A stretch of 64,000 nucleotides of DNA from Spirochaetia bacterium (GCA_963662795.1 OY759746.1:2912001-2976000), one strand, 5' to 3'; counted from the first letter of the stretch, positions 1-64,000 are shown. The notes: generated from the letters alone by a model not told the origin. A program made the numbers and translations.

Positions 1-2
1 TT

Positions 3-209
3 CCATGTCTTAAAAGGCATATCAGGTATCTGGCAGGGGCAATAGAGCTTTTACCGCCGGAGACAGTTGTGATGCGCCTTACCTGCGATACTCCCATGTC
101 AAGGCGGCTTGCTCCCAGACATGATCTGGCGAAGGGGGAAGTAATAAATGCCTTGCGTAAATTACTTGAGGAAAGAGAGACATATCAGGGAAAGTTTTAT
201 AAAGATTGA
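3..209 (+). CDS. 3' end of TIGR01212 (YhcC/YtqA-like) radical SAM protein, partial at window edge
   Basis: Manual translation of frame 3 gives ...ELLPPETVVMRLTCDTP...LAPRH...EVINALRKLLEERETYQGKFYKD*, matching the family C-terminal pattern LPPxxVIHRL...YQG. Confidence 0.7.
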   Translation, partial: PCLKRHIRYLAGAIELLPPETVVMRLTCDTPMSRRLAPRHDLAKGEVINALRKLLEERETYQGKFYKD

Positions 210-241
210 CAGGCAGACTTATTTATAATTATTATTAACAA

Positions 242-1816
242 ATGGATGAGAAATTTGTTGCTGACAATAATACAGGCCGTTCAGATATTGATGAAATAAA
301 TGAAAATCGCTCTATCTGGGAAAGAATAGTAAATTTTTTCAGTGATAACAGCCCTGATGCAAAAAAAAGAAAACTTCTTAAAGATATTCAGAAAATACTT
401 AAAAAACATAAATTCAAGTTTATCAATGTCAGAGTAGAAGAAGCACAGCCTGCGCTGGCCAAATTTTTTTATCAGATATACAGTGTCATTGCTGTCCCGT
501 CAAGCCTCCTTTCCGGTCAGGAATCATCCCCTGCATTGAAATACCTGTTTATTGATTATGTGCTATCGGAAAAACAAAAAACACTGATCAGCCGGCTTCA
601 TAAGGATAATATTGAAAAACGCCTCGCAAACGGAGACAGCAGTGAAGTTGAACAGATAAAAAAAGAACTTGCTGTTCTTCTTAAATCCATAAGCGACGAA
701 CAAAAAGGGGATATTGCCCGTTTTTACAGGCAGTATCTGGTTTTTCTCAAACTCCTTAAATTTGATTATTATTTCTTCCTTAGAAAGTTTGATTCAGGGT
801 TTGCTGAAATGGATTTCAAGTATAAACCCGCTTTTCAGCCGATAAATTGTGACTATATTGTAGACGATCTGATAGATTTATCATCCATCTTTCCGCTTAT
901 TCTGCGCTATGATTCCTGGAAAGAAGTATTTGAAGTACTAAAGGTTTTCAAGGGGCAGGATATCCTTTCCCGCGACGACTGGAACAAGCTCCTCAAGATT
1001 ATCGGGAGTGTCAATAATTCCGAGGTTCTTACTTATATTATAAAGCTGATTACCCGGGACCCGTTCTATACTCCATCAGCAGAAGAAAAAGTGGATGATA
1101 TTATCGAGGAATATTTTGGAAAGCTTAAAACCTCAGTAACCATGACTATCCAGAAAGTTGCTACGGAAAAGAAGAATTCACACAAAGAGTCGGTTTTAAA
1201 CCAGATTTTCGGGACAATCGCGATCAGCAGAATGAAAAACTATACTGAAGCCAATAACGGTGTGTTCAGGGCGAAAATGCTTGGCGGATATCTCTATATT
1301 GAAATTATGAATTACATGAAAGCATTCATGCTTGATTATGTAAAAAAGGATTTAATGAGAATTGTCAATTTTCTTGTTGTAAAAGCTGAATGGAAAACAA
1401 ATATTTTCAGCAAGGAAATGTCTGATGCACTTGAGGAATTGATTACTGTTTCAGACAGGATACTGGAGTTTGATCAGTCTCTGTCAGCTGATGAGGATGT
1501 CGGAGCAAAGATGAACACATTTCTGAAACGGATGACATCTGATCCAAGATATAAGGGGGAGGTTAAAAAACTTCTTCACGATATCAACAGCCAGGTCCTT
1601 GTAATGGCCCAGGATACATACCGGAACCTTACAAAAATTGCGCAAAAACTTGCGGAAATACTGCCCGAGTTTGTAGAACCTCCAAAAATGGGGATAATAA
1701 TAAACCCGGCTTTTGTTAAATCGTCTTATGGAAATGATATTGAAGCTGATATAAAAACAATCTACAAACAGATTTACTATTTTTTAAGTCTTATAAAACT
1801 GATGCTAACCAAATAG
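242..1816 (+). CDS. Spirochete-specific helical protein (DUF5312-like)
   Basis: 524-aa ORF with FFSDNSPDAKKRKLLKDIQK and FDYYFFLRKFD segments, typical of this family. Confidence 0.65.
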   Translation: MDEKFVADNNTGRSDIDEINENRSIWERIVNFFSDNSPDAKKRKLLKDIQKILKKHKFKFINVRVEEAQPALAKFFYQIYSVIAVPSSLLSGQESSPALKYLFIDYVLSEKQKTLISRLHKDNIEKRLANGDSSEVEQIKKELAVLLKSISDEQKGDIARFYRQYLVFLKLLKFDYYFFLRKFDSGFAEMDFKYKPAFQPINCDYIVDDLIDLSSIFPLILRYDSWKEVFEVLKVFKGQDILSRDDWNKLLKIIGSVNNSEVLTYIIKLITRDPFYTPSAEEKVDDIIEEYFGKLKTSVTMTIQKVATEKKNSHKESVLNQIFGTIAISRMKNYTEANNGVFRAKMLGGYLYIEIMNYMKAFMLDYVKKDLMRIVNFLVVKAEWKTNIFSKEMSDALEELITVSDRILEFDQSLSADEDVGAKMNTFLKRMTSDPRYKGEVKKLLHDINSQVLVMAQDTYRNLTKIAQKLAEILPEFVEPPKMGIIINPAFVKSSYGNDIEADIKTIYKQIYYFLSLIKLMLTK

Positions 1817-1818
1817 TA

Positions 1819-2385
1819 TTATACTACATGCCTGCCTATAAGGTTTAAAAACTCCTGTCTTGTAGCAAGACTTGTCTGAAAGCTTCCAAGGACTGATGAG
1901 GTTGTCATCAGGGAGTTCTGTTTTTCAACCCCCCGCATCATCATGCAGAGATGACGGCATTCCATTACAACTCCTACTCCGTCTGCATTTACACAGTTCC
2001 TTATTTCTTTTGCTATCTGCGCAGTAAGCCTTTCCTGTATCTGCAGCCGTCTCGCATAGGTTTCCACAATCCTTGCTATTTTACTGACCCCGATTACCTG
2101 TTTATCAGCAATATAGCCGATATGGCATTTGCCGTAAAAAGGGAGCATGTGATGCTCACAGAGGCTGTAAACCTCAATATCCCGCAGTATTATCATATTG
2201 TTTGCTTCTGAAGAAAATACTGCGCCGTTCACAACATCATCGATATTTTCATGGTAGCCCTTTGTAAGGAATGCGATTGCATCAGTAAAGCGCTCCGGTG
2301 TTTTTAAAAGACCTTCGCGGTCAGGATCCTCTCCTATTTCAATAAGCAGCTGATGTATCAGTTCTTTGACTCGTTCTTTGTCCAT
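1819..2385 (-). CDS. folE: GTP cyclohydrolase I
   Basis: GEDPDREGLLKTPER, SLCEHHMLPF, RRLQIQERLT and HLCMMMRG motifs. Confidence 0.97.
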   Translation of the reverse strand: MDKERVKELIHQLLIEIGEDPDREGLLKTPERFTDAIAFLTKGYHENIDDVVNGAVFSSEANNMIILRDIEVYSLCEHHMLPFYGKCHIGYIADKQVIGVSKIARIVETYARRLQIQERLTAQIAKEIRNCVNADGVGVVMECRHLCMMMRGVEKQNSLMTTSSVLGSFQTSLATRQEFLNLIGRHVV

Positions 2386-2487
2386 GGATGCAATAATAAC
2401 AGCAATAATTTATTATTAGAAGTACTTTTTTGATACTTGATTGACCCTGCTTGATTCAGGACGGTTAAAACCTTAAAACCCAAGGGC

Positions 2488-3414
2488 TTAATTGTTTTTT
2501 GATTCAAATGCTTTTATGAAAAGCAGAAGTATCCTGTTGACTGAAATGCAGGAGGACAGGTCCTTTTCCAGTATTTTATCTATATATCCGTTTATATCTT
2601 CTATTTCTGTTTTTCTTCCGGAAAGAATATCCTGCAGCATGGAAGATTTATTTGCAGCAGTATTTTCTGCGACACTCAGAACCGACCGGTAGACAGCTTC
2701 TTCTTCAAGCCTGATATTCCTTAAAGCTGCGGCTGTGCAGACCTCTTTTACTGTCATTCGGATAATATTCTTCAGGTGAGAATTTTCAGCTGTAAATCCG
2801 TTACTGCATCCTGTGATAGCGGTTAGAGGATTAATCGCGGCATTTACCGCAAGTTTTTTCCAGATAAGCTTATCCGGATTATCTGTATAAGCAGCTTTTA
2901 AACCTGCCGTGCTAAGGGCTTTAATAAGCGGCATCAGCTTTTCTTTCTGCCCGGTACTGCCCGTCATCCCGATTTTCGTCTTCCCTTTTCCTCCGTGGAC
3001 TATACGGGAAGGCTCAAGGAAAAACGCTCCTTCCGTAGTTGTCCCGGAAGCAGTCCTTTCCCTGCCGAAAAAGCGTGAAATAGCCTCTGCATTGCCGGAT
3101 CCGTTTTGAAAAGTAACAGCAATGGAATTTTTACCGGCAAAACCTGAAACAGTTTCCGCCGCTTCCAGTGTGGAGTAGGATTTTACACAGAAGAGGTAAA
3201 AATCAGCACCCCTTAAGTCAGAAGAAAGAACTCCAGCCGGGTGAGAATGCAGTATTACGGCCCCTGAAGGAGAAAGAACTGTTATCCCGTTATCCCTTAT
3301 TGCTTCTGCCCGCGGCCTGTCTTTATCTGTAATCAGGACATTATAACCTGCCTTTGCAAGGTATGCCGCAAAAAGCGACCCCGCAGCGCCGGCTCCTATA
3401 ATTGCTATAGTCAT
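2488..3414 (-). CDS. panE: 2-dehydropantoate 2-reductase (ketopantoate reductase)
   Basis: GAGAAG Rossmann motif, CVKSY, FQNG, WKKLAVNAAINPLTA and SSMLQD...TEIEDING. Confidence 0.95.
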   Translation of the reverse strand: MTIAIIGAGAAGSLFAAYLAKAGYNVLITDKDRPRAEAIRDNGITVLSPSGAVILHSHPAGVLSSDLRGADFYLFCVKSYSTLEAAETVSGFAGKNSIAVTFQNGSGNAEAISRFFGRERTASGTTTEGAFFLEPSRIVHGGKGKTKIGMTGSTGQKEKLMPLIKALSTAGLKAAYTDNPDKLIWKKLAVNAAINPLTAITGCSNGFTAENSHLKNIIRMTVKEVCTAAALRNIRLEEEAVYRSVLSVAENTAANKSSMLQDILSGRKTEIEDINGYIDKILEKDLSSCISVNRILLLFIKAFESKNN

Positions 3415-3495
3415 ATAACATACTATAGCAGATATGATTTTACTGGAAAACTATCTGTTGAATAAATGAATGATTTATTGGATAATCTGTTTTGT

Positions 3496-4449
3496 ATGAA
3501 ACGGGTAACTGCATTTTCTCCCGGGCATGTAACCGGGCTTTTTTATATGAGAGACCTTGAAGATGACCCTCTTTACTGCGGGTCTCTCGGCGCCGGATTT
3601 TCCATTGTCAAGGGAGCACAGACAGCCGTGAGCCTCTTCAGCCGGAAACAAAAAGTAAATGATATATCAATAAACAGCATAAAAAGTTCTGATACCCCGG
3701 TAAGCGTTAAAATACTGGAGCTCTTTTTTAATAAAACCGGTATTGCCGGCGAAGGACTCAAGGTAGAGCATAAAATAGAAACTCCCCAGGGAGCAGGATT
3801 CGGTTCAAGCGGAGCAGGCGCTCTCAGCCTTGTGTTTGCCCTGAACAGACTTTACGGTGACCCTTTAAGCGGCCTGCAGGCTTCGCAGATAGCCCATTCT
3901 GCTGAAGTGCTGTGTAAAACCGGCCTCGGCACTGTAATGGGTGAGACACTCGGCGGGGTAAAAATACTTGTCAAACCCGGAGCCCCCGGGATTGGCGCGA
4001 CAGTTTCAATTCCATATCCTGAAGGACTTTATGCGATGTTTGTCGTATACGGTCCTCTTTCAACCCGGGATGCGCTTTCCGACCCTGATATAAGAAGGAA
4101 AATCACCGGGGGAGGGAAGAAATATCACTCGCTGATTAAAAAAACTCCTGATTTTGCCAGTTTTTTAAAATACTCAAGGGAATTTGCCGAGAGCACGGGA
4201 ATAATTCCTGTCAGCGTCAGAAAGATAATGGATAAACTCGATAAAAACAAAATCAACTGCAGTATGCTGATGTTCGGAGAAGGCACTTTTTCCATTTTTT
4301 CAAAAAGCGATTTACCGGTTATAAAAAAAATTGCCGAGGGAATAATCGAAGAACTTAAGATTGAAAGCCCTGCGAATTTTATAAAAAAACCGTATCTTTT
4401 TTTCTCAAATATTGCAAAGGGAGGAGTAAGCATTGTCAGCGAGGATTAA
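3496..4449 (+). CDS. pok: Pantoate kinase (archaeal-type, GHMP kinase family)
   Basis: N-terminal AFSPGHVTGLF, GSLGAGFS, GHMP loop PQGAGFGSSGA, AHSAEV..KTGLGTV and PGAPGIG; directly upstream of a PPS gene. Start could also be 3466. Confidence 0.9.
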   Translation: MKRVTAFSPGHVTGLFYMRDLEDDPLYCGSLGAGFSIVKGAQTAVSLFSRKQKVNDISINSIKSSDTPVSVKILELFFNKTGIAGEGLKVEHKIETPQGAGFGSSGAGALSLVFALNRLYGDPLSGLQASQIAHSAEVLCKTGLGTVMGETLGGVKILVKPGAPGIGATVSIPYPEGLYAMFVVYGPLSTRDALSDPDIRRKITGGGKKYHSLIKKTPDFASFLKYSREFAESTGIIPVSVRKIMDKLDKNKINCSMLMFGEGTFSIFSKSDLPVIKKIAEGIIEELKIESPANFIKKPYLFFSNIAKGGVSIVSED

Positions 4450-5221
4450 TATTCCTGAAAACCATCCAAGGTATAAAGCAATGATGATAAGGGAAAGCCT
4501 TATAAGGGGCTGTGAGGAAAAGATTGTCGCGCCTGCAGGGCTTATTGCCCAGGGAAGGGGGGAGGCGTTTGACTACCTTTTGGGAGAACAGACTGCGGAT
4601 TTTGCTATCCAGGCTATAAACGCCGCGGCAGCCGCGTTTCTTCTGGCAGAGCATCCGGTAATTTCTGTTAACGGAAATACCGCTGTACTTGTCCCTGAAG
4701 AGTTTGTAAGGCTTTCCCGGGTGTCTGGCGCTCCGCTTGAGATAAATCTTTTTTACCGGCAGCCGGGGCGGGAAGAGGCAATCCTTAAAGTACTCCGCAG
4801 GGCAGGAGCGGAAAAGGTTCTGGGCGTAAGCGGAAAAAGTGAGATTATTAAAGAACTTACAAGCGACAGGAGGATAGTTGACCCTGAAGGGATATTCAAG
4901 GCGGATATGGTTTTTGTCCCTCTTGAAGACGGGGACAGGACAGAGGCTCTTGTCGCTCTCGGTAAAAGAGTTGTTACTGTTGACTTAAATCCCCTGTCAA
5001 GGACGCCTAACAGGGCACATGTTTCAATAATTGACAATATAACAAGAGCAGTTCCCCTTTTGTGCGAATATATTATAAAATACAAGGGTAAAAGCAGGGA
5101 TGAACTTGAAAACATTTACAGTTCCTTCAATAACATTGAGATGCTGAAAAAATCCCTTCTTTTTATTTCGGAAAGGCTGATTATGCTTTCCGGGGAGATG
5201 AAAACAGGAAATGGGAAATAA
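4433..5221 (+). CDS. pps: 4-phosphopantoate--beta-alanine ligase (archaeal-type phosphopantothenate synthetase)
   Basis: IPENHPRY, GLIAQGRGEAFDYLLGE, PVISVNGN, EINLFYR, VPLEDGDRTEAL, VDLNPLSRT and IIDNITRA hallmark motifs; TTG start after a GGAGGA RBS. Confidence 0.95.
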   Translation: MSARINIPENHPRYKAMMIRESLIRGCEEKIVAPAGLIAQGRGEAFDYLLGEQTADFAIQAINAAAAAFLLAEHPVISVNGNTAVLVPEEFVRLSRVSGAPLEINLFYRQPGREEAILKVLRRAGAEKVLGVSGKSEIIKELTSDRRIVDPEGIFKADMVFVPLEDGDRTEALVALGKRVVTVDLNPLSRTPNRAHVSIIDNITRAVPLLCEYIIKYKGKSRDELENIYSSFNNIEMLKKSLLFISERLIMLSGEMKTGNGK

Positions 5222-6485
5222 AAGACATCCTTCTTTTGATATAACAGGTTCGATTTCAGGCCGCCTTGCAGGTAAAAAGATTATACTCTGCGTTACAGGA
5301 AGTGTGGCGGCGGTAAGATCGCCTGACCTTGCAAGGCTTTTTATGAGGCACGGCGCAGACGTTTATCCCGTAATGAGCTCATCGGCATGCGGCATAATCC
5401 ACCCGGACCTGATGCACTGGGCTGCGGGAAGAAAACCGGTTACTGAGCTTACGGGAAGTATAGAGCATGTAGAGCTTGCCGGAAACACCGGTACAAGGGC
5501 AGACCTCCTCGTTGTCGCGCCGTGCACGGCAAACACAATCGGAAAGATGGCCGGCGGAATAGACGACACTCCGGTAACTACTTTTGCAACAACAGCCATA
5601 GGGGAAGGGATTCCCCTTATTGTGGTGCCGGCAATGCATGAGCCGATGTACCATCATCCCTTTGTTGAAGAGAACATTAAAAAGCTTGTTTCCGCGGGAA
5701 TCCGTGTTATGCAGCCCCGCCTTGAGGAGGGAAAGGCTAAAATTCCGGAGAACGAAGAGATACTTGGTGAAGTCCTGAAACTTCTTGCCCCGTCCGTGCA
5801 GATTCTCAGCGGGAAAAAAGTCCTTGTTACGGCAGGAAGGACTGTCGAATATATAGATCCTGTACGGGTAATCAGCAATAACTCAACCGGAAAGATGGGG
5901 GTTGCGCTTGCAGAGAAAGCTTGTGAAGCCGGAGCTGATGTTACGCTTATTGCAGGCAAAATTACTGTAAAGCCCGCATCCGGGATCAGGGTAATCCATG
6001 CTGAAACCGCACTTGAGATGGCAGGGGCTGTCGGGAAAGAACTTGACAGCGGAAGATATGATATCTTTGCCGCTGCCGCGGCTGTAGGAGACTGGCAGCC
6101 TGATGAAAAATCAGCGGTAAAGATATCCACTCATGACAATGATTCGCTTGTATTAAAGCTTAAACCTACCCCCAAAATTATTGACAGGATAAAGAAAAAA
6201 TATCCGTCAGTTTTTCTTCTTGCGTTCCGTGCGCTTTATGCCCTGAAGGAATCAGACCTGCTTGATAACGCAAGATGGAGAATGGAAAAAGCCGGTGCGG
6301 ACATGATTGCTGTAAATGATGTTTCCAAAAAAGGAGCGGGGTTTGAATCTGAAACAAATGAAATGTATATTATTACAAAAGAGGGAATACTCGAGAAGAT
6401 CCCCATGGCTTCAAAACATGAGGTAGCAGCGGATATAGTAAGGATAATAGCGCGGGAGATATCGGCTGGAAAACCTGTAGCGTAA
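5211..6485 (+). CDS. coaBC: Bifunctional phosphopantothenoylcysteine decarboxylase/synthetase (archaeal-like)
   Basis: VTGSVAA, APCTANTIGK, PAMH, TAGRTVEYIDPVRVISNNSTGKMG and AAAVGD; archaeal-style N-terminal HPSxDIxG extension. Confidence 0.95.
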   Translation: MGNKRHPSFDITGSISGRLAGKKIILCVTGSVAAVRSPDLARLFMRHGADVYPVMSSSACGIIHPDLMHWAAGRKPVTELTGSIEHVELAGNTGTRADLLVVAPCTANTIGKMAGGIDDTPVTTFATTAIGEGIPLIVVPAMHEPMYHHPFVEENIKKLVSAGIRVMQPRLEEGKAKIPENEEILGEVLKLLAPSVQILSGKKVLVTAGRTVEYIDPVRVISNNSTGKMGVALAEKACEAGADVTLIAGKITVKPASGIRVIHAETALEMAGAVGKELDSGRYDIFAAAAAVGDWQPDEKSAVKISTHDNDSLVLKLKPTPKIIDRIKKKYPSVFLLAFRALYALKESDLLDNARWRMEKAGADMIAVNDVSKKGAGFESETNEMYIITKEGILEKIPMASKHEVAADIVRIIAREISAGKPVA

Positions 6486-6528
6486 AAATACGGCTGCTAA
6501 AAAATTTGATCCAAGGAATATAAAAGAT

Positions 6529-7383
6529 ATGAAAAACAGGGATAAGAAAAAATATCTTACAGATGATTATCTGGAAATGAAGAAGAAAAAAGAAAAGATA
6601 ACAATGCTCACCGCCTACTCATATCCTCAGGCTCTTGTGGCTGAAGAAGCGGGAATTGACTGTATACTAGTCGGTGATTCTCTTGGAATGGTTGAACTCG
6701 GTTACAGCAGTACAGTTCCTGTGACAATGGAAGATATGCTTCTCCATTTAAAGGCTGTTGTCCGCGGAGCGCCCCATACACACATAATCGTTGACATGCC
6801 TTTCATGAGCTACAATATATCAATTGAACAGGCAATTGCAAACGCAGGGGTTCTTTATCAGGGCGGCGGGGCAGATTCCGTAAAACTGGAAGGGGGCCAA
6901 AACAGCGCAAAAGTTATTAACGCTGTCTGCAGAGCAGGAATACCGGTATGTGCCCATATCGGACTTACACCCCAGACTGCATCCCTGCTTGGAGGATACA
7001 AGGTTCAGGGTAAAACACTTGATGCTGCCAAAAAACTTGTAGATGATGCCCTTGCGGTTGAAGATGCGGGCGCTTTCATGATAGTACTTGAAGCAATACC
7101 TATGAATCTTGCAGCAGTAATTACTGAAAAACTCGCAATTCCGACTGTTGGAATAGGGGGCGGGGTAAATTGTGACGGACAGGTGCTGGTTTTCCACGAT
7201 TTGATGGGACTTTACAAACAATTTACACCTAAATTTGTGAAAGTATACGCACAGATTCATGATGTCATGAAAAATGCCATAAAGAATTACGCAGAGGATG
7301 TCAGGGCAGGCAGGTTTCCTGCTGAAGAACACTCATTTACCATGAAAGATGATATAATTGAGAAGCTGTTAAAGATTTTATAA
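6529..7383 (+). CDS. panB: 3-methyl-2-oxobutanoate hydroxymethyltransferase
   Basis: ITMLTAY, LVGDSLGM, VDMPF, VKLEGG, HIGLTPQ and DGQVLVFHD motifs. Confidence 0.97.
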   Translation: MKNRDKKKYLTDDYLEMKKKKEKITMLTAYSYPQALVAEEAGIDCILVGDSLGMVELGYSSTVPVTMEDMLLHLKAVVRGAPHTHIIVDMPFMSYNISIEQAIANAGVLYQGGGADSVKLEGGQNSAKVINAVCRAGIPVCAHIGLTPQTASLLGGYKVQGKTLDAAKKLVDDALAVEDAGAFMIVLEAIPMNLAAVITEKLAIPTVGIGGGVNCDGQVLVFHDLMGLYKQFTPKFVKVYAQIHDVMKNAIKNYAEDVRAGRFPAEEHSFTMKDDIIEKLLKIL

Positions 7384-7434
7384 TTTAGATTCGGCTGAAT
7401 ATGCAAAATCAGGATTAAACACCACGGAGAATAT

Positions 7435-8337
7435 ATGCCTGCAAAAATAATAAGCGGATATGAGGTGAGAGAGGAAATTCTCTCCCTGGTACGGAAGGAA
7501 ACAGAAGAAATCAGGGAAAAATACGGTAAGGTACCCGGACTTGCAACAATCCTTGTCGGAGATGATCCGGGATCTGTATCCTATGTCAGGCTTAAAATAC
7601 AGACAGCCGGCAGTCTCGGTTTCAGGGAAGTGCAGGTTAATCTATCTGAAAACACTACCGAGAAAGAACTTCTTGATATAATTGAAAAATACAACTGCGA
7701 TGATAACATCCATGGAATACTTGTGCAGCTTCCTCTTCCTCATCACATAAATGAAAAAAAAATTATCTATTCCATAAATCCTGACAAGGATGTTGACTGC
7801 TTTCACCCGATAAATGTCGGTAAAATGGTTTTAGGGTGCAGTGAATCAAGATTTAATCCGTGTACTCCGGCAGGAATAATTGAACTTATCAGGAAAACAG
7901 GAATTCCCCTATCCGGAGCTGAAGTAGCTGTAATCGGGAGATCCAATATTGTAGGGAAACCCCTCGCAAACATGCTTATCCAGAAGGCGCATAACTCTAC
8001 AGTTACAGTGCTTCATACCGGATCAAAAGATCTTGAATATCACTGCAGAAGAGCGGATATTGTTGTCGCTGCAGCCGGATGCCCCGGACTTGTTAAACCG
8101 CAGTGGATAAAACCGGGCGCCTGCGTGATTGATGTCGGTACAAACAGGATCGGCGATAAGATAAGCAAAAAAACAGGAAAAAAGATTGCGATTTTAAGAG
8201 GTGATGTCGATTTCGAAGAGGTTTCAAAGATTGCAGGCTATATAACACCTGTTCCAGGCGGTGTCGGCCCCATGACAATAACAATGCTGATGAAAAATAC
8301 ACTTGAATCACTCAAACATACACTCGGTCTTGTTTAG
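7435..8337 (+). CDS. folD: Methylenetetrahydrofolate dehydrogenase/cyclohydrolase
   Basis: GILVQLPLP, PDKDVDCFHP, PCTPAG, GRSNIVGKP and ITPVPGGVGPMT. Confidence 0.97.
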   Translation: MPAKIISGYEVREEILSLVRKETEEIREKYGKVPGLATILVGDDPGSVSYVRLKIQTAGSLGFREVQVNLSENTTEKELLDIIEKYNCDDNIHGILVQLPLPHHINEKKIIYSINPDKDVDCFHPINVGKMVLGCSESRFNPCTPAGIIELIRKTGIPLSGAEVAVIGRSNIVGKPLANMLIQKAHNSTVTVLHTGSKDLEYHCRRADIVVAAAGCPGLVKPQWIKPGACVIDVGTNRIGDKISKKTGKKIAILRGDVDFEEVSKIAGYITPVPGGVGPMTITMLMKNTLESLKHTLGLV

Positions 8338-8343
8338 GTGTTT

Positions 8344-8370
8344 TGATGCAGGAGATTCTCCCCTGCATCA
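8344..8370. terminator. Hairpin between convergent folD and outer-membrane protein gene (likely bidirectional terminator)
   Basis: TGATGCAGG ... CCTGCATCA inverted repeat. Confidence 0.65.
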
Positions 8371-8372
8371 GT

Positions 8373-8918
8373 TTAGAATACATATCTGATACCAATTGCC
8401 CCTGAGCCTGAAAATCCCGTATCCGGTGTTACCTCGAGACCTGCACCCACTTCAATATAAACGTTAAGCGGTTCGTCTGCGAATGTATGTTCAAGCCTTA
8501 AAACCCCCAGAACATCTGTTCTTAATTTATCACCTGTCCTTAAATAAACAGCCGGGCCGAAAGAAAGGGGAAATACATTATCCTTAATTACAATATCTGC
8601 AAGAGTGAAAAGGGCGTTTCCGCCCAGTGCCAGCTCATCAAAAGAATACAAACCAAGCACCGCGTTGAATTCGATCAGGTTTGTCATCTGGTATCCGAAT
8701 GTGATTCCGGTCGGATAGCCGAGTGACAGTCCTATTTTACCTTTTCCTTCAAGCTTTTCCTCAAGCTTATCAAGATTTATATCTTTATTGCTTTTTCCCG
8801 CTTCCAGCTTCCCAGGCTGGATATTAGCGTCCTGACTACGGTAGCTGCTTTCGGCATATACTGCTGTCAGCGACGCTGTTAAAAGAAATATTATCATAAG
8901 TAAAGCGGATTTTTTCAT
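8373..8918 (-). CDS. Small outer-membrane beta-barrel protein (DUF3996/BAPKO_0422-like)
   Basis: Signal peptide, GLSLGYPTGIT, alternating amphipathic strands and a C-terminal GIRYVF BAM signal. Confidence 0.7.
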   Translation of the reverse strand: MKKSALLMIIFLLTASLTAVYAESSYRSQDANIQPGKLEAGKSNKDINLDKLEEKLEGKGKIGLSLGYPTGITFGYQMTNLIEFNAVLGLYSFDELALGGNALFTLADIVIKDNVFPLSFGPAVYLRTGDKLRTDVLGVLRLEHTFADEPLNVYIEVGAGLEVTPDTGFSGSGAIGIRYVF

Positions 8919-8990
8919 AGTTAAACTCCAATTTATCTCCAGTCGTATTGCCTTAAAGATAACTGTTTTTTAATTAATTCTCAATTACTT

Positions 8991-9623
8991 TCAGTTTCTG
9001 TCTGCGGTCAAAATTTCAAACAGTAATTTAAGAGGAATCCGCCCGTCTGTGTCTTTACCGGGCTGATAATGATTTTTATCGCTGAAATCCTTGTTTATTC
9101 TGTAAAGCGAAGAGTTTACCATGTCAAGGTCTATGGCAAATTCAGTGTCAAATTCAAAATCATCATCAACTGCGGTAAAATTAAGCCCGCAGACAGCTAG
9201 TGTATAATTTTCAGGGTATTCAGAATAATACAGAAGCGGAAGCCCCTGGGTCCTGCATATAACAGGCCTGTGCCGGTATATCGAACAGGCAGAGTTGTTG
9301 AGGAAGATGCAGCTTTCAGGTTCCGTATCGATGTTTCCATCCGGTTCAGATGAAGCATATTCTGTTTTTACGCTTCTGCTGGCAGTGCATCGGCCGGAAA
9401 AGCCATCGAAAAGACCGGGAGGCAGTTTTTTATCCTCAAGTTCTTTTTTTATGGCATAAAATTCAACAGGCATCAGGGAAATTGGTATGCAGCAGGAGGA
9501 ACAGCCTGACCGGCATATAATATTGTCAGCGTAATATGCAGTAATTACTGCGGCTTTACTGTCAATTTTATCCCGCAGTGCAAAATAGTCATGAAAATAA
9601 TTGTTCTTCAGACAATACTCCAC
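8991..9623 (-). CDS. YkgJ family cysteine cluster protein
   Basis: CRSGCSSCC and CIFL..C.IY..RP.ICR motifs. Confidence 0.85.
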   Translation of the reverse strand: MEYCLKNNYFHDYFALRDKIDSKAAVITAYYADNIICRSGCSSCCIPISLMPVEFYAIKKELEDKKLPPGLFDGFSGRCTASRSVKTEYASSEPDGNIDTEPESCIFLNNSACSIYRHRPVICRTQGLPLLYYSEYPENYTLAVCGLNFTAVDDDFEFDTEFAIDLDMVNSSLYRINKDFSDKNHYQPGKDTDGRIPLKLLFEILTADRN

Positions 9624-10642
9624 TGCGCATCCTCACCGGCCATGAATGGAATAACGCTTCCCCTGTTTCCGGGAATTTTAAAGCTCTTTTTTTCAAGCGT
9701 TATTGTTCCTTTATTAAGGCCCAGGCTGTAGAATTCCGCCCCGAAAAGTGATGTGAATTTTTCCATAAGGTCAAGCGATCCGTTATTATCGAAAAAAGAA
9801 GCAAGCAGAGGCAGCGCACAGGGAGCCGTATATATACCTGCGTTTCCGTTTATTTTAAGTTTTGATATTTCAGGGTGGGGTGCGCTGTCAGAACCGAAGA
9901 AGAATTTACTGTTTCCCGACAGTGCTGATTTTCTTACCGCATCCCTGTCCTGAGGTGTTTTTACAACAGGCTTGCAGAAATTATGGGGATTTATACCTCC
10001 TCCGATAAGGTCATCCAGCGTGAGATATAAATGGTGGACTGTTATTGTTGCGGCCAGATTTGGTGGTCCGGAAAGTACAAAATCCACTCCTTCCTTACTT
10101 GAAACATGCTCAAGAACAACCTTGAGTGAAGGATAGTTTTGAAGTATTGCGCCGAGTTCAGTCAGATAGTCCTTTTCCCTTTCAAGAACAAAGGAATCAG
10201 GCACTTCTCCATGAATGGAAAGAACAATTCCCTTTTTTTCCATAAATGAGAGGGCTTCCCGTATCTGTTTCCACGATTTAACGCCGTCCTCTGCGTTTGT
10301 TGTGCTTCCCTCAGGATAGAGCTTCCCGGCCACGGCTCCGGCCTCTAAAAGGGCCTCTAAAACATCTTCTTTCATATCCGGGTAAAGCTTGAAAGTCATG
10401 AGAGGGGTAAAATCCGGTTCCCCGGGCAACTCTTTAAGCGCTTCTTCAATTTCACCCAAATAGGCTGTAAGTCTCTGAGCGCTGTTAACAGGCGGGAGAA
10501 TGTTCGGCATTACAAGCGCTCTGGCAAACCCGCCGGCAGTATCCGCGATACAGTTTTTTAGAAGTTCCCCCTGCCTCAGGTGAAGATGCATGTCATCCGG
10601 CTTGCGTATTGAAATCCTCTCTTTTGTCCGGGCTGTCATCAT
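9608..10642 (-). CDS. pyrC: Dihydroorotase (type II)
   Basis: PDDMHLHLR, MPN, KLYPEGSTTN, LEHV, FCKP and FFGSDSAPH. Confidence 0.95.
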   Translation of the reverse strand: MMTARTKERISIRKPDDMHLHLRQGELLKNCIADTAGGFARALVMPNILPPVNSAQRLTAYLGEIEEALKELPGEPDFTPLMTFKLYPDMKEDVLEALLEAGAVAGKLYPEGSTTNAEDGVKSWKQIREALSFMEKKGIVLSIHGEVPDSFVLEREKDYLTELGAILQNYPSLKVVLEHVSSKEGVDFVLSGPPNLAATITVHHLYLTLDDLIGGGINPHNFCKPVVKTPQDRDAVRKSALSGNSKFFFGSDSAPHPEISKLKINGNAGIYTAPCALPLLASFFDNNGSLDLMEKFTSLFGAEFYSLGLNKGTITLEKKSFKIPGNRGSVIPFMAGEDAQWSIV

Positions 10643-10699
10643 GGTTGCAGTATAGACTTAAAAAAAATAAAAATAAAGCAATTCTTTTTGCAGAAGCGG

Positions 10700-10730
10700 T
10701 TGACACTTGAAAGATCCTGAGGTATATATT
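10700..10730 (+). promoter_or_regulatory. Sigma70-type promoter of the trp operon
   Basis: TTGACA at 10700-10705 followed by a TATATA/TATATT -10 region at 10723-10730. Confidence 0.6.
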
Positions 10731-10763
10731 TCTATACATAGAAACGTTACTACGTGTAGAAAC
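10728..10763. promoter_or_regulatory. Two tandem 18-bp palindromic operators (candidate TrpR sites)
   Basis: ATTTCTA-TACA-TAGAAAC (10728-10745) and GTTACTA-CGTG-TAGAAAC (10746-10763) over the -10/+1 region; the motif recurs upstream of trpB2. Confidence 0.7.
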
Positions 10764-10791
10764 CATTAATCAACAGCAACAGGAGGAGCCA

Positions 10792-12210
10792 ATGCCGGCC
10801 CGTGAAGATACTGTTCTTAAAATTATTTCCGGAGAAAATTATACTCCGTGCGGTCTTGCGGAAAAACTGGGCGCCCGCGTAGTGCTTGAATCCGCATCCT
10901 ACATGAAAGGAAAATCGCGGCACTCGCTTCTTCTTATAGATGAAGCATTCAGGCTTGTACAGCATGACGATGAAATATCAATAATAAAAACAAATTCGTC
11001 ACCGGAAAGAAAAGCTGTTTTAATGCCGGAATTCCGCGACATTCTTGATGCTGCAGGGTATTTTGCAAAACAGCATGCAGCGCTTGAATTCCCTTTTCCG
11101 GCCGGCGGGATAGGCTATCTTTCATACGAATTTGTAAAAAACTGCGACAAGGTTCAGTTCAGAAACCGTTCCGGGGAAAAAACAATACTTCCTGAAATAC
11201 CTGAAGCATCGCTGCTTTTCGGGCATGTTTTTTTGATTTTTGACCACTATACAGATCTTATCTACCTGCTTGGCATTAACTATGAAGAGGCCGTAATTGA
11301 CCTTGTGTCCAGGATCGCAGGTGTCGAAAAAAGGATAAAAGACCTTGATTTTAACTATCTTGTTGACCGGGATGAAAAATATGAGTGTTCTGTTGTTTAT
11401 AATCCGCCTGCAGAAGAGTTTATGGACAATGTCGTTAAGATAAAGGATGAAATAAAAAAGGGTAATCTCCTTCAGTGTGTTGTATCAAGAAAACTTGGAA
11501 TCAAAACTGATATGCCCCCGTTCAAGGCATATAAGAAACTGAAATCAGCATCCCCCTCTCCCTATATGTTTTTTCTCGACTTTACAGATTTTCAGCTGTT
11601 CGGCTCGTCTCCTGAAGTGCATCTGCTTGTAAATGAAGATAAGGCAACAATGAGGCCTATTGCGGGGACAAGGAGGAGAGGAAGTGATCAGGAGGAAGAT
11701 ACTGCGCTTGAGAAAGAACTTCTTGAAGATGAAAAAGAGGGATGTGAGCATCTTATGCTTGTAGACCTTGCCAGAAATGATCTTGGAAGGGTCTGCCGTG
11801 CGGGGTCCGTAAAGGTCGCCGAATCAAGAACAATAGAAAGATATTCCCATGTGATGCATATTGTTTCGCAGGTCGGGGGTGAGCTTGGGGACGGGGTAAC
11901 AGGTGCTCAGGCCCTGAGGGCGACTTTTCCCGCGGGAACTGTATCAGGCGCGCCCAAGCTTAAGGCAATAGAGATAATTGACCGCCTTGAAAAGGAAAAG
12001 AGAGGCTTTTATGCCGGAATTGTCGGTTATTTTGAACCCGGCGGCAATCTCAACTCATGTATAAATATAAGGAGCGGCATGAAAGCCGGGAATATTCTTA
12101 CCCTGCAGTCCGGCGCCGGAATAGTCGCGGATTCCGTACCAGAGAGGGAATACGAAGAGACCTGTGAAAAAATGCGGGCAATTGCAAAAGTACTTGGACT
12201 GGAGGTCTAG
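10792..12210 (+). CDS. trpE: Anthranilate synthase component I
   Basis: VLES, SPSPYMF, SSPE, RPIAGTRRRG, EHLMLVDLARND and FPAGTVSGAPK; AGGAGG RBS. Confidence 0.95.
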   Translation: MPAREDTVLKIISGENYTPCGLAEKLGARVVLESASYMKGKSRHSLLLIDEAFRLVQHDDEISIIKTNSSPERKAVLMPEFRDILDAAGYFAKQHAALEFPFPAGGIGYLSYEFVKNCDKVQFRNRSGEKTILPEIPEASLLFGHVFLIFDHYTDLIYLLGINYEEAVIDLVSRIAGVEKRIKDLDFNYLVDRDEKYECSVVYNPPAEEFMDNVVKIKDEIKKGNLLQCVVSRKLGIKTDMPPFKAYKKLKSASPSPYMFFLDFTDFQLFGSSPEVHLLVNEDKATMRPIAGTRRRGSDQEEDTALEKELLEDEKEGCEHLMLVDLARNDLGRVCRAGSVKVAESRTIERYSHVMHIVSQVGGELGDGVTGAQALRATFPAGTVSGAPKLKAIEIIDRLEKEKRGFYAGIVGYFEPGGNLNSCINIRSGMKAGNILTLQSGAGIVADSVPEREYEETCEKMRAIAKVLGLEV

Positions 12211-12213
12211 AAA

Positions 12214-13830
12214 ATGTACCTGATTATTGATAATTACGATTCTTTTACATATAACCTTTATCAGTATCTGTGTCAGATAACGGCCAAAAAAGTCGAGGTC
12301 AGGAGAAATGATGAGATTACTGTTGAAGGAATAAAGGAACTTTCTCCCGAAGGTATTATCATCTCTCCCGGCCCCGGGCGGCCCGAGGAAAGCGGCATCA
12401 TCATAGACTGCATAAAAGAGTTTGCAGGAAAAATACCTATACTAGGGGTATGCCTCGGGCATCAGGCTATAGGGGCCGCCTTCGGGGGCGATATAATTCT
12501 GTCGTCTAAAATCTATCACGGCAAAACAGATAAAATAACCAATGACGGCAAAGGGGTTTTTAGAAACCTCTCCCCGGTTCTCGATATGGTCAGGTATCAT
12601 TCGCTTGTTATTGACTCATGTAAACTGCCTGCTGAACTTGAAATTACAGCAACTTCGAGCGACGGTGAGATAATGGGTGTAAGGCATAAATTGTATGATG
12701 TTGAGGGGGTCCAGTTCCATCCTGAATCCTATGGTTCTGAATCGGGGATCCAGCTCCTTAAAAATTTTATAAATTACAGAAGGGAATCCTGCACACCCAA
12801 AAAAATTCTTACTTCAATCATGAAACATAAAAATCTTATTTTTGATGAAGCCTCGGATTTTATGGAAGAGCTGACCGAAGGAAATCTGAGCGAGGCAGTT
12901 ATTGCAGGTTTTCTTACTGCCCTTAACACGAAAGGAATATCGGCTGAAGAGATTGCAGGATGCGCTTCCGTCCTTAAAAGAAAAAAGAAATCCATCAGAA
13001 TTGAAGGAAAGGTAATTGATACATGCGGAACCGGAGGAGACGAACTCGGGACTTTCAACATATCTTCCCTCGCCGCGATTGCGGCCGCATCCTGCGGAGC
13101 CAAAGTAGCAAAACACGGAAACAGGGCAGTAAGCTCGCTTACAGGCAGCGCTGATTTTTACCGTGAGCTCGGGGTTCCTGTTGACATTACTCCGGGTGAA
13201 GCGGAAAAAATGATTGATGAGGAGGGGTTTGCTTTTCTTTTTGCCCCTTTTTATCACAGCGCAATGAGGTTCGCGGGACCGGTGCGGCAGAAGCTTGGTT
13301 TTAAGACAATAATGAATCTTCTCGGACCGCTTGTGAATCCAGCGGATACAAAATACCAGCTCATAGGGGTTTATGATCCCTCTCTTTGCAGGACGATGGC
13401 GGAAGCCGCAAAAATACTCGGAGCAGAGCGGGTAATGATTGTTCACGGGCTTGACGGACAGGATGAAATATCTGTTACAGGAGGCACCAGGATTGTAACA
13501 ATAGATGAAAAAGGCAATGAGGATATCTTTACTTTTGATCCGCTTCAGAACGGGCTGAAAATTCATGATATCTCAGGGCTTAAAGGGGGAAATGCTGCGG
13601 TTAACGCATCTATCGCGCTTGAAGTAGTGAACAACAGGGGATACGGGGCTGTAAAGGAATCTGTTTCACTTAACGGGGGGGCGGCCCTTTACGTCTGCGG
13701 TATTGCAGGAAGCATTATGGAAGGTTACGGTATTGTAAAGGAAAGTATTGAAAGCGGACGGGTCAGGGAAAAACTTGAAAGTCTTATAAGCATGAACAGG
13801 ATGCTTCCGGAAAAAGGTAAAAATAAGTGA
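12214..13830 (+). CDS. trpGD: Fused anthranilate synthase component II / anthranilate phosphoribosyltransferase
   Basis: IDNYDSFT, SPGPG, GVCLGHQ and QFHPES, followed by DTCGTGGD, KHGNR and GPLVNP. Confidence 0.95.
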   Translation: MYLIIDNYDSFTYNLYQYLCQITAKKVEVRRNDEITVEGIKELSPEGIIISPGPGRPEESGIIIDCIKEFAGKIPILGVCLGHQAIGAAFGGDIILSSKIYHGKTDKITNDGKGVFRNLSPVLDMVRYHSLVIDSCKLPAELEITATSSDGEIMGVRHKLYDVEGVQFHPESYGSESGIQLLKNFINYRRESCTPKKILTSIMKHKNLIFDEASDFMEELTEGNLSEAVIAGFLTALNTKGISAEEIAGCASVLKRKKKSIRIEGKVIDTCGTGGDELGTFNISSLAAIAAASCGAKVAKHGNRAVSSLTGSADFYRELGVPVDITPGEAEKMIDEEGFAFLFAPFYHSAMRFAGPVRQKLGFKTIMNLLGPLVNPADTKYQLIGVYDPSLCRTMAEAAKILGAERVMIVHGLDGQDEISVTGGTRIVTIDEKGNEDIFTFDPLQNGLKIHDISGLKGGNAAVNASIALEVVNNRGYGAVKESVSLNGGAALYVCGIAGSIMEGYGIVKESIESGRVREKLESLISMNRMLPEKGKNK

Positions 13831-15410
13831 ACATTCTGGAAGAAATTGTCGTGCGCCGGAAAATCAGGGTTTCGGTGAAAGGGGCGTCCCAGGGAATAAG
13901 ACTGCCTGAAAAAAGGGAGGTCCCGCTTGTTCCCTTTGCAGCCGGAAACACATTTATCTCAGACCGGAAGGGGGGAAATCCCGGTGGGATATCTGACAAT
14001 GCTTCCGGCAAGAGGTGCTTTGTAATTGCGGAGGTGAAGGGGAAATCTCCTTCCGCCGGTATTATAAGCAGCGCTTTTAACCCTGTTTCAATAGCGGCTC
14101 ATTACGCGAAGGCCGGGATAAGTGAAATATCTGTCCTTACAGAGGAAGAATACTTCGGCGGGTCTTTGCAGTATCTGGCAGATATAAAAAAAGCATTTCC
14201 GAAAATTGCTGTGCTGAGAAAGGATTTTCTCCTTACAAATGAAGATATTGATATCTCCTGGAGGGCAGGGGCGGATGCTGTTCTCCTTATTTCCTCCATA
14301 CTTGATAAAGAGACGCTTGGATGTCTTTTGAGAAGAGCTTCAGAGCTGGGGCTCACTGTGCTTGTAGAGGTGCATTCATTATCTGATATAGAAAAAATAA
14401 AGGAGTTAAAACCTCCTGTTGTGGGAATTAACTCACGTAACCTTGAAAACTTCAGGGTTGACAAGGCACTTCCCATGATGCTGGCCGGCTGTATTGACTG
14501 GGACGCGTCCCTGGTTTTTGAATCAGGCATAAAAAATGCGGAGGATGCGGATTATGCGTATCAGGGCGGATTCAGCGGCGTACTCTGCGGAGAGGCCCTC
14601 GTGAAAGATAAAACTCTTGCTCATCAGATGCAGGAGCTTGCCCGCCGTCGTACGGCATATAATGAATCAGACGGCGTCAACGTAAAAAGGGGAAGTGAGT
14701 TTTTCTGGAGAAGACTTTATAAAAACTGCATAGTGTCTGCCGGCGGGAACAGCGGCAGGATAAACAGACCTTTAATAAAGATCTGCGGGATTACCAATAC
14801 AGGTGACGCAAATGCTTCAGCTGATATGGGGGCAGATATGATTGGATTTGTATTTGCCGATTCACCCCGCCGGGCAGGAACCGGTCTGCCGGAAAAATTA
14901 TCATCGCTTGATATATTAAAGACAGCAGTTGTAAGAAATCCCGATACTGTTCTGATCGAATATCTGAAAAGCCTTTATGCCTACGGATTTATAGACGCAG
15001 TACAGTACCACGGCTCAGAATCTCCTGCTTTCTGCCGTGATGCCGGAATCCCTTATTACAAGTCCATGAGTTTTATGAACGTAAATAATAACACAAAATA
15101 CCATAAAGACGGCAGCGGGGAACTCCCTGATTATTCTCTTGTTTACGGCTGCCCGAGATTTCTTACAGATTCAGCTATCGGTGGAAGAGAAGGCGGCACA
15201 GGGGTAGCTGTTGAAAGCCATATAGTAGACGCAGTAAGAAAACGGGAACCCCTATGGCTTGCAGGGGGGCTGTCTGATGAAAATATTAAATCTGTAATTG
15301 AATGTTACAGCCCTGAGCTTGTTGACGCCTCGAGCAGACTTGAAGAATATCACGGAAAAAAAGATCTTAAAAAGCTTGAAAGTTTTATCAGGCAAATCAA
15401 AAGCTTTTAA
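13827..15410 (+). CDS. trpCF: Fused indole-3-glycerol phosphate synthase / phosphoribosylanthranilate isomerase
   Basis: IAEVKGKSPSAG, SVLTE, LRKDF, GINSRNL and ESGI, followed by KICGIT, GGTG, LAGGL and DASSRLE. Confidence 0.93.
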   Translation: MNILEEIVVRRKIRVSVKGASQGIRLPEKREVPLVPFAAGNTFISDRKGGNPGGISDNASGKRCFVIAEVKGKSPSAGIISSAFNPVSIAAHYAKAGISEISVLTEEEYFGGSLQYLADIKKAFPKIAVLRKDFLLTNEDIDISWRAGADAVLLISSILDKETLGCLLRRASELGLTVLVEVHSLSDIEKIKELKPPVVGINSRNLENFRVDKALPMMLAGCIDWDASLVFESGIKNAEDADYAYQGGFSGVLCGEALVKDKTLAHQMQELARRRTAYNESDGVNVKRGSEFFWRRLYKNCIVSAGGNSGRINRPLIKICGITNTGDANASADMGADMIGFVFADSPRRAGTGLPEKLSSLDILKTAVVRNPDTVLIEYLKSLYAYGFIDAVQYHGSESPAFCRDAGIPYYKSMSFMNVNNNTKYHKDGSGELPDYSLVYGCPRFLTDSAIGGREGGTGVAVESHIVDAVRKREPLWLAGGLSDENIKSVIECYSPELVDASSRLEEYHGKKDLKKLESFIRQIKSF

Positions 15411-15440
15411 TTATTCATTAATTTGAGATACGGGGGGAAG

Positions 15441-16673
15441 ATGAATACCTATAACAATTATTTCGGTAAATACGGCGGACGGTATGTTCCTGAAGTTCTG
15501 CGCGGAACACTTGATGAACTTGAAAAGGCTTATACTGATGCCATTAATGATCAGTCGTTTATGGACGAGTTTGCTTATCTTTCAAAAACATTTACGGGAC
15601 GTCCTACTCCACTTATGAGGGCAGATAATATTTCCAGGAAAATAGGAGGAGGGTCGATTTACGTGAAACTTGAAGGATTGGCAAATACCGGCGCCCATAA
15701 AATCAATAACGCGCTAGGACAGGCTCTTCTTGCAAAGAGAATGGGTAAAAAGAGGATAATTGCGGAAACCGGAGCAGGGCAGCATGGTGTTGCGACAGCG
15801 TCAGTATGTGCGAAACTTTCCCTTGACTGTGTAATCTATATGGGCAAGGTTGATATCGCCCGGCAGAGGCCGAACGTGTTCTGCATGGAAATGTTCGGTG
15901 CAGAGGTCAGACCTGTAAAAAGCGGCTCCTGCACACTCAAGGATGCGGTAAATGAGGCAATGCGCGACTGGGCATGGAATCCTCTTGATACTTACTACTT
16001 AATGGGTTCAGTGCTCGGCCCTTCTCCTTTTCCCGACATGGTTAGGGAATTTCAGTCTGTAATCGGCCGCGAGGTTGTAAAGCAGGCTGAAGAAGAATCT
16101 CTCGATGTAAAGGCGCTAATTGCTTGTGTCGGAGGCGGTTCCAATTCCATGGGCTTTTTCTCTCCGTTTCTTGAGAAAGATACCCCCCGTCTTATCGGTG
16201 TTGAGGCCGGCGGCAGGGGAAGAGGAACTGGAGAACATGCCGCAAGAATGTCGGGAGAAGGGAAGGAAGGGATAGTACAGGGATATAAAAGCAGATTTCT
16301 CCTTGATGATGACGGTCAGGTTCTGTCTACACATTCAATATCGGCAGGGCTTGATTACCCTGGAATTGGACCGCAGCTGGCCATGCTTGGAGAATCCGGA
16401 AGGATCGAATTTACAAGCGCGACTGACTTGGAAGCACTTGAAGCTTTGAAGTTGTTTGCAAGGGAAGAGGGCCTTCTTTTTGCTCTTGAATCAGCCCATG
16501 CAGCATCAGCTGCGCTTAAAATAGCAAAAGAGTATAAAAACAGCGAAGCTGTAATTGTAAATATGTCGGGAAGGGGAGATAAGGATATCTTTATTTCAGC
16601 GATGGAGCTTGACAGGAAAAACTGGGGCGGATTTCTGGAAAGTGAAATAAAAAGGGGAGCAGCAATAAAATGA
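15441..16673 (+). CDS. trpB: Tryptophan synthase beta chain (TrpB1)
   Basis: GAHKINN, AETGAGQHG, CVGGGSN, SAGLDYPG and NMSGRGDKD. Confidence 0.97.
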   Translation: MNTYNNYFGKYGGRYVPEVLRGTLDELEKAYTDAINDQSFMDEFAYLSKTFTGRPTPLMRADNISRKIGGGSIYVKLEGLANTGAHKINNALGQALLAKRMGKKRIIAETGAGQHGVATASVCAKLSLDCVIYMGKVDIARQRPNVFCMEMFGAEVRPVKSGSCTLKDAVNEAMRDWAWNPLDTYYLMGSVLGPSPFPDMVREFQSVIGREVVKQAEEESLDVKALIACVGGGSNSMGFFSPFLEKDTPRLIGVEAGGRGRGTGEHAARMSGEGKEGIVQGYKSRFLLDDDGQVLSTHSISAGLDYPGIGPQLAMLGESGRIEFTSATDLEALEALKLFAREEGLLFALESAHAASAALKIAKEYKNSEAVIVNMSGRGDKDIFISAMELDRKNWGGFLESEIKRGAAIK

Positions 16674-17416
16674 AGGAAAAAAATAACAAAATTATGACCC
16701 ACCTTGTGGCAGGATATCCTGATATTGATACTTCTTTCGAAATTGCCAAAATACTTGTACGAAGCGGTGTTTCCGCGCTTGAAATTCAGTTCCCGTTTTC
16801 AGATCCGACGGCTGACGGCCCTGCAATTGAAAAAGCCTGCTCAATTGCTCTTGAAAAGGGATTCAAAGTCGATGACGGATTTTCTCTTGTCAGTAAAATA
16901 ACTTCCTTTTCAGATATTCCTGTATTTATCATGACTTACGGAAGCATTGTATTTGCGCGCGGTATTGAGAAATTTGTAAAGGATTCTGCCTCTTCCGGAG
17001 CAGAGGGAGTAATAGTGCCGGATATGCTTTTTGACTATGATGAAGGTCTTGGAAGAATATGCAGAAGCCATAATATTGAATGTGTGCCTGTAATAGTCCC
17101 TTCCATGAAGAATGAGAGGATAAAAAAAGTTGCTGAACTCGGCAGTGGATATATCTATGCAGCACTTAGAAGCGGCACAACAGGGGTAAAGACAGTTATT
17201 GATCATTCATGTATCTCATTTCTTGAAAACCTTAAAAATAGCGGATCAAAAGTAATGGCAGGATTCGGGCTTAGAAGCAAAGACCAGATCAGTCAGCTTG
17301 AAGGTCTTGCGGATTACTATATCGTCGGCTCCGCTATTGTCGGCATGATAGATACCATTGCAGATGAAAAGGGCAGTTACGATAAAATTGGAGATTATAT
17401 AAAAACACTTCTGTAG
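16670..17416 (+). CDS. trpA: Tryptophan synthase alpha chain
   Basis: EIQFPFSDPTADGPAI, MTY, PD, GTTG, GFG and IVGSA. Confidence 0.95.
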   Translation: MKEKNNKIMTHLVAGYPDIDTSFEIAKILVRSGVSALEIQFPFSDPTADGPAIEKACSIALEKGFKVDDGFSLVSKITSFSDIPVFIMTYGSIVFARGIEKFVKDSASSGAEGVIVPDMLFDYDEGLGRICRSHNIECVPVIVPSMKNERIKKVAELGSGYIYAALRSGTTGVKTVIDHSCISFLENLKNSGSKVMAGFGLRSKDQISQLEGLADYYIVGSAIVGMIDTIADEKGSYDKIGDYIKTLL

Positions 17417-17527
17417 CTGCTTATAATCCGGCAGAAATAAACATCCGGTCTGCCGTATGCTGACTTTAAAAAAAAATAAATATTCTGCTTGACTTATTAT
17501 AAGTAAATAACTATTATAATTATAATA

Positions 17528-17926
17528 ATGATTACTAATATTGGAACAGTAAAATATAAAAAAAGCAGACAGAGACAAAGGATCCTTGAGATACTTCAGG
17601 GGACAAATACTCATCCGACTGCAGACTGGATTTACGATTTAGCCAAAAAGGATATTAAAAATCTCAGCCTCGGGACAGTCTACAGAAATCTTAATATCCT
17701 TGTTGATCAGGGTCTTGCCAAAAGGCTTGATTTTGGCAGCACATATGATCATTTTGATGCGGTTGTTGAAAATCATTATCATCTGATATGTGAAAAATGC
17801 GGCATAATAGTTGACCTTAAAATGGAAACTGACGAAAGTCTTGTGAAGGAAGCATCAAAAAAAACATCCTTTAAAATAAGGGATCACAGGGTTGAATTCT
17901 TTGGACTTTGTAAAAAGTGCCAGTAG
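17528..17926 (+). CDS. perR: Fur-family regulator, PerR-like
   Basis: THPTADWIY, SLGTVYRNL, HYHLICEKCG and CKKC; upstream of a peroxiredoxin. Confidence 0.85.
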   Translation: MITNIGTVKYKKSRQRQRILEILQGTNTHPTADWIYDLAKKDIKNLSLGTVYRNLNILVDQGLAKRLDFGSTYDHFDAVVENHYHLICEKCGIIVDLKMETDESLVKEASKKTSFKIRDHRVEFFGLCKKCQ

Positions 17927-17943
17927 TTTTTTTATCTAAAAAC

Positions 17944-17964
17944 TAATAATCGTTACGATTATTA
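17944..17964. promoter_or_regulatory. Perfect 10-1-10 palindrome, candidate Fur/PerR box
   Basis: TAATAATCGT-T-ACGATTATTA upstream of the peroxiredoxin; a 16/21 copy lies at 17523-17543 over the perR start codon. Confidence 0.7.
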
Positions 17965-17993
17965 ATATAGTAAATTAAAATAAGGAGTAAAAA

Positions 17994-18677
17994 ATGGAAG
18001 AACAGGTTGTTGAACAGTACAGGATGCCATTAATCGGAGATTCTGCACCGGAATTCAAGGCAAAAACTACCCAGGGAGAAATTAATTTCCCCTCAGATTA
18101 CAAGGATAAATGGGTTATTCTATTCAGTCATCCGGCGGATTTTACCCCGGTATGTACAACAGAGTTCATGACTTTTGCATACATGCAGGAGGACTTTAAA
18201 AAACTGAATACAGAGCTTATCGGGCTTTCAATAGACAGCCTATACGCTCATATAGCATGGCTCAGGACAATAAAGGAGAAAATTGAATTTAAAGGGATGA
18301 AAAATATCGAGGTCAATTTTCCATTGATAGAAGACCTTACAATGGAAGTCGCAAAGAAATACGGTATGGTTCAGCCTAATGCCTCAACAACCCAGGCAGT
18401 CAGAGCTGTCTTTATTATCGATCCAAAAGCAAAAATCCGGGCAGTAATATACTATCCCCTTTCAAACGGAAGGAACATGGATGAAATAAAAAGACTTATT
18501 ATTGCTCTTCAGAAATCAGACAGGGAAGGGATTGCAACACCTGCTAACTGGCAGCCCGGCGATGATGTAATAATTCCGCCCCCCGGTTCATGCGGTTCAG
18601 CAAAAGAAAGGGTAGAGAAGAAGGAAGAAGGGAAATACTGCCTTGACTGGTTTATGTGTTTCAAAAAAGGTAAATAA
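17994..18677 (+). CDS. Peroxiredoxin (Prx6 subfamily with C-terminal CxDWxxC)
   Basis: FSHPADFTPVCTTE, YYP..GRN.DEI, TPANW and CLDWFMC. Confidence 0.93.
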   Translation: MEEQVVEQYRMPLIGDSAPEFKAKTTQGEINFPSDYKDKWVILFSHPADFTPVCTTEFMTFAYMQEDFKKLNTELIGLSIDSLYAHIAWLRTIKEKIEFKGMKNIEVNFPLIEDLTMEVAKKYGMVQPNASTTQAVRAVFIIDPKAKIRAVIYYPLSNGRNMDEIKRLIIALQKSDREGIATPANWQPGDDVIIPPPGSCGSAKERVEKKEEGKYCLDWFMCFKKGK

Positions 18678-18728
18678 TTAATTTTAAAATAGTTAAATAT
18701 TTAAAAAAGTATATATTATAAATTTATA

Positions 18729-18762
18729 AAGAAAAGCAGGGAGATTTTTCCCTGCTTTTCTT
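18729..18762. terminator. Intrinsic terminator (probably bidirectional, peroxiredoxin / fhs)
   Basis: AAGAAAAGCAGGGA ... TCCCTGCTTTTCTT perfect stem with A/T tails. Confidence 0.8.
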
Positions 18763-18917
18763 GTTAATAATTGAAGTTAATTTAAGACATTAAGAATAAA
18801 GTGTCCCCGGAAATAAAAAATTTCCTTAACACTTAAAATATTTATTCTGACGGCATTCCCGGCTGACCCCGTCCCGGCTTCTCTCTGACGGCGGTTTATT
18901 CCGGATAAAACCCGGGA

Positions 18918-20684
18918 TCAGTAAAGCCCTTTTACTTTTCCTGTTTTTGTATCTATATCAATCCTTCTGAAAGCAGGGTCTGAAGCTGTACCAGGCATCA
19001 GTTTTATCTCACCGGCTACCGGCACCACAAATCCTGCCCCCCTGTAAACCATAATATCCCTGATGGGAAGGGTCCACCCGACAGGCCTGTTTTTAAGTTC
19101 AGGATCATGGGAAAGGCTCAGGTGGGTTTTTACCATGCATGAGGCAAGTTTTGAAAGAACCGGATCTTTTTCAATTTTTTCAGCTTTCTTCTTTGCTGCC
19201 TCTGTATAAGTTACTCCGTCAGCTCCGTATATCTCGGTGGCTACCTTGTATATCTTTTCACGAAGCGGTGCGTCATCATCATAGAGAAAACTGAAATTAT
19301 TTTTATCATTGCAGGCGTCTATTACAGCGTCAGCAAGTTCAATAGCTCCTTCCCCCCCATACTGCCAGTGCTTTGATACTGCACATCTTGCGCCTGCATC
19401 TGTACATGCTTTTTTTATTACGGCAATTTCTTCATCATCGTCTGTTGCAAAGTGATTTATGCATACGACAGGTGAAATGCCGCTTTTCTTTACCGCTTCA
19501 AGGTGGGCCATCAGGTTATCAAGTCCTTTTTCGACAAGGTGAGTATTTTTTTCTGTATAAGTACTGTCAAGAGGCTTACCCGGAACAACACGCGGGCCTC
19601 CTCCGTGCATCTTGAGGGCCCTTACCGTACACACAAGAACAGCGCAGTCGGGTGAAAGGTTGGAAAAACGGGATTTGAGGTTCCAGAATTTTTCAAAACC
19701 GATATCGGCTCCAAACCCGCTTTCAGTAACATGATAATCTGCAAGTTTTAAGCCGATCAGATCGGCAATTATTGAAGACTGTCCTATCGCGATATTTGCG
19801 AAAGGTCCTGCATGAACAAGGACAGGCTGGCCTTCAATAGTCTGCATAAGATTGGGGTTAATCGCTTTTGACATTATGGCAGTCATTGCTCCGTCTACTT
19901 CAAGATCTGCAGCTGTTACAGGGTTTCCGTGTTTGTCATAAGCTATAACCATTTTTGCGATTCGCCGCCTTAAATCCTCAAGGCTTACAGCGACGGCAAG
20001 TATTGCCATCAGCTCTGATGATACAGTTATCTGAAAACCGCTTTTCATCATGAAGCCGTCCATTTTTCCGCCTATCCCGATTATTATGTCGCGAAGTGCC
20101 TGCGCGGAAAGGTCGATGGCCCATCCCATTGCCGGGTTCCTTGGGTCTATATCAAGTCTTTTAAGATTCTTTTTCCCGAGCATTTCATCTGAATAATTAA
20201 ACTCATGCTGCATTCTTGAGGTAAGAGCTACCATGGCAAGGTTATGCGCGTTTGTAATCGCATCTATATCGCCGGTCAGGCCCAGGCTGAACTCTGTAAG
20301 CGGAATGCACTGCGCGAGGCCTCCTCCTGCCGCAGATCCTTTAACATTGAATGTCGGCCCTCCGGACGGCTGACGGATTGCGCCTATTACTTTTTTCCCT
20401 TTTTTCCCGAAACCCTCGACAAGACCCATAGTCGTTGTTGTTTTGCCTTCTCCAAGCGGGGTGGGGGTAATTGCTGTTACCTCTATATATTTACCGTTTT
20501 TTACATGTTCAAGTCTTTTAAGGATACTCATGTAATCCAGTTTACCGATATAGTGCCCGTAGGGAAGAAGCTCCATTTTCTCAAGCTCCATCTCCCCGGC
20601 AAGAGTATATACCGTCTTCATATTTTCCGCTGCTGCTTCTGCTATTTCCCAGTCTTTCATCGAGACGGGATCAAGTTTTCTCAT
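18918..20684 (-). CDS. fhs: Formate--tetrahydrofolate ligase
   Basis: [45 protein letters not shown] and KTHLSLS. Confidence 0.97.
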
Positions 20685-20798
20685 ATATATTGACTCCTGA
20701 ATTGTGCAAATAAGTTTTGGATGTAATTATAAACTAAAAGAGCGCCTTGCAACAACCATATAGAAAGATATTTGCTTTTTAAGCGGAAAAGAGTTTTA

Positions 20799-21664
20799 AT
20801 GGATAAATTACTGCTGATTGCAGATGATAACGAATCAGTACGCATATTGCTTGAATCAACTCTGAAAAAATGACAAATACAGTTGACCGGGCATTGAAAT
20901 TTGCGGAACTAAAGTATAATTCACGAGAGCAGGATAAACTTCTTTCCGCGAATCTTTGTATTGCATCGGAATTCCAAAAGGTACTCCTGAAATTTCCAAT
21001 GCCGGAAAGCTGTCATTTTGATGCGGAAATAACCCGTAAATTCGCAAATGACCTTTATTTCGGGGGAGATTATTACGATATCTTCAACCTCGGTAACGAA
21101 GAATACCTGTTTATGCTCGGCGATGTCGCAGGACACGGACTTAAGGCTTTTTTTTACAGCGATACTCTAGGCACTAATTTTTCCGGAATATATCAAAGAC
21201 AATTCTTCAATATCCCCTGCATTGTTTCTTGAATGGCTCAATAACAGGTTTTTTGCCGCATTCAGGAATAATCCCGATCTTTTTATTGCATTTTCCGCCG
21301 GCCTTTTTAAGGCAACAGAGAAAAAATAATTTCTGCCAACGCAGGGCAGCCTCCATTTATAATCTGCGCGAACGGGATTATATCAAAACACGCAAATCCT
21401 GAAATCGCGATAGGCGCTGACGCTGATATTGTCTACTCAGAAACTGAAGTTTTGGTAAGTGCGGAAGATCTTGTTCTTATGTGCACAGACGGATTATATC
21501 CGGCAGGGAAAGCTGACATATCACCCGTGATGGAGGATTTTGACAGGCTCATAGTAAAAAGCTGTAAATCTCCTGATTTTAACAGAATTTTAATGAATGC
21601 GGTAAACGAAAGAGGCAGGTTTTCAGAGGATGATGCAACCCTCATGAGCATAAGAGTGAAATAA
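20799..21664 (+). pseudogene. Decayed response regulator + SpoIIE/PP2C phosphatase gene
   Basis: MDKLLLIADDNESVRILLESTLKK* (REC start), then fragments in different frames: FGGDYYD, LGDVAGHG, ANAGQP, MCTDGL and EDDAT. Confidence 0.8.
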
Positions 21665-21675
21665 AACCTGAATAA

Positions 21676-22731
21676 TTATTCGGCGACAATCCTGTTCCGT
21701 CCCTGATTTTTTGCTTTATAAAGAGCTATATCAGCCCTTCTTACAGGATCCATAAAATCATCATTTTCCTGAATCATGGAAATTCCGGCGCTGAATGTTA
21801 CTGAAATAGTGTTGTTTAAAAACTTTTTTTCCCCGATAGATAATCTGATGCGCTCAACTATTATCCTGGCCTCAGAAATATCTGTACAGTAAATTATAAT
21901 CAGGAATTCCTCTCCGCCCCATCTGTAAAAAATGTCCCCTGTCCGCAAAGCTTCCTTAATCATCCTGCTGAGTTCGCTTAAAACCCTGTCACCGGTTTCA
22001 TGCCCCCATTTGTCATTAATCTCTTTAAAGTGGTCAATGTCTATCATGCAGAATGCCTTTTTGTTACACTCCGGTATTCCGGCAGTTGATTCAGAGAATT
22101 TACGCCGGTTGTAAGCGCCGGTCAGTGAATCCGTGTTTGCCTGTTTTTCAAGTTCACAGGAAAGCGTAATCTCCCTGTAGATAATCTTTGTAATAAAGTT
22201 AAGAGAAAGAATAAATATAATTCCGGTGTAAACTGCCTGATATATCTGATGCATTACATTAATGGTAATATATCCATGTGAGAGATATCCAAGATTAATA
22301 AAAATCTTTCCTCCAAATAACAATATGGCAAAAACATAGACCGTAATAAGCTGATATTTTCTTGTATGAACTGCACCGGCTGCAATAAGGACAAGAAACA
22401 TATGTACAAAAAACTGAATATCATTAAGCCTTAACATAAGTTCGAATGCTTTTAAATTTCCAAGTAAAATCATCAGGTTTATTGTCAGATTTATCTTTCC
22501 TTTTTTCAGCAGCAGGAAAATCACTGGTAAAAGGACAATAAAAAACAAATTGAAAAATAGTTCTTTTGTTTCAACGCCTACAGTAATCAATTTTAAAGCT
22601 ATTGTGGCAAGAATATATGGTGTTAGCAGGGATAGAAAAACAAAGGTGTATTCTGTCTTTCTCTGGAGAAGGTAATCTTTATTTTTTTCTGATGGTAAAA
22701 AATATTTAAATATTTTTTTCAAAGAAGCCAC
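21676..22731 (-). CDS. Membrane diguanylate cyclase (GGDEF)
   Basis: About 6 N-terminal TM helices, DSLTGAYNRR, DIDHFK.IND.WGH, an RxxD I-site and RWGGEEF. Confidence 0.92.
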   Translation of the reverse strand: MASLKKIFKYFLPSEKNKDYLLQRKTEYTFVFLSLLTPYILATIALKLITVGVETKELFFNLFFIVLLPVIFLLLKKGKINLTINLMILLGNLKAFELMLRLNDIQFFVHMFLVLIAAGAVHTRKYQLITVYVFAILLFGGKIFINLGYLSHGYITINVMHQIYQAVYTGIIFILSLNFITKIIYREITLSCELEKQANTDSLTGAYNRRKFSESTAGIPECNKKAFCMIDIDHFKEINDKWGHETGDRVLSELSRMIKEALRTGDIFYRWGGEEFLIIIYCTDISEARIIVERIRLSIGEKKFLNNTISVTFSAGISMIQENDDFMDPVRRADIALYKAKNQGRNRIVAE

Positions 22732-22872
22732 ACTATATAAAGTTTATTAAAGAATATTTATTCATGCCTTTTTAGTCAATAATAAGAATTATTTTATTAC
22801 TATATAAAGAATCACCTTCCCTTTCCGGATTCATACTTGACAGCTGTAAAAAGATAATCAAGAATTATTGTT

Positions 22873-23172
22873 ATGGAAAATAATGATTTTAAAAAATCAC
22901 TCAGACAGCTTAGCACAGCTCTGGCCTTGACTGATGATCAAAAACTTATTGAGGAATTTCTCGGGAGCATACTTACACCGAATGAAATATCGGAAGTTGC
23001 CGCCAGATGGGCTCTTGTCCTTCAAATATATGGCGGAAAAAGCCAGCGAAAAATTTCTGAAGACCTGGGATTAAGCCTTTGCAAGATTACCCGCGGGTCA
23101 AGAGAACTAAAGAAAGAGAATTCCCCTTTTAAAAAAATGATTGAAAAATGGATTGAGGCAGATAAAGCTTAG
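22873..23172 (+). CDS. trpR: Trp repressor family protein
   Basis: ILTPNEISEVAARW and SQRKISEDLGLSLCKITRGSRELK helix-turn-helix typical of TrpR/YerC. Confidence 0.85.
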   Translation: MENNDFKKSLRQLSTALALTDDQKLIEEFLGSILTPNEISEVAARWALVLQIYGGKSQRKISEDLGLSLCKITRGSRELKKENSPFKKMIEKWIEADKA

Positions 23173-23195
23173 CAATTAAGAATACTCTTTAAAAG

Positions 23196-23978
23196 TTAAT
23201 TTAAAGCTGAATCAATCCAGTCAGAAATAAGAATAACTGCTTTTTTCTTTTCCGTTCCTTTGAAAATCATGTGTTTACTGCTTTGAAGCCTCTCTTCATC
23301 GAGGATTCCCGGATTGATTCTTTTTTTTATTATATCACCGGCTTTTACCGGTACTGTAGTATCTGATTTTGATAAAAGCAGAAAAGTCCTGCATTTCAAC
23401 GTCGAAAGCCTTTTTTTCGCCTCTCCCTGTAGTTTTAAAATCGCATATGCAGCTTTGGGCCAGTCGAAAGACCAGTATTCCTTTTTCAAAAATGCCTCAA
23501 AATCGTTTTTCGCTTCCGCTTTTTTCTTTCTTCTCATTTTTTTTATAAAAAGCATCATTATTGGAGAAAGATGGATCTTGATCCTTCTTTTATTGGTTAT
23601 AGCAGGAGCTACGAGAACAAGGGCATCGGGAGAGAAAACTGAAGCAGCAATTATTGCCAGCAGCCCTCCCATTGAAAAACCGGCAATAACAACTTTTTTA
23701 TACCTGCCGTTAAATTCCGCACAGGTATCAAATGCTTTTCTTAGCCAATCCTTTCCGTCAACAGTAAGAAAATCATCTCCTGATGTTCCGTGGCCCGGCA
23801 GCCGTGGCACGGAGACAGTATACCCCCTGCTGTTGAGTTCTCCGGCAAGAGGGGCAACATCATCAGGGCTGCCAAGATAGCCGTGAAAGATTATCACAAC
23901 CTCATCGCCCCCCTTGAGAAATAGCGGCATCGCTTTTTCATGTATAAAAACCGATTTTTTGATTCCGGGAGTCTCCAT
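23196..23978 (-). CDS. Alpha/beta hydrolase (carboxylesterase, YvaK-like)
   Basis: FHGYLG, RLPGHGT, GFSMGG nucleophile, D..V and SKH; the ORF could start at 24029. Confidence 0.85.
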   Translation of the reverse strand: METPGIKKSVFIHEKAMPLFLKGGDEVVIIFHGYLGSPDDVAPLAGELNSRGYTVSVPRLPGHGTSGDDFLTVDGKDWLRKAFDTCAEFNGRYKKVVIAGFSMGGLLAIIAASVFSPDALVLVAPAITNKRRIKIHLSPIMMLFIKKMRRKKKAEAKNDFEAFLKKEYWSFDWPKAAYAILKLQGEAKKRLSTLKCRTFLLLSKSDTTVPVKAGDIIKKRINPGILDEERLQSSKHMIFKGTEKKKAVILISDWIDSALN

Positions 23979-24057
23979 AATTACGGAAAATATAAATATT
24001 AACAGGATAAAAGTAAATCTGGTTGACATACCTTTTTTTGCCTATTATTTTGTTTTT

Positions 24058-24861
24058 ATGGAATTTAATAATAGCATTTTTGTTTTTCATCTTGTAAAAC
24101 CTGACGGCAGGGAAATATACCTTCATCCTTTTGAGGAATTTGATAAAATAATTGCAAAGGGGGGTACTTTTCAGGTAGAAGGAAAGTACGGAGAAGAACC
24201 TGTAATAGAAAGCATTACAGCTTTCAGGAATACGCTTTACAGGATTGTAGAAGAATCTGTCAATAACTGGATTACAGAATCCAGATTTATTCCCAGGTTT
24301 TTAAGTTCAGCAGCATTTTTTCTGCTTGTGTATTTTTTTCTTTCTTTCGTCATAAGGGATCCCATCCCGATGATTGATGAAATTGCCGGGGGGATTGCTG
24401 CAGCTGTTCTACTGTATCTTTTTTTGGGCAGAAAATACAAAAAAACAGGGACAGCTTCAAAATTAAGGGCACACTACAGGGGAATAATTGACAGGATTAT
24501 TTTCAGGGAAAGTAGTTTTGCCATTGCTTTTGAAAAAGTTCTCAAAGAAGCAGAAGGGAAGAATATTGAAGAGATGATCGCTGCAGTCAATAATTCGAAT
24601 CATTTCCAGCAGCTTGTCTCTGAAGAGAACAGGCTGGAACGTTCACAGCTTATTTCTTATATAGAGAGAGGCATAAAGAAACAGCTTACTTCAGGACAAA
24701 AAAAGGTGTTGAACAAAATCTTGCTTAAAGGATTTGAAAAAAGCAGTTCCAGCCTGAAAGATCTTGACCCTGTCTCCATGACAGGAGATATAGATATATA
24801 TATTGTTATTGTTTATCTCTCTCTTAAACAGGGCAGATATCAGCAGCTGATTTCAGAGTAG
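24058..24861 (+). CDS. Hypothetical membrane protein (spirochete-type)
   Basis: Long ORF with two TM segments around RDPIPMIDE; the upstream ORF extension overlaps the divergent gene. Confidence 0.65.
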   Translation: MEFNNSIFVFHLVKPDGREIYLHPFEEFDKIIAKGGTFQVEGKYGEEPVIESITAFRNTLYRIVEESVNNWITESRFIPRFLSSAAFFLLVYFFLSFVIRDPIPMIDEIAGGIAAAVLLYLFLGRKYKKTGTASKLRAHYRGIIDRIIFRESSFAIAFEKVLKEAEGKNIEEMIAAVNNSNHFQQLVSEENRLERSQLISYIERGIKKQLTSGQKKVLNKILLKGFEKSSSSLKDLDPVSMTGDIDIYIVIVYLSLKQGRYQQLISE

Positions 24862-24910
24862 GTAAAATAAAAGCCGGAAGTACTAAAAAATTAAACAGCA
24901 GGCAGACTTC

Positions 24911-26140
24911 TTATTCAACAGTCTGAATTGACTGCATCTCGTCAAGAAGTTCCATTGTCTTCCTTACCGTAATAAGATTTGCAACTGCCGGGGTAAAGCC
25001 GGGATCAAGCTCAATCGCTTTTTCCCAGTTGGCGGCAGCTTCTTCCAGATTGCCTTCAGAATATGCCATGAGCCCTTTTATGTAGTATCCGTCTACTTCT
25101 CTGGCAAGAAGATCTCTGCCCTGGTCCCCGAGATTAAGGGAAGAGGCAAGGCTGAATCTGTCAAGCCCGACCTGTGTTGTAAGGTCAAGCGTATAATTAA
25201 AATTAAAACTGATGTCTTCGAGATCAAGCCTGCTCCCGAGTGAAAATCTGGGATTTGAACCCCTGTACCTGAATCCGCTCTGGACAGAGAAAAAATCTGT
25301 AACAGTAACATCAACACCTGTCGCAAAGCTCATTTTTTCAGCCGGCTGTTCTGTCGGGTTCAGTGAAATCGGGTAAGTAATATCAAAAGCAAGTATCAGG
25401 GGGCGTACGGGTGAATAGGCAATTCCTGCTGCTGTTTCAAGCGGAAGGGGATCGTCCTGCGCATTAAGCCCGAGGTTTTTTAAAACAAGTCCAAAGGAAG
25501 TGTTTTTATCCCTTGAGCTGTAAAATTTGAGAAAATTAAATCGTGTAAGAGCGCCGAGATCCGCCATTACTGAATAGGCAGACTGGCCTGCATAAATATC
25601 CCGGGGTATGTTTCTATAGGCAAATTTGAGATTGCTTCCAACTGAGATTCCGTAATAATCATAATTGGAAAGGAAATTGTATGAAGTGTTAAGGATAACT
25701 ACGGATTCGGAATAATAGCCGCTTGACTGCCTTTCTCCCCAGGTATCATATTCTGTAAAAGGGACATAAAGGAATTTGGCACCTGCGCCGAAGCCTAAAT
25801 TATTCTTCCGTGATGTATAAACCACGCTTTCTATGTTTGTATCGGCAATCCAGTCATTGTGGTAGAAGGATAGCTCTGTATATTGAAGGCGGGCGCTTCC
25901 TGCCGGATTTGCTTCAATATAGCTTGCATCATCAGCCACTGCAGTAAATGCAGTACCCATTGCTTCAAAACGTCCTCCCATCGGAACTACAAGAGTTGGA
26001 AATGCAGTCAATCCTGTGTTGGGATCTGAAAGGGAATCAAGCATGCTGTCCGCATTATAGTAAAGATCGGATATATCCGCACTGTAGGTGAAATATAATG
26101 GGAAAACTAATAACAACAGTAACAATTTTCTTTTCAGCAT
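24911..26140 (-). CDS. UPF0164 family (FadL/PorV-like) outer-membrane protein with C-terminal TPR
   Basis: Signal peptide, GLTAFPTLVVPMGGRFEAMGTAFTAVADD..EANPAGS, FYHNDWIAD and a C-terminal TPR (AANWEKAIELDP). Confidence 0.85.
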   Translation of the reverse strand: MLKRKLLLLLLVFPLYFTYSADISDLYYNADSMLDSLSDPNTGLTAFPTLVVPMGGRFEAMGTAFTAVADDASYIEANPAGSARLQYTELSFYHNDWIADTNIESVVYTSRKNNLGFGAGAKFLYVPFTEYDTWGERQSSGYYSESVVILNTSYNFLSNYDYYGISVGSNLKFAYRNIPRDIYAGQSAYSVMADLGALTRFNFLKFYSSRDKNTSFGLVLKNLGLNAQDDPLPLETAAGIAYSPVRPLILAFDITYPISLNPTEQPAEKMSFATGVDVTVTDFFSVQSGFRYRGSNPRFSLGSRLDLEDISFNFNYTLDLTTQVGLDRFSLASSLNLGDQGRDLLAREVDGYYIKGLMAYSEGNLEEAAANWEKAIELDPGFTPAVANLITVRKTMELLDEMQSIQTVE

Positions 26141-26392
26141 CTTGATTGTTCTTACCTATAATAATAGCAAAAAAAATTAAAAAAATCGAGTATTTCTTTT
26201 ATCGGAATAATTTTAACAAAGAATGAATTCTGTATACAGGTGTGAAACTTCAGTCAGTTTCAAATTGTTTTATCATTGCCTGTTCCATGTATACCTTTTC
26301 CCGGATGAGCATTTTCTCTGTGCTTCAAAATGTTTAATTAGTGCCGATAATATGTTAGATTGTATAATAAAGGTTGGGCTGCGGCTTTAAAA

Positions 26393-29300
26393 ATGTTTAT
26401 AGACCAGAAAAAGTTGTTATTTTTTATCCTCTTTGCAGCTTTTCTTTTGGCCGGAGCATATTCCGGAGGAAAGAAGGAAGATGTATTGCCTGCAGCAAAA
26501 CAGCTTGTAGTGGAAAAAAAATACAGCGAAGCTGTCAAATTACTCGCAGAAGTTGTAAAAAATCAGCCTGAGCGCCTTGATGAAGTTGAATCGCTTATGG
26601 CTGTAATCAGAAGCGCAAGAAATCAGTACAATATTAACTACTCAAACCTTATTCAGCTGCTGAAAAAGGAGAACCTGACAGACCAGGATATTGCCGAAGC
26701 ATATAATCTGATAAATGAAATGGAGAAGATTGATGCAGCTCCTGACCAGGCTATAGTCAAGTCGTTTGAACAGGCAAGAAGAACGATTGTATTCCGGTAT
26801 AATGACCTGCAGTTCAGGGATATTATGGACAGGGCACTGGTCCTTCTTGATGAAAAAAAATACTGGGAAGCTCTTGCCCTTTACAGTTCTGCGGTCGGGC
26901 TTCACCGGGATTTCTTTGTGGAAGATTACACCGAAGAAGAGACAATTGCAGAAGCTGATGCCATGATTTCATCAATAAAAAACCTGATAAAGATACAGAT
27001 TGACAGAAAAAATGAATTTAATCTTGCAGTCATGAAAGCAGAGACGGAATCATCAAGAACTGATACCGGTACTCTCCGTCCCGGCGAATACAGTGATTTG
27101 ATAAGCATAATCGAAAGGATGGCTTTTATCAGGGAAGAGGCATCATCCGCAGCCATTGCTCTTGATCTAAAAAAGAACGAATTGCTGAAGGAAGGGGACT
27201 ACGATGTGCCTTATCTTTCAACCGTAAACAGGGTAATTACAGGAAGAAAAACGGTTGAAAAGGGTGAAGGAGTACTTGCTGCCATTGATTTTATCTGGAG
27301 CAATGCTGTAGATGAAAACTCCCTGCTGCTTTCATCTGCCGCAGATGATTTTTATAATAAGGGTGAGGCAGAATTTAAATCAGGCGCATATACAGAAGCG
27401 GAAAAGAGTTTATTCCTTGCCAGAGACAGAAGGCAAAACGAATATACCCTGATTGGCCTTAAAGGTTACAGCATAACCCCAGCAAATGGCCTTGAATTAT
27501 CTGAAAATGATGTCAGAAAAATATATAATTATATGCCTCAATATCTTGAATCGGAAAAGATGATGAAAGCGGGGGGGGATTATGCAACCCTTTCCCAGAT
27601 AATGCAGAGAATATCAGTAATCGAAAAAAACTATCCTGAAGAAAAAGAGTTTTCTAAACTGCTTACTTTCAGGGAACAGATAAAGGCTGACAATACAATT
27701 ATCTCCATAAACCGGAAGGCCTGGGAGGAAAATGAAGCTTCACTTTTAAAACTTGAAAGTAATTCATTTAAAGTGGCAGGACTGCTTGACCTTTCAATAC
27801 AGATGAAAGAACTGTTCGGGAATTACATGCAGAAATTTAATGATCTTGCAATTTCCGTAACAAGAACAGGTTTTGATCTGGTTTATAAACCGCTTTCGTC
27901 CGATCTGGAAACAGAAAAAGATAACGCGGGAAAAGGATTTGAAATGGTTGATGGTTCTGTTAAAACCATAGGAATCGGCGATACAGCCTACACCGCAAAT
28001 ATTAAGTATCCCGGGCAGGCGGTAGTCATTTTCAGGGATACGCTTGGAAATATCGCTGTTACTGAGGGAGAATTCAGGAATCTCAAGGCACTGATTACAG
28101 ATTTGGGAAGCAGCACCGTTTCCCATCCAATAATCGCGGAAAGCAGGAGCAATACGGATAATGCGTTATCGGAAATAGATTTGCTGAAGGGAAAGATTAA
28201 ACAGTATCAGCTAAGCGCTGAAGAACTGCTTACCCAGGCTGAAATATACAGGAACCAGGGCAACAGATATCTCGCAGAATCGAAGCTCAATCTTGACAGG
28301 CTTAATTTTAATCTTGCCAGGGAAAAACTGCAGCTTGCAAGGGAAGGCTATCTTAATTCACTTACCTATAATGAAGATCCCCAGCTGCGCAGTAATTCGG
28401 ACAGGGAAATTGCCGCAATTTCGGAACAAATAGTTCGTCTTCAGACAAGAGTGGTTGTCGAAACAGTAAGAAAAAACCTTGTTCTTGCAAGGGATTACTA
28501 TGCCAGGGAAAGATTCGGTGATGCTGAAAACCTGCTTATTAACTCCCAGACTATGTGGAGAACTGTAAATACAGAGGATAATCAGGAAATTGAATACTGG
28601 CTTAATCTTATCCAGACCGCCCTTTCTGTAAGATCCGGGAGATTTATCGCAGAAACAGACCCTCTGTATAATGAAATGACCCAGGTTCTGAATTTAGCGC
28701 GAAGTGATTACGCGAAAGCAGTCGCTGCAGATAAGGCCGGAAACAAGGCGGAAATGCTTAAGTCACTGGCATCTGCTGAAGAGAAACTGCGTTATGTAAA
28801 CATTCCTTTCCCCTTAAATCAGGAAGCAAGCGTTCTTTCCCTTAAAATCCTCAATCTGAAAGATAAGGAAAATTTCAATATCCTGTTTAAGGAGAAATAC
28901 GACCTCGCAGTACAAAGGATAGATGTTAATCCTTCTGAATCATATATAATGTTAAAAGACCTTCAGGTTATAAATCCTTCCTGGCCCGGAATTAATCAGA
29001 CAATATACAGAACAGAAATAAAACTGGGCATCAGAACTCCTCCTCCTGACCCTGCAAAAATCAGGGAAGCGGAAACCCTTTACCAGAGAGCATACGCAAT
29101 TGTCTTAAGCAATGTAAGAAGCAATTACCCGACTGCGCTCGAATATCTTAACAGGGCTTTCGAGATGAATCCTGACAGTACAAAAATTACGACCCTCAAG
29201 GACAGGGTCCAGTCTGAAATGGGCGGATCGACTCTTGTGGTTCTTTCCAGTTACGCACAGCAGCAGTACAGGCTGGCGGAGCAGGAATTTATAAATGGAA

Positions 29301-29407
29301 ATTACTATGCATCTCTTGCAATAGTTGAAAAACTGCTGCAGGATAAGAAAAATAAAAACTATTCACCCCTTGTCGAACTGAAGAGGAGGATTGACTCCAA
29401 AATATGA
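26393..29407 (+). CDS. Large exported TPR/alpha-solenoid protein (Treponema TP0855-like)
   Basis: N-terminal signal peptide, about 1000 aa predominantly helical with TPR-like repeats; overlaps the next gene by 4 nt. Confidence 0.7.
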   Translation: MFIDQKKLLFFILFAAFLLAGAYSGGKKEDVLPAAKQLVVEKKYSEAVKLLAEVVKNQPERLDEVESLMAVIRSARNQYNINYSNLIQLLKKENLTDQDIAEAYNLINEMEKIDAAPDQAIVKSFEQARRTIVFRYNDLQFRDIMDRALVLLDEKKYWEALALYSSAVGLHRDFFVEDYTEEETIAEADAMISSIKNLIKIQIDRKNEFNLAVMKAETESSRTDTGTLRPGEYSDLISIIERMAFIREEASSAAIALDLKKNELLKEGDYDVPYLSTVNRVITGRKTVEKGEGVLAAIDFIWSNAVDENSLLLSSAADDFYNKGEAEFKSGAYTEAEKSLFLARDRRQNEYTLIGLKGYSITPANGLELSENDVRKIYNYMPQYLESEKMMKAGGDYATLSQIMQRISVIEKNYPEEKEFSKLLTFREQIKADNTIISINRKAWEENEASLLKLESNSFKVAGLLDLSIQMKELFGNYMQKFNDLAISVTRTGFDLVYKPLSSDLETEKDNAGKGFEMVDGSVKTIGIGDTAYTANIKYPGQAVVIFRDTLGNIAVTEGEFRNLKALITDLGSSTVSHPIIAESRSNTDNALSEIDLLKGKIKQYQLSAEELLTQAEIYRNQGNRYLAESKLNLDRLNFNLAREKLQLAREGYLNSLTYNEDPQLRSNSDREIAAISEQIVRLQTRVVVETVRKNLVLARDYYARERFGDAENLLINSQTMWRTVNTEDNQEIEYWLNLIQTALSVRSGRFIAETDPLYNEMTQVLNLARSDYAKAVAADKAGNKAEMLKSLASAEEKLRYVNIPFPLNQEASVLSLKILNLKDKENFNILFKEKYDLAVQRIDVNPSESYIMLKDLQVINPSWPGINQTIYRTEIKLGIRTPPPDPAKIREAETLYQRAYAIVLSNVRSNYPTALEYLNRAFEMNPDSTKITTLKDRVQSEMGGSTLVVLSSYAQQQYRLAEQEFINGNYYASLAIVEKLLQDKKNKNYSPLVELKRRIDSKI

Positions 29408-32400
29408 TTCCCGTCAAAAAATACTCATCAGTTGCGCTGTTCGCATCAGTACTTCTCTTTCTCCTTATTCCTTTATGTGTATCAGCGGTAGATATATACT
29501 GGGAAAACAGCGAAGTGCTGGTACCCGAGAACGGAAGATTTCACAGTGCAGCGTTCGGGGGAGGCAACACTGTAGTAATCTGGCATGAGTTTATCAAGCA
29601 GGGCCCTGAAAACGGGATAGTATATATTTCCCTTGCCTCATCGAAAAACGGGAAGGAATGGCTCCGCAATGAAAGGTTTGCCGGCCCTTTTAATTATAAC
29701 GGTGACGAAGTACCTGTTTGCTCACTTACCGTAAAAAATAACGGCGACATATATGTTTCTGTTTCTGCTGATGAAAATACAGTCAAGATTTATTCATCCG
29801 GCGACAATGGAAAAACCTTTAATGAGATTACCAGAAAAACATCATTCACAATGACTGTAGGGCCTCGTCTTTTTATAAAAGAGGACGGCACCTTTATAAT
29901 GTTTGTCACAAAGGAATCCGGCAATAATTTATCAATATTTTATGCACGGTCTGATACAGGAGAAACCTGGAGCGATTTTAGTCAGCTTGTACCCGAGCCG
30001 GGTCTTGAACTTAATTTTCTTCCCCAGTTTGTCTCAAAAGGGGGAGTTGAATATGTTGTATTCCAGTCTTTCCTTGTCCAGCGACGCTCTACATATCAGC
30101 TCTATCTTAAAAAAAGTACAGACGGGGGAAACTCCTGGAGTGAAGCAAAGAGGATTACGGATTTTGATGAGAGGATAAACGGAAGAACCGTAGAATCAGC
30201 CGATTTTGACAACCAGAGGCCGGATTTTAAAATTGATGACAGTACAATCCATCTTGCCTGGGAAAGAAGAAATATCAGCGAGGCAAATCCGCAGATTTAC
30301 TATGTTAAGCTTGATCTTGACGGAAATCCGAAAGAAGACCCTGAAAAGGTTTCAGCTGACGGTCGGACCTGTAATTACCCCAAAATTGCCAAATACAAGG
30401 GAAATATCTTTATCACATGGTTTGACAACAGGATGGGAGATTATCATGTGATTATTTCTGATTTTAACGGTATCCTCTGGCGGGACAAGGATATTTCACT
30501 GATGGAAGGGGATTCCATATTCAGCCAGCCTGTAGAAGCATACGGGTCTCTGTATATTTTATGGGAGAACATAAGAAATAATAAATCCCGGATTGTTATG
30601 CTTTCCCCGGATACAAGCGTTGAAAGTCCTGTTATAACTCCGCTGAATTTTCTGTCTTCAAGGAAATCTTCAGGAGACACGTACAGTTTCAGCTGGAACC
30701 TGCCGAATGACGCATCAGGTATTGCCGGTTTCAGTTATTCGGCAGGAAGAAGCAGATTCGGATCCCCGCCCAGAAAAATTACAAATACCTCAAGACAGCT
30801 TAAGGGGGATGTTGATATTGAAGAAGACGGACAGTGGTATATATATCTTGCGGCATCGGATTATGCCGGCAACTGGTCTGAAACTTCTGTAATTCCGGTT
30901 TACAGGGATACTGTTCCCCCGGGGCCTGTCTCTTTTGAGAAAATGGAAAAGGATGAGACAGGGTTTGTAAAATCCAATACTTTCAGGATCATGTGGCAGC
31001 CCCCTGCCGGCGAACCTGTCGAAGGCTTTGTTTATAACCTTCAGCTTATTGATGAAAATTACAGAAGAGATACAGAAGAGAGCGTTCTTCTTAAAAGGGT
31101 GAAGCCGCCTGAGAAAGAGAACAGAAATCCCTATCCGTATCTTGCCTACAGCAATCTTGATAATGGAATATGGGGTGTCTCGGTTTCCGCTGTTGATGAA
31201 GCCGGCAATATAAGCAAACCTTCCGCCAAATTATTTAAACTGAATAAGTATATACCGGTAACAATTATTTCTTCCATAGACCCTGTTGTGGACCAGCTGA
31301 ACAGGATTACCATCAGCATTAAAGGAAGAGGGTTTACCGCAGGGGGAAGTATAAGGACAATCCACCTTGACAGAGACGGGAAGGAACCGTGGGATTACAG
31401 TTTTTATCTCGCGGATAATTCCTATAAAATTGTCAACGATAGAACAATAACAGATTTTACTGTATCAGACATACTTGAAGGTGTTTACAGCATAGCGCTT
31501 GATCATCCGCGCAGGGGCCTTTATATAACAAAACCGGTTATAAAACTTGAACCTTCAGGTACGGTAAAGCTTGGATATTTCGTCAGCGGAAGGGAACCTG
31601 TCTGGAAGCCTGTAAGAAAAAAACTTTTTACATTCAACGCCGGTCTCGCCGGTATCTATCTTGTTCTGATAATATGCGCTCTTGCAGTTGCGGTTTCAGC
31701 TTACAGGCTGAGAGCGGTATGGACAGAAGGTCAGATGCTGAGAAAAGATATTGACGCTATTATGAAAGGGATACCTCTTTCCTACAGGGAAAGAAAAGAG
31801 AGGATTACTGTTATGAAAAGAAAAGGGATGGGGCTAAGGCTTAAGTTTACCCTGTTTGTAATATTTATAGTACTCGCTGTTGTAATAATGGTGGCGCTTC
31901 CTCTCGGAAGATTCATGCTTGAAACGCAAAGAAAAAATCTTGTTACTGCGCTGCGGCAGCAGTCGGAAGTATTACTTGAAAGTCTCACCTCCGGAGCAAG
32001 ATCATATCTGCCGGCGTCAAATACACTTGAACTTGGACTTCTTCCTGCCCAGAGAGAAGCAATGGCAGATGCTGTTTTTGTTACAATCGCAGGAAAAAGT
32101 TCAGAAAGCGGATCCGGTTATGATTATGTCTGGGCAAGCGATGACAGGAATATTTATTCCAAAATAGATTCACAGGAACTTATTCCGGGAAAATACAGAA
32201 TCAGCGATGCAATATCAGCATTGTCTGAAACGCTTCAGAAAAACATAGATGAAGAAGCTTCAGGGCGGGTATCTGTACTTGCCCAGGAAGTCGAAAAACT
32301 CGGACAGGAGGCAAGAGCCCTTATAGGGAGGGGAGGCAACGAGACTGCGCTTCAGGACCTGCAGAACCGGATACGCGATCTTGATCAGCAGATTCAGAAA

Positions 32401-33957
32401 ATACTTAAAGAGATAGGGAGCGGAATACGGGTTTATCCCCAGTTTGATGCTGAAAGCGGTTCACTGGAAGATGCTGTGTACACTTTCTACAAACCTGTAA
32501 TATACAGGCAGAGCGGAGAGAATATCTACTACCGGGGCCTTGTGAGGCTGGGTGTATCAACCAGCGGTATACTTTCTGAAATCAGAAATTCAAACGATTT
32601 TCTTATCAAGCAGACTCTTATCATAGCAGCCGGTGCAATCCTGTTCGGAATGGCAGGGGCGCTTATCCTTTCCTCAATTATCATCAGTCCGATAAAAAAA
32701 CTCGTACTGGGGCTTGAAAAAATAAGAGACACAGAAGATAAGGAAACACTCAAAGACCATCTAATTACAGTTAAATCCAGGGATGAGCTTTATATTCTTG
32801 CAGAAACAATTAATGAAATGACTCAGGGGCTTGCAAAGGCTGCTGCAGCGAGTAAAGACCTTACTTTAGGTAAGGAAATACAAAAAATGTTTATCCCCCT
32901 TGAAAAGGACAGTCACGGGAAAAAACTTACCACAGGCAAGGAATCTTCAGAAAATTTTGAATTTTTCGGATATTACGAAGGGGCAAAGGGAGTTTCCGGC
33001 GATTATTTTGATTATGTTAAACTTGATGAAGAGAATTATGCCCTGATAAAATGTGATGTCTCAGGCAAGGGAGTTCCGGCATCCCTTATCATGGTCGAGG
33101 TTGCTACAATTTTTACCAACTATTTCCGGCACTGGAAACCGGGCAGCAGGGTTAATCTTCCTGAAGTTATAATCAATATTAATGATATGCTTGAAGAACG
33201 GGGATTCCAGGGAAGGTTTGCAACCCTGATTGTTGTTGTTATCAATATAAAAAACGGCGACTGTTATCTTTGTAACGCGGGAGACAATATTGTCCATCTC
33301 TACAACAGCAGGGAAAACAGGATGAAACAGATTACACTTCCGGAATCGCCGGCCTCAGGAGTTTTTTCCTCTGTAATGGTAGGTGATAAATTTCAGCAGG
33401 TGAAAATGAAACTGGAAAAAAATGATGCTCTTCTGCTCTTTACTGACGGTGTAGAAGAAGCCAAAAGGAAGTTCCGGAACAGCAATTTTGAACTGATAAA
33501 TTGTGCTGAACCGGGGATGAAAGACGGGGATCTGCACGGTAACCACTATGTATCTGCCGGTGATGAGGAATTCGGGCTGCCCAGGATATACGATTTATTA
33601 AACGCTCTTTACAGCAGATCGATATATACCCTTGAAAAATATCATAATCCGGTGAGTGACGAAGTACAGTCATTTGATTTCAGCTCCTGCACCGGGACAA
33701 TTGAGGAAGCAGTACTGGCGCTGGTTTCAGTCGAGAGAATTTTCAGGTTATACACTGATCCAACAGCTACTTCAGAAAATAGAATACAAATTGACAATAA
33801 AATTAACGGATTCCTGAAAGAGCATTTTGAACAGTACCGCCGCTATTTCTCAAATCCGGTTGAAAACAAGGAAGGACAGGAATATACTGTTTTTACGAAT
33901 TTAAAGCAGGACGATCAGTATGATGATCTTACAATTCTCGCGTTCAGGAGAAAATAG
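29404..33957 (+). CDS. Membrane sensor phosphatase: BNR propeller + FN3-like + HAMP + SpoIIE/PP2C (TP0854-like)
   Basis: Asp-boxes (SKNGKEW, SGDNGKTF, SDTGETW, STDGGNSW), DYAGN/DEAGN, TM helices, HAMP (PIKKL..SRDEL) and PP2C motifs SGDYFD, CDVSGKG, FTDG, DDLT. Confidence 0.88.
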   Translation: MIPVKKYSSVALFASVLLFLLIPLCVSAVDIYWENSEVLVPENGRFHSAAFGGGNTVVIWHEFIKQGPENGIVYISLASSKNGKEWLRNERFAGPFNYNGDEVPVCSLTVKNNGDIYVSVSADENTVKIYSSGDNGKTFNEITRKTSFTMTVGPRLFIKEDGTFIMFVTKESGNNLSIFYARSDTGETWSDFSQLVPEPGLELNFLPQFVSKGGVEYVVFQSFLVQRRSTYQLYLKKSTDGGNSWSEAKRITDFDERINGRTVESADFDNQRPDFKIDDSTIHLAWERRNISEANPQIYYVKLDLDGNPKEDPEKVSADGRTCNYPKIAKYKGNIFITWFDNRMGDYHVIISDFNGILWRDKDISLMEGDSIFSQPVEAYGSLYILWENIRNNKSRIVMLSPDTSVESPVITPLNFLSSRKSSGDTYSFSWNLPNDASGIAGFSYSAGRSRFGSPPRKITNTSRQLKGDVDIEEDGQWYIYLAASDYAGNWSETSVIPVYRDTVPPGPVSFEKMEKDETGFVKSNTFRIMWQPPAGEPVEGFVYNLQLIDENYRRDTEESVLLKRVKPPEKENRNPYPYLAYSNLDNGIWGVSVSAVDEAGNISKPSAKLFKLNKYIPVTIISSIDPVVDQLNRITISIKGRGFTAGGSIRTIHLDRDGKEPWDYSFYLADNSYKIVNDRTITDFTVSDILEGVYSIALDHPRRGLYITKPVIKLEPSGTVKLGYFVSGREPVWKPVRKKLFTFNAGLAGIYLVLIICALAVAVSAYRLRAVWTEGQMLRKDIDAIMKGIPLSYRERKERITVMKRKGMGLRLKFTLFVIFIVLAVVIMVALPLGRFMLETQRKNLVTALRQQSEVLLESLTSGARSYLPASNTLELGLLPAQREAMADAVFVTIAGKSSESGSGYDYVWASDDRNIYSKIDSQELIPGKYRISDAISALSETLQKNIDEEASGRVSVLAQEVEKLGQEARALIGRGGNETALQDLQNRIRDLDQQIQKILKEIGSGIRVYPQFDAESGSLEDAVYTFYKPVIYRQSGENIYYRGLVRLGVSTSGILSEIRNSNDFLIKQTLIIAAGAILFGMAGALILSSIIISPIKKLVLGLEKIRDTEDKETLKDHLITVKSRDELYILAETINEMTQGLAKAAAASKDLTLGKEIQKMFIPLEKDSHGKKLTTGKESSENFEFFGYYEGAKGVSGDYFDYVKLDEENYALIKCDVSGKGVPASLIMVEVATIFTNYFRHWKPGSRVNLPEVIININDMLEERGFQGRFATLIVVVINIKNGDCYLCNAGDNIVHLYNSRENRMKQITLPESPASGVFSSVMVGDKFQQVKMKLEKNDALLLFTDGVEEAKRKFRNSNFELINCAEPGMKDGDLHGNHYVSAGDEEFGLPRIYDLLNALYSRSIYTLEKYHNPVSDEVQSFDFSSCTGTIEEAVLALVSVERIFRLYTDPTATSENRIQIDNKINGFLKEHFEQYRRYFSNPVENKEGQEYTVFTNLKQDDQYDDLTILAFRRK

Positions 33958-33966
33958 TTGGGAAGC

Positions 33967-34284
33967 ATGAAGAAAGGTTTTGTCTGTCAGAACTGCGGAA
34001 AAAATGTCCCCCCAAAAACAGACAGGTGCCCTCACTGCGGCAGATTTTTTAAAGGGGTCAGGTGTCCTCAGTGTCTTTATATAGGGGTTGCCGATGATTT
34101 TTTAAAAGGCTGCCCTGCGTGCGGATATCTTGGCGATACAGAATCCGGAGTAAATCTGCAGTCTATGCCGGACTATTTAAAGCCGGCAAAAAAAGAGCTT
34201 CCTGCATGGTTTTATCTTTCTGCCATCGGAATACTGATAATTGCGGTAATTGTCCTGTTAATTATTTTTTTTAACATGCCCTGA
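33967..34284 (+). CDS. Double zinc-ribbon protein with C-terminal TM anchor
   Basis: Four CxxC pairs (CQNC, CPHC, CPQC, CPAC) and a hydrophobic C-terminus. Confidence 0.8.
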   Translation: MKKGFVCQNCGKNVPPKTDRCPHCGRFFKGVRCPQCLYIGVADDFLKGCPACGYLGDTESGVNLQSMPDYLKPAKKELPAWFYLSAIGILIIAVIVLLIIFFNMP

Positions 34285-34302
34285 GTATATTCGGAATTTC
34301 CA

Positions 34303-34870
34303 TCATTCAGTGATTGAAAATCTCTCCCTTAGAGCTTTTCTGAAGACCGGAGGGTTTAATCCCAGCAGTTTGGCTGCGTTCTCCCTGTTGCCGTCAGTTT
34401 TTTCAAGAGCTTTACGGTATATCTCTTTTTCATAATTATGATTACTGTTTTAATATTGAATCCCTCATCATCTATATCTGTTTCAAGCGGGGATAATACA
34501 CCGCTTGTTATAAGCCAGAAAAGTATTTCCTGGGGGAGGAGCTCAGTCATAATCTGGTCTGAAACAGATATACAGCAAAGTGCGGATACAGTGTTTTTAA
34601 GCTGTCTGATATTGCCGGGCCATGGGTAATCTGAAAGCATGGAATATGTATCTTCGCTTAAATACTTGCTTTCACCATATCTGCTGGTCCATTCGGAAAG
34701 GAATGTATCAGCAAGTTCTTTAATATCTTCACTATGTTCTCTCAGAGGCGGAACTGAAAGTGTTATCTGGTTAAGCCTTTCATACAAATCCCTCCGGAAT
34801 TTCCCGCAGGCTATAAGCTCAGGCAGTTCCCTGTTTGTTGCCGCAATAACCCTGATATCTGCAGGATAAA
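34303..34870 (-). pseudogene. 5'-truncated, frameshifted sigma54-dependent activator (AAA+ end + Fis HTH)
   Basis: DIRVIAATNR, FRRDLYERL, PPLRE and YPWPGNIRQL; the HTH ALEKTDGNRENAAKLLGL is in another frame; no GAFTGA or Walker A region. Confidence 0.85.
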
Positions 34871-34906
34871 ATTATTAATTCAGGCCTTAGATAACAAGGT
34901 GTGTAT

Positions 34907-36081
34907 ATGACATTGGCTGAAAACAATGAATACAGTATTAAATATATTAACGGAGCCGGAAATATTTCACACAGAAATATCACGGTAATCTCTGTCTGTG
35001 ACCCTTTATACTGTAAAGGCTATTTAAAGGCCTGGTGTCATCTCTTCAGATATGACAGAATCCTTGAAACAGACCTTTGGGGCACACAAACTTCAGGCGG
35101 GAAAACTTTTTCACTCAATGCCTCAAATCATGATGCCGGACAGGTAATCTGCACTTCTGCAGAGCTGAAATCAGCTGCGTAGAATCCCTGCTGTGATATT
35201 GAGCAAAAAAGCGGCGGATATCACGAGGCTGCAAGTATCACGTCTTCTTCTGTGGCTGCGAATAAAGTTTCGCCGGTTTTTGTTTCCTCCATCTGCAGCC
35301 CCGTCAATAATTTTTCCAATAATAATACATCATATTCTTTAGGTCATATTATATGCATGGCGATTACCGCGGCAGTACTCGGCGCCTTCGGTATAGATCT
35401 TTTTGCAAAGATTTTTAACCCGCCGGAAGTTAATACATATTCAATAGACTATTCCTTCATTAAACCGGCCCCGAAACCGATTATTAAACCTCTGTCTCCT
35501 TCTTCCCCTGTCCCTTTACCCCTTCCTTCCGGTTCATTGCCCCGACTCCCTGCTGTAAAAAAAACCGCAGTTACAGAAATTACTGAACCATCAGGAATAG
35601 AGAGAAAAACAGTCTTCAGGGAAATTAGCGGGATAATAAACTTTAAGCTTGAAAATATCTACGAATCAGCTGATACGGATCACAGAGGAGTTATAAGCTG
35701 GAGTAATAAGATATACAAAAATTATGCATACATTGCAAACTGTCTTGCATTAAGGACTGATGAATTTCTTCAGCAGGGCGGAGGCGACTGTGAGGACTGG
35801 GCGCTTTTTACATGCGTTTTCCTTTGCTACTGGGATATTGAAAGTTATGTGGGATCATTCGGGGCCAAAAACGGGACCGGGCATGCGGTCTGTCTTGTGC
35901 CGATGAATTCGCCTGTGGAAAACTACAGTTATTACCGCCGGAAGGTTTTAATAATTTTACTGATGCCTGTTACATCCCGGCTGATTACAATCATGCCGGA
36001 CCTCTTTCCAGCGCAGTTGATAAGAAATGAAAACTAAGAAGTATATATATACCTTCTGAAATCTATACTCTGTATATGTAA
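34907..36081 (+). pseudogene. Disrupted WYL-domain + TM + transglutaminase-like Cys protease gene
   Basis: WYL-like IKYINGAGNISHRNI...YLKAWCHLFRYDRI, in-frame TAG at 35180, TM helix, Pro-rich linker, GGDCEDWA...GHAVC, then a frameshift and internal TGA before ...EIYTLYM*. Confidence 0.65.
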
Positions 36082-36360
36082 CTTTTGTTTCATTTTCGCG
36101 TAACTTAAATTACCTGTCAGGGAAAAAAATGAAAAAAAGCAGCATCAGTTGTTTTAAAATAAAATAAATATATTGCATAAAGTAATTATCAGGATTAGAA
36201 TTAGTTATTAAAAAAAAATATTTATAAAAGATAGAGAAAAAGTAAAATGATTAGTACAGAAACATACTTTTTATCAGCTGTCGCTGTAATAATTTACAGG
36301 AAGATGCTGTTGCTTACCGGATAAACGTGTGAAGCAACTGTAAAATGCTTATGCATTTCA

Positions 36361-36972
36361 ATGGATTATTTTCAGTCTGTTGACATCAATTTTGCTATTT
36401 ATAGTGATGGAGGAAAAAGTATGGATACTATTGCTGAAAAAATGAGTTCGGAAATCTCTCCCAATCTGATATCTGCTGTGATTCTCGCCGGTTGCGCTTC
36501 ACTGAAATGCTGCAGTAAAAATAATCTGAATATTAAGGTTATCAAACCCGGAATCAATCTAAAAGTCCTGTCGTCCGGCGGGGATGAAATATATAATTCA
36601 GAAAAATCAGAGAATTTCATTCTTAAAAATTGTCCGGTTGACACTGACAGAAAATTTACAGTCGAACTTGAAAATCCAGGTCTCCCGTTATTCCGTTTTG
36701 TTGTATCATGCGGAAAAAACGGCGGCTGGTTCGCGGCGGAAAAACATCTTATCGGCGGGGTTTTAAGCATTATGATTGCTGATTGCAAAACCAGTAATTT
36801 GTACAGGATCAACCCTGTAAGCTATTCCGGAAGAATTGATGATATCAGGAAAAACCTGATGCTGGATAAAAAAAGCGATGAGCTGTTCATTGTTCAGAAG
36901 TGTTCGCTTCCGGATGAGATATTTAAAAAACTTCCCCTTGAAACAGTAAGGAATAACAAGTATATCAAATAG
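36361..36972 (+). CDS. Hypothetical protein
   Basis: 203-aa ORF with plausible composition; no family recognised. Confidence 0.45.
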   Translation: MDYFQSVDINFAIYSDGGKSMDTIAEKMSSEISPNLISAVILAGCASLKCCSKNNLNIKVIKPGINLKVLSSGGDEIYNSEKSENFILKNCPVDTDRKFTVELENPGLPLFRFVVSCGKNGGWFAAEKHLIGGVLSIMIADCKTSNLYRINPVSYSGRIDDIRKNLMLDKKSDELFIVQKCSLPDEIFKKLPLETVRNNKYIK

Positions 36973-36994
36973 AGGATATGGTTTTTTATAATAA

Positions 36995-37609
36995 TTATTC
37001 GGAAAAATTTCTTAAGGCAAAAAACAAGCGCTGAATAACTGTTATAAATGTTAGTATCGCCATAATAGAAAAAATCCAGACCAGGTAAGCCGGGAGGATA
37101 AAGAACAGTGAATAAAAAATGATTGTCTCTGTTCCTTCCACAATGCCGGAAGGCATCTCAACAGACGTAAAAAGTCTGTTGTCTGACTGTTTTTTCTTTT
37201 TCTCCAATAACGCTGAAAGATACATCCATGATACCGCATTAATATAGAATGTGCCGAGAAGAAATGCCGTAGCTTTCCACAAAAGAACAGAATTATACTG
37301 CCACGCCAGGGCGAGAGGAATTGCAGCATATACTGTGAAGTCTGTCATTATGTCAAGATATGCACCTTCATCTGACTGTTTTTTATATCTGCGGGCAACA
37401 GCCCCGTCAAGGCCGTCAAGAATGCGGTTAAGAATCCAGAGTAAGAGAGCTGCTTTCAGGCTTCCCGTTAAAGCTGCCGAAGCGCAGGCAATACCGGCGG
37501 TAAAAGCTGCCAGGGTGATAATATCAGGATTAATATTTTCCGCCCATCTGCCTGTAAGAGTTTTCATCAGCCTGTCTTTTACAGCCCTGAGCTTTATATC
37601 AAACAACAT
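36995..37609 (-). CDS. CDP-alcohol phosphatidyltransferase family protein (YnjF-like)
   Basis: NRILDGLDGAVAR...GAYLDIMTD signature and GIVEGTETI. Confidence 0.9.
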   Translation of the reverse strand: MLFDIKLRAVKDRLMKTLTGRWAENINPDIITLAAFTAGIACASAALTGSLKAALLLWILNRILDGLDGAVARRYKKQSDEGAYLDIMTDFTVYAAIPLALAWQYNSVLLWKATAFLLGTFYINAVSWMYLSALLEKKKKQSDNRLFTSVEMPSGIVEGTETIIFYSLFFILPAYLVWIFSIMAILTFITVIQRLFFALRNFSE

Positions 37610-37658
37610 ATTACTCCTTTATCAGCTAACTTCTTAAAGTCCTTAAAATCCTTAAAAT

Positions 37659-38100
37659 CTAATGGCGCAAAACCCTGATGTAATCGATAAAAGCCTGCGA
37701 CTCTTCTTCAGTATTGTCCGGGTCCCCCATGACGTCAAGCGAAGCTTTTACCGGCGGCTCTTTACCGAAGACCCTCAGGTAGTCATTGAGGATATTTACC
37801 CTGTGCGCTCTCCGCTCTCCCGGATGTTCTCCTCCGCTGTCGGACGCAAACATGACCGCGCTTGAAGTATATACGTTTTGGATATATTCTTTGTCCCAGC
37901 TGCTGGCATAGACATAATTAAGCGCCGTGTCAGGCGGATATTTTCCGTAAAGAAGTTTCGCGATATTGTACTTTGCCTTTACGAACGGGCCAGCATCATC
38001 CGGTGAATATTCAAATATAATATAAGCCTTACCGCGTAATCGTCTCCCGATTTTTTCCCCGCGTTTCCTTTTACAAATACATTGGATGCTTTCCATCTTC
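37659..38100 (-). pseudogene. Truncated, frameshifted DUF3047 gene
   Basis: RWKASNVFVKGNAGKKSGDDYAVRL in one frame joins YIIFEY..LYGKYPP..LNYV..NILNDY..VFGKEPP in another; N-terminus missing. Confidence 0.7.
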
Positions 38101-39583
38101 ATTCTATGACCGGGCCTCTGCCCCTGTAGCCGAATATTTTTTTAAGTATCTTCCTTGTTTTACTGTTGAAAAATCTGGCCCCATAATAAACCGAGGCGGC
38201 TTTTTTCTGTATCTCTCCCATTGTGGGGTAGGGGTAGATGGGACTCATGATTTCCATAAGCCTCAACTTTCTTGTAACTGCGTATAACGAGGGGAGGATA
38301 AGGTCACCGGCGCCGGCCCCTGCTATCTGCGTACCAATAACTCTCTCTTTTTTATCAATAAGTATCTTGATTTTTCCTTCTGTCCTCTGCTCTGCCTGTG
38401 CTCTGTCTATATCATCAAGGTAAGATATTACAGTTTCGAAACTGATACCGGCTTCCTTTGCCCGTTTTTCATTATACCCGATTGACGCAAGTTCGGGATC
38501 GCTGTAGGTGCACCACGGGACATTGTTATAGTTGAAATTTCCCGGAAGATGAAGAACTGCTTTTTTTATCACGAATGAGCCTTCCGCTCCCGCGACATGA
38601 GTAAAAAGATGGCTGCCGTTGACATCCCCGATAGCGTAAATATGTTTCTGCCGGGTCTGAAGTTTTTGATTTACCGGGATAAAGTTCTTCCCGGTTTCAA
38701 CTCCGGCTTTTTCAAGGTCAAGGCCGGCTGTGTTTCCTTCTCTTCCAACTGCGGCAAGGATCAGTTCTCCTTCTGCTTTAAAGATTTTACCGGGATTGTC
38801 AGTTTGCGTATATGTAACCTCTTTCATCCCTCCGGACCCTGAGAATAGGGAAGATGAAGATGAAACAGCAGCCAACTGCGCTTTTGCGTTATTGATAATC
38901 ACGCCACCTTCTTTTATCAGTTGATCCTCAATTACCTGCGCCATATCATCATCCTCTTTTGAAAGGAGATGGGATGAGCTGTTGATTATTGTTACTTTAC
39001 TCCCCAGTCTCAGGAAGGCCTGGCCCAGTTCAACACCGATTGGCCCGCCTCCTATAACAACAAGGCTGTCTGGAAGCTTATCAAGAGAAAAAACTTCCCT
39101 GTTTGTAATATATCCTGTTTCAGCAAGTCCTTTAATTTCAGGTATAAAAGGGGCGCTGCCTGTGCTGATTACGATGGCGGCCGCTGAAAATATTTTACCG
39201 TCAAGTATAATCTCATGCGGGGATATAAAACGGGGAGAGCCCTTGTAAACCTCTGCTCCCAGCCCTTCAAACCTTTCTACCGCATCATGCTTCTCAATTT
39301 TACTTATTACATCGTGCACACGGGACATAACTGCCTTAAGATCGACATTGCCCCGAACGAGCTCAGGCAGTCCGTAAGCAGGGAAAAGGCCCGCCTGATG
39401 ATAAAGCGATGCGCTTTTAAGCAGTGTTTTGCTTGGAACACAGCCATAGTAGAGGCAGTCGCCTCCTGTCCTGTCTTTTTCAAAAAGGGCGGTTTTCAGT
39501 CCAAGCTGGGAAGCCCCTGATGCTGCAGTCAGGCCTGCGGCCCCGCCTCCGATTACAATTATGTCGTGTGTATATTTACTCAT
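38099..39583 (-). CDS. FAD-dependent pyridine nucleotide-disulfide oxidoreductase (MerA/LpdA-like family)
   Basis: GGGAAG, GGDCLYYGCVPSK, GGGPIGVE, AIGD and YPYPT; no MerA C-terminal CC pair. Confidence 0.9.
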   Translation of the reverse strand: MSKYTHDIIVIGGGAAGLTAASGASQLGLKTALFEKDRTGGDCLYYGCVPSKTLLKSASLYHQAGLFPAYGLPELVRGNVDLKAVMSRVHDVISKIEKHDAVERFEGLGAEVYKGSPRFISPHEIILDGKIFSAAAIVISTGSAPFIPEIKGLAETGYITNREVFSLDKLPDSLVVIGGGPIGVELGQAFLRLGSKVTIINSSSHLLSKEDDDMAQVIEDQLIKEGGVIINNAKAQLAAVSSSSSLFSGSGGMKEVTYTQTDNPGKIFKAEGELILAAVGREGNTAGLDLEKAGVETGKNFIPVNQKLQTRQKHIYAIGDVNGSHLFTHVAGAEGSFVIKKAVLHLPGNFNYNNVPWCTYSDPELASIGYNEKRAKEAGISFETVISYLDDIDRAQAEQRTEGKIKILIDKKERVIGTQIAGAGAGDLILPSLYAVTRKLRLMEIMSPIYPYPTMGEIQKKAASVYYGARFFNSKTRKILKKIFGYRGRGPVIE

Positions 39584-40280
39584 TGCCTTTTCCCTTATCG
39601 ATATGCTTAGCCCGCTTCAGCCTCTTTACAAGGACAGGAACAAGGCTTAACAGTCCCAGCAGCGTAAGCGCTGTTATAACCTGCAGGCCGAAACTCCCTT
39701 CAGGTCCCGCATTCGCTCCTGTATAACCCAGATAAGCGAAAACAAAGGATCCCGGGATAATTCCAAGTGAAGTTGTCCAGATAAATGTTCCGGCAGGTAT
39801 CCTTGTAAAGCCTGCGAGCAGGTTGATAAGGAAGAATGGAAAAACAGGAAGAAGCCTTAAGGTGAGCATATAGTTCTTTCCGTTCTCATCAATTTCCCTG
39901 TTGAATTTTGCAAGTTTTTCGCTGTATTTCCCCTGAATTTCCCTGCCGAGAATATAGCGGGCGGCAAGGAAGATGCAGAACGCCCCTGTTGTTGCTCCGG
40001 CATTAATGAAAAGTGTTCCCCAAAGGGGCCCGAAAAAAAAGCCGCCCATAAGAGACATTACAGTAGCTCCTGGTATGGAAAAAGCGACTACCGCAATATA
40101 AAGGGCAATAAAAATTCCGGCAGAAAGGATGAAAGACTGCTGCACCGATTCAAGAAGTTTTTCCTTCTGCGAAAGAAGGTTCTGAAGATTTACCGCATCC
40201 CCCAGGGGCGTGTATATGTAAAGGGCAGAGACAATCACCGCAATAATCAGAACCAGAGTAATTTTAAATCCTGTCTTCAT
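39576..40280 (-). CDS. TVP38/TMEM64 (DedA/SNARE-associated) membrane protein
   Basis: FSIPGAT, GATTGA, LRLLPVFPFFLIN and GIIPGS. Confidence 0.9.
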   Translation of the reverse strand: MKTGFKITLVLIIAVIVSALYIYTPLGDAVNLQNLLSQKEKLLESVQQSFILSAGIFIALYIAVVAFSIPGATVMSLMGGFFFGPLWGTLFINAGATTGAFCIFLAARYILGREIQGKYSEKLAKFNREIDENGKNYMLTLRLLPVFPFFLINLLAGFTRIPAGTFIWTTSLGIIPGSFVFAYLGYTGANAGPEGSFGLQVITALTLLGLLSLVPVLVKRLKRAKHIDKGKGNE

Positions 40281-40299
40281 GAAAACCTCCGTCAGGCAG

Positions 40300-40715
40300 T
40301 TCAGATCATCTTTTTTTCCGGTAGCTCTTTAAAATAATACTGTCAGTGATAAAAAACAAGGTAACAGGCAGAATGAGAAATACAGGGTTTAAAAAAAGCT
40401 GTCTGCCTGTCTGATGAATTGAGAAGAGGGAAAAAGGGAAAAAAGAAAGGAGGGTCCCTGTCCTCCCCCTATCAGGAAAAGAAGAAAATAGTCGGAAAAC
40501 GCTGCCGGAAAGACAATGTTTGCTCCGGCAATTATCGAGGGAAGAAGAAGCGGCAGTTCCCCTTCGGAAGGCTCTTCCAGGCCTGCGAGTAGTTTAAGCA
40601 GGGTTGTTTTCCCGCTGCCTGGGGGACTGATAAAAGAGATTTATATTCCCTTTTTCAATATCAAAGGTAAGGCCCTCAAGCGCTTTCAGGGCACCGTAGT
40701 ATTTGCCCGTGTTTT
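40300..40715 (-). pseudogene. Remnant of ABC transporter: ATPase N-terminus fused to permease C-terminus
   Basis: GKYYGALKALEGLTFDIEKG, frameshift, SPPGSGKTTLLKLLAGLEEPSEG, then directly ELPLLLPSIIAGANIVF (permease-like). Confidence 0.65.
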
Positions 40716-41507
40716 TCAGACTCCTGATTTGAAAAAAGGGAGCGCTAACATCCATGGAAAGAGAAGGTGCCTCCGGTCCTCAAAGCCCCTCTGTCCTATT
40801 TTCATTTCAAGCTGTCCGTCACGGGGAGAACCGGTGTAGGACCGGAAGACATAATCCCACCACGAAAGGCTGAAGCCGTAATTGGAATCAGTTTCCTTTC
40901 TGTAGACTGAATGGTGTATCCTGTGCATATCGGGAGTAACAAGAATTTTCCGTATTATTCTGTCTGCTTTTAACGGAATATAAATATTGGCGTGATTGAA
41001 CATGGCAGCCCCGTTAAGCACAATTTCAAAGATAATTACTGATAAAGCTGATGCTCCGGTTATCCATACCGCCCCTGTCTTTATCACAAGTGAAATTATA
41101 AATTCAAACGGATGAAAACGGAGGGCTGATGAGGCGTCGAGGTCCCTTTCCGTATGGTGCATCCTGTGTATCTTCCAGAGAAATTGCACCCCGTGGAACA
41201 GGCGGTGCTGCCAGTATATAATCAGGTCAAAAAAGAGCAATGCAAGGATGAATGTGACAGGTTCCGGAAGTCTTACCAGATGGAAAAGGCCGAGCCCCCT
41301 CTCCTCAGCTGCAAGCGCTGCCGAAACAGGGATAAAAACGGGGATTACCCTTCCTGAAAGCGCTCCGAGGAATACCATGAAAAAATTGCTGGGCCAGCGT
41401 ATCCTTCTTGAAAAAAGGCGGTCTCTTCTTGGAAAAAGCGCTTCAGTACATGAGAAAAGTACAAATAAGACGATAAATGAGCCTAATCTTAAGGCATTTG
41501 CGTTCAA
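40716..41507 (-). CDS. Sterol desaturase / fatty acid hydroxylase family protein
   Basis: His boxes YWQHRLFH, HRMHH, RFHP, FNHAN and MHRIHHS; TTG start after GGGAG (ORF is open to 41603). Confidence 0.9.
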   Translation of the reverse strand: MNANALRLGSFIVLFVLFSCTEALFPRRDRLFSRRIRWPSNFFMVFLGALSGRVIPVFIPVSAALAAEERGLGLFHLVRLPEPVTFILALLFFDLIIYWQHRLFHGVQFLWKIHRMHHTERDLDASSALRFHPFEFIISLVIKTGAVWITGASALSVIIFEIVLNGAAMFNHANIYIPLKADRIIRKILVTPDMHRIHHSVYRKETDSNYGFSLSWWDYVFRSYTGSPRDGQLEMKIGQRGFEDRRHLLFPWMLALPFFKSGV

Positions 41508-41658
41508 AATTACTCCCTGATGCTGCTGCAGTTTATACAGTATCTGTCTATAGCTATTATGAAAATATGGTTTCAGATTAGTACAGGCAGGTTGGTTTGT
41601 CAAACATTGTTAAATTTTATAAGCTATTGCATTTTTTATAATTATTAATAAAAAAAAA

Positions 41659-41687
41659 TTGACAATTCATAAAATATGCTGAATAAT
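41659..41687 (+). promoter_or_regulatory. Putative sigma70 promoter of the RpiR-ABC cassette
   Basis: TTGACA-17 nt-AATAAT. Confidence 0.4.
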
Positions 41688-41747
41688 GAAGTAAATACAC
41701 CATAAATAATATTATAAAGTTAAAATAAGAAGCAGGTACAACGCATA

Positions 41748-42593
41748 ATGTTTGAAAGCATTAATAGTCTGATTGAAAAAAACAGATCTGATATGACAAG
41801 GAGTCAGTGTTCCCTGGCTGATTTTGTACTGGAAAATATCGATGATATCGGTTTTTTAACCTATTCGGAAATCAGCAGGAGGTCCGGCGTCAGTGAAGCC
41901 TCATTCATAAGATTCCTGAGGATGCTGGGGTTTAACGGTTTTGCTGATTTCAAGGAATCATTAAAAGAGCATGTCAGAAATAAAACAGCCCCGAGCATCA
42001 GGATGAAAGAAACAATTTCACAGATTAAAAAAAAGGAAAATGTTTTTAAAAACGCCCTTAATATTGACAAGGCAATGCTCAGGGAAGTCGAGGACCTCTG
42101 GTCAGAGGAAAACACGGATAAGGCTGTAAAACTTCTGAAAAATGCAAGGCGGATTTATGCCGCAGGATTCGGGATATCGCGAAGCGTAGTTGAATTCATA
42201 AGCTTCAGGTTCAATCGTCTCGGGTATTCGGTAATTCCAATGACTATAGGCGGTGCGGAAGTAGTTGAAAAATTATTTAACGCCTGCAGTAAGGATGTCA
42301 TAATTTCCATCGGGTTTTTCCGGCCTCACCGTGAAATAAGCATTATCTATAAAATAGCGGAAGAGAAAAAAATCCCGATAATCGCGCTGACTGATTCTTT
42401 CGCATCATCGCTTACCGAAGGGGCAGAGGTTGTCCTTCATGCAAGAAGAGGCCCCAGAGAGATTATAACGTCACTTGTGGCTCCCATGGCGGTTGCCAAT
42501 ATTCTAAGCCTTGCTCTTGCGATTGATGACGGCAATAAAGCGATTCATTCTTTTTCGGATCTTGAAAAAGTCAAGAATGAATTTAATTTATAA
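41748..42593 (+). CDS. MurR/RpiR family transcriptional regulator
   Basis: HTH SGVSEASFIRF..LGFNGF.DFK plus SIS domain (IYAAGFG, IIALTD). Confidence 0.92.
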   Translation: MFESINSLIEKNRSDMTRSQCSLADFVLENIDDIGFLTYSEISRRSGVSEASFIRFLRMLGFNGFADFKESLKEHVRNKTAPSIRMKETISQIKKKENVFKNALNIDKAMLREVEDLWSEENTDKAVKLLKNARRIYAAGFGISRSVVEFISFRFNRLGYSVIPMTIGGAEVVEKLFNACSKDVIISIGFFRPHREISIIYKIAEEKKIPIIALTDSFASSLTEGAEVVLHARRGPREIITSLVAPMAVANILSLALAIDDGNKAIHSFSDLEKVKNEFNL

Positions 42594-42610
42594 TTTTCAG
42601 GAGGATAATT

Positions 42611-43636
42611 ATGAAAAAAATGGGTTTTTTTACGGTGGTATTGCTGCTGTTTTTCTCTCTTGTCTGCGCTTTTGCAGGCGGCGGCAGTGAAAAAAAAGAT
42701 ACGGCAACCGGTGACAGCGGATCGCCCGGCGGCATTATTACGCTATACACGTCAGTGCCTCAGCCGATTGTTGACAGGATCCAGAATGACTTTATGAAAA
42801 AATATCCTGCCATTACACTTGATGCATTCAGATCCGGTACCAGCGCTGTAATTACCAAAATAATGACTGAAAAAGAGGCAGGACAGATTATGGGCGACCT
42901 GGTATGGGTAGCGGAACCTTCGACTTACGAGGAGTTCAAGGATCAGGGACTGCTTGTGAAATTCAATCCGCCTGAAGCCAAAAATTTGTCAAAGGAAATG
43001 GTTGACACTGACGGTTATTACTATGCCGGCAGACTTATAAATATGGTTATTGCCTATAATACGACGAAGGTAAAAGAACCGCCCAAAAGCTGGAAAGACC
43101 TCTTAAACAAAAAGTACGGTGAAGTCGGATTTCCAACACCCCTTAGATCAGGCGCCGCGCTGGCCTCTGTTGAAACTATCGTAGAAAAATACGGATGGGA
43201 ATACTTTGAAAAATTCAAGGCAATGGGAGGAAAGCAGATCCAGAGCAATTCAACTGTAAGGGATATGGTTGTAACAGGTGAGCTTGGAGTCGGAGTACTG
43301 CTTGATTATATGGTGCGCCCCCTGATGGCGAAAGGGTCCCCAATAAATTATGTATGGCCTTCTGACGGTGCGGTTTTTATACCAAGTCCCATAGCTGTTT
43401 TAAAAGACACAAAAAATCAGAAAGCTGCTGAATTGTTTGTAAATTATATTCTGTCTCCCGAAGGGCAGGAAGCAATTGTAAAGGTTGGAGATTTTTATCC
43501 TGTAAGAAAGGATGTGGCTTCCCCGGCCGGAGCGCCTGATATTAAAAACATCAAAAAACTGCCTACTGACTGGAAAGCTGTAAAAGATAATACAAAACAG
43601 ATAAACGAAAAGTGGACTGAAATTTTCGGTGAATAA
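42611..43636 (+). CDS. ABC transporter substrate-binding protein (FbpA/AfuA-like family)
   Basis: Signal peptide ending FAGG, LYTS, IAYNT, PKSWKDLL and AAELFVNYILSPEGQ. Confidence 0.9.
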   Translation: MKKMGFFTVVLLLFFSLVCAFAGGGSEKKDTATGDSGSPGGIITLYTSVPQPIVDRIQNDFMKKYPAITLDAFRSGTSAVITKIMTEKEAGQIMGDLVWVAEPSTYEEFKDQGLLVKFNPPEAKNLSKEMVDTDGYYYAGRLINMVIAYNTTKVKEPPKSWKDLLNKKYGEVGFPTPLRSGAALASVETIVEKYGWEYFEKFKAMGGKQIQSNSTVRDMVVTGELGVGVLLDYMVRPLMAKGSPINYVWPSDGAVFIPSPIAVLKDTKNQKAAELFVNYILSPEGQEAIVKVGDFYPVRKDVASPAGAPDIKNIKKLPTDWKAVKDNTKQINEKWTEIFGE

Positions 43637-43715
43637 TAATCTAACCTGATTATAAAGCAGGGCAGGAGATAATATCCCGCCCTGTATAAATAGTATTTAA
43701 TAGCAGGATTAAATA

Positions 43716-45410
43716 ATGAACATAAACAGGGGAAAAAAAATAAACAGCGGCATTGCCGTTATGCTTATTGCGTGTGTCATTCTTTTCGCTGTAGTAGTCT
43801 TTCCGCTTCTTAAAATACTGCTGCAGAGTTTTATTTATGATAAAGGAATATCTCTGCAGAATTATATTAATGCGGTATCTGATAAAAAATTCATTACAAG
43901 CCTGAGGAACAGCCTTTATATAAGTCTTTCTGCAATGGCGGGGTCAATTATTATCGGTTCGTTTTTTGCCTGGGTAATAGGAAGGACAGACATCCCGTTT
44001 AAAAAATTTTTCAGAACAGCATTTGTAATTCCTTTTATCATTCCTCCTTTTGTGGGGGCTCTGGCATGGATGCAGCTTCTGGGTCCGGTAGGGATTCTTA
44101 ATACATTATATAAATATCTTGCCGGTACCGATAAAATACTCTGGAATGTATACGGCGCAGATGGCATAATTCTTGTGCTGATCCTTCACCTTTACCCCCT
44201 TGTCTATATAAATATGCTGGGAAGCCTTGAAAGGATGAACCCGGAACTTGAAGAGGCCGCCCAGATGTCTGGTTCGAAAATATTCTCAGTAATGAGGCGG
44301 ATAACGTTGCCTCTTATGCTCCCGGCCCTTGCGTCAGGTGCTGTACTGGTATTTATAATGGCAATAGCTAATTTCGGTATTCCTGCAATACTCGGCTTTT
44401 CAGAAAATTATTATGTACTTACAACCAGGATATATGAAGCTGTGACCAGAAGTGGTTCCCCGAACAGCCTTTCCCTTGCTGCTTCAATCTCTGTGCTGCT
44501 GGGAATGGTCGCCGGTGCGGGTCTTCTGTTTCAGAGACTTTATATCAGCAAGAGAGAATACGCGGTCCTTACAGGCAAAAGCATACAGCCGAATATTATT
44601 TCACTAGGGAAGCATACCTGGTGGATATTGGGAATATGCTCGGTATCTGTATTTATAACAAGTATTGCCCCGCTGCTCTCTATTGTTCTGACATCAATCA
44701 CAAAAATATACGGGCTTCCGCCTGTTCCGTCCAACTGGACAATTGAAAATTTCTATAATGTCTTTTTCGGCAATCTTACTGTAAAGAGGGCAATAAAAAA
44801 CAGTCTCTTTCTTGCCTTTTCTGCTGCAACGATTATAAGCATCCTCGGGTCTCTAATAGCATACATAGTTGTCAAAACTAAAATAAAGGGAAGGTACGCG
44901 CTTGAAATTATATCAAATATGCCTTACGCGCTTCCCGGGACGGTTGTGGCAGTCGGGATGATTCTTGCATGGCTTAAACCGGTCCCTTTAATAGGCGTCA
45001 GGCTTTATAACACAATCTGGATACTGCTTGTTGCGTATATTGCCCGTTATCTGGCATACGGCGTCAGAACTACATCTTCATCTTTAACCCAGGTACATGA
45101 GTCTCTGGAAGAGGCGGCAAGAATTTCCGGAGCAGGCTGGCTGAGAACCTATATAGACATAATTATCCCATTAATTCTGCCGGGCCTTTTTGCAGGCTGG
45201 TTCATGGTTTTTATACCCTGCCTGAGGGAGCTTACAATCTCAGCGCTGCTCTGGTCAACAAGAAATGAAACAATCGGTGTTATGGTTTTTAATCTTCAGG
45301 ATTCAGGCAACACTGTAGCATCTGCCGCGTTATCAGTAATTATGATAAGTGTTTTAATTATTGCTAATCTTATCACAAGAAAACTTACAAAAGGGAAAGC
45401 CGGATACTGA
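43716..45410 (+). CDS. ABC transporter permease (FbpB-like, two TM domains)
   Basis: Two EEAA..SG motifs and about 12 TM helices. Confidence 0.92.
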   Translation: MNINRGKKINSGIAVMLIACVILFAVVVFPLLKILLQSFIYDKGISLQNYINAVSDKKFITSLRNSLYISLSAMAGSIIIGSFFAWVIGRTDIPFKKFFRTAFVIPFIIPPFVGALAWMQLLGPVGILNTLYKYLAGTDKILWNVYGADGIILVLILHLYPLVYINMLGSLERMNPELEEAAQMSGSKIFSVMRRITLPLMLPALASGAVLVFIMAIANFGIPAILGFSENYYVLTTRIYEAVTRSGSPNSLSLAASISVLLGMVAGAGLLFQRLYISKREYAVLTGKSIQPNIISLGKHTWWILGICSVSVFITSIAPLLSIVLTSITKIYGLPPVPSNWTIENFYNVFFGNLTVKRAIKNSLFLAFSAATIISILGSLIAYIVVKTKIKGRYALEIISNMPYALPGTVVAVGMILAWLKPVPLIGVRLYNTIWILLVAYIARYLAYGVRTTSSSLTQVHESLEEAARISGAGWLRTYIDIIIPLILPGLFAGWFMVFIPCLRELTISALLWSTRNETIGVMVFNLQDSGNTVASAALSVIMISVLIIANLITRKLTKGKAGY

Positions 45411-45438
45411 TTGCCGGGATAAGACAGGGGGATTTTTT

Positions 45439-46428
45439 ATGTCACGTGTAGTAATCAAAAAATTGAATAAAAGTTATAATGACAATCTTGTTGTCCGGGA
45501 TTTTACCATTGAAATAAATGACGGTGAATTCATTACCTTTCTCGGGCCTTCAGGATGCGGCAAGACGACTAACCTGAGAATGATCGCCGGGTTCATCCGG
45601 CCTTCCTCAGGTGAAATAATAATTGGTGATAAAACAGTATCCTGCCCTGAAAAGAACATATTTATTCAGCCGGAGGACAGAAAACTGGGTATGGTTTTTC
45701 AGTCATACGCTGTCTGGCCTCATATGAATGTTTTTAATAATATAGCGTATCCGCTTAAGATAAAAAAAGAATCCAGAAAAATAATTGAGAAAAAAGTTGA
45801 CGAGATACTTGAACTTGTTGATATGAGAGACCTGTCATTGCGGTTCCCTCATGAACTTTCAGGCGGACAGCAGCAGAGGGTAGCACTTGCGAGGGCACTT
45901 GTAATGAACCCGGAGGTGCTGCTGCTTGATGAGCCCCTTTCAAACCTTGATGCAAAGCTCAGGGAGGAAATGAGAATAGAGATAAAGGAACTGCAGAGAA
46001 AAACAGGTATTACCATAATATTTGTAACACATGATCAGCTTGAGGCCATGCTGCTTTCTGACCGTGTCGTTGTAATGGAAAAAGGAAATATTCATCAGAT
46101 TGATGATCCCGTTTCAATATACAAGAATCCTGCGGATTATTTTGTGGCTGATTTTATAGGAAATGCCAATTTTGTCAGTCCGGAATTACTTGATATTTCC
46201 GTGGCTGATAAAAAATCCACAATTATGATCAGGCCGGAAGATGTTGTTCTTAATATAAAAACAGGTAAATATGCCGCAACTGTTAAGCAGCGGCTGTTTG
46301 TCGGTGAAGGGTTCTTCTATGTTCTTGATTTCAACGGCAATGACATAAAGGTAAAAACCCATTCCAAAGAGAGCTGCAACACGGGGGATGCCGTTAAATT
46401 TGATTTTCTATATACACATGTAATTTAA
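45439..46428 (+). CDS. ABC transporter ATP-binding protein (FbpC/PotA-like)
   Basis: GPSGCGKTT, LSGGQQQR, LLLDEP, VTHD and a TOBE tail. Confidence 0.95.
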   Translation: MSRVVIKKLNKSYNDNLVVRDFTIEINDGEFITFLGPSGCGKTTNLRMIAGFIRPSSGEIIIGDKTVSCPEKNIFIQPEDRKLGMVFQSYAVWPHMNVFNNIAYPLKIKKESRKIIEKKVDEILELVDMRDLSLRFPHELSGGQQQRVALARALVMNPEVLLLDEPLSNLDAKLREEMRIEIKELQRKTGITIIFVTHDQLEAMLLSDRVVVMEKGNIHQIDDPVSIYKNPADYFVADFIGNANFVSPELLDISVADKKSTIMIRPEDVVLNIKTGKYAATVKQRLFVGEGFFYVLDFNGNDIKVKTHSKESCNTGDAVKFDFLYTHVI

Positions 46429-46446
46429 TCTGACAGGAGAAAAAGT

Positions 46447-47235
46447 ATGATGTTCGGGACAGGGACATGGTTTTATAATGATTTATCAGTTGCAGGGGCG
46501 CTTAAAAGAATAAAAAATGCCGGCCTTGATGCTGCTGAAGTGTGGATGGAGCACCTTCTCAGATCTGATGATGATACGGCAGCTGTTAAGGCGGCAGCCG
46601 GGGAGATGAATCTGGCTTTATCACTGCATGCTGCCTCGTATGACCTGAATATGACTTCGTTCAATAAAGGGATCAGGGATGAATCAAGAAAACAGACCAT
46701 CGACTCGATAATAACGGCCGGGCAGATCGGGGCAAAAACAGTCGTAATTCATCCCGGAAGGATTTCTTCTTCAAAAGGGATCAGCGCAGATTACACCAGG
46801 GAATTATATATTTTTCTTAAAGAGATAGATAAAATTGCGGATTCGGAGGGAGTTGTAATCGGGCTTGAGGTGATGGAAAAGCGGCCCAGGGAGATTCTTG
46901 TTAACCCTGAAGAAGTCATTGATCTTATGAATCAGTCATGGAAAAACCTTAAACTGACAATTGATATAGCCCATGCAAGGACTGTAATGGACCCGTCCGA
47001 ATTTATTAACAGTATCAATCATAAATGGATAAGGCATATCCATTTAAGCGACAGCAGCGCCTCCCGCCCTCATCTGCCGCTCGGAAAGGGAGATTCTGAT
47101 ATTAATAAGGCACTTAAGACGCTGTCTGAATTCTACAAGGGCGTTATTATAATTGAAGGGTATCTTCCCGGGAAAGGCGATGAAGTGATAGCTGATAACG
47201 TACGGTATCTGAAAGAAAACGGATGGATGGAATAA
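46447..47235 (+). CDS. Sugar phosphate isomerase/epimerase (xylose isomerase-like TIM barrel)
   Basis: SLHA, VIHPG, GLE, DIAHA, HIHLSD, HLPLGKG and IIE metal ligands. Confidence 0.85.
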   Translation: MMFGTGTWFYNDLSVAGALKRIKNAGLDAAEVWMEHLLRSDDDTAAVKAAAGEMNLALSLHAASYDLNMTSFNKGIRDESRKQTIDSIITAGQIGAKTVVIHPGRISSSKGISADYTRELYIFLKEIDKIADSEGVVIGLEVMEKRPREILVNPEEVIDLMNQSWKNLKLTIDIAHARTVMDPSEFINSINHKWIRHIHLSDSSASRPHLPLGKGDSDINKALKTLSEFYKGVIIIEGYLPGKGDEVIADNVRYLKENGWME

Positions 47236-47557
47236 ATAAAAAAGACACTCCCGCATAACAAAAGGTATATGCAGCCGGCAAGGGTAAAATAAAAAGGTAC
47301 ATATATTGTGTACATCTGATGATGACGCAGTTAGAGATAAAATCCGGCCGTATTAATAATTTATACTGCAATGTGAGCTTCAAAGGGTATTTTTCAGAAT
47401 CAGATTAAAACACAGTTATAAAAAAGGTTTTAACCAGCCTAAGCTGAAAATAAGTTATAAGAGGGGAAAAATCATTTATTGCATTCTGCCCCGTAAACTG
47501 CTTGAAACTGCTGTAAACCTTTTCCCCTTTTTGCTATGATTGCTGGCGGAGGCTTTT

Positions 47558-48448
47558 ATGAATACCTACCTTGACTGCATACCCTGTTTTTTCAACCAGG
47601 CACTGTTTGCATCCCGCCTTGCAGGCTGCAGTGAAAAGCAGCAGAAACAGATCCTTGACGAGGTGTCCCGCCTTGTCCCGAAACTTTCAATGACAGCCTC
47701 TCCGCCTGAAAACGCTGTCCCGGTTTACCGGATAATCAGTGAGATAAGCGGAAATCCTGACCCTTTTAATGAGATAAAAGAGAAAAGCAACAAAGCCGCA
47801 CAGGAGGTATACCCCCATCTTGTAAAGAGGGTTGAGTCATCGGATGATCCTCTTCTTGCGGCGGTGGAGACAGCAATATCAGGCAATATTATCGACTACG
47901 GAGCCAACACCAATACCGACCTGATGGAGGAAATAGAAAAAATACTTGATCAGGAGGACAGGGCTGTACACAGGGAACGGAGTGAGCTTTTTGATATTGA
48001 AGGTCTTCGAAGGGCTCTTTCATCCTCAAAGGAGCTTTTATACATAGGGGATAATGCCGGGGAGATAGTCTTTGACAGGATTCTTGTTAAGACAATCTCA
48101 GGGCTCTACCCCGGGATAAAAATCCGCTTTGCGGTAAGGGGCAGTGCTGTAATAAACGATGTTACCATGGAGGATGCCCGGTTTACCGGGATGGATGAAA
48201 TTTGTGAAGTAATTTCCAGCGGCTCATCAACTCCAGGAGCGGTTTTAAAATTCACAAGCGCTGAATTTTCAGGCCTGATTAACAATGCAGACGTTATTAT
48301 CAGCAAGGGGCAGGGGAATTACGAGGCGCTTTCCGGGAGCGGGCTTCCGGTATTTTTTCTTCTGAGGGTTAAATGCGGCACAATAGCCCGGCATATCCCT
48401 GCGGAAAAGGGTGATTTCTGCCTGCTGAAAGAAAAACGCCAGTTCTGA
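47558..48448 (+). CDS. DUF89/ARMT1-like damage-control phosphatase
   Basis: DCIPC, GNIIDYG, DNAGEIVFD, INDVT, SKGQGNYEAL and LRVKC. Confidence 0.9.
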   Translation: MNTYLDCIPCFFNQALFASRLAGCSEKQQKQILDEVSRLVPKLSMTASPPENAVPVYRIISEISGNPDPFNEIKEKSNKAAQEVYPHLVKRVESSDDPLLAAVETAISGNIIDYGANTNTDLMEEIEKILDQEDRAVHRERSELFDIEGLRRALSSSKELLYIGDNAGEIVFDRILVKTISGLYPGIKIRFAVRGSAVINDVTMEDARFTGMDEICEVISSGSSTPGAVLKFTSAEFSGLINNADVIISKGQGNYEALSGSGLPVFFLLRVKCGTIARHIPAEKGDFCLLKEKRQF

Positions 48449-48576
48449 TAAGGTTCATGCATGGTGTAATGATCTGCCGGCTGTCAGTTTAAACAGGATA
48501 ACCCATCTCTTTTTTATATCCGGAATAAATAAAAAGTTGATTAATCAGAATATTTCTATATAATCATCTTATTATT

Positions 48577-50235
48577 TTGAAAAAATTCATAAGAATATGT
48601 ATATATATATTTATTACAACTCTGTTGTTTATCTCATGCACGGTGGGAGATTTCTCTGATATTGAGCAATATCAGGATAAGTCAGGTCCTGAGATAACTT
48701 CTTATGAAATTACAAGCCCTGTTACAGCCTTTGGAGTGATATCAGGGACAAATATTGATATCACAGTCCCTTTCGGCACTGATGTGACATCGCTTGTGCC
48801 GTCAATAATTCATACAGGAAAAGATGTTAATCCGCCATCCGGCGTCGCACAGGATTTTACTTCTCCGGTAACCTATACAGTTACAGCCGACGATTTTTCA
48901 ACAACAAATTACACAGTCAGTGTAACAGTTGCCTCAGGCAGCGCAAAGGAAATTACTTCCTTTAATATCCCCTCCATCCCTGCAACCGGAGTGATATCAG
49001 GGACAAATATTGATATCACAGTCCCGTTCGGCACTGATGTGACGGCTCTTGTCCCTGCCATCACCCATACAGGGGCAAATATTAGCCCGGCAAGCGGGGT
49101 GGCTCAGAACTTTTCGGCAGCTGTTGTATATACAGTAACGGCAGCGGATACTTCAACACAGAATTATACTGTGTCGGTGACAATAGCCCCCAATACTGCG
49201 AAAGAAATTATTTCATTCGATATAACAAGCCCGGTAACTGCAAGCGGCGCTATCGCGGGACTGAATATTTCAGTCGAAGTTCCCTTCGGTACAGATGTTA
49301 CCGCGCTCGTTCCCAATATTGTCCATACAGGTGTAAGCATAAATCCGCCATCCGGCGCAGCGCAGGATTTTACCTTCCCTGTAGTTTATCTTGTAACAGC
49401 TGAGGATTCATCAATTCAGAATTATACGGTTACTGTTACAGTACTTCCCAATCCGGCTGCGACTGTTATCACATCAGCTATTGCGGGAAATCTGGCTTTA
49501 ACGGTTGATATTGCCGGGACTTCGGCTACTGCTGAAGGTAATGTCACTGATGAGGGCGGCTCTGCTGTTACAGGGCGCGGAGTTGTATATAATACTGCCC
49601 CTAATCCGACAATTTTTACAGGTACAGTCATGGCAAGCGGTTCTGGCCCCGGAGTTTTCACTGTCAATATGTCAGGGCTTACGGAAAATACTACATATTA
49701 TGTCCGTGCCTATGCTACCAACAGTGACGGAACCGCTTACGGAAACCAGGTTATTTTTAACTCAGGGTATCAGTTTTCAGCAACTGTATTCCAGGGAGGT
49801 TATGTTTTTTACAACGACGGCTCAGGCGGAGGGCTTGTGTCATCGACTGCCGATCAGAGTGCCTCCTGGGAATGGATCAATGGCGGGTCAACCCAGACAA
49901 CATTAAATGGCTCTACCCAGCAAGCTGTCGGTACAGGGCTGGCTAATACTGCTGCGATCATAGCCCAGACAGGCCATACCGGAAGCGCCGCACAGCTTTG
50001 TGATGACTATGATGACGGCACATATACTGACTGGTATCTGCCTTCCCGTGATGAACTTATTTTGATGTACGGGAAGCTTAAATTAAACCTGATCGGCGGC
50101 TTTGCAGATCTTTTTTACTGGAGTTCATCAGAAGGTGGCGCAACAACAGCATCTTGCCTTGATTTCACCAGCGGTACCCAGGGAACATTTAGTAAAGGTA
50201 ATTTTTATAATGTCAGGGCAGTCAGGAATTTTTAA
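48577..50235 (+). CDS. Lipoprotein with three DUF5018-like Ig repeats, FN3 and DUF1566 (Lcl-type C-lectin) domain
   Basis: Lipobox FISC, three VPFGTDVT..P...SG.AQ.F..V.Y.VTA repeats, TTYYVRAYATN, DWYLPSRDEL, YWSSSE and VRAVRNF. Confidence 0.85.
   Translation: MKKFIRICIYIFITTLLFISCTVGDFSDIEQYQDKSGPEITSYEITSPVTAFGVISGTNIDITVPFGTDVTSLVPSIIHTGKDVNPPSGVAQDFTSPVTYTVTADDFSTTNYTVSVTVASGSAKEITSFNIPSIPATGVISGTNIDITVPFGTDVTALVPAITHTGANISPASGVAQNFSAAVVYTVTAADTSTQNYTVSVTIAPNTAKEIISFDITSPVTASGAIAGLNISVEVPFGTDVTALVPNIVHTGVSINPPSGAAQDFTFPVVYLVTAEDSSIQNYTVTVTVLPNPAATVITSAIAGNLALTVDIAGTSATAEGNVTDEGGSAVTGRGVVYNTAPNPTIFTGTVMASGSGPGVFTVNMSGLTENTTYYVRAYATNSDGTAYGNQVIFNSGYQFSATVFQGGYVFYNDGSGGGLVSSTADQSASWEWINGGSTQTTLNGSTQQAVGTGLANTAAIIAQTGHTGSAAQLCDDYDDGTYTDWYLPSRDELILMYGKLKLNLIGGFADLFYWSSSEGGATTASCLDFTSGTQGTFSKGNFYNVRAVRNF
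48733..49043 (+). repeat. Near-identical 56-bp direct repeat (48733-48788 and 48988-49043) in Ig repeats 1 and 2
   Basis: GGAGTGATATCAGGGACAAATATTGATATCACAGTCCCNTTCGGCACTGATGTGAC occurs twice, 255 bp apart, with one mismatch. Confidence 0.85.
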
Positions 50236-50313
50236 ACCACTGAATTAAGATCAGAAAAAGATTCAGCCGGTTAAAGTCTGGTTATTAAGGGCCAATCCGG
50301 ATATAATAAAATT

Positions 50314-51333
50314 ATGAACTACAATACATCAAGCCATATAACGCCGCCGTTTTACCTGAAAAATCCTGTTCTCCAGACAGTGCTTTCAAGCATGAAAATA
50401 CGGAACAGGGGGATAACTTCTTTTGAGCTTGAAAGCAGGGAAGTCCTTGTTGACGCCGGCGGCGGGGTAAGGCTTACAGGGTTTATATCGTCACACGATA
50501 CTTCAAGGGAGACTTCAGACAGCGGAAAGTCTCTGAAAAAACTGATAATCCTTCTTCACGGCTGGGAGGGCAGCGAACGTTCAGCATACATGGTAGCTGC
50601 GGGGCGGTTTTTTTATCAACTCGGCTATGATATATTCCGTCTAAATCTCCGTGACCACGGAAATTCCCATCACCTTAACAAAGGCCCTTTCCTGGGTACT
50701 CTTATAGATGAGGCCTACAGTGCGGTAAAAAGGATTATAGCAGATTACGGTGCAGACAGTAACGTGTATGTAATAGGCTTTTCCATGGGTGCCAATTTTG
50801 CACTGAGGATCGCGAAACTGGCAGGGGATGAAACTGCAGGCGGCGCAGGAAGCGGTTTGCCTGATAAAGTCATTGCGGTAAACCCTCCCTTAAACCCGCT
50901 TACTGCTACACAAAATATTGATAAATACTTTTTAATAAGAAAATATTTTCTTAAAAAATGGAAAAAGAGCCTGATTAAAAAACAGCAGGCATTTCCTGAT
51001 GTATACGATTTCAGCCGCTATCTGGATACCGGCAGCTGTGTTGACCTTACAAGACATCTTGTTGATCAATACTCGGAATATGACAGTATGGAAGAGTATT
51101 TCGGACATTATACGCTCGGCCTTGATTTCTTCAAATCAATAAAAATGCCGGTTTTAGTCATTACCGCCTCAGATGATCCGGTCATTGATATAAGCGGCTT
51201 TGATGATATAATAAAATCAAAGAACAGCAGCATTGATCTGCGTATTGAGCCTTACGGCGGCCACTGCGCATATTTAAGGGATTTTAAGTTTAACACCTGG
51301 CTTTTTGACATGATTCTTGAAAAAATCAAATGA
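50314..51333 (+). CDS. Alpha/beta hydrolase (YheT family)
   Basis: LHGWEGS, RLNLRDHG, GFSMGAN, SDDPVI and GGHC. Confidence 0.88.
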   Translation: MNYNTSSHITPPFYLKNPVLQTVLSSMKIRNRGITSFELESREVLVDAGGGVRLTGFISSHDTSRETSDSGKSLKKLIILLHGWEGSERSAYMVAAGRFFYQLGYDIFRLNLRDHGNSHHLNKGPFLGTLIDEAYSAVKRIIADYGADSNVYVIGFSMGANFALRIAKLAGDETAGGAGSGLPDKVIAVNPPLNPLTATQNIDKYFLIRKYFLKKWKKSLIKKQQAFPDVYDFSRYLDTGSCVDLTRHLVDQYSEYDSMEEYFGHYTLGLDFFKSIKMPVLVITASDDPVIDISGFDDIIKSKNSSIDLRIEPYGGHCAYLRDFKFNTWLFDMILEKIK

Positions 51334-51402
51334 AATATTGCCGCTGTGCGATAATAGACTTAAATTAAATAGTAACAATGAAATCAGCAGAATGCGGCTA
51401 TT

Positions 51403-53187
51403 ATGCTTAAAGAATATAAAACACTTTATCCCTATGTCAAAAAACATTTTTTCTCGTATATTTTCGGCCTGTTTTTTCTGGTTATAACAGACGGCGGACA
51501 GCTTGTTATCCCCCAGATGATAAGAAGGGCGGTTGATCTGATTGCCTCAGGTGATTTTGAATTAAAAAGTGTCGGAAGCCTTATGGTGGCAATGATCGGT
51601 GTTGCATCCGCAATTGCCGCCGGAAGATTCGGATGGCGGGTTTTCATTCAGGGGTCCTCAAGAAGGATCGAAAATGAGCTCAGGGAAAATCTCTTCAGTC
51701 ATCTTTTGAAACTCTCTTCAACTTATTTCAATAACATGAAGACAGGGGATATCATGTCCCGCTTTACAAACGATATGCACAATATCAGGATGGCAACCGG
51801 TATGGCCCTTGTCGCTTTCGTGGACGGCTTTTTCATGACGCTTGTTATTCTGATAATCCTGTTTAAACAGTTCCCCGGTCTTGCAGGTTTTACCATACTG
51901 CCCCTTCCTGTTGTTTTTTTGATAGTTTTGGGCGCAGGCAGGCTTCTCGGGCCGCGGTTCCAGAAAGTGCAGGATTCATACGGACATGTAAGCGATGAAG
52001 CGCAGGAGGCCTTGTCCGGCATCAGGGTAATAAAAACTTTTGTGCGGGAAAGGCACTTCCTGTCAAGATTTTCTTCAGCCAATGAAGAATACCTTAAAAG
52101 CAATCTGGCTCTCGTTAAAATATGGGGATTCCTTTTCCCCGTGATCACTTTTCTTTCAGGGCTTACAACCCTTCTTCTGCTGTGGTTCGGAGGCTCCGGC
52201 GTCATGAAGGGAACGCTTTCCCCGGGGGACTTTGTCGCTGTCCTGAGTTATCTTGGAATGCTTATTTGGCCAATGATAGGCGCCGGATTTACCATCAACC
52301 TGTTAAACAGGGGGGCCGCATCCTTAAGCCGGATAAATAATATACTTAATGAACAGCCTGATATCATCTCCTTTCCGGGTGCGGATGAGTCTATCCTTCC
52401 GGGAGAGCTTGAAGTCAGAAACCTTACATATTCCTTCCCTGACGGGAAGACTCCTGTTCTTGATGATATTTCATTCAAGGTCAGGCAGGGAGAGACTCTT
52501 GGAATTCTCGGCGAGACCGGCTCCGGAAAGAGTACTCTGCTGAGGATACTGCCGAGGCTTCTCGAAGCGCCGGAAGGCACAGTCTTTTACAGCGGCCGCG
52601 GCATAAGAGAATACACGTTGTCAGCACTCCGAAGGATGATTGCCTCGGTTCCGCAGACTACTTTTTTATTTTCAGACACTGTAAAAGCAAACATTGCCTT
52701 CGGAATTTCCGACGCGCTTACTGGTTCACAGCCTGGCCATGGAGAGCAGGAAAACAGGCTTAGAGATCTGGCCCGGATTTCCACGATAGACAGGGACCTC
52801 TCCTCATTCCCCGAAGGCTGGGATACGACTGTGGGTGAAAAAGGTGTTACTCTCTCCGGGGGCCAGAAGCAGCGGATATCAATATCGCGGGCCCTTGCAT
52901 CTGAGCCTGAAGTACTTATTTTTGATGATGCCCTTTCGGCGGTAGACACCGAGACAGAAGAGAAAATTCTTGACAATCTGATCGCCCTGAGGAAGGGGAG
53001 GACCAATATTATTGTAAGCCACCGTGTTTCAACCCTGATGAAAGCTGACCTTGTACTGGTTCTTAAAAACGGCCGGATAGCACAGAAGGGAAGCCCTGAA
53101 AAACTTCTCGGAGAGGACGGGATATTCAGAAGGATTTATAATCTTCAGCAGATTTCAAGACACGAGGAAGGATCAGCCCATGGATGA
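51403..53187 (+). CDS. Heterodimeric ABC exporter subunit (YheI/MdlA-like)
   Basis: TMD plus GETGSGKS, LSGGQKQR and degenerate Walker B FDDALSAVD. Confidence 0.93.
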   Translation: MLKEYKTLYPYVKKHFFSYIFGLFFLVITDGGQLVIPQMIRRAVDLIASGDFELKSVGSLMVAMIGVASAIAAGRFGWRVFIQGSSRRIENELRENLFSHLLKLSSTYFNNMKTGDIMSRFTNDMHNIRMATGMALVAFVDGFFMTLVILIILFKQFPGLAGFTILPLPVVFLIVLGAGRLLGPRFQKVQDSYGHVSDEAQEALSGIRVIKTFVRERHFLSRFSSANEEYLKSNLALVKIWGFLFPVITFLSGLTTLLLLWFGGSGVMKGTLSPGDFVAVLSYLGMLIWPMIGAGFTINLLNRGAASLSRINNILNEQPDIISFPGADESILPGELEVRNLTYSFPDGKTPVLDDISFKVRQGETLGILGETGSGKSTLLRILPRLLEAPEGTVFYSGRGIREYTLSALRRMIASVPQTTFLFSDTVKANIAFGISDALTGSQPGHGEQENRLRDLARISTIDRDLSSFPEGWDTTVGEKGVTLSGGQKQRISISRALASEPEVLIFDDALSAVDTETEEKILDNLIALRKGRTNIIVSHRVSTLMKADLVLVLKNGRIAQKGSPEKLLGEDGIFRRIYNLQQISRHEEGSAHG

Positions 53188-55297
53188 CGAAAAAATTATC
53201 CGGGGTCTTGATGCCGCGATAATGAAAAGGCTTTTCCGGTATGTTAAGCCTTACAGCTTCTGGTTTATGGTTGCTGTAGCGGGATTGATATTTGCGACCA
53301 TAGGGGAGCTTGTTACACCTGTCCTGCTTCAGAGAGCTATTGACCGGCATATTATTGTTTCCTGGTCCGCCTTTATTGAGAAACCGAAAGAGAAAACCGA
53401 CCCCCGCGTTAGTATGGTTTTGGATAAATCTGATTTACCGCCTGTGCATATCGGGGGGCTGATATTTGTCACTTCTGATGCAATGGGTATATTAACCGGC
53501 AGCGAAAAAAAGGAATTGATTGAAAAAGGTCTGCTTGAAAAAGAGGGCTGGTATCTGTTTTCACCCGAAAAGTCAGGTATTGATTTAGCTTTACTTAAAT
53601 CCTCATATCCCGGATATTTTATCGGAAATCAGGATTCAGCCGCTGTAACAGTTGAAAATCTTAAAACCCTTTCGCATGAGGAACTCAGGCTGATAAGGAA
53701 GGGTGATTTCAGCGGATTGATGAGGTATTCTGTTTTTTACCTCCTTCTTCTGCTGGAAATACTGGCATTTTCGTTCCTGCAGGTTTATATCATGGCTTAC
53801 ATCAGCCAGAGCGTGATGCGGGACATGAGGCACGAAGTCCTGGGGCATACTTTCAGGCAGTCTCTTTCCTTTCTAAACAGCCGCCCGGTGGGCAGCCTTG
53901 TAAGCAGGGTAACTTCCGACGTTGAAACAGTAAATGAATTATTCACGTCAGTCGCCACCTCTTTACTGAGCGATGTGTTTGTTATGGCAGGCGTTGTTTT
54001 CGTCCTTTTTACCCTTAACTCAAGGCTTGCCGTAATAACTGTATTGACCCTGCCTCCGGTATTTGTTCTTACATGGTTTTTCAGGAGCCGCGCCCGGGAG
54101 GCATACAGGCAGGTAAGGCTCTGGGTTTCCAATGTAAACGGCTTTCTTTCCGAGCATATCTCAGGGATTGAGGTAATACAGATGTTCAGCAGGGAAAGGA
54201 AGATAAGGGATGATTTTAATGCCAAAAACAGGCAGCTGCTTAAAGCCGAGCTTGGGGAGATGTATGTTTTTGCCGCCTTCAGGCCCCTTATAGATTTTTT
54301 TACTTCTGTATCGACAGGGGCTATCCTTTATTTCGGGGCCAGGTACTTTACAGACTCAACACTTTCTCTTGGGGTACTGATAGCATTTGTTAACCTTGTG
54401 GGGCAGTTTTACCGTCCTGTAATGGACATTTCCGAAAAATTCAACATAATGCAGTCCGCAATGGCGGGAAGCGAGAGGGTTTTCGATCTTCTTGATACTA
54501 AAAATTCAATTCCCGACAGCGGTAAAATGGATACCATGGACTTCATCGGCAGAATAGAATTCCGGAAAGTTAATTTTTCCTACAACCCCGGCGAGCCTGT
54601 GCTGAAGAATCTCTCTTTTATCCTTAATCCCGGGGAAACAGTTGCGGTTGTCGGATATACAGGTGCGGGAAAAACTACAATCGCAAGCCTTGCCGCCAGA
54701 TTCTGGGATACAGGCAGCGGGGAAATCCTTGTGGACGGAAGGAACATAAAGGAATATTCGCTTGATTCCCTTAGAAAGTACATTCAGACTGTCCAGCAGG
54801 AGGTCTTCCTGTTTTCAGGGACTCTTGAGGAAAATATAACTTTAGGGAAAACCATTTCAAGTAAAGAACTCGAGAGGGCCGCTGCCGCGGTACAGGCCGA
54901 CAGGTTCATCAGCGCTCTTCCCGAAGGGTTTTCCACTATGGTCAAGGAGGGCGGGGTCAACTTTTCCGCGGGGCAAAGGCAGCTGATTTCTTTCGCGAGG
55001 ATTATTGCAAATGACCCTAAAGTTGTTATTCTTGATGAGGCAACCGCCAGTGTGGATACAGAGACGGAAAAACTTATCCAGCTCGCGTTAAGCGAAATAC
55101 TGAAAGACAGGACAAGCCTTGTCATTGCCCACCGCCTTTCAACAATACGCCACGCTGACAGGATACTGGTGCTTAACGAAGGAAATCTTGTTGAGGAAGG
55201 CCCGCACGATAAACTCATGGCAATGCGGGGGGCTTATTTCAACCTGTACCGGCTGCAGTATGAGAAAAACGGTGTTAGTGATAAATTATATAATTGA
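53180..55297 (+). CDS. Heterodimeric ABC exporter subunit (YheH/MdlB-like) with large extracytoplasmic loop
   Basis: TMD plus GYTGAGKTT, FSAGQRQ, LDEAT and IAHRLST. Confidence 0.93.
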   Translation: MDDEKIIRGLDAAIMKRLFRYVKPYSFWFMVAVAGLIFATIGELVTPVLLQRAIDRHIIVSWSAFIEKPKEKTDPRVSMVLDKSDLPPVHIGGLIFVTSDAMGILTGSEKKELIEKGLLEKEGWYLFSPEKSGIDLALLKSSYPGYFIGNQDSAAVTVENLKTLSHEELRLIRKGDFSGLMRYSVFYLLLLLEILAFSFLQVYIMAYISQSVMRDMRHEVLGHTFRQSLSFLNSRPVGSLVSRVTSDVETVNELFTSVATSLLSDVFVMAGVVFVLFTLNSRLAVITVLTLPPVFVLTWFFRSRAREAYRQVRLWVSNVNGFLSEHISGIEVIQMFSRERKIRDDFNAKNRQLLKAELGEMYVFAAFRPLIDFFTSVSTGAILYFGARYFTDSTLSLGVLIAFVNLVGQFYRPVMDISEKFNIMQSAMAGSERVFDLLDTKNSIPDSGKMDTMDFIGRIEFRKVNFSYNPGEPVLKNLSFILNPGETVAVVGYTGAGKTTIASLAARFWDTGSGEILVDGRNIKEYSLDSLRKYIQTVQQEVFLFSGTLEENITLGKTISSKELERAAAAVQADRFISALPEGFSTMVKEGGVNFSAGQRQLISFARIIANDPKVVILDEATASVDTETEKLIQLALSEILKDRTSLVIAHRLSTIRHADRILVLNEGNLVEEGPHDKLMAMRGAYFNLYRLQYEKNGVSDKLYN

Positions 55298-55329
55298 AAA
55301 ATATAGAGATGTAAAGGAGAAGAATAAAT

Positions 55330-55782
55330 ATGTTTACAGCAGGAATGAAAGCGCCTGATTTTACGCTTAAAAATGAGGAAGGCAGGGAGATTTCTTTAAA
55401 GGATTTTAAAGGTAAAAAGGTTGTTGTCTATTTTTATCCGAAGGACAATACTCCGGGCTGTACAAAGGAGGCATGCAGCTTTCGCGACAGTTATGATGCA
55501 ATCCTTGAAAAAGGGGCGGTAGTCATAGGAATATCGGCCGATTCAGAAAAGTCCCATGAAAACTTTAAAAGTAAATTCGGACTTCCTTTTTTTCTTTTAA
55601 GCGATCCTGAAAAAAAAGTGATAAAAGCTTTCGGTGCATGGGGCGGGAAAAGCATGATGGGTAAAAAATATGAAGGCATTCTCAGGTCAACATTTGTAAT
55701 AGACGGCAGCGGAGTTGTTGTCAAAGTTTTTGATAAGGTAAAGACAACCGTTCACGGAGAAGAGGTTTTGTCAGTTCTTTAA
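55330..55782 (+). CDS. bcp: Thioredoxin-dependent thiol peroxidase BCP
   Basis: YFYPKDNTPGCTKEAC and RSTFVID. Confidence 0.95.
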   Translation: MFTAGMKAPDFTLKNEEGREISLKDFKGKKVVVYFYPKDNTPGCTKEACSFRDSYDAILEKGAVVIGISADSEKSHENFKSKFGLPFFLLSDPEKKVIKAFGAWGGKSMMGKKYEGILRSTFVIDGSGVVVKVFDKVKTTVHGEEVLSVL

Positions 55783-55910
55783 ATGCCGGCTTTTGATCAG
55801 GTAATTAAGGGCTCTCATTAAATAAGTAAAGCATATTATCATTTTCTTTTATGATTTTAGTGTGTAATCCGGTATTAATAATTTTGTAACAGGAAAAACA
55901 GGGGCGAATA

Positions 55911-57296
55911 ATGAAAAGCAACAGGGGAAAAGCTGTCCTTACGGAAGGTGCTGTAGGCAGCCTTCTTGTTAAACTTACCATTCCGATGATTTTCGGAATT
56001 CTGGGAATGGTTATCTACAACCTTGTTGATACTTTTTTCGTCGGAAGACTCGGGAAAGATCAGCTTGCTGCCCTCTCTTTTACCTTCCCGGTAGTCCTTA
56101 TAATCGGCAGCATCTCCCATGGCCTGGGAATAGGAACTTCCGCCCTTGTCTCAAGGGCGATAGGTGAAAATGATTATAAAAGGGTAAAGCGTCTTGCCAC
56201 AGACAGCCTTGTTCTTTCGCTCCTTGTTGTTGCTTCCTTTGTCACTGCGGGTCTTCTTACAATTGATCCGCTCTTCAGGCTTCTCGGGGCCGGCGACAGG
56301 GTTATACCGTATATTAAAGAGTATATGTCTGTATGGTATTTCGGGATGATTTTCGTAGTTGTCCCGATGGTCGGCAACAATATCATAAGGGCAACAGGCG
56401 ATTCAAAAACACCGGGTGTCATCATGATGATCGGCGCGCTGATGAACGGCATTCTTGACCCTGTACTTATATTCGGCAGCAGCGCTATCCCGGTCCTGAA
56501 CGCTGCAACAGCATATCTGGGCTTTGAAATCCCCCCGTTCGGCATAAAGGGAGCGGCTGCCGCGACCCTTATCGGCCGCTCGATTACCTTTTTTGTTGCT
56601 ATTTATGTTTTAACAATAAGGGAAAAGATTATCTCTTTTAAAAGACCTCGCGTCCGGGAAGTCCTTGATTCATGGGGAGAGATACTTGCCATTGGTATTC
56701 CCAACACTGGAACAAGAATGATAATCCCGATCGGAGCCGGAGTTATCACGAGAATTATTTCTTCTGAAGGGGTACTTGCTGTCGCCGGCTACGGAATTGC
56801 CACAAGAATAGAGTTTTTCTCTCTTGCCGCTGTTAATGCCCTCTCAAGCATAATCGGCCCTTTTGTCGGTCAGAACCTCGGGGCCGGAAAACTTGAAAGG
56901 GTCAGGGAAGGGATCAAAAAAGGGAACATGATGTCGATTATCCTCGGGAGTTTCTTTTTTACGCTGCTTTTTTTTCTCTCAGGAAGGATTGCCTCTGTAT
57001 TCAGCAGTGATCCGTTCATTATATCAACGGCATCGCTTTATCTCAGGATAGTTTCTGCAGCATACTGTTTTCAGGGCATATATCTTATATCTGTTCCAGT
57101 ACTGAATGTATTTGGAAAACCGCTTATAGCAAGTTTTTTAAGTATAATCGAGGTATTCATTCTTATTATACCATTGGCGTTTTTAGGGGGAAAATTCTTC
57201 GATATACCCGGAATATTTACCGCCATAGGTGTAAGTTATCTGCTTACCGGATTGATATCAGCCTATTTGGTTAAAAAAATGGCTGAAAGATTATAG
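55911..57296 (+). CDS. MATE family efflux transporter
   Basis: YNLVDTFFVGRLG, RATGDSKTP, LDPVLIFG and GQNLGAG. Confidence 0.93.
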   Translation: MKSNRGKAVLTEGAVGSLLVKLTIPMIFGILGMVIYNLVDTFFVGRLGKDQLAALSFTFPVVLIIGSISHGLGIGTSALVSRAIGENDYKRVKRLATDSLVLSLLVVASFVTAGLLTIDPLFRLLGAGDRVIPYIKEYMSVWYFGMIFVVVPMVGNNIIRATGDSKTPGVIMMIGALMNGILDPVLIFGSSAIPVLNAATAYLGFEIPPFGIKGAAAATLIGRSITFFVAIYVLTIREKIISFKRPRVREVLDSWGEILAIGIPNTGTRMIIPIGAGVITRIISSEGVLAVAGYGIATRIEFFSLAAVNALSSIIGPFVGQNLGAGKLERVREGIKKGNMMSIILGSFFFTLLFFLSGRIASVFSSDPFIISTASLYLRIVSAAYCFQGIYLISVPVLNVFGKPLIASFLSIIEVFILIIPLAFLGGKFFDIPGIFTAIGVSYLLTGLISAYLVKKMAERL

Positions 57297-57407
57297 TATT
57301 TCGCATCTTTAACCAATAAAAGACTGACTATGGCATTTTGATCCTGCAAAAGGCTGAGGATAACTGAAATACACCTTGAAAAAATAATAGTGTTTCTACA
57401 AAAAGAA

Positions 57408-57452
57408 TTGACAGTTAGCACTATTTAATATAATGTTACTACACATAGAAAC
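57408..57452 (+). promoter_or_regulatory. trpB2 promoter with candidate TrpR operator
   Basis: TTGACA at 57408, TATAAT at 57429, then GTTACTA-CACA-TAGAAAC at 57435-57452; a weaker copy at 57392-57409. Confidence 0.7.
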
Positions 57453-57471
57453 ATTAAAAAAGGAGTATTTT

Positions 57472-58863
57472 ATGCCGGATACAAAGATATTTTTAAACGA
57501 ACAGGATATGCCCAGGCAGTGGTATAACCTTGCCGCCGACCTTCCAAGTCCAATGCAGCCTCCGCTGGGGCCTGACGGAAAACCTGTAACACCGGAAATG
57601 CTTGAGCCCATATTTCCGAAAAGCCTGATCGAGCAGGAGGTCAGCCAGAAGAGGTGGATAGATATTCCTGAAGAAATTCAATCGCTCCTTAAAATCTGGA
57701 GGCCGTCTCCGCTTCGAAGAGCGCATAACCTTGAGAAATTTCTTAAAACGCCCGCCAAAATTTATTATAAGGATGAGAGCGTATCGCCTCCGGGAAGCCA
57801 TAAACCCAACACCGCGGTGGCCCAGGCCTGGTACAACAAGCAGGAAGGCATTACAAGCCTTACCACAGAAACCGGGGCAGGGCAGTGGGGAAGCGCCCTT
57901 TCTTTCGCGGCAGCCCTTGTCGGTCTTGAGTGCAAGGTCTTCATGGTAAGGATCAGCTTCGACCAGAAACCATTCAGGAAAATTATGATGCAGACCTGGG
58001 GGGGAACCTGTATAGCAAGCCCGAGCATGGAAACAAATGCGGGCCGGGAAATTCTCTCTAAAACTCCCGATACTCCGGGAAGTCTCGGTATCGCGATAAG
58101 CGAGGCGGTTGAGGCCGCGGTTGCAGACTCCACCGGCAAAACCAAATACACGCTCGGAAGCGTGCTTAATCACGTTATGCTCCACCAGACCATTATAGGC
58201 CAGGAAGCGAAGAAACAGCTTAAAATTGCAGGTGTAAAGAAACCCGATATTGTCATAGGCTGCGCGGGCGGCGGAAGCAATTTCGCAGGTCTTGCGTTTC
58301 CTTTTGTCAATGATAAAATCAACGGCGCTGATATAGAAATCATCCCTGTTGAGCCGGCTTCCTGTCCGACTCTTACAAAAGGGCCGTTTACATACGACCT
58401 CGGTGATTTTTCAGGAATGACTCCTCTTCTTCCCATGTATACTCTTGGCCACAATTTTGTTCCGCCCCCTATTCATGCCGGCGGCCTGAGGTATCACGGG
58501 ATGGCCCCGCTTGTTTCCCAGACTGTTGTTGAGGGGCTCTCATCCCCCAGGGCGATACATCAGCTTGAATGCTACAATGCCGCGATTACATTCGCAAGGA
58601 CTGAAGGTATTGTTGTCGCGCCTGAGACAAGCCATGCGGTTGCGGCAGCGATTCAGGAAGCGGTAAAGGCTAAGGAAGAGGGAAAAGAGAAAGTCATTCT
58701 CTTTAACCTTAGCGGGCACGGATTTATGGACATGAAAGGTTATGAAGCTTTTCTCGGCGGCAAGCTATCAGACTATGAACTTCCTTCAGAGGAAATTGAG
58801 AAAAACCTTGCTGCTTTAAAGAATTTCCCGAAAGCAGAAATCAGAAAAACCGGAAAATGGTAA
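57472..58863 (+). CDS. trpB2: TrpB-like PLP enzyme (TrpB2)
   Basis: [39 protein letters not shown] and HAGGLRYHG; AGGAG RBS before ATG 57472. Confidence 0.95.
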
Positions 58864-58866
58864 TAA

Positions 58867-59160
58867 ATGAAAGAACAAAAATTTACTGACGGTAATCCGG
58901 TAAATCCGGATTACCGGGCAGTTGAGGAGATTTACTGTAAAATGCTCGGCCACAATATAACGTTTTCATACTGCATAAGGCCGGGCAGTGATATTTTCTG
59001 CCGGAATATAGCAGGCTGCTGGGCAGGAAGGATGGATATTGAATCTTATCTGGCTGAAAGGTTTACGGAAGAGGAAATAGATCAGGCCCTTAAGCCCAAA
59101 CCTCCAAAAATATTGAGCCTTCTTGAGCTGATTGAGAAGGCAAAATCCGCTTCGCAGTAG
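58867..59160 (+). CDS. Small Cys/His-motif hypothetical protein
   Basis: YCKMLGH...YC...FCRNIAGCW; starts 3 nt after the trpB2 stop. Confidence 0.7.
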   Translation: MKEQKFTDGNPVNPDYRAVEEIYCKMLGHNITFSYCIRPGSDIFCRNIAGCWAGRMDIESYLAERFTEEEIDQALKPKPPKILSLLELIEKAKSASQ

Positions 59161-59216
59161 AACGAACAGGAAAAATGGTATATTCTCTACTACCAGGAAA
59201 CTGAGGGAGAATATAA

Positions 59217-60281
59217 ATGGATAGTTCTATTGGTGTCGGCCTGATAGGGTTCGGAATGGCGGGCAGGGTGTTTCACGCGCCTGTAATCGCCAGTGTCCCC
59301 GGGTTAAAGCTTGTTAAAATTGTAACAGGAAAAAGCGAAGCGGCTTCCCTTGCCCGTCAAAGATATCCGCAAGCGGAAGTTGTCCCGGATTACAGGAAAC
59401 TGTTGGAAGATGATTCCATTCAGCTTATAGTCGTTGCAACGCCTAACACATCTCATGTTGAACTTGCCTCTGACGCTCTTGAAGCGGGGAAACATGTTGT
59501 CGTTGAAAAACCCTTTACAATTACGGCAGCGGAAGCTGATTCTCTTATCAAGCTGGCTGAGCGAAGAGGGAAAATTCTTACTGTCCATCAGAACAGGCGA
59601 TGGGACAGCAATTTTCTTACAGTAAAAAAAGTCATTGAAAAAAAACTTATCGGCAATATTGTAGAATATGAAGCACATTTCGACAGGTTCAGAAACTATA
59701 TAAAGGAAAATGCCTGGAGAGAGGAAACCGGCCCGGGATCGGGGATGGTCTATGATCTTGGAAGCCACCTGATCGATCAGGCCCTGTCACTTTTCGGACT
59801 GCCTGAATATGTTGCGGCTGATATCAGGACACAGCGGCGCGGCGGGACGGTTGATGACGCTTTTGAGATTATTCTTTATTACAAGGGGCTTAAAGTTACT
59901 TTAAAGTCTGGAATGCTTGTAAAAGAGCCTTTGCCCCGTTTTATCATTCTGGGGGATAAAGGCTCATTTGTGAAATACGGAACAGATGTCCAGGAGGAAT
60001 TGCTTAAAAAAGGGCTTTCTCCTGCTGATGATATAAACTGGGGAAGCGAACCTGAATCGATATGGGGAGTATTGAACACCGAGATAGAAGGCCTTAACTT
60101 CAGGGGAAAACTGGAAAGCGTAAAAGGCGATTACCGCGAATTTTACAGAAACACTGTCAATGCTGTTTCGGGCAGGGAAAACCCTGCTGTATCAGCGCAT
60201 GACGGCCGCAATACTATCAGGATAATAGAGCTGGCATTTGAAAGCAGCAGGTCAGGCAGGAGAATATCATTTACACAGTAA
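59217..60281 (+). CDS. Gfo/Idh/MocA oxidoreductase (YdgJ/IolW-like)
   Basis: GFGMAG.VFHAP, VATPN, VVEKP, HQNRRWD and DLGSHLIDQ. Confidence 0.92.
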   Translation: MDSSIGVGLIGFGMAGRVFHAPVIASVPGLKLVKIVTGKSEAASLARQRYPQAEVVPDYRKLLEDDSIQLIVVATPNTSHVELASDALEAGKHVVVEKPFTITAAEADSLIKLAERRGKILTVHQNRRWDSNFLTVKKVIEKKLIGNIVEYEAHFDRFRNYIKENAWREETGPGSGMVYDLGSHLIDQALSLFGLPEYVAADIRTQRRGGTVDDAFEIILYYKGLKVTLKSGMLVKEPLPRFIILGDKGSFVKYGTDVQEELLKKGLSPADDINWGSEPESIWGVLNTEIEGLNFRGKLESVKGDYREFYRNTVNAVSGRENPAVSAHDGRNTIRIIELAFESSRSGRRISFTQ

Positions 60282-60295
60282 GATGCAGTAATACA

Positions 60296-60330
60296 TGCCG
60301 GGCAGTTCCAGGTGCGGCCGGCAGGTTTTT
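60296..60330 (+). terminator. Possible intrinsic terminator
   Basis: TGCCGG...CCGGCA stem followed by GGTTTTT. Confidence 0.4.
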
Positions 60331-60394
60331 AAATAAATATACTTTATAGAGGTTTTTTTGTTTTGAACAGCTTTAATATTGTGAACGGGTTAAT

Positions 60395-61642
60395 ATGAAC
60401 CGGACAGTCATTGTAACTGCACTCGGATCAGCGCAGATAATAGCCTACGGAACCACATACTATCTCCTTACTGTTCTTGCACCGCATATAACCCGGTCTA
60501 CCGGCTGGCCTTCGGGCTGGATATTCGGTTCATTTACAGCAGCTTTACTGGTATCCGGTCTTGTATCGCCGCGTGTCGGCAGAGTGATAGACCGCTTCGG
60601 CGGCCGTCCTGTCCTGGTGTCAAGCGCGGTTTTTCTTGCTGCTGGTCTTGCCATGCTCGGAATGTCCCCCTCTTTACCTGTTTTTATAGCCGGGTGGGTA
60701 ATTATCGGTATTGGAATGGGTACAGGGCTTTACGATCCTGCCTTTTCAACACTAGGCCGCCTTTACGGGGAAAATGCCCGCAGCGCTATTACATATGTAA
60801 CGCTTTTCGGCGGATTTGCGAGCACGATCTGCTGGCCTTTAAGCGCGTTTCTGGCCGGCTACGGCGGCTGGCGGTTCGCCTGCCTTACCTACGCGGCTGT
60901 CCACGCATTTATTGTTCTGCCTCTTTACCTCTTTCTGATTCCTTCAGAAGAAGAGCTTATTCCTTCATCTGCGGTCCCTTCACCTGGTTTGCCTGCCGGT
61001 AAAATCTGGAAAGAAGGCAAAACCGCTAAAACAGCTAAATCCGGGCAGCGGCCTTTTCTACCGGTAAAACCTGATGACAGGAAGGTTTTTTTCCTTCTTG
61101 CCGCGGGACAGACGCTTGCCTCTGTTGTAATAACAATTCTGGCGGTTCATATACTTGTGCTGCTTCAGGCGCGCGGCGTGAGCCTTGCTGTTGCCGTAGG
61201 ACTCGGCGCCCTGCTCGGCCCAAGCCAGGTCGGAGCGAGGATACTTGAGGCTCTCCTCGGCCGCCGGCTTCATCCTGTGTGGAGCCTTGTCGCGGCTACA
61301 GCTGCGGTTGCCGCCGGACTCGGTTTGATGACAATTGGGGCAGGGTTTGTAACGGCGGGAATTATAATCTATGGCGCCGGCAACGGTATCCGCTCAATAG
61401 CGCGGGGGACGGTGCCTCTTGCCATCTTCGGCAGGGAAGGCTATGCGAGTCTTATGGGGATGCTTTCAATGCCTGTTCTTATTATGCAGGCAGCATCACC
61501 TCTTATGGGGCTTGCGCTGATAAAATATACAGGAGCTGAGAATACAATGCTTATTCTGTGTATAATTTCTGTAATAAATATTTTGATTGCTGCCGCACTT
61601 ATACCTTATACGCGGCAGCAGGTTCCGGCAGCAGTAAAATAA
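60395..61642 (+). CDS. MFS transporter (ArsK/YbfB-like family)
   Basis: About 12 TM helices, motif A GRVIDRFGGR, LYDPAF, GGFASTICWP and GPSQVGAR. Confidence 0.88.
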   Translation: MNRTVIVTALGSAQIIAYGTTYYLLTVLAPHITRSTGWPSGWIFGSFTAALLVSGLVSPRVGRVIDRFGGRPVLVSSAVFLAAGLAMLGMSPSLPVFIAGWVIIGIGMGTGLYDPAFSTLGRLYGENARSAITYVTLFGGFASTICWPLSAFLAGYGGWRFACLTYAAVHAFIVLPLYLFLIPSEEELIPSSAVPSPGLPAGKIWKEGKTAKTAKSGQRPFLPVKPDDRKVFFLLAAGQTLASVVITILAVHILVLLQARGVSLAVAVGLGALLGPSQVGARILEALLGRRLHPVWSLVAATAAVAAGLGLMTIGAGFVTAGIIIYGAGNGIRSIARGTVPLAIFGREGYASLMGMLSMPVLIMQAASPLMGLALIKYTGAENTMLILCIISVINILIAAALIPYTRQQVPAAVK

Positions 61643-61700
61643 ATCCAATATCTTATTCAGGTAGAGTCAGGCTCTGTTAACCCCGGCTGAAGGATCAGCA

Positions 61701-62321
61701 TCAGCCGTGTCCGTGTCCTCCGCAGCAGCTGCCCTCTCCGTGTCCGCCGCACCCGCTGTCGTGTTTATGAGAACCGCCTCTTTCTTCTCCGCAGCAGCCG
61801 CCGCCATGAGAATTGCCTCCGTCCCCGCACCCGCATCCGCCATGGCTGTGGTCGCCGGCGTGGACATGTCCGTGGTCAAGCTCTTCAGGTGAGGGTTCCC
61901 GGATGCCGAGAATCTCGGCTTCAAATCGGATGTCCATTCCGGCATAGGGATGGTTCGCGTTGATTATTACTTTATCGCCTTCAATTTTATCAACACGGCA
62001 GAAGCGCACATCGCCTTTGATCTCTGCCTGAAATTCCAGCCCGACTTTAAGCTCTTCATCGCTTACAGCGAAATCTGTCCTGTTTATTCCGAATATCATG
62101 GCATCTTCATAAACACCGAATGCATCAGCAGCTTTCAGCATCTCATCAATTTTATCTCCGGTTTTTTTTCCTGCAAGAGCATTTTCCATTCCCGGGACAA
62201 GAAACCCCTGTCCATGTATATAGTCAAGATTGCCGCTGTAATCTGAGCTTTCGAGAACTTTCCCTTCCTGGCTGCTTGCTTTATAGGTAATTGTCACTAC
62301 CTTGTTGTTTTCAACTATCAT
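61701..62321 (-). CDS. slyD: FKBP-type peptidyl-prolyl isomerase with His/Cys-rich tail
   Basis: YIHGQG.LVPGME, NHPYAG, EELDHGHVH and a GCGC/GCCG/HGH tail. Confidence 0.93.
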   Translation of the reverse strand: MIVENNKVVTITYKASSQEGKVLESSDYSGNLDYIHGQGFLVPGMENALAGKKTGDKIDEMLKAADAFGVYEDAMIFGINRTDFAVSDEELKVGLEFQAEIKGDVRFCRVDKIEGDKVIINANHPYAGMDIRFEAEILGIREPSPEELDHGHVHAGDHSHGGCGCGDGGNSHGGGCCGEERGGSHKHDSGCGGHGEGSCCGGHGHG

Positions 62322-62476
62322 TTAAAATATCCGCCTCTTTAAAATTATATGCAGTTTTTAAAATACTGGTAAAAAACTGAGTTCAAAGATTAGTCCGGCC
62401 TTCAGATGGTGTCAAGTATAAAACTCCCGGGAGCCGCATCAGGTATATATTCTTTTGAATTATTGATCCTTTAAAA

Positions 62477-64000
62477 TCATCGTAAAGATTTTATAAGCGC
62501 CTTTACTATCCTGTTATCTGATTCAATGACAAAAACATTAAGATGGTCCATTGCCCTGGTAAGGGCTACATATATCAGGTTTACAGCCAGTGATTCCTCA
62601 GTTTCAGGCGAAAATCTGTTGTAGCGGACTATCTCGGGCAGGTATAACAGTATTACGGGGAAATCCAGCTCCTTTGATGAGTGCATGGTAGATATATTTA
62701 CAGATTCTCCCGATGTTCTTAAAAAATAAAAGCCTTCATAAGTGATTCTGGAAAGCGGTATTTCCTAAAACGTGACAGTTTATAGATTTTTTCAATGTAG
62801 CTGTTGCGGGGTACAAGTATGCATAATTGGAAGGGCCTGAAAGGAGTTTCTGAAAAGCCCGGCAGTACCGATTATATTTTTTGTATTCCTGAAATTTGTT
62901 TTAATTTTTTTACCGAACCCCTTATATCAATTCCGGCCCTGGAAAAAGGCTGCTGCGGCATGTAAAGGGTCTGGGAATAGTCGCCTGCCATAAATAAATG
63001 CCCCGATGAAAGTTTTTTAAGCGCAAGAAGGACAGAAGGGTTAATATCCTGGACCTCATTGATAAAAATATGTCTTATCTTTCCGGCAATGGTGCTTTCG
63101 GTGTTTTCCGAGAGAAAATTGTGAAGCTTTAATCTCACGTAATTGATGCTGTAGAGTTTTTCCTCTCCATATATAGGAGATATAACGCTCTCTTGCCTCC
63201 CAGCCTGTTTTTCTCCTTTCTTCCGTAAGGTGCCCCGCCAGGCCCTCTCTTTTTGCCTCGCCGCTTATCTAATTCTTCCGGTTTACCGCAAACCCGATCA
63301 GAAAATCATCGATTTCCGACTGCAGGTGAGATTCATCAAGGACATCCGGAAGCGCCTCTTCTGAGGCGAATGCCATGAAAATATTAAAGTCATACGCTAT
63401 TGTACTGTCAATCTCAAGGATCATCTCGTTTATCAGGTTGTCTGCAGTGCTGAATACCGAAACAGGCACATTCATTTTCATTAGTTTCGCTATATAGCGG
63501 GAATACCTGACAAGCGTTCTTGTGAAAGTAATCAGTACTGTTTTTTTATCCTCGAAAAAATCAAGCTGTCTCTGCTCAAGAAATCTTCTCATCGCTTCTA
63601 TCAGTACAATTGATTTGCCTGTTTCGCCTATAAAATCCTTTTCGTAGCTGAATGTGAAAACGGCTTCCTTCTGTTCGGGGAAAAGTTCGGAAATTGATCT
63701 TTCATAATCCATTCTTGATCGTGTATAAACTGTAAGCCTTCCAAGGTTTTTAAGCGAGATAAAGATTTCAAGCTCGTGAATTTTTTCTTTTAATTCCCTG
63801 TAGCTCTCAAGCTTCCCTGAAAGTTCGGTGTTTTTTTCTGAAGTTTGATAAGTTGTTCATTCAGCCCTTTTATGATGCCGGCCTGCTCGATAAATGTAGT
63901 CCTGTCATTTCCGGCTTCAAGATCGCGGATGAACCTGCTGAGACAGCTCTCCTCAATTCCGGCAAGAGAGAAGAAACGGATAAGAAGGTGAGTCGCTGAG
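62477..64000 (-). pseudogene. Fragmented UvrD-like SF1 helicase (5' part beyond window)
   Basis: Motifs in separate frames: GETGKS, LITFTRTL, FINEVQD, AGDYSQ, MHSSKELDFP and LIYVALTRA. Confidence 0.85.

Follow-up and report, generated by a model that had tools for sequence, protein, structure and literature searches.

A pok-pps-coaBC-panB cluster in a spirochete chromosome, predicted to follow the archaeal order of coenzyme A biosynthesis

Layout of the locus

The window, a 64,000-nt stretch of DNA from a Spirochaetia bacterium (GCA_963662795.1, OY759746.1:2912001-2976000), carries five intact genes for predicted enzymes of coenzyme A (CoA) biosynthesis, with panE divergent from pok, pps, coaBC and panB, as the preliminary description of this sequence had it (Table 1). 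The gene overlaps it reported are real: pok and pps share 17 nt, and pps and coaBC share 11 nt. The TTG start of pps is credible because GGGAGGAG stands upstream of it and homologues align to PPS from residue 5, and the start of pok could be the ATG at 3496, given that homologues are 309-314 aa long and align from residue 11-14. Promoter-like matches lie in the panE-pok spacer region at 3449-3422 (minus strand) and 3458-3486 (plus strand); the promoter scan did not exceed shuffled sequence (16 sites found vs. 12.2 +/- 4.1 expected), nor did the terminator scan (8 vs. 7.7 +/- 3.1), and an Rfam search of the whole window returned no family at gathering score.

Table 1. Features of the CoA gene cluster and its immediate neighbors, in window coordinates
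Feature	Coordinates	Strand	Family matches and remarks
folE (GTP cyclohydrolase I)	1819..2385	-	Upstream neighbor; TIGR00063, 235.9 bits
panE (ketopantoate / 2-dehydropantoate reductase)	2488..3414	-	Divergent from pok; TIGR00745, 235.8 bits (cut-off 141.35); PF02558; PF08546
panE-pok intergenic spacer	3415..3465		51 nt, AT-rich; presumed site of promoters
pok (GHMP-family kinase, pantoate kinase clade)	3466..4449	+	NF041122; NF040725; PDB 6jbc
pps (4-phosphopantoate--beta-alanine ligase / phosphopantothenate synthetase)	4433..5221	+	TTG start; PF02006; NF010324; PDB 3wdk
coaBC (bifunctional phosphopantothenoylcysteine synthetase/decarboxylase)	5211..6485	+	TIGR00521, 374.1 bits (cut-off 219.7)
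panB (ketopantoate hydroxymethyltransferase)	6529..7383	+	TIGR00222, 347.7 bits (cut-off 207.55); PF02548, 372.7 bits
folD	7435..8337	+	Conserved downstream neighbor; PF02882; PF00763; NF010765, 468.3 bits (cut-off 501)

The scanned flanks (242-2385 and 7435-20684) encode a DUF5312 protein, FolE, FolD, an amidohydrolase, the trp operon, a peroxiredoxin and Fhs, together with two ORFs that are unassigned or poorly assigned, and no mobile-element genes were seen in them. The folE-panE / pok-pps-coaBC-panB-folD layout is common to three named spirochete metagenome-assembled genomes (MAGs; L019-L021), in all of which folD follows panB, with folE directly adjoining panE in L019 and L021 and lying ~600 nt away in L020. 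In short loci from the same family, the layout recurs in part, and the position of panE is kept wherever the loci reach far enough. PanB takes its one-carbon unit from 5,10-methylene-THF, which FolD interconverts, and we infer a functional link between folD and panB. In a metatranscriptome, fragments 90-95% identical to folE, pok, coaBC and panB, derived from a relative, give a weak hint at expression of the cluster in that relative, given that an RNA library can contain DNA.

Gene identities and the predicted route

The kinase scores best against the two pantoate kinase models (NF041122, 146.1 bits, E = 1e-42; NF040725, 139.7 bits, E = 9e-41), with other GHMP kinase models scoring at most 27 bits. 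Both scores fall below the respective equivalog cut-offs of 500 and 380 bits, but four archaeal control genomes likewise remain below that of NF040725, so that these cut-offs appear to be lineage-narrow and too narrow to exclude membership. Among solved structures, the best match is pantoate kinase 6jbc (E = 9.9e-39), followed at a distance by homoserine kinase (E = 1.1e-5); the GHMP motif reads PQGAGFGSSGAG, and PoK is present at 73 of the 92 PPS loci examined. Judged by these matches, the family assignment of the kinase is far beyond chance, and activity on D-pantoate is predicted. PPS passes the cut-offs of PF02006 (226.9 vs. 26.4 bits) and NF010324 (337.7 vs. 227 bits) and misses by 7 bits that of the archaeal equivalog NF041123 (292.9 vs. 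300), a model tuned to archaea. It matches the solved Thermococcus PPS 3wdk along its full length (residues 5-255; E = 2.7e-72), with identical GRGEAFDY, PLEDGDRTEAL and DLNPLSR blocks, and is a predicted 4-phosphopantoate--beta-alanine ligase. Profile and structure matches thus uphold the gene names proposed in the preliminary description.

Archaeal-type proteins could, in principle, act in the bacterial order, with PPS working as a pantothenate synthetase on unphosphorylated pantoate and the kinase then phosphorylating pantothenate. Such an order would agree with the Pfam title of PF02006, 'phosphopantothenate/pantothenate synthetase', and with the PPS-less relatives described below, which suggest that the kinase can act without PPS. 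However, the window protein aligns over its whole length with a solved 4-phosphopantoate--beta-alanine ligase, and the 80 invariant columns in a 10-sequence alignment (window PPS plus nine spirochete, Asgard and other homologues) give no sign of a changed substrate. Thermococcus PPS, moreover, reportedly does not accept pantoate. We therefore consider the bacterial order improbable and favor the archaeal one.

The source genome is one closed contig of 3,931,449 bp (98.08% complete, contamination estimate 5.72%). Profile searches of this genome gave no match for panC, coaX or panD, and the best coaA score was 22.7 bits against a 235-bit cut-off; controls for the panC, coaX and coaA searches matched 9, 7 and 10 of 14 named genomes, respectively. 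Type II PanK (PF03630) was without a match as well, as was its control in all 14 genomes. The canonical PanC and PanK (types I and III) genes, for which the preliminary description had advised a genome search, were thus not found in the closed genome. Elsewhere in the genome, coaD (181.5 bits) and coaE (92.2 bits) both score above their cut-offs; as for a beta-alanine source, neither PanD nor a group II PLP decarboxylase was found there.

In the usual bacterial route, PanC acts first and pantothenate kinase second. In the spirochete, PanB and PanE would make pantoate from 2-oxoisovalerate, the GHMP kinase would convert pantoate to 4-phosphopantoate, PPS would join the latter with beta-alanine to give 4'-phosphopantothenate, and CoaBC would add cysteine and decarboxylate the product to 4'-phosphopantetheine, from which CoaD and CoaE, encoded elsewhere, would complete CoA. 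The cluster thus spans the predicted path from ketoisovalerate to 4'-phosphopantetheine, as originally proposed. Because the archaeal step order would stand in for PanC and pantothenate kinase, free pantothenate would not be an obligatory intermediate.

Distribution, contiguity and ancestry

Among 61 related genomes, PPS is encoded in 17, belonging to several families of the class, and PoK-like genes in 24, including all 17 with PPS; panC occurs in 6 of the 61 and in none of the PPS-positive genomes. Across the phylum, PPS was detected in only 7 of 401 sampled genomes. The PoK/PPS route extends to several spirochete families, with one occurrence in a closed chromosome, and predicting CoA auxotrophy from panC and coaA/coaX alone will give wrong results in such lineages. 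The PoK/PPS records include names of culture-collection strains, such as Spirochaeta thermophila DSM 6578 and Sediminispirochaeta bajacaliforniensis, which make the route testable in bacteria. Whether the pair is already well documented in spirochetes, a concern voiced at the outset, has a divided answer: NCBI, JGI and UniRef already name PoK/PPS proteins in spirochetes, but a literature search found no paper naming these genes there, and a word search of two spirochete genomics papers found 'pantothen' or 'pantoate' nowhere in their main text.

The archaeal type of the genes and the contamination estimate of 5.72% might suggest that the cluster reached this organism recently, or that archaeal DNA was joined to a spirochete chromosome by an error of assembly or binning. 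Against this stand the single closed contig and the recurrence of folE, folD and the whole layout in the three named spirochete MAGs, as well as of the core in same-family genomes. Two contigs, taken from sequencing runs of different studies, extend across the borders. The one from run X4, of the second study, is 79,696 nt long and covers window positions 1-10000 with 18 differences; the one from run X2 covers positions 1-9911 with zero differences. Either may be the window's own source, leaving the other alone as independent. Short 'joints' in run X2, with sides of 20-24 letters, were taken as chance matches from other organisms. The spanning contigs and the recurring layout exclude the chimeric assembly at the cluster borders that had been feared. 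GC content is ordinary (cluster, 0.449; window mean, 0.430 +/- 0.022, with 12 of 60 windows as high), the scanned flanks are devoid of recognized mobile-element genes, and no archaeal PPS match was above 58% identity, where a recent transfer would require near-identical donors. The probability that the cluster is a recent arrival or an artefact is accordingly negligible, and we return to its ancestry within spirochetes.

In quick-type trees of PPS, PoK and CoaBC, with SH-aLRT support only, the window's family each time formed a single starred clade. In the PPS tree, 20 spirochete rows come out as a single group (SH-aLRT 91), with one Bathyarchaeota row nested inside, and a Spirochaetaceae PPS row (L091) groups with Bathyarchaeia. 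The spirochete PoK rows, the window kinase among them, likewise form one group (95*), within which a long-branch Heimdallarchaeota row nests, and the window CoaBC falls in a spirochete clade of 27 rows (99*) set among archaeal CoaBCs in a tree built without a broad bacterial outgroup. The PPS tree did not resolve the donor lineage, and the CoaBC homologue search did not settle the origin. All 28 spirochete PoK rows carry the motif CKTGLGT..E, as do most rows from Bathyarchaeia and Nitrososphaerota, with TGLGD..Q in Poribacteria and most other rows; the sequences point to a PoK donor of the Bathyarchaeia/Nitrososphaerota type. In both trees, Poribacteria stand apart from spirochetes, together with a Nanoarchaeia row (PPS 95*, PoK 99*), and a forced spirochete-Poribacteria PoK clade cost 131 lnL (p-AU = 2.2e-7; AU test of PoK only, on a grouping chosen after the free tree was seen). 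On the sequence evidence, the spirochete acquisition is independent of the Poribacteria case.

The single spirochete group, the ordinary GC content and the spread among relatives point to an old acquisition followed by vertical inheritance rather than to a recent event. The preliminary description had this very spirochete acquiring the module and building the cluster, a claim at odds with the presence of PPS and PoK in 17 of 61 relatives, the family clade in the trees and the GC content. Instead, an ancestor within the window's class would have gained the pok-pps pair from archaea, probably together with coaBC, and passed it on by vertical descent; considering the spread, the trees, the GC content and the Bathyarchaeia-labeled loci that hold five genes together (see below), this ancestor may have acquired the module en bloc. 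Distribution, tree topology and contiguity are established, as are the gene identities and the missing canonical genes; what the enzymes do, which lineage donated the genes and when it did so are inferred. Overall, it is probable that the locus is a working chromosomal operon leading from 2-oxoisovalerate to 4'-phosphopantetheine in the archaeal order, with pok-pps derived ancestrally from archaea, independently of Poribacteria. This would represent a second, independent archaea-to-bacteria transfer of the PoK/PPS step.

A kinase without PPS in reduced relatives

In seven small genomes of one genus, g2 (92-99% complete), PoK is present and PPS, panC and coaX were not found, and thus the substrate of the kinase may not be pantoate alone. 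In the g2 genomes tested, coaA was absent from five of five and panB from all four PPS-less ones, with panB present in the congener G009, and coaD was detected in eight of eight genomes tested. In four g2 loci, PoK is followed directly by CoaBC and then by FolD, with PPS and PanB cleanly gone. The g2 kinase is under strong purifying selection (dN/dS 0.028-0.061 across the 15 pairs that do not involve G003; in the six pairs with G003, dS exceeds 1.6, near saturation). Of the alignment columns, 38 are conserved to 85% or more across 73 PPS-linked PoKs, and all of these are unchanged in each of the seven PPS-less PoKs, indicating the same active site in both genomic contexts; the only five differences fixed between the PPS-less PoKs and the PPS-linked ones of the family fall at columns of low conservation.

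Since g2 has lost PPS and PanB, and PanC and PanK I/III were not found in it, its kinase would have to yield 4'-phosphopantothenate from imported pantothenate, and it may indeed phosphorylate pantothenate, which shares with pantoate the pantoyl-group hydroxyl that is phosphorylated. The window kinase itself may already be dual-substrate, acting on pantothenate as well as pantoate, in which case the operon would serve both de novo synthesis and salvage, with salvage alone left in the reduced relatives. The gene losses in g2, the retained coaD, the PoK-CoaBC-FolD loci, the low dN/dS and the kept columns all argue for such a kinase. However, neither the 61 relatives nor the phylum sample of 401 genomes showed PoK without PPS outside g2, which makes this a single evolutionary event; g2 may instead use a type II or Picrophilus-type PanK, or pair an unrecognized PPS analogue with pantoate uptake; and a PoK that salvaged pantothenate would leave the CoaX of four PPS-positive genomes superfluous. 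We give the dual-substrate kinase somewhat less than an even chance. Equally tentative is the proposal that the spirochete PoK clade includes a pantothenate kinase of the GHMP fold, which would add another non-homologous type to the known PanKs, and that g2 uses imported pantothenate. In the PPS-less relatives, PoK is a definite candidate for the missing pantothenate kinase.

Comparison with known systems

The archaeal PoK/PPS route of Thermococcus kodakarensis, which includes a distinct archaeal dephospho-CoA kinase, is described in PMC6650551, which considers the two enzymes 'unique to the archaea'. The spirochete shares both protein families with T. kodakarensis, at full length (solved structures: pantoate kinase, 6jbc/6jbd; PPS, 3wdk/3wdl/3wdm), and the expected order, with pantoate phosphorylation preceding beta-alanine ligation. 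Unlike T. kodakarensis, it has bacterial-type CoaD and CoaE, and its kinase carries T..E in place of the D..Q of Thermococcus PoK; no homologue of the archaeal-type aspartate decarboxylase was found in the spirochete genome.

For bacteria, the only case of PoK/PPS found in print is that of uncultured, sponge-associated Ca. Poribacteria, in line with the preliminary description; according to Thomes and Lescure 2020 (PMC7883664), these use PoK and PPS instead of PanC and PanK, as the spirochete is predicted to do, with bacterial CoaBC, PPAT and DPCK. The same paper reports no KPR in Poribacteria and proposes IlvC instead, whereas a gene for classical PanE lies next to the spirochete operon. Three Poribacteria loci have no CoaBC, PanB or PanE within 7 kb of PPS, and Poribacteria group with the Nanoarchaeia row and Methanosarcinales-type rows in the PPS and PoK trees, unlike the spirochetes. 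Coexistence of both routes had, according to PMC7883664, not been described; among the 17 PPS-positive spirochete-related genomes, four add a type III PanK (CoaX), and none adds PanC. Separately, one Cloacimonadota record hints at a third transfer of this kind.

The Bathyarchaeia-labeled loci L041, L043, L055, L059 and L069 differ from the window in that CoaBC lies ~1.2 kb past PanB and PanE is co-directional, and they are not the specific sister of the spirochete clade in the PPS or CoaBC tree. Nevertheless, they combine the same five genes in one neighborhood (PoK-PPS-PanE-PanB...CoaBC) and share the PoK motif CKTGLGT..E, and their CoaBC is 50-54% identical to that of the window, to which the CoaBC proteins from two other spirochetes show 32% and 27% identity.

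Gene organization, contiguity, and the CoA pathway of the genome

As the preliminary description had it, the genes for a pantoate kinase of the GHMP family (pok), 4-phosphopantoate-beta-alanine ligase (pps), and coaBC form an overlapping unit followed by panB, with panE divergent, and all five genes, at 2488-7383 of the window, are intact (see table). The TTG start of pps is preceded by the ribosome-binding motif GGGAGGAG. The pok product (PoK) matched the two pantoate kinase models with E values of 1e-42 and 9e-41, yet scored under both cut-offs; that of NF040725 was missed by four archaeal control genomes as well. Compared with solved Thermococcus proteins, the ligase (PPS) aligned over its full length (E 2.7e-72), and the kinase matched pantoate kinase at 9.9e-39, with homoserine kinase as the runner-up at 1.1e-5.

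Features of the archaeal-type cluster and of its reduced form in relatives
Feature	Position	Strand	Remarks
panE	2488-3414	minus	divergent from pok; score above curated cut-off
pok	3466-4449	plus	overlaps pps by 17 nt; top families are two pantoate kinase models
pps	4433-5221	plus	TTG start; overlaps coaBC by 11 nt; score above curated cut-off
coaBC	5211-6485	plus	score above curated cut-off
panB	6529-7383	plus	score above curated cut-off
Reduced pok-coaBC-folD cluster	L099 6047-8249 (genome G014); also L100, L101, L102		pps and panB gone

The cluster is flanked by folE on the upstream side and folD on the downstream side and, with these two counted, the region is rich in folate and one-carbon genes. 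Farther out, at 10792-17416 and 18918-20684, lie a trp operon, with trpG-trpD (538 aa) and trpC-trpF (527 aa) fusions, and then genes for peroxiredoxin and formate-THF ligase; at 242-1816, a 524-aa protein weakly matches DUF5312 (27 bits against a cut-off of 25) and has no counterpart among the NCBIfam families. Across the window, no Rfam family reached its gathering score, and promoter-like and terminator-like sites occurred at chance frequency. A homologous 724-aa protein, P0247, combines PF02006 with both CoaBC domains at 71% identity to the window CoaBC and may be either a fusion of PPS with CoaBC or the result of miscalled genes where the two reading frames overlap.

An assembly artefact at the cluster borders is ruled out by three lines of evidence. 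First, the panE/pok-pps-coaBC-panB-folD layout recurs in three named spirochete metagenome-assembled genomes (L019-L021), with folE adjoining panE in L019 and L021 and lying ~600 nt farther out in L020, and its core is visible in same-family loci of only 3.5 kb each. Second, a 79,696-nt contig from metagenome run X4 covers window positions 1-10000 with 18 differences, and a contig from run X2, from another study, covers 1-9911 with none; one of the two may be the source of the window itself, so that they count as a single independent confirmation. Third, the GC content of the cluster (0.449) falls inside the spread of the window, being equaled or exceeded in 12 of 60 windows. Fragments of a relative's folE, pok, coaBC, and panB (90-95% identity) occur in a metatranscriptome, a weak hint of transcription there, since such libraries can also hold DNA.

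The assignment to the spirochetes holds: PPS and PoK of the same-genus genome G002 are identical to those of a "Spirochaetia bacterium" record, and a genome of the same family agrees likewise with a "Spirochaetaceae bacterium" record. In profile searches, the genome, a single contig of 3,931,449 bp (98.08% complete), yielded no match to panC, coaX, or panD, and for coaA a hit of just 22.7 bits. The type II pantothenate kinase profile had no match, but its control matched nowhere, so that this negative carries no information. Given that panC and coaX are absent and coaA reaches only 22.7 bits, PoK and PPS constitute the sole recognizable path to 4'-phosphopantothenate; the later steps are represented by coaD (181.5 bits) and coaE (92.2 bits). 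As for the source of beta-alanine, neither panD nor a group II PLP decarboxylase was found in this genome.

Distribution and origin of the pathway in spirochetes

Among 61 related genomes, including that of the window, PPS was present in 17 (in one incompletely, at the edge of a contig) and a PoK-like gene in 24, including all 17 PPS carriers. By comparison, panC was identified in 6 genomes, none of them PPS carriers, and coaX in 28, four of which (G005, G008, G011, and G049) encode CoaX, a type III pantothenate kinase, alongside PoK and PPS, with no PanC. Such coexistence of both routes had not been described until then, according to the accessible text of PMC7883664. Within the family of the window, PPS was found in 10 and PoK in 17 of the 19 genomes, the two lacking PoK being the least complete (81% and 74%). 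In an evenly drawn sample of 401 genomes of the phylum, again including that of the window, 7 encoded PPS and 9 PoK, every carrier belonging to the class of the window; the three largest families had neither (0/76, 0/51, and 0/37). The trait is rare across the phylum yet stable within a few families. At least three of the panC-bearing relatives, G025 (contig 46, 4581-7332), G026, and G037, carry a canonical panC/CoaC-domain/coaX cluster, a mirror image of the archaeal-type operon, with the adjacency in G038 limited to panC and the CoaC-domain gene. No CoaBC-type match with an E value of 1e-30 or lower was obtained for 25 of the 61 relatives, and a large part of the class seems to rely on salvaging CoA precursors from later in the pathway.

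A collection scan for PPS gave at least 600 stretches, with 592 confirmed; of the best 80 labelled loci, 68 have archaeal titles, and the 12 from bacteria comprise eight of Spirochaetota, three of Poribacteria, and one of Cloacimonadota. In a quick PPS tree of 93 rows (SH-aLRT support only), one group (SH-aLRT 91) takes in 20 spirochete rows plus a single Bathyarchaeota row, a Spirochaetaceae row is placed with Bathyarchaeia, and Poribacteria join one Nanoarchaeia row together with Methanosarcinales-type rows (95, starred). In the equally quick PoK tree of 74 rows, 20 spirochete rows group with one long-branch Heimdallarchaeota row (95, starred), immediately outside of which lies a 21st, long-branch spirochete row (L007); the group adjoins Thermoplasmata, Bathyarchaeota, and Nitrososphaerota rows, and Poribacteria pair with the Nanoarchaeia row (99, starred). 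A single clade of spirochetes and Poribacteria, a grouping chosen after the free PoK tree was seen, was rejected by the AU test (delta lnL 131, p-AU 2.2e-7). The family of the window was recovered as one starred clade in each of the PPS, PoK, and CoaBC trees, a pattern that fits vertical descent.

The cluster-linked CoaBC belongs to an all-spirochete clade of 27 rows (99, starred) among archaeal CoaBCs, in a tree from which rows <330 aa, exact duplicates, the copy of the genome itself, and one truncated duplicate had been removed beforehand. The window CoaBC is 50-54% identical to Bathyarchaeia CoaBC and 32% and 27% identical to those of two other spirochetes. Co-transfer of coaBC with pok-pps is suggested by this placement, but only suggested, because the tree lacks a broad bacterial outgroup. 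Two placements run across labels: the Bathyarchaeota-labelled PPS of locus L025 falls next to Sediminispirochaeta within the spirochete group, its PoK remaining among Bathyarchaeota, and the long-branch Heimdallarchaeota-labelled PoK of L063 nests inside the spirochete group; back-transfer, mis-binning, or a long-branch artefact are possible causes.

Overall, spirochetes gained the archaeal-type route independently of Poribacteria and, in all likelihood, long ago, and the donor lineage is narrowed only to not being of the Poribacteria type. Of the earlier proposal that this spirochete acquired an archaeal module, the archaeal type of the genes stands, separate from that of Poribacteria; the gain looks old and is shared by several related genomes (17/61) rather than particular to this one.

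A candidate pantothenate kinase in PPS-less relatives

Seven small genomes of genus g2 (1.5-1.8 Mb, 92-99% complete) encode PoK and lack PPS, panC, and coaX. In the four loci read, PoK stands behind a CorC/CBS gene, with CoaBC 10 nt on and FolD next; the congener G009 retains PanB-CoaBC-PPS-PoK, with PPS and PanB cleanly missing from the four. Searches found panB in none of four PPS-less genomes, coaA in none of five g2 genomes, and coaD in all eight genomes tested. The g2 kinase is under strong purifying selection (dN/dS 0.028-0.061 in 15 unsaturated pairs) and retains every one of the 38 columns with a conservation of 85% or more among 73 PPS-linked PoKs. Since a pantoate kinase with neither a pantoate source nor PPS makes little sense, the simplest reading would be that the g2 enzyme phosphorylates pantothenate instead, feeding CoaBC; it is a tentative candidate for a GHMP-type pantothenate kinase. 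Our confidence is modest, because a single evolutionary event is involved and the comparison is one of sequences. This by-product of the analysis is more novel than the operon itself.

Comparison with known carriers

The PoK and PPS pair is described as unique to archaea in the accessible text of PMC6650551, and that of PMC7883664 reports bacterial PoK/PPS in Entoporibacteria only. In the open full-text literature (subscription journals and supplements being outside reach), none of the titles listed for papers mentioning pantoate kinase dealt with spirochetes, and "phosphopantothenate synthetase" did not co-occur with "spirochaet". The earlier statement that bacterial PoK/PPS is known mainly from Poribacteria holds for the papers covered here but not for annotation pipelines, which name both proteins in spirochetes: NCBI lists a "pantoate kinase [Sediminispirochaeta bajacaliforniensis]", UniRef assigns to Spirochaeta thermophila a "4-phosphopantoate--beta-alanine ligase", and both names already stand on metagenome proteins at JGI. 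That the operon is a real bacterial case of a known pathway type is well supported.

Other carriers were observed as well. PoK and PPS occur together in nine Bathyarchaeota-labelled loci (L025, L041, L043, L048, L055, L059, L069, L088, and L090), a lineage listed in the accessible text of PMC6650551 among archaeal groups devoid of them. Locus L023 (66-4846) of Ca. Celaenobacter antarcticus, labelled Cloacimonadota, encodes PPS-PanE-PanB...CoaBC, with PPS at the contig start, where a PoK gene may have been truncated away; this PPS joins neither the spirochete nor the Poribacteria sequences, which suggests that the route exists in a third bacterial lineage. Between spirochetes and Poribacteria, the kinases themselves differ: Poribacteria have the TGLGD..Q motif of euryarchaeal and most Asgard rows, whereas all 28 spirochete PoKs have CKTGLGT..E, as do most Bathyarchaeia and Nitrososphaerota rows.
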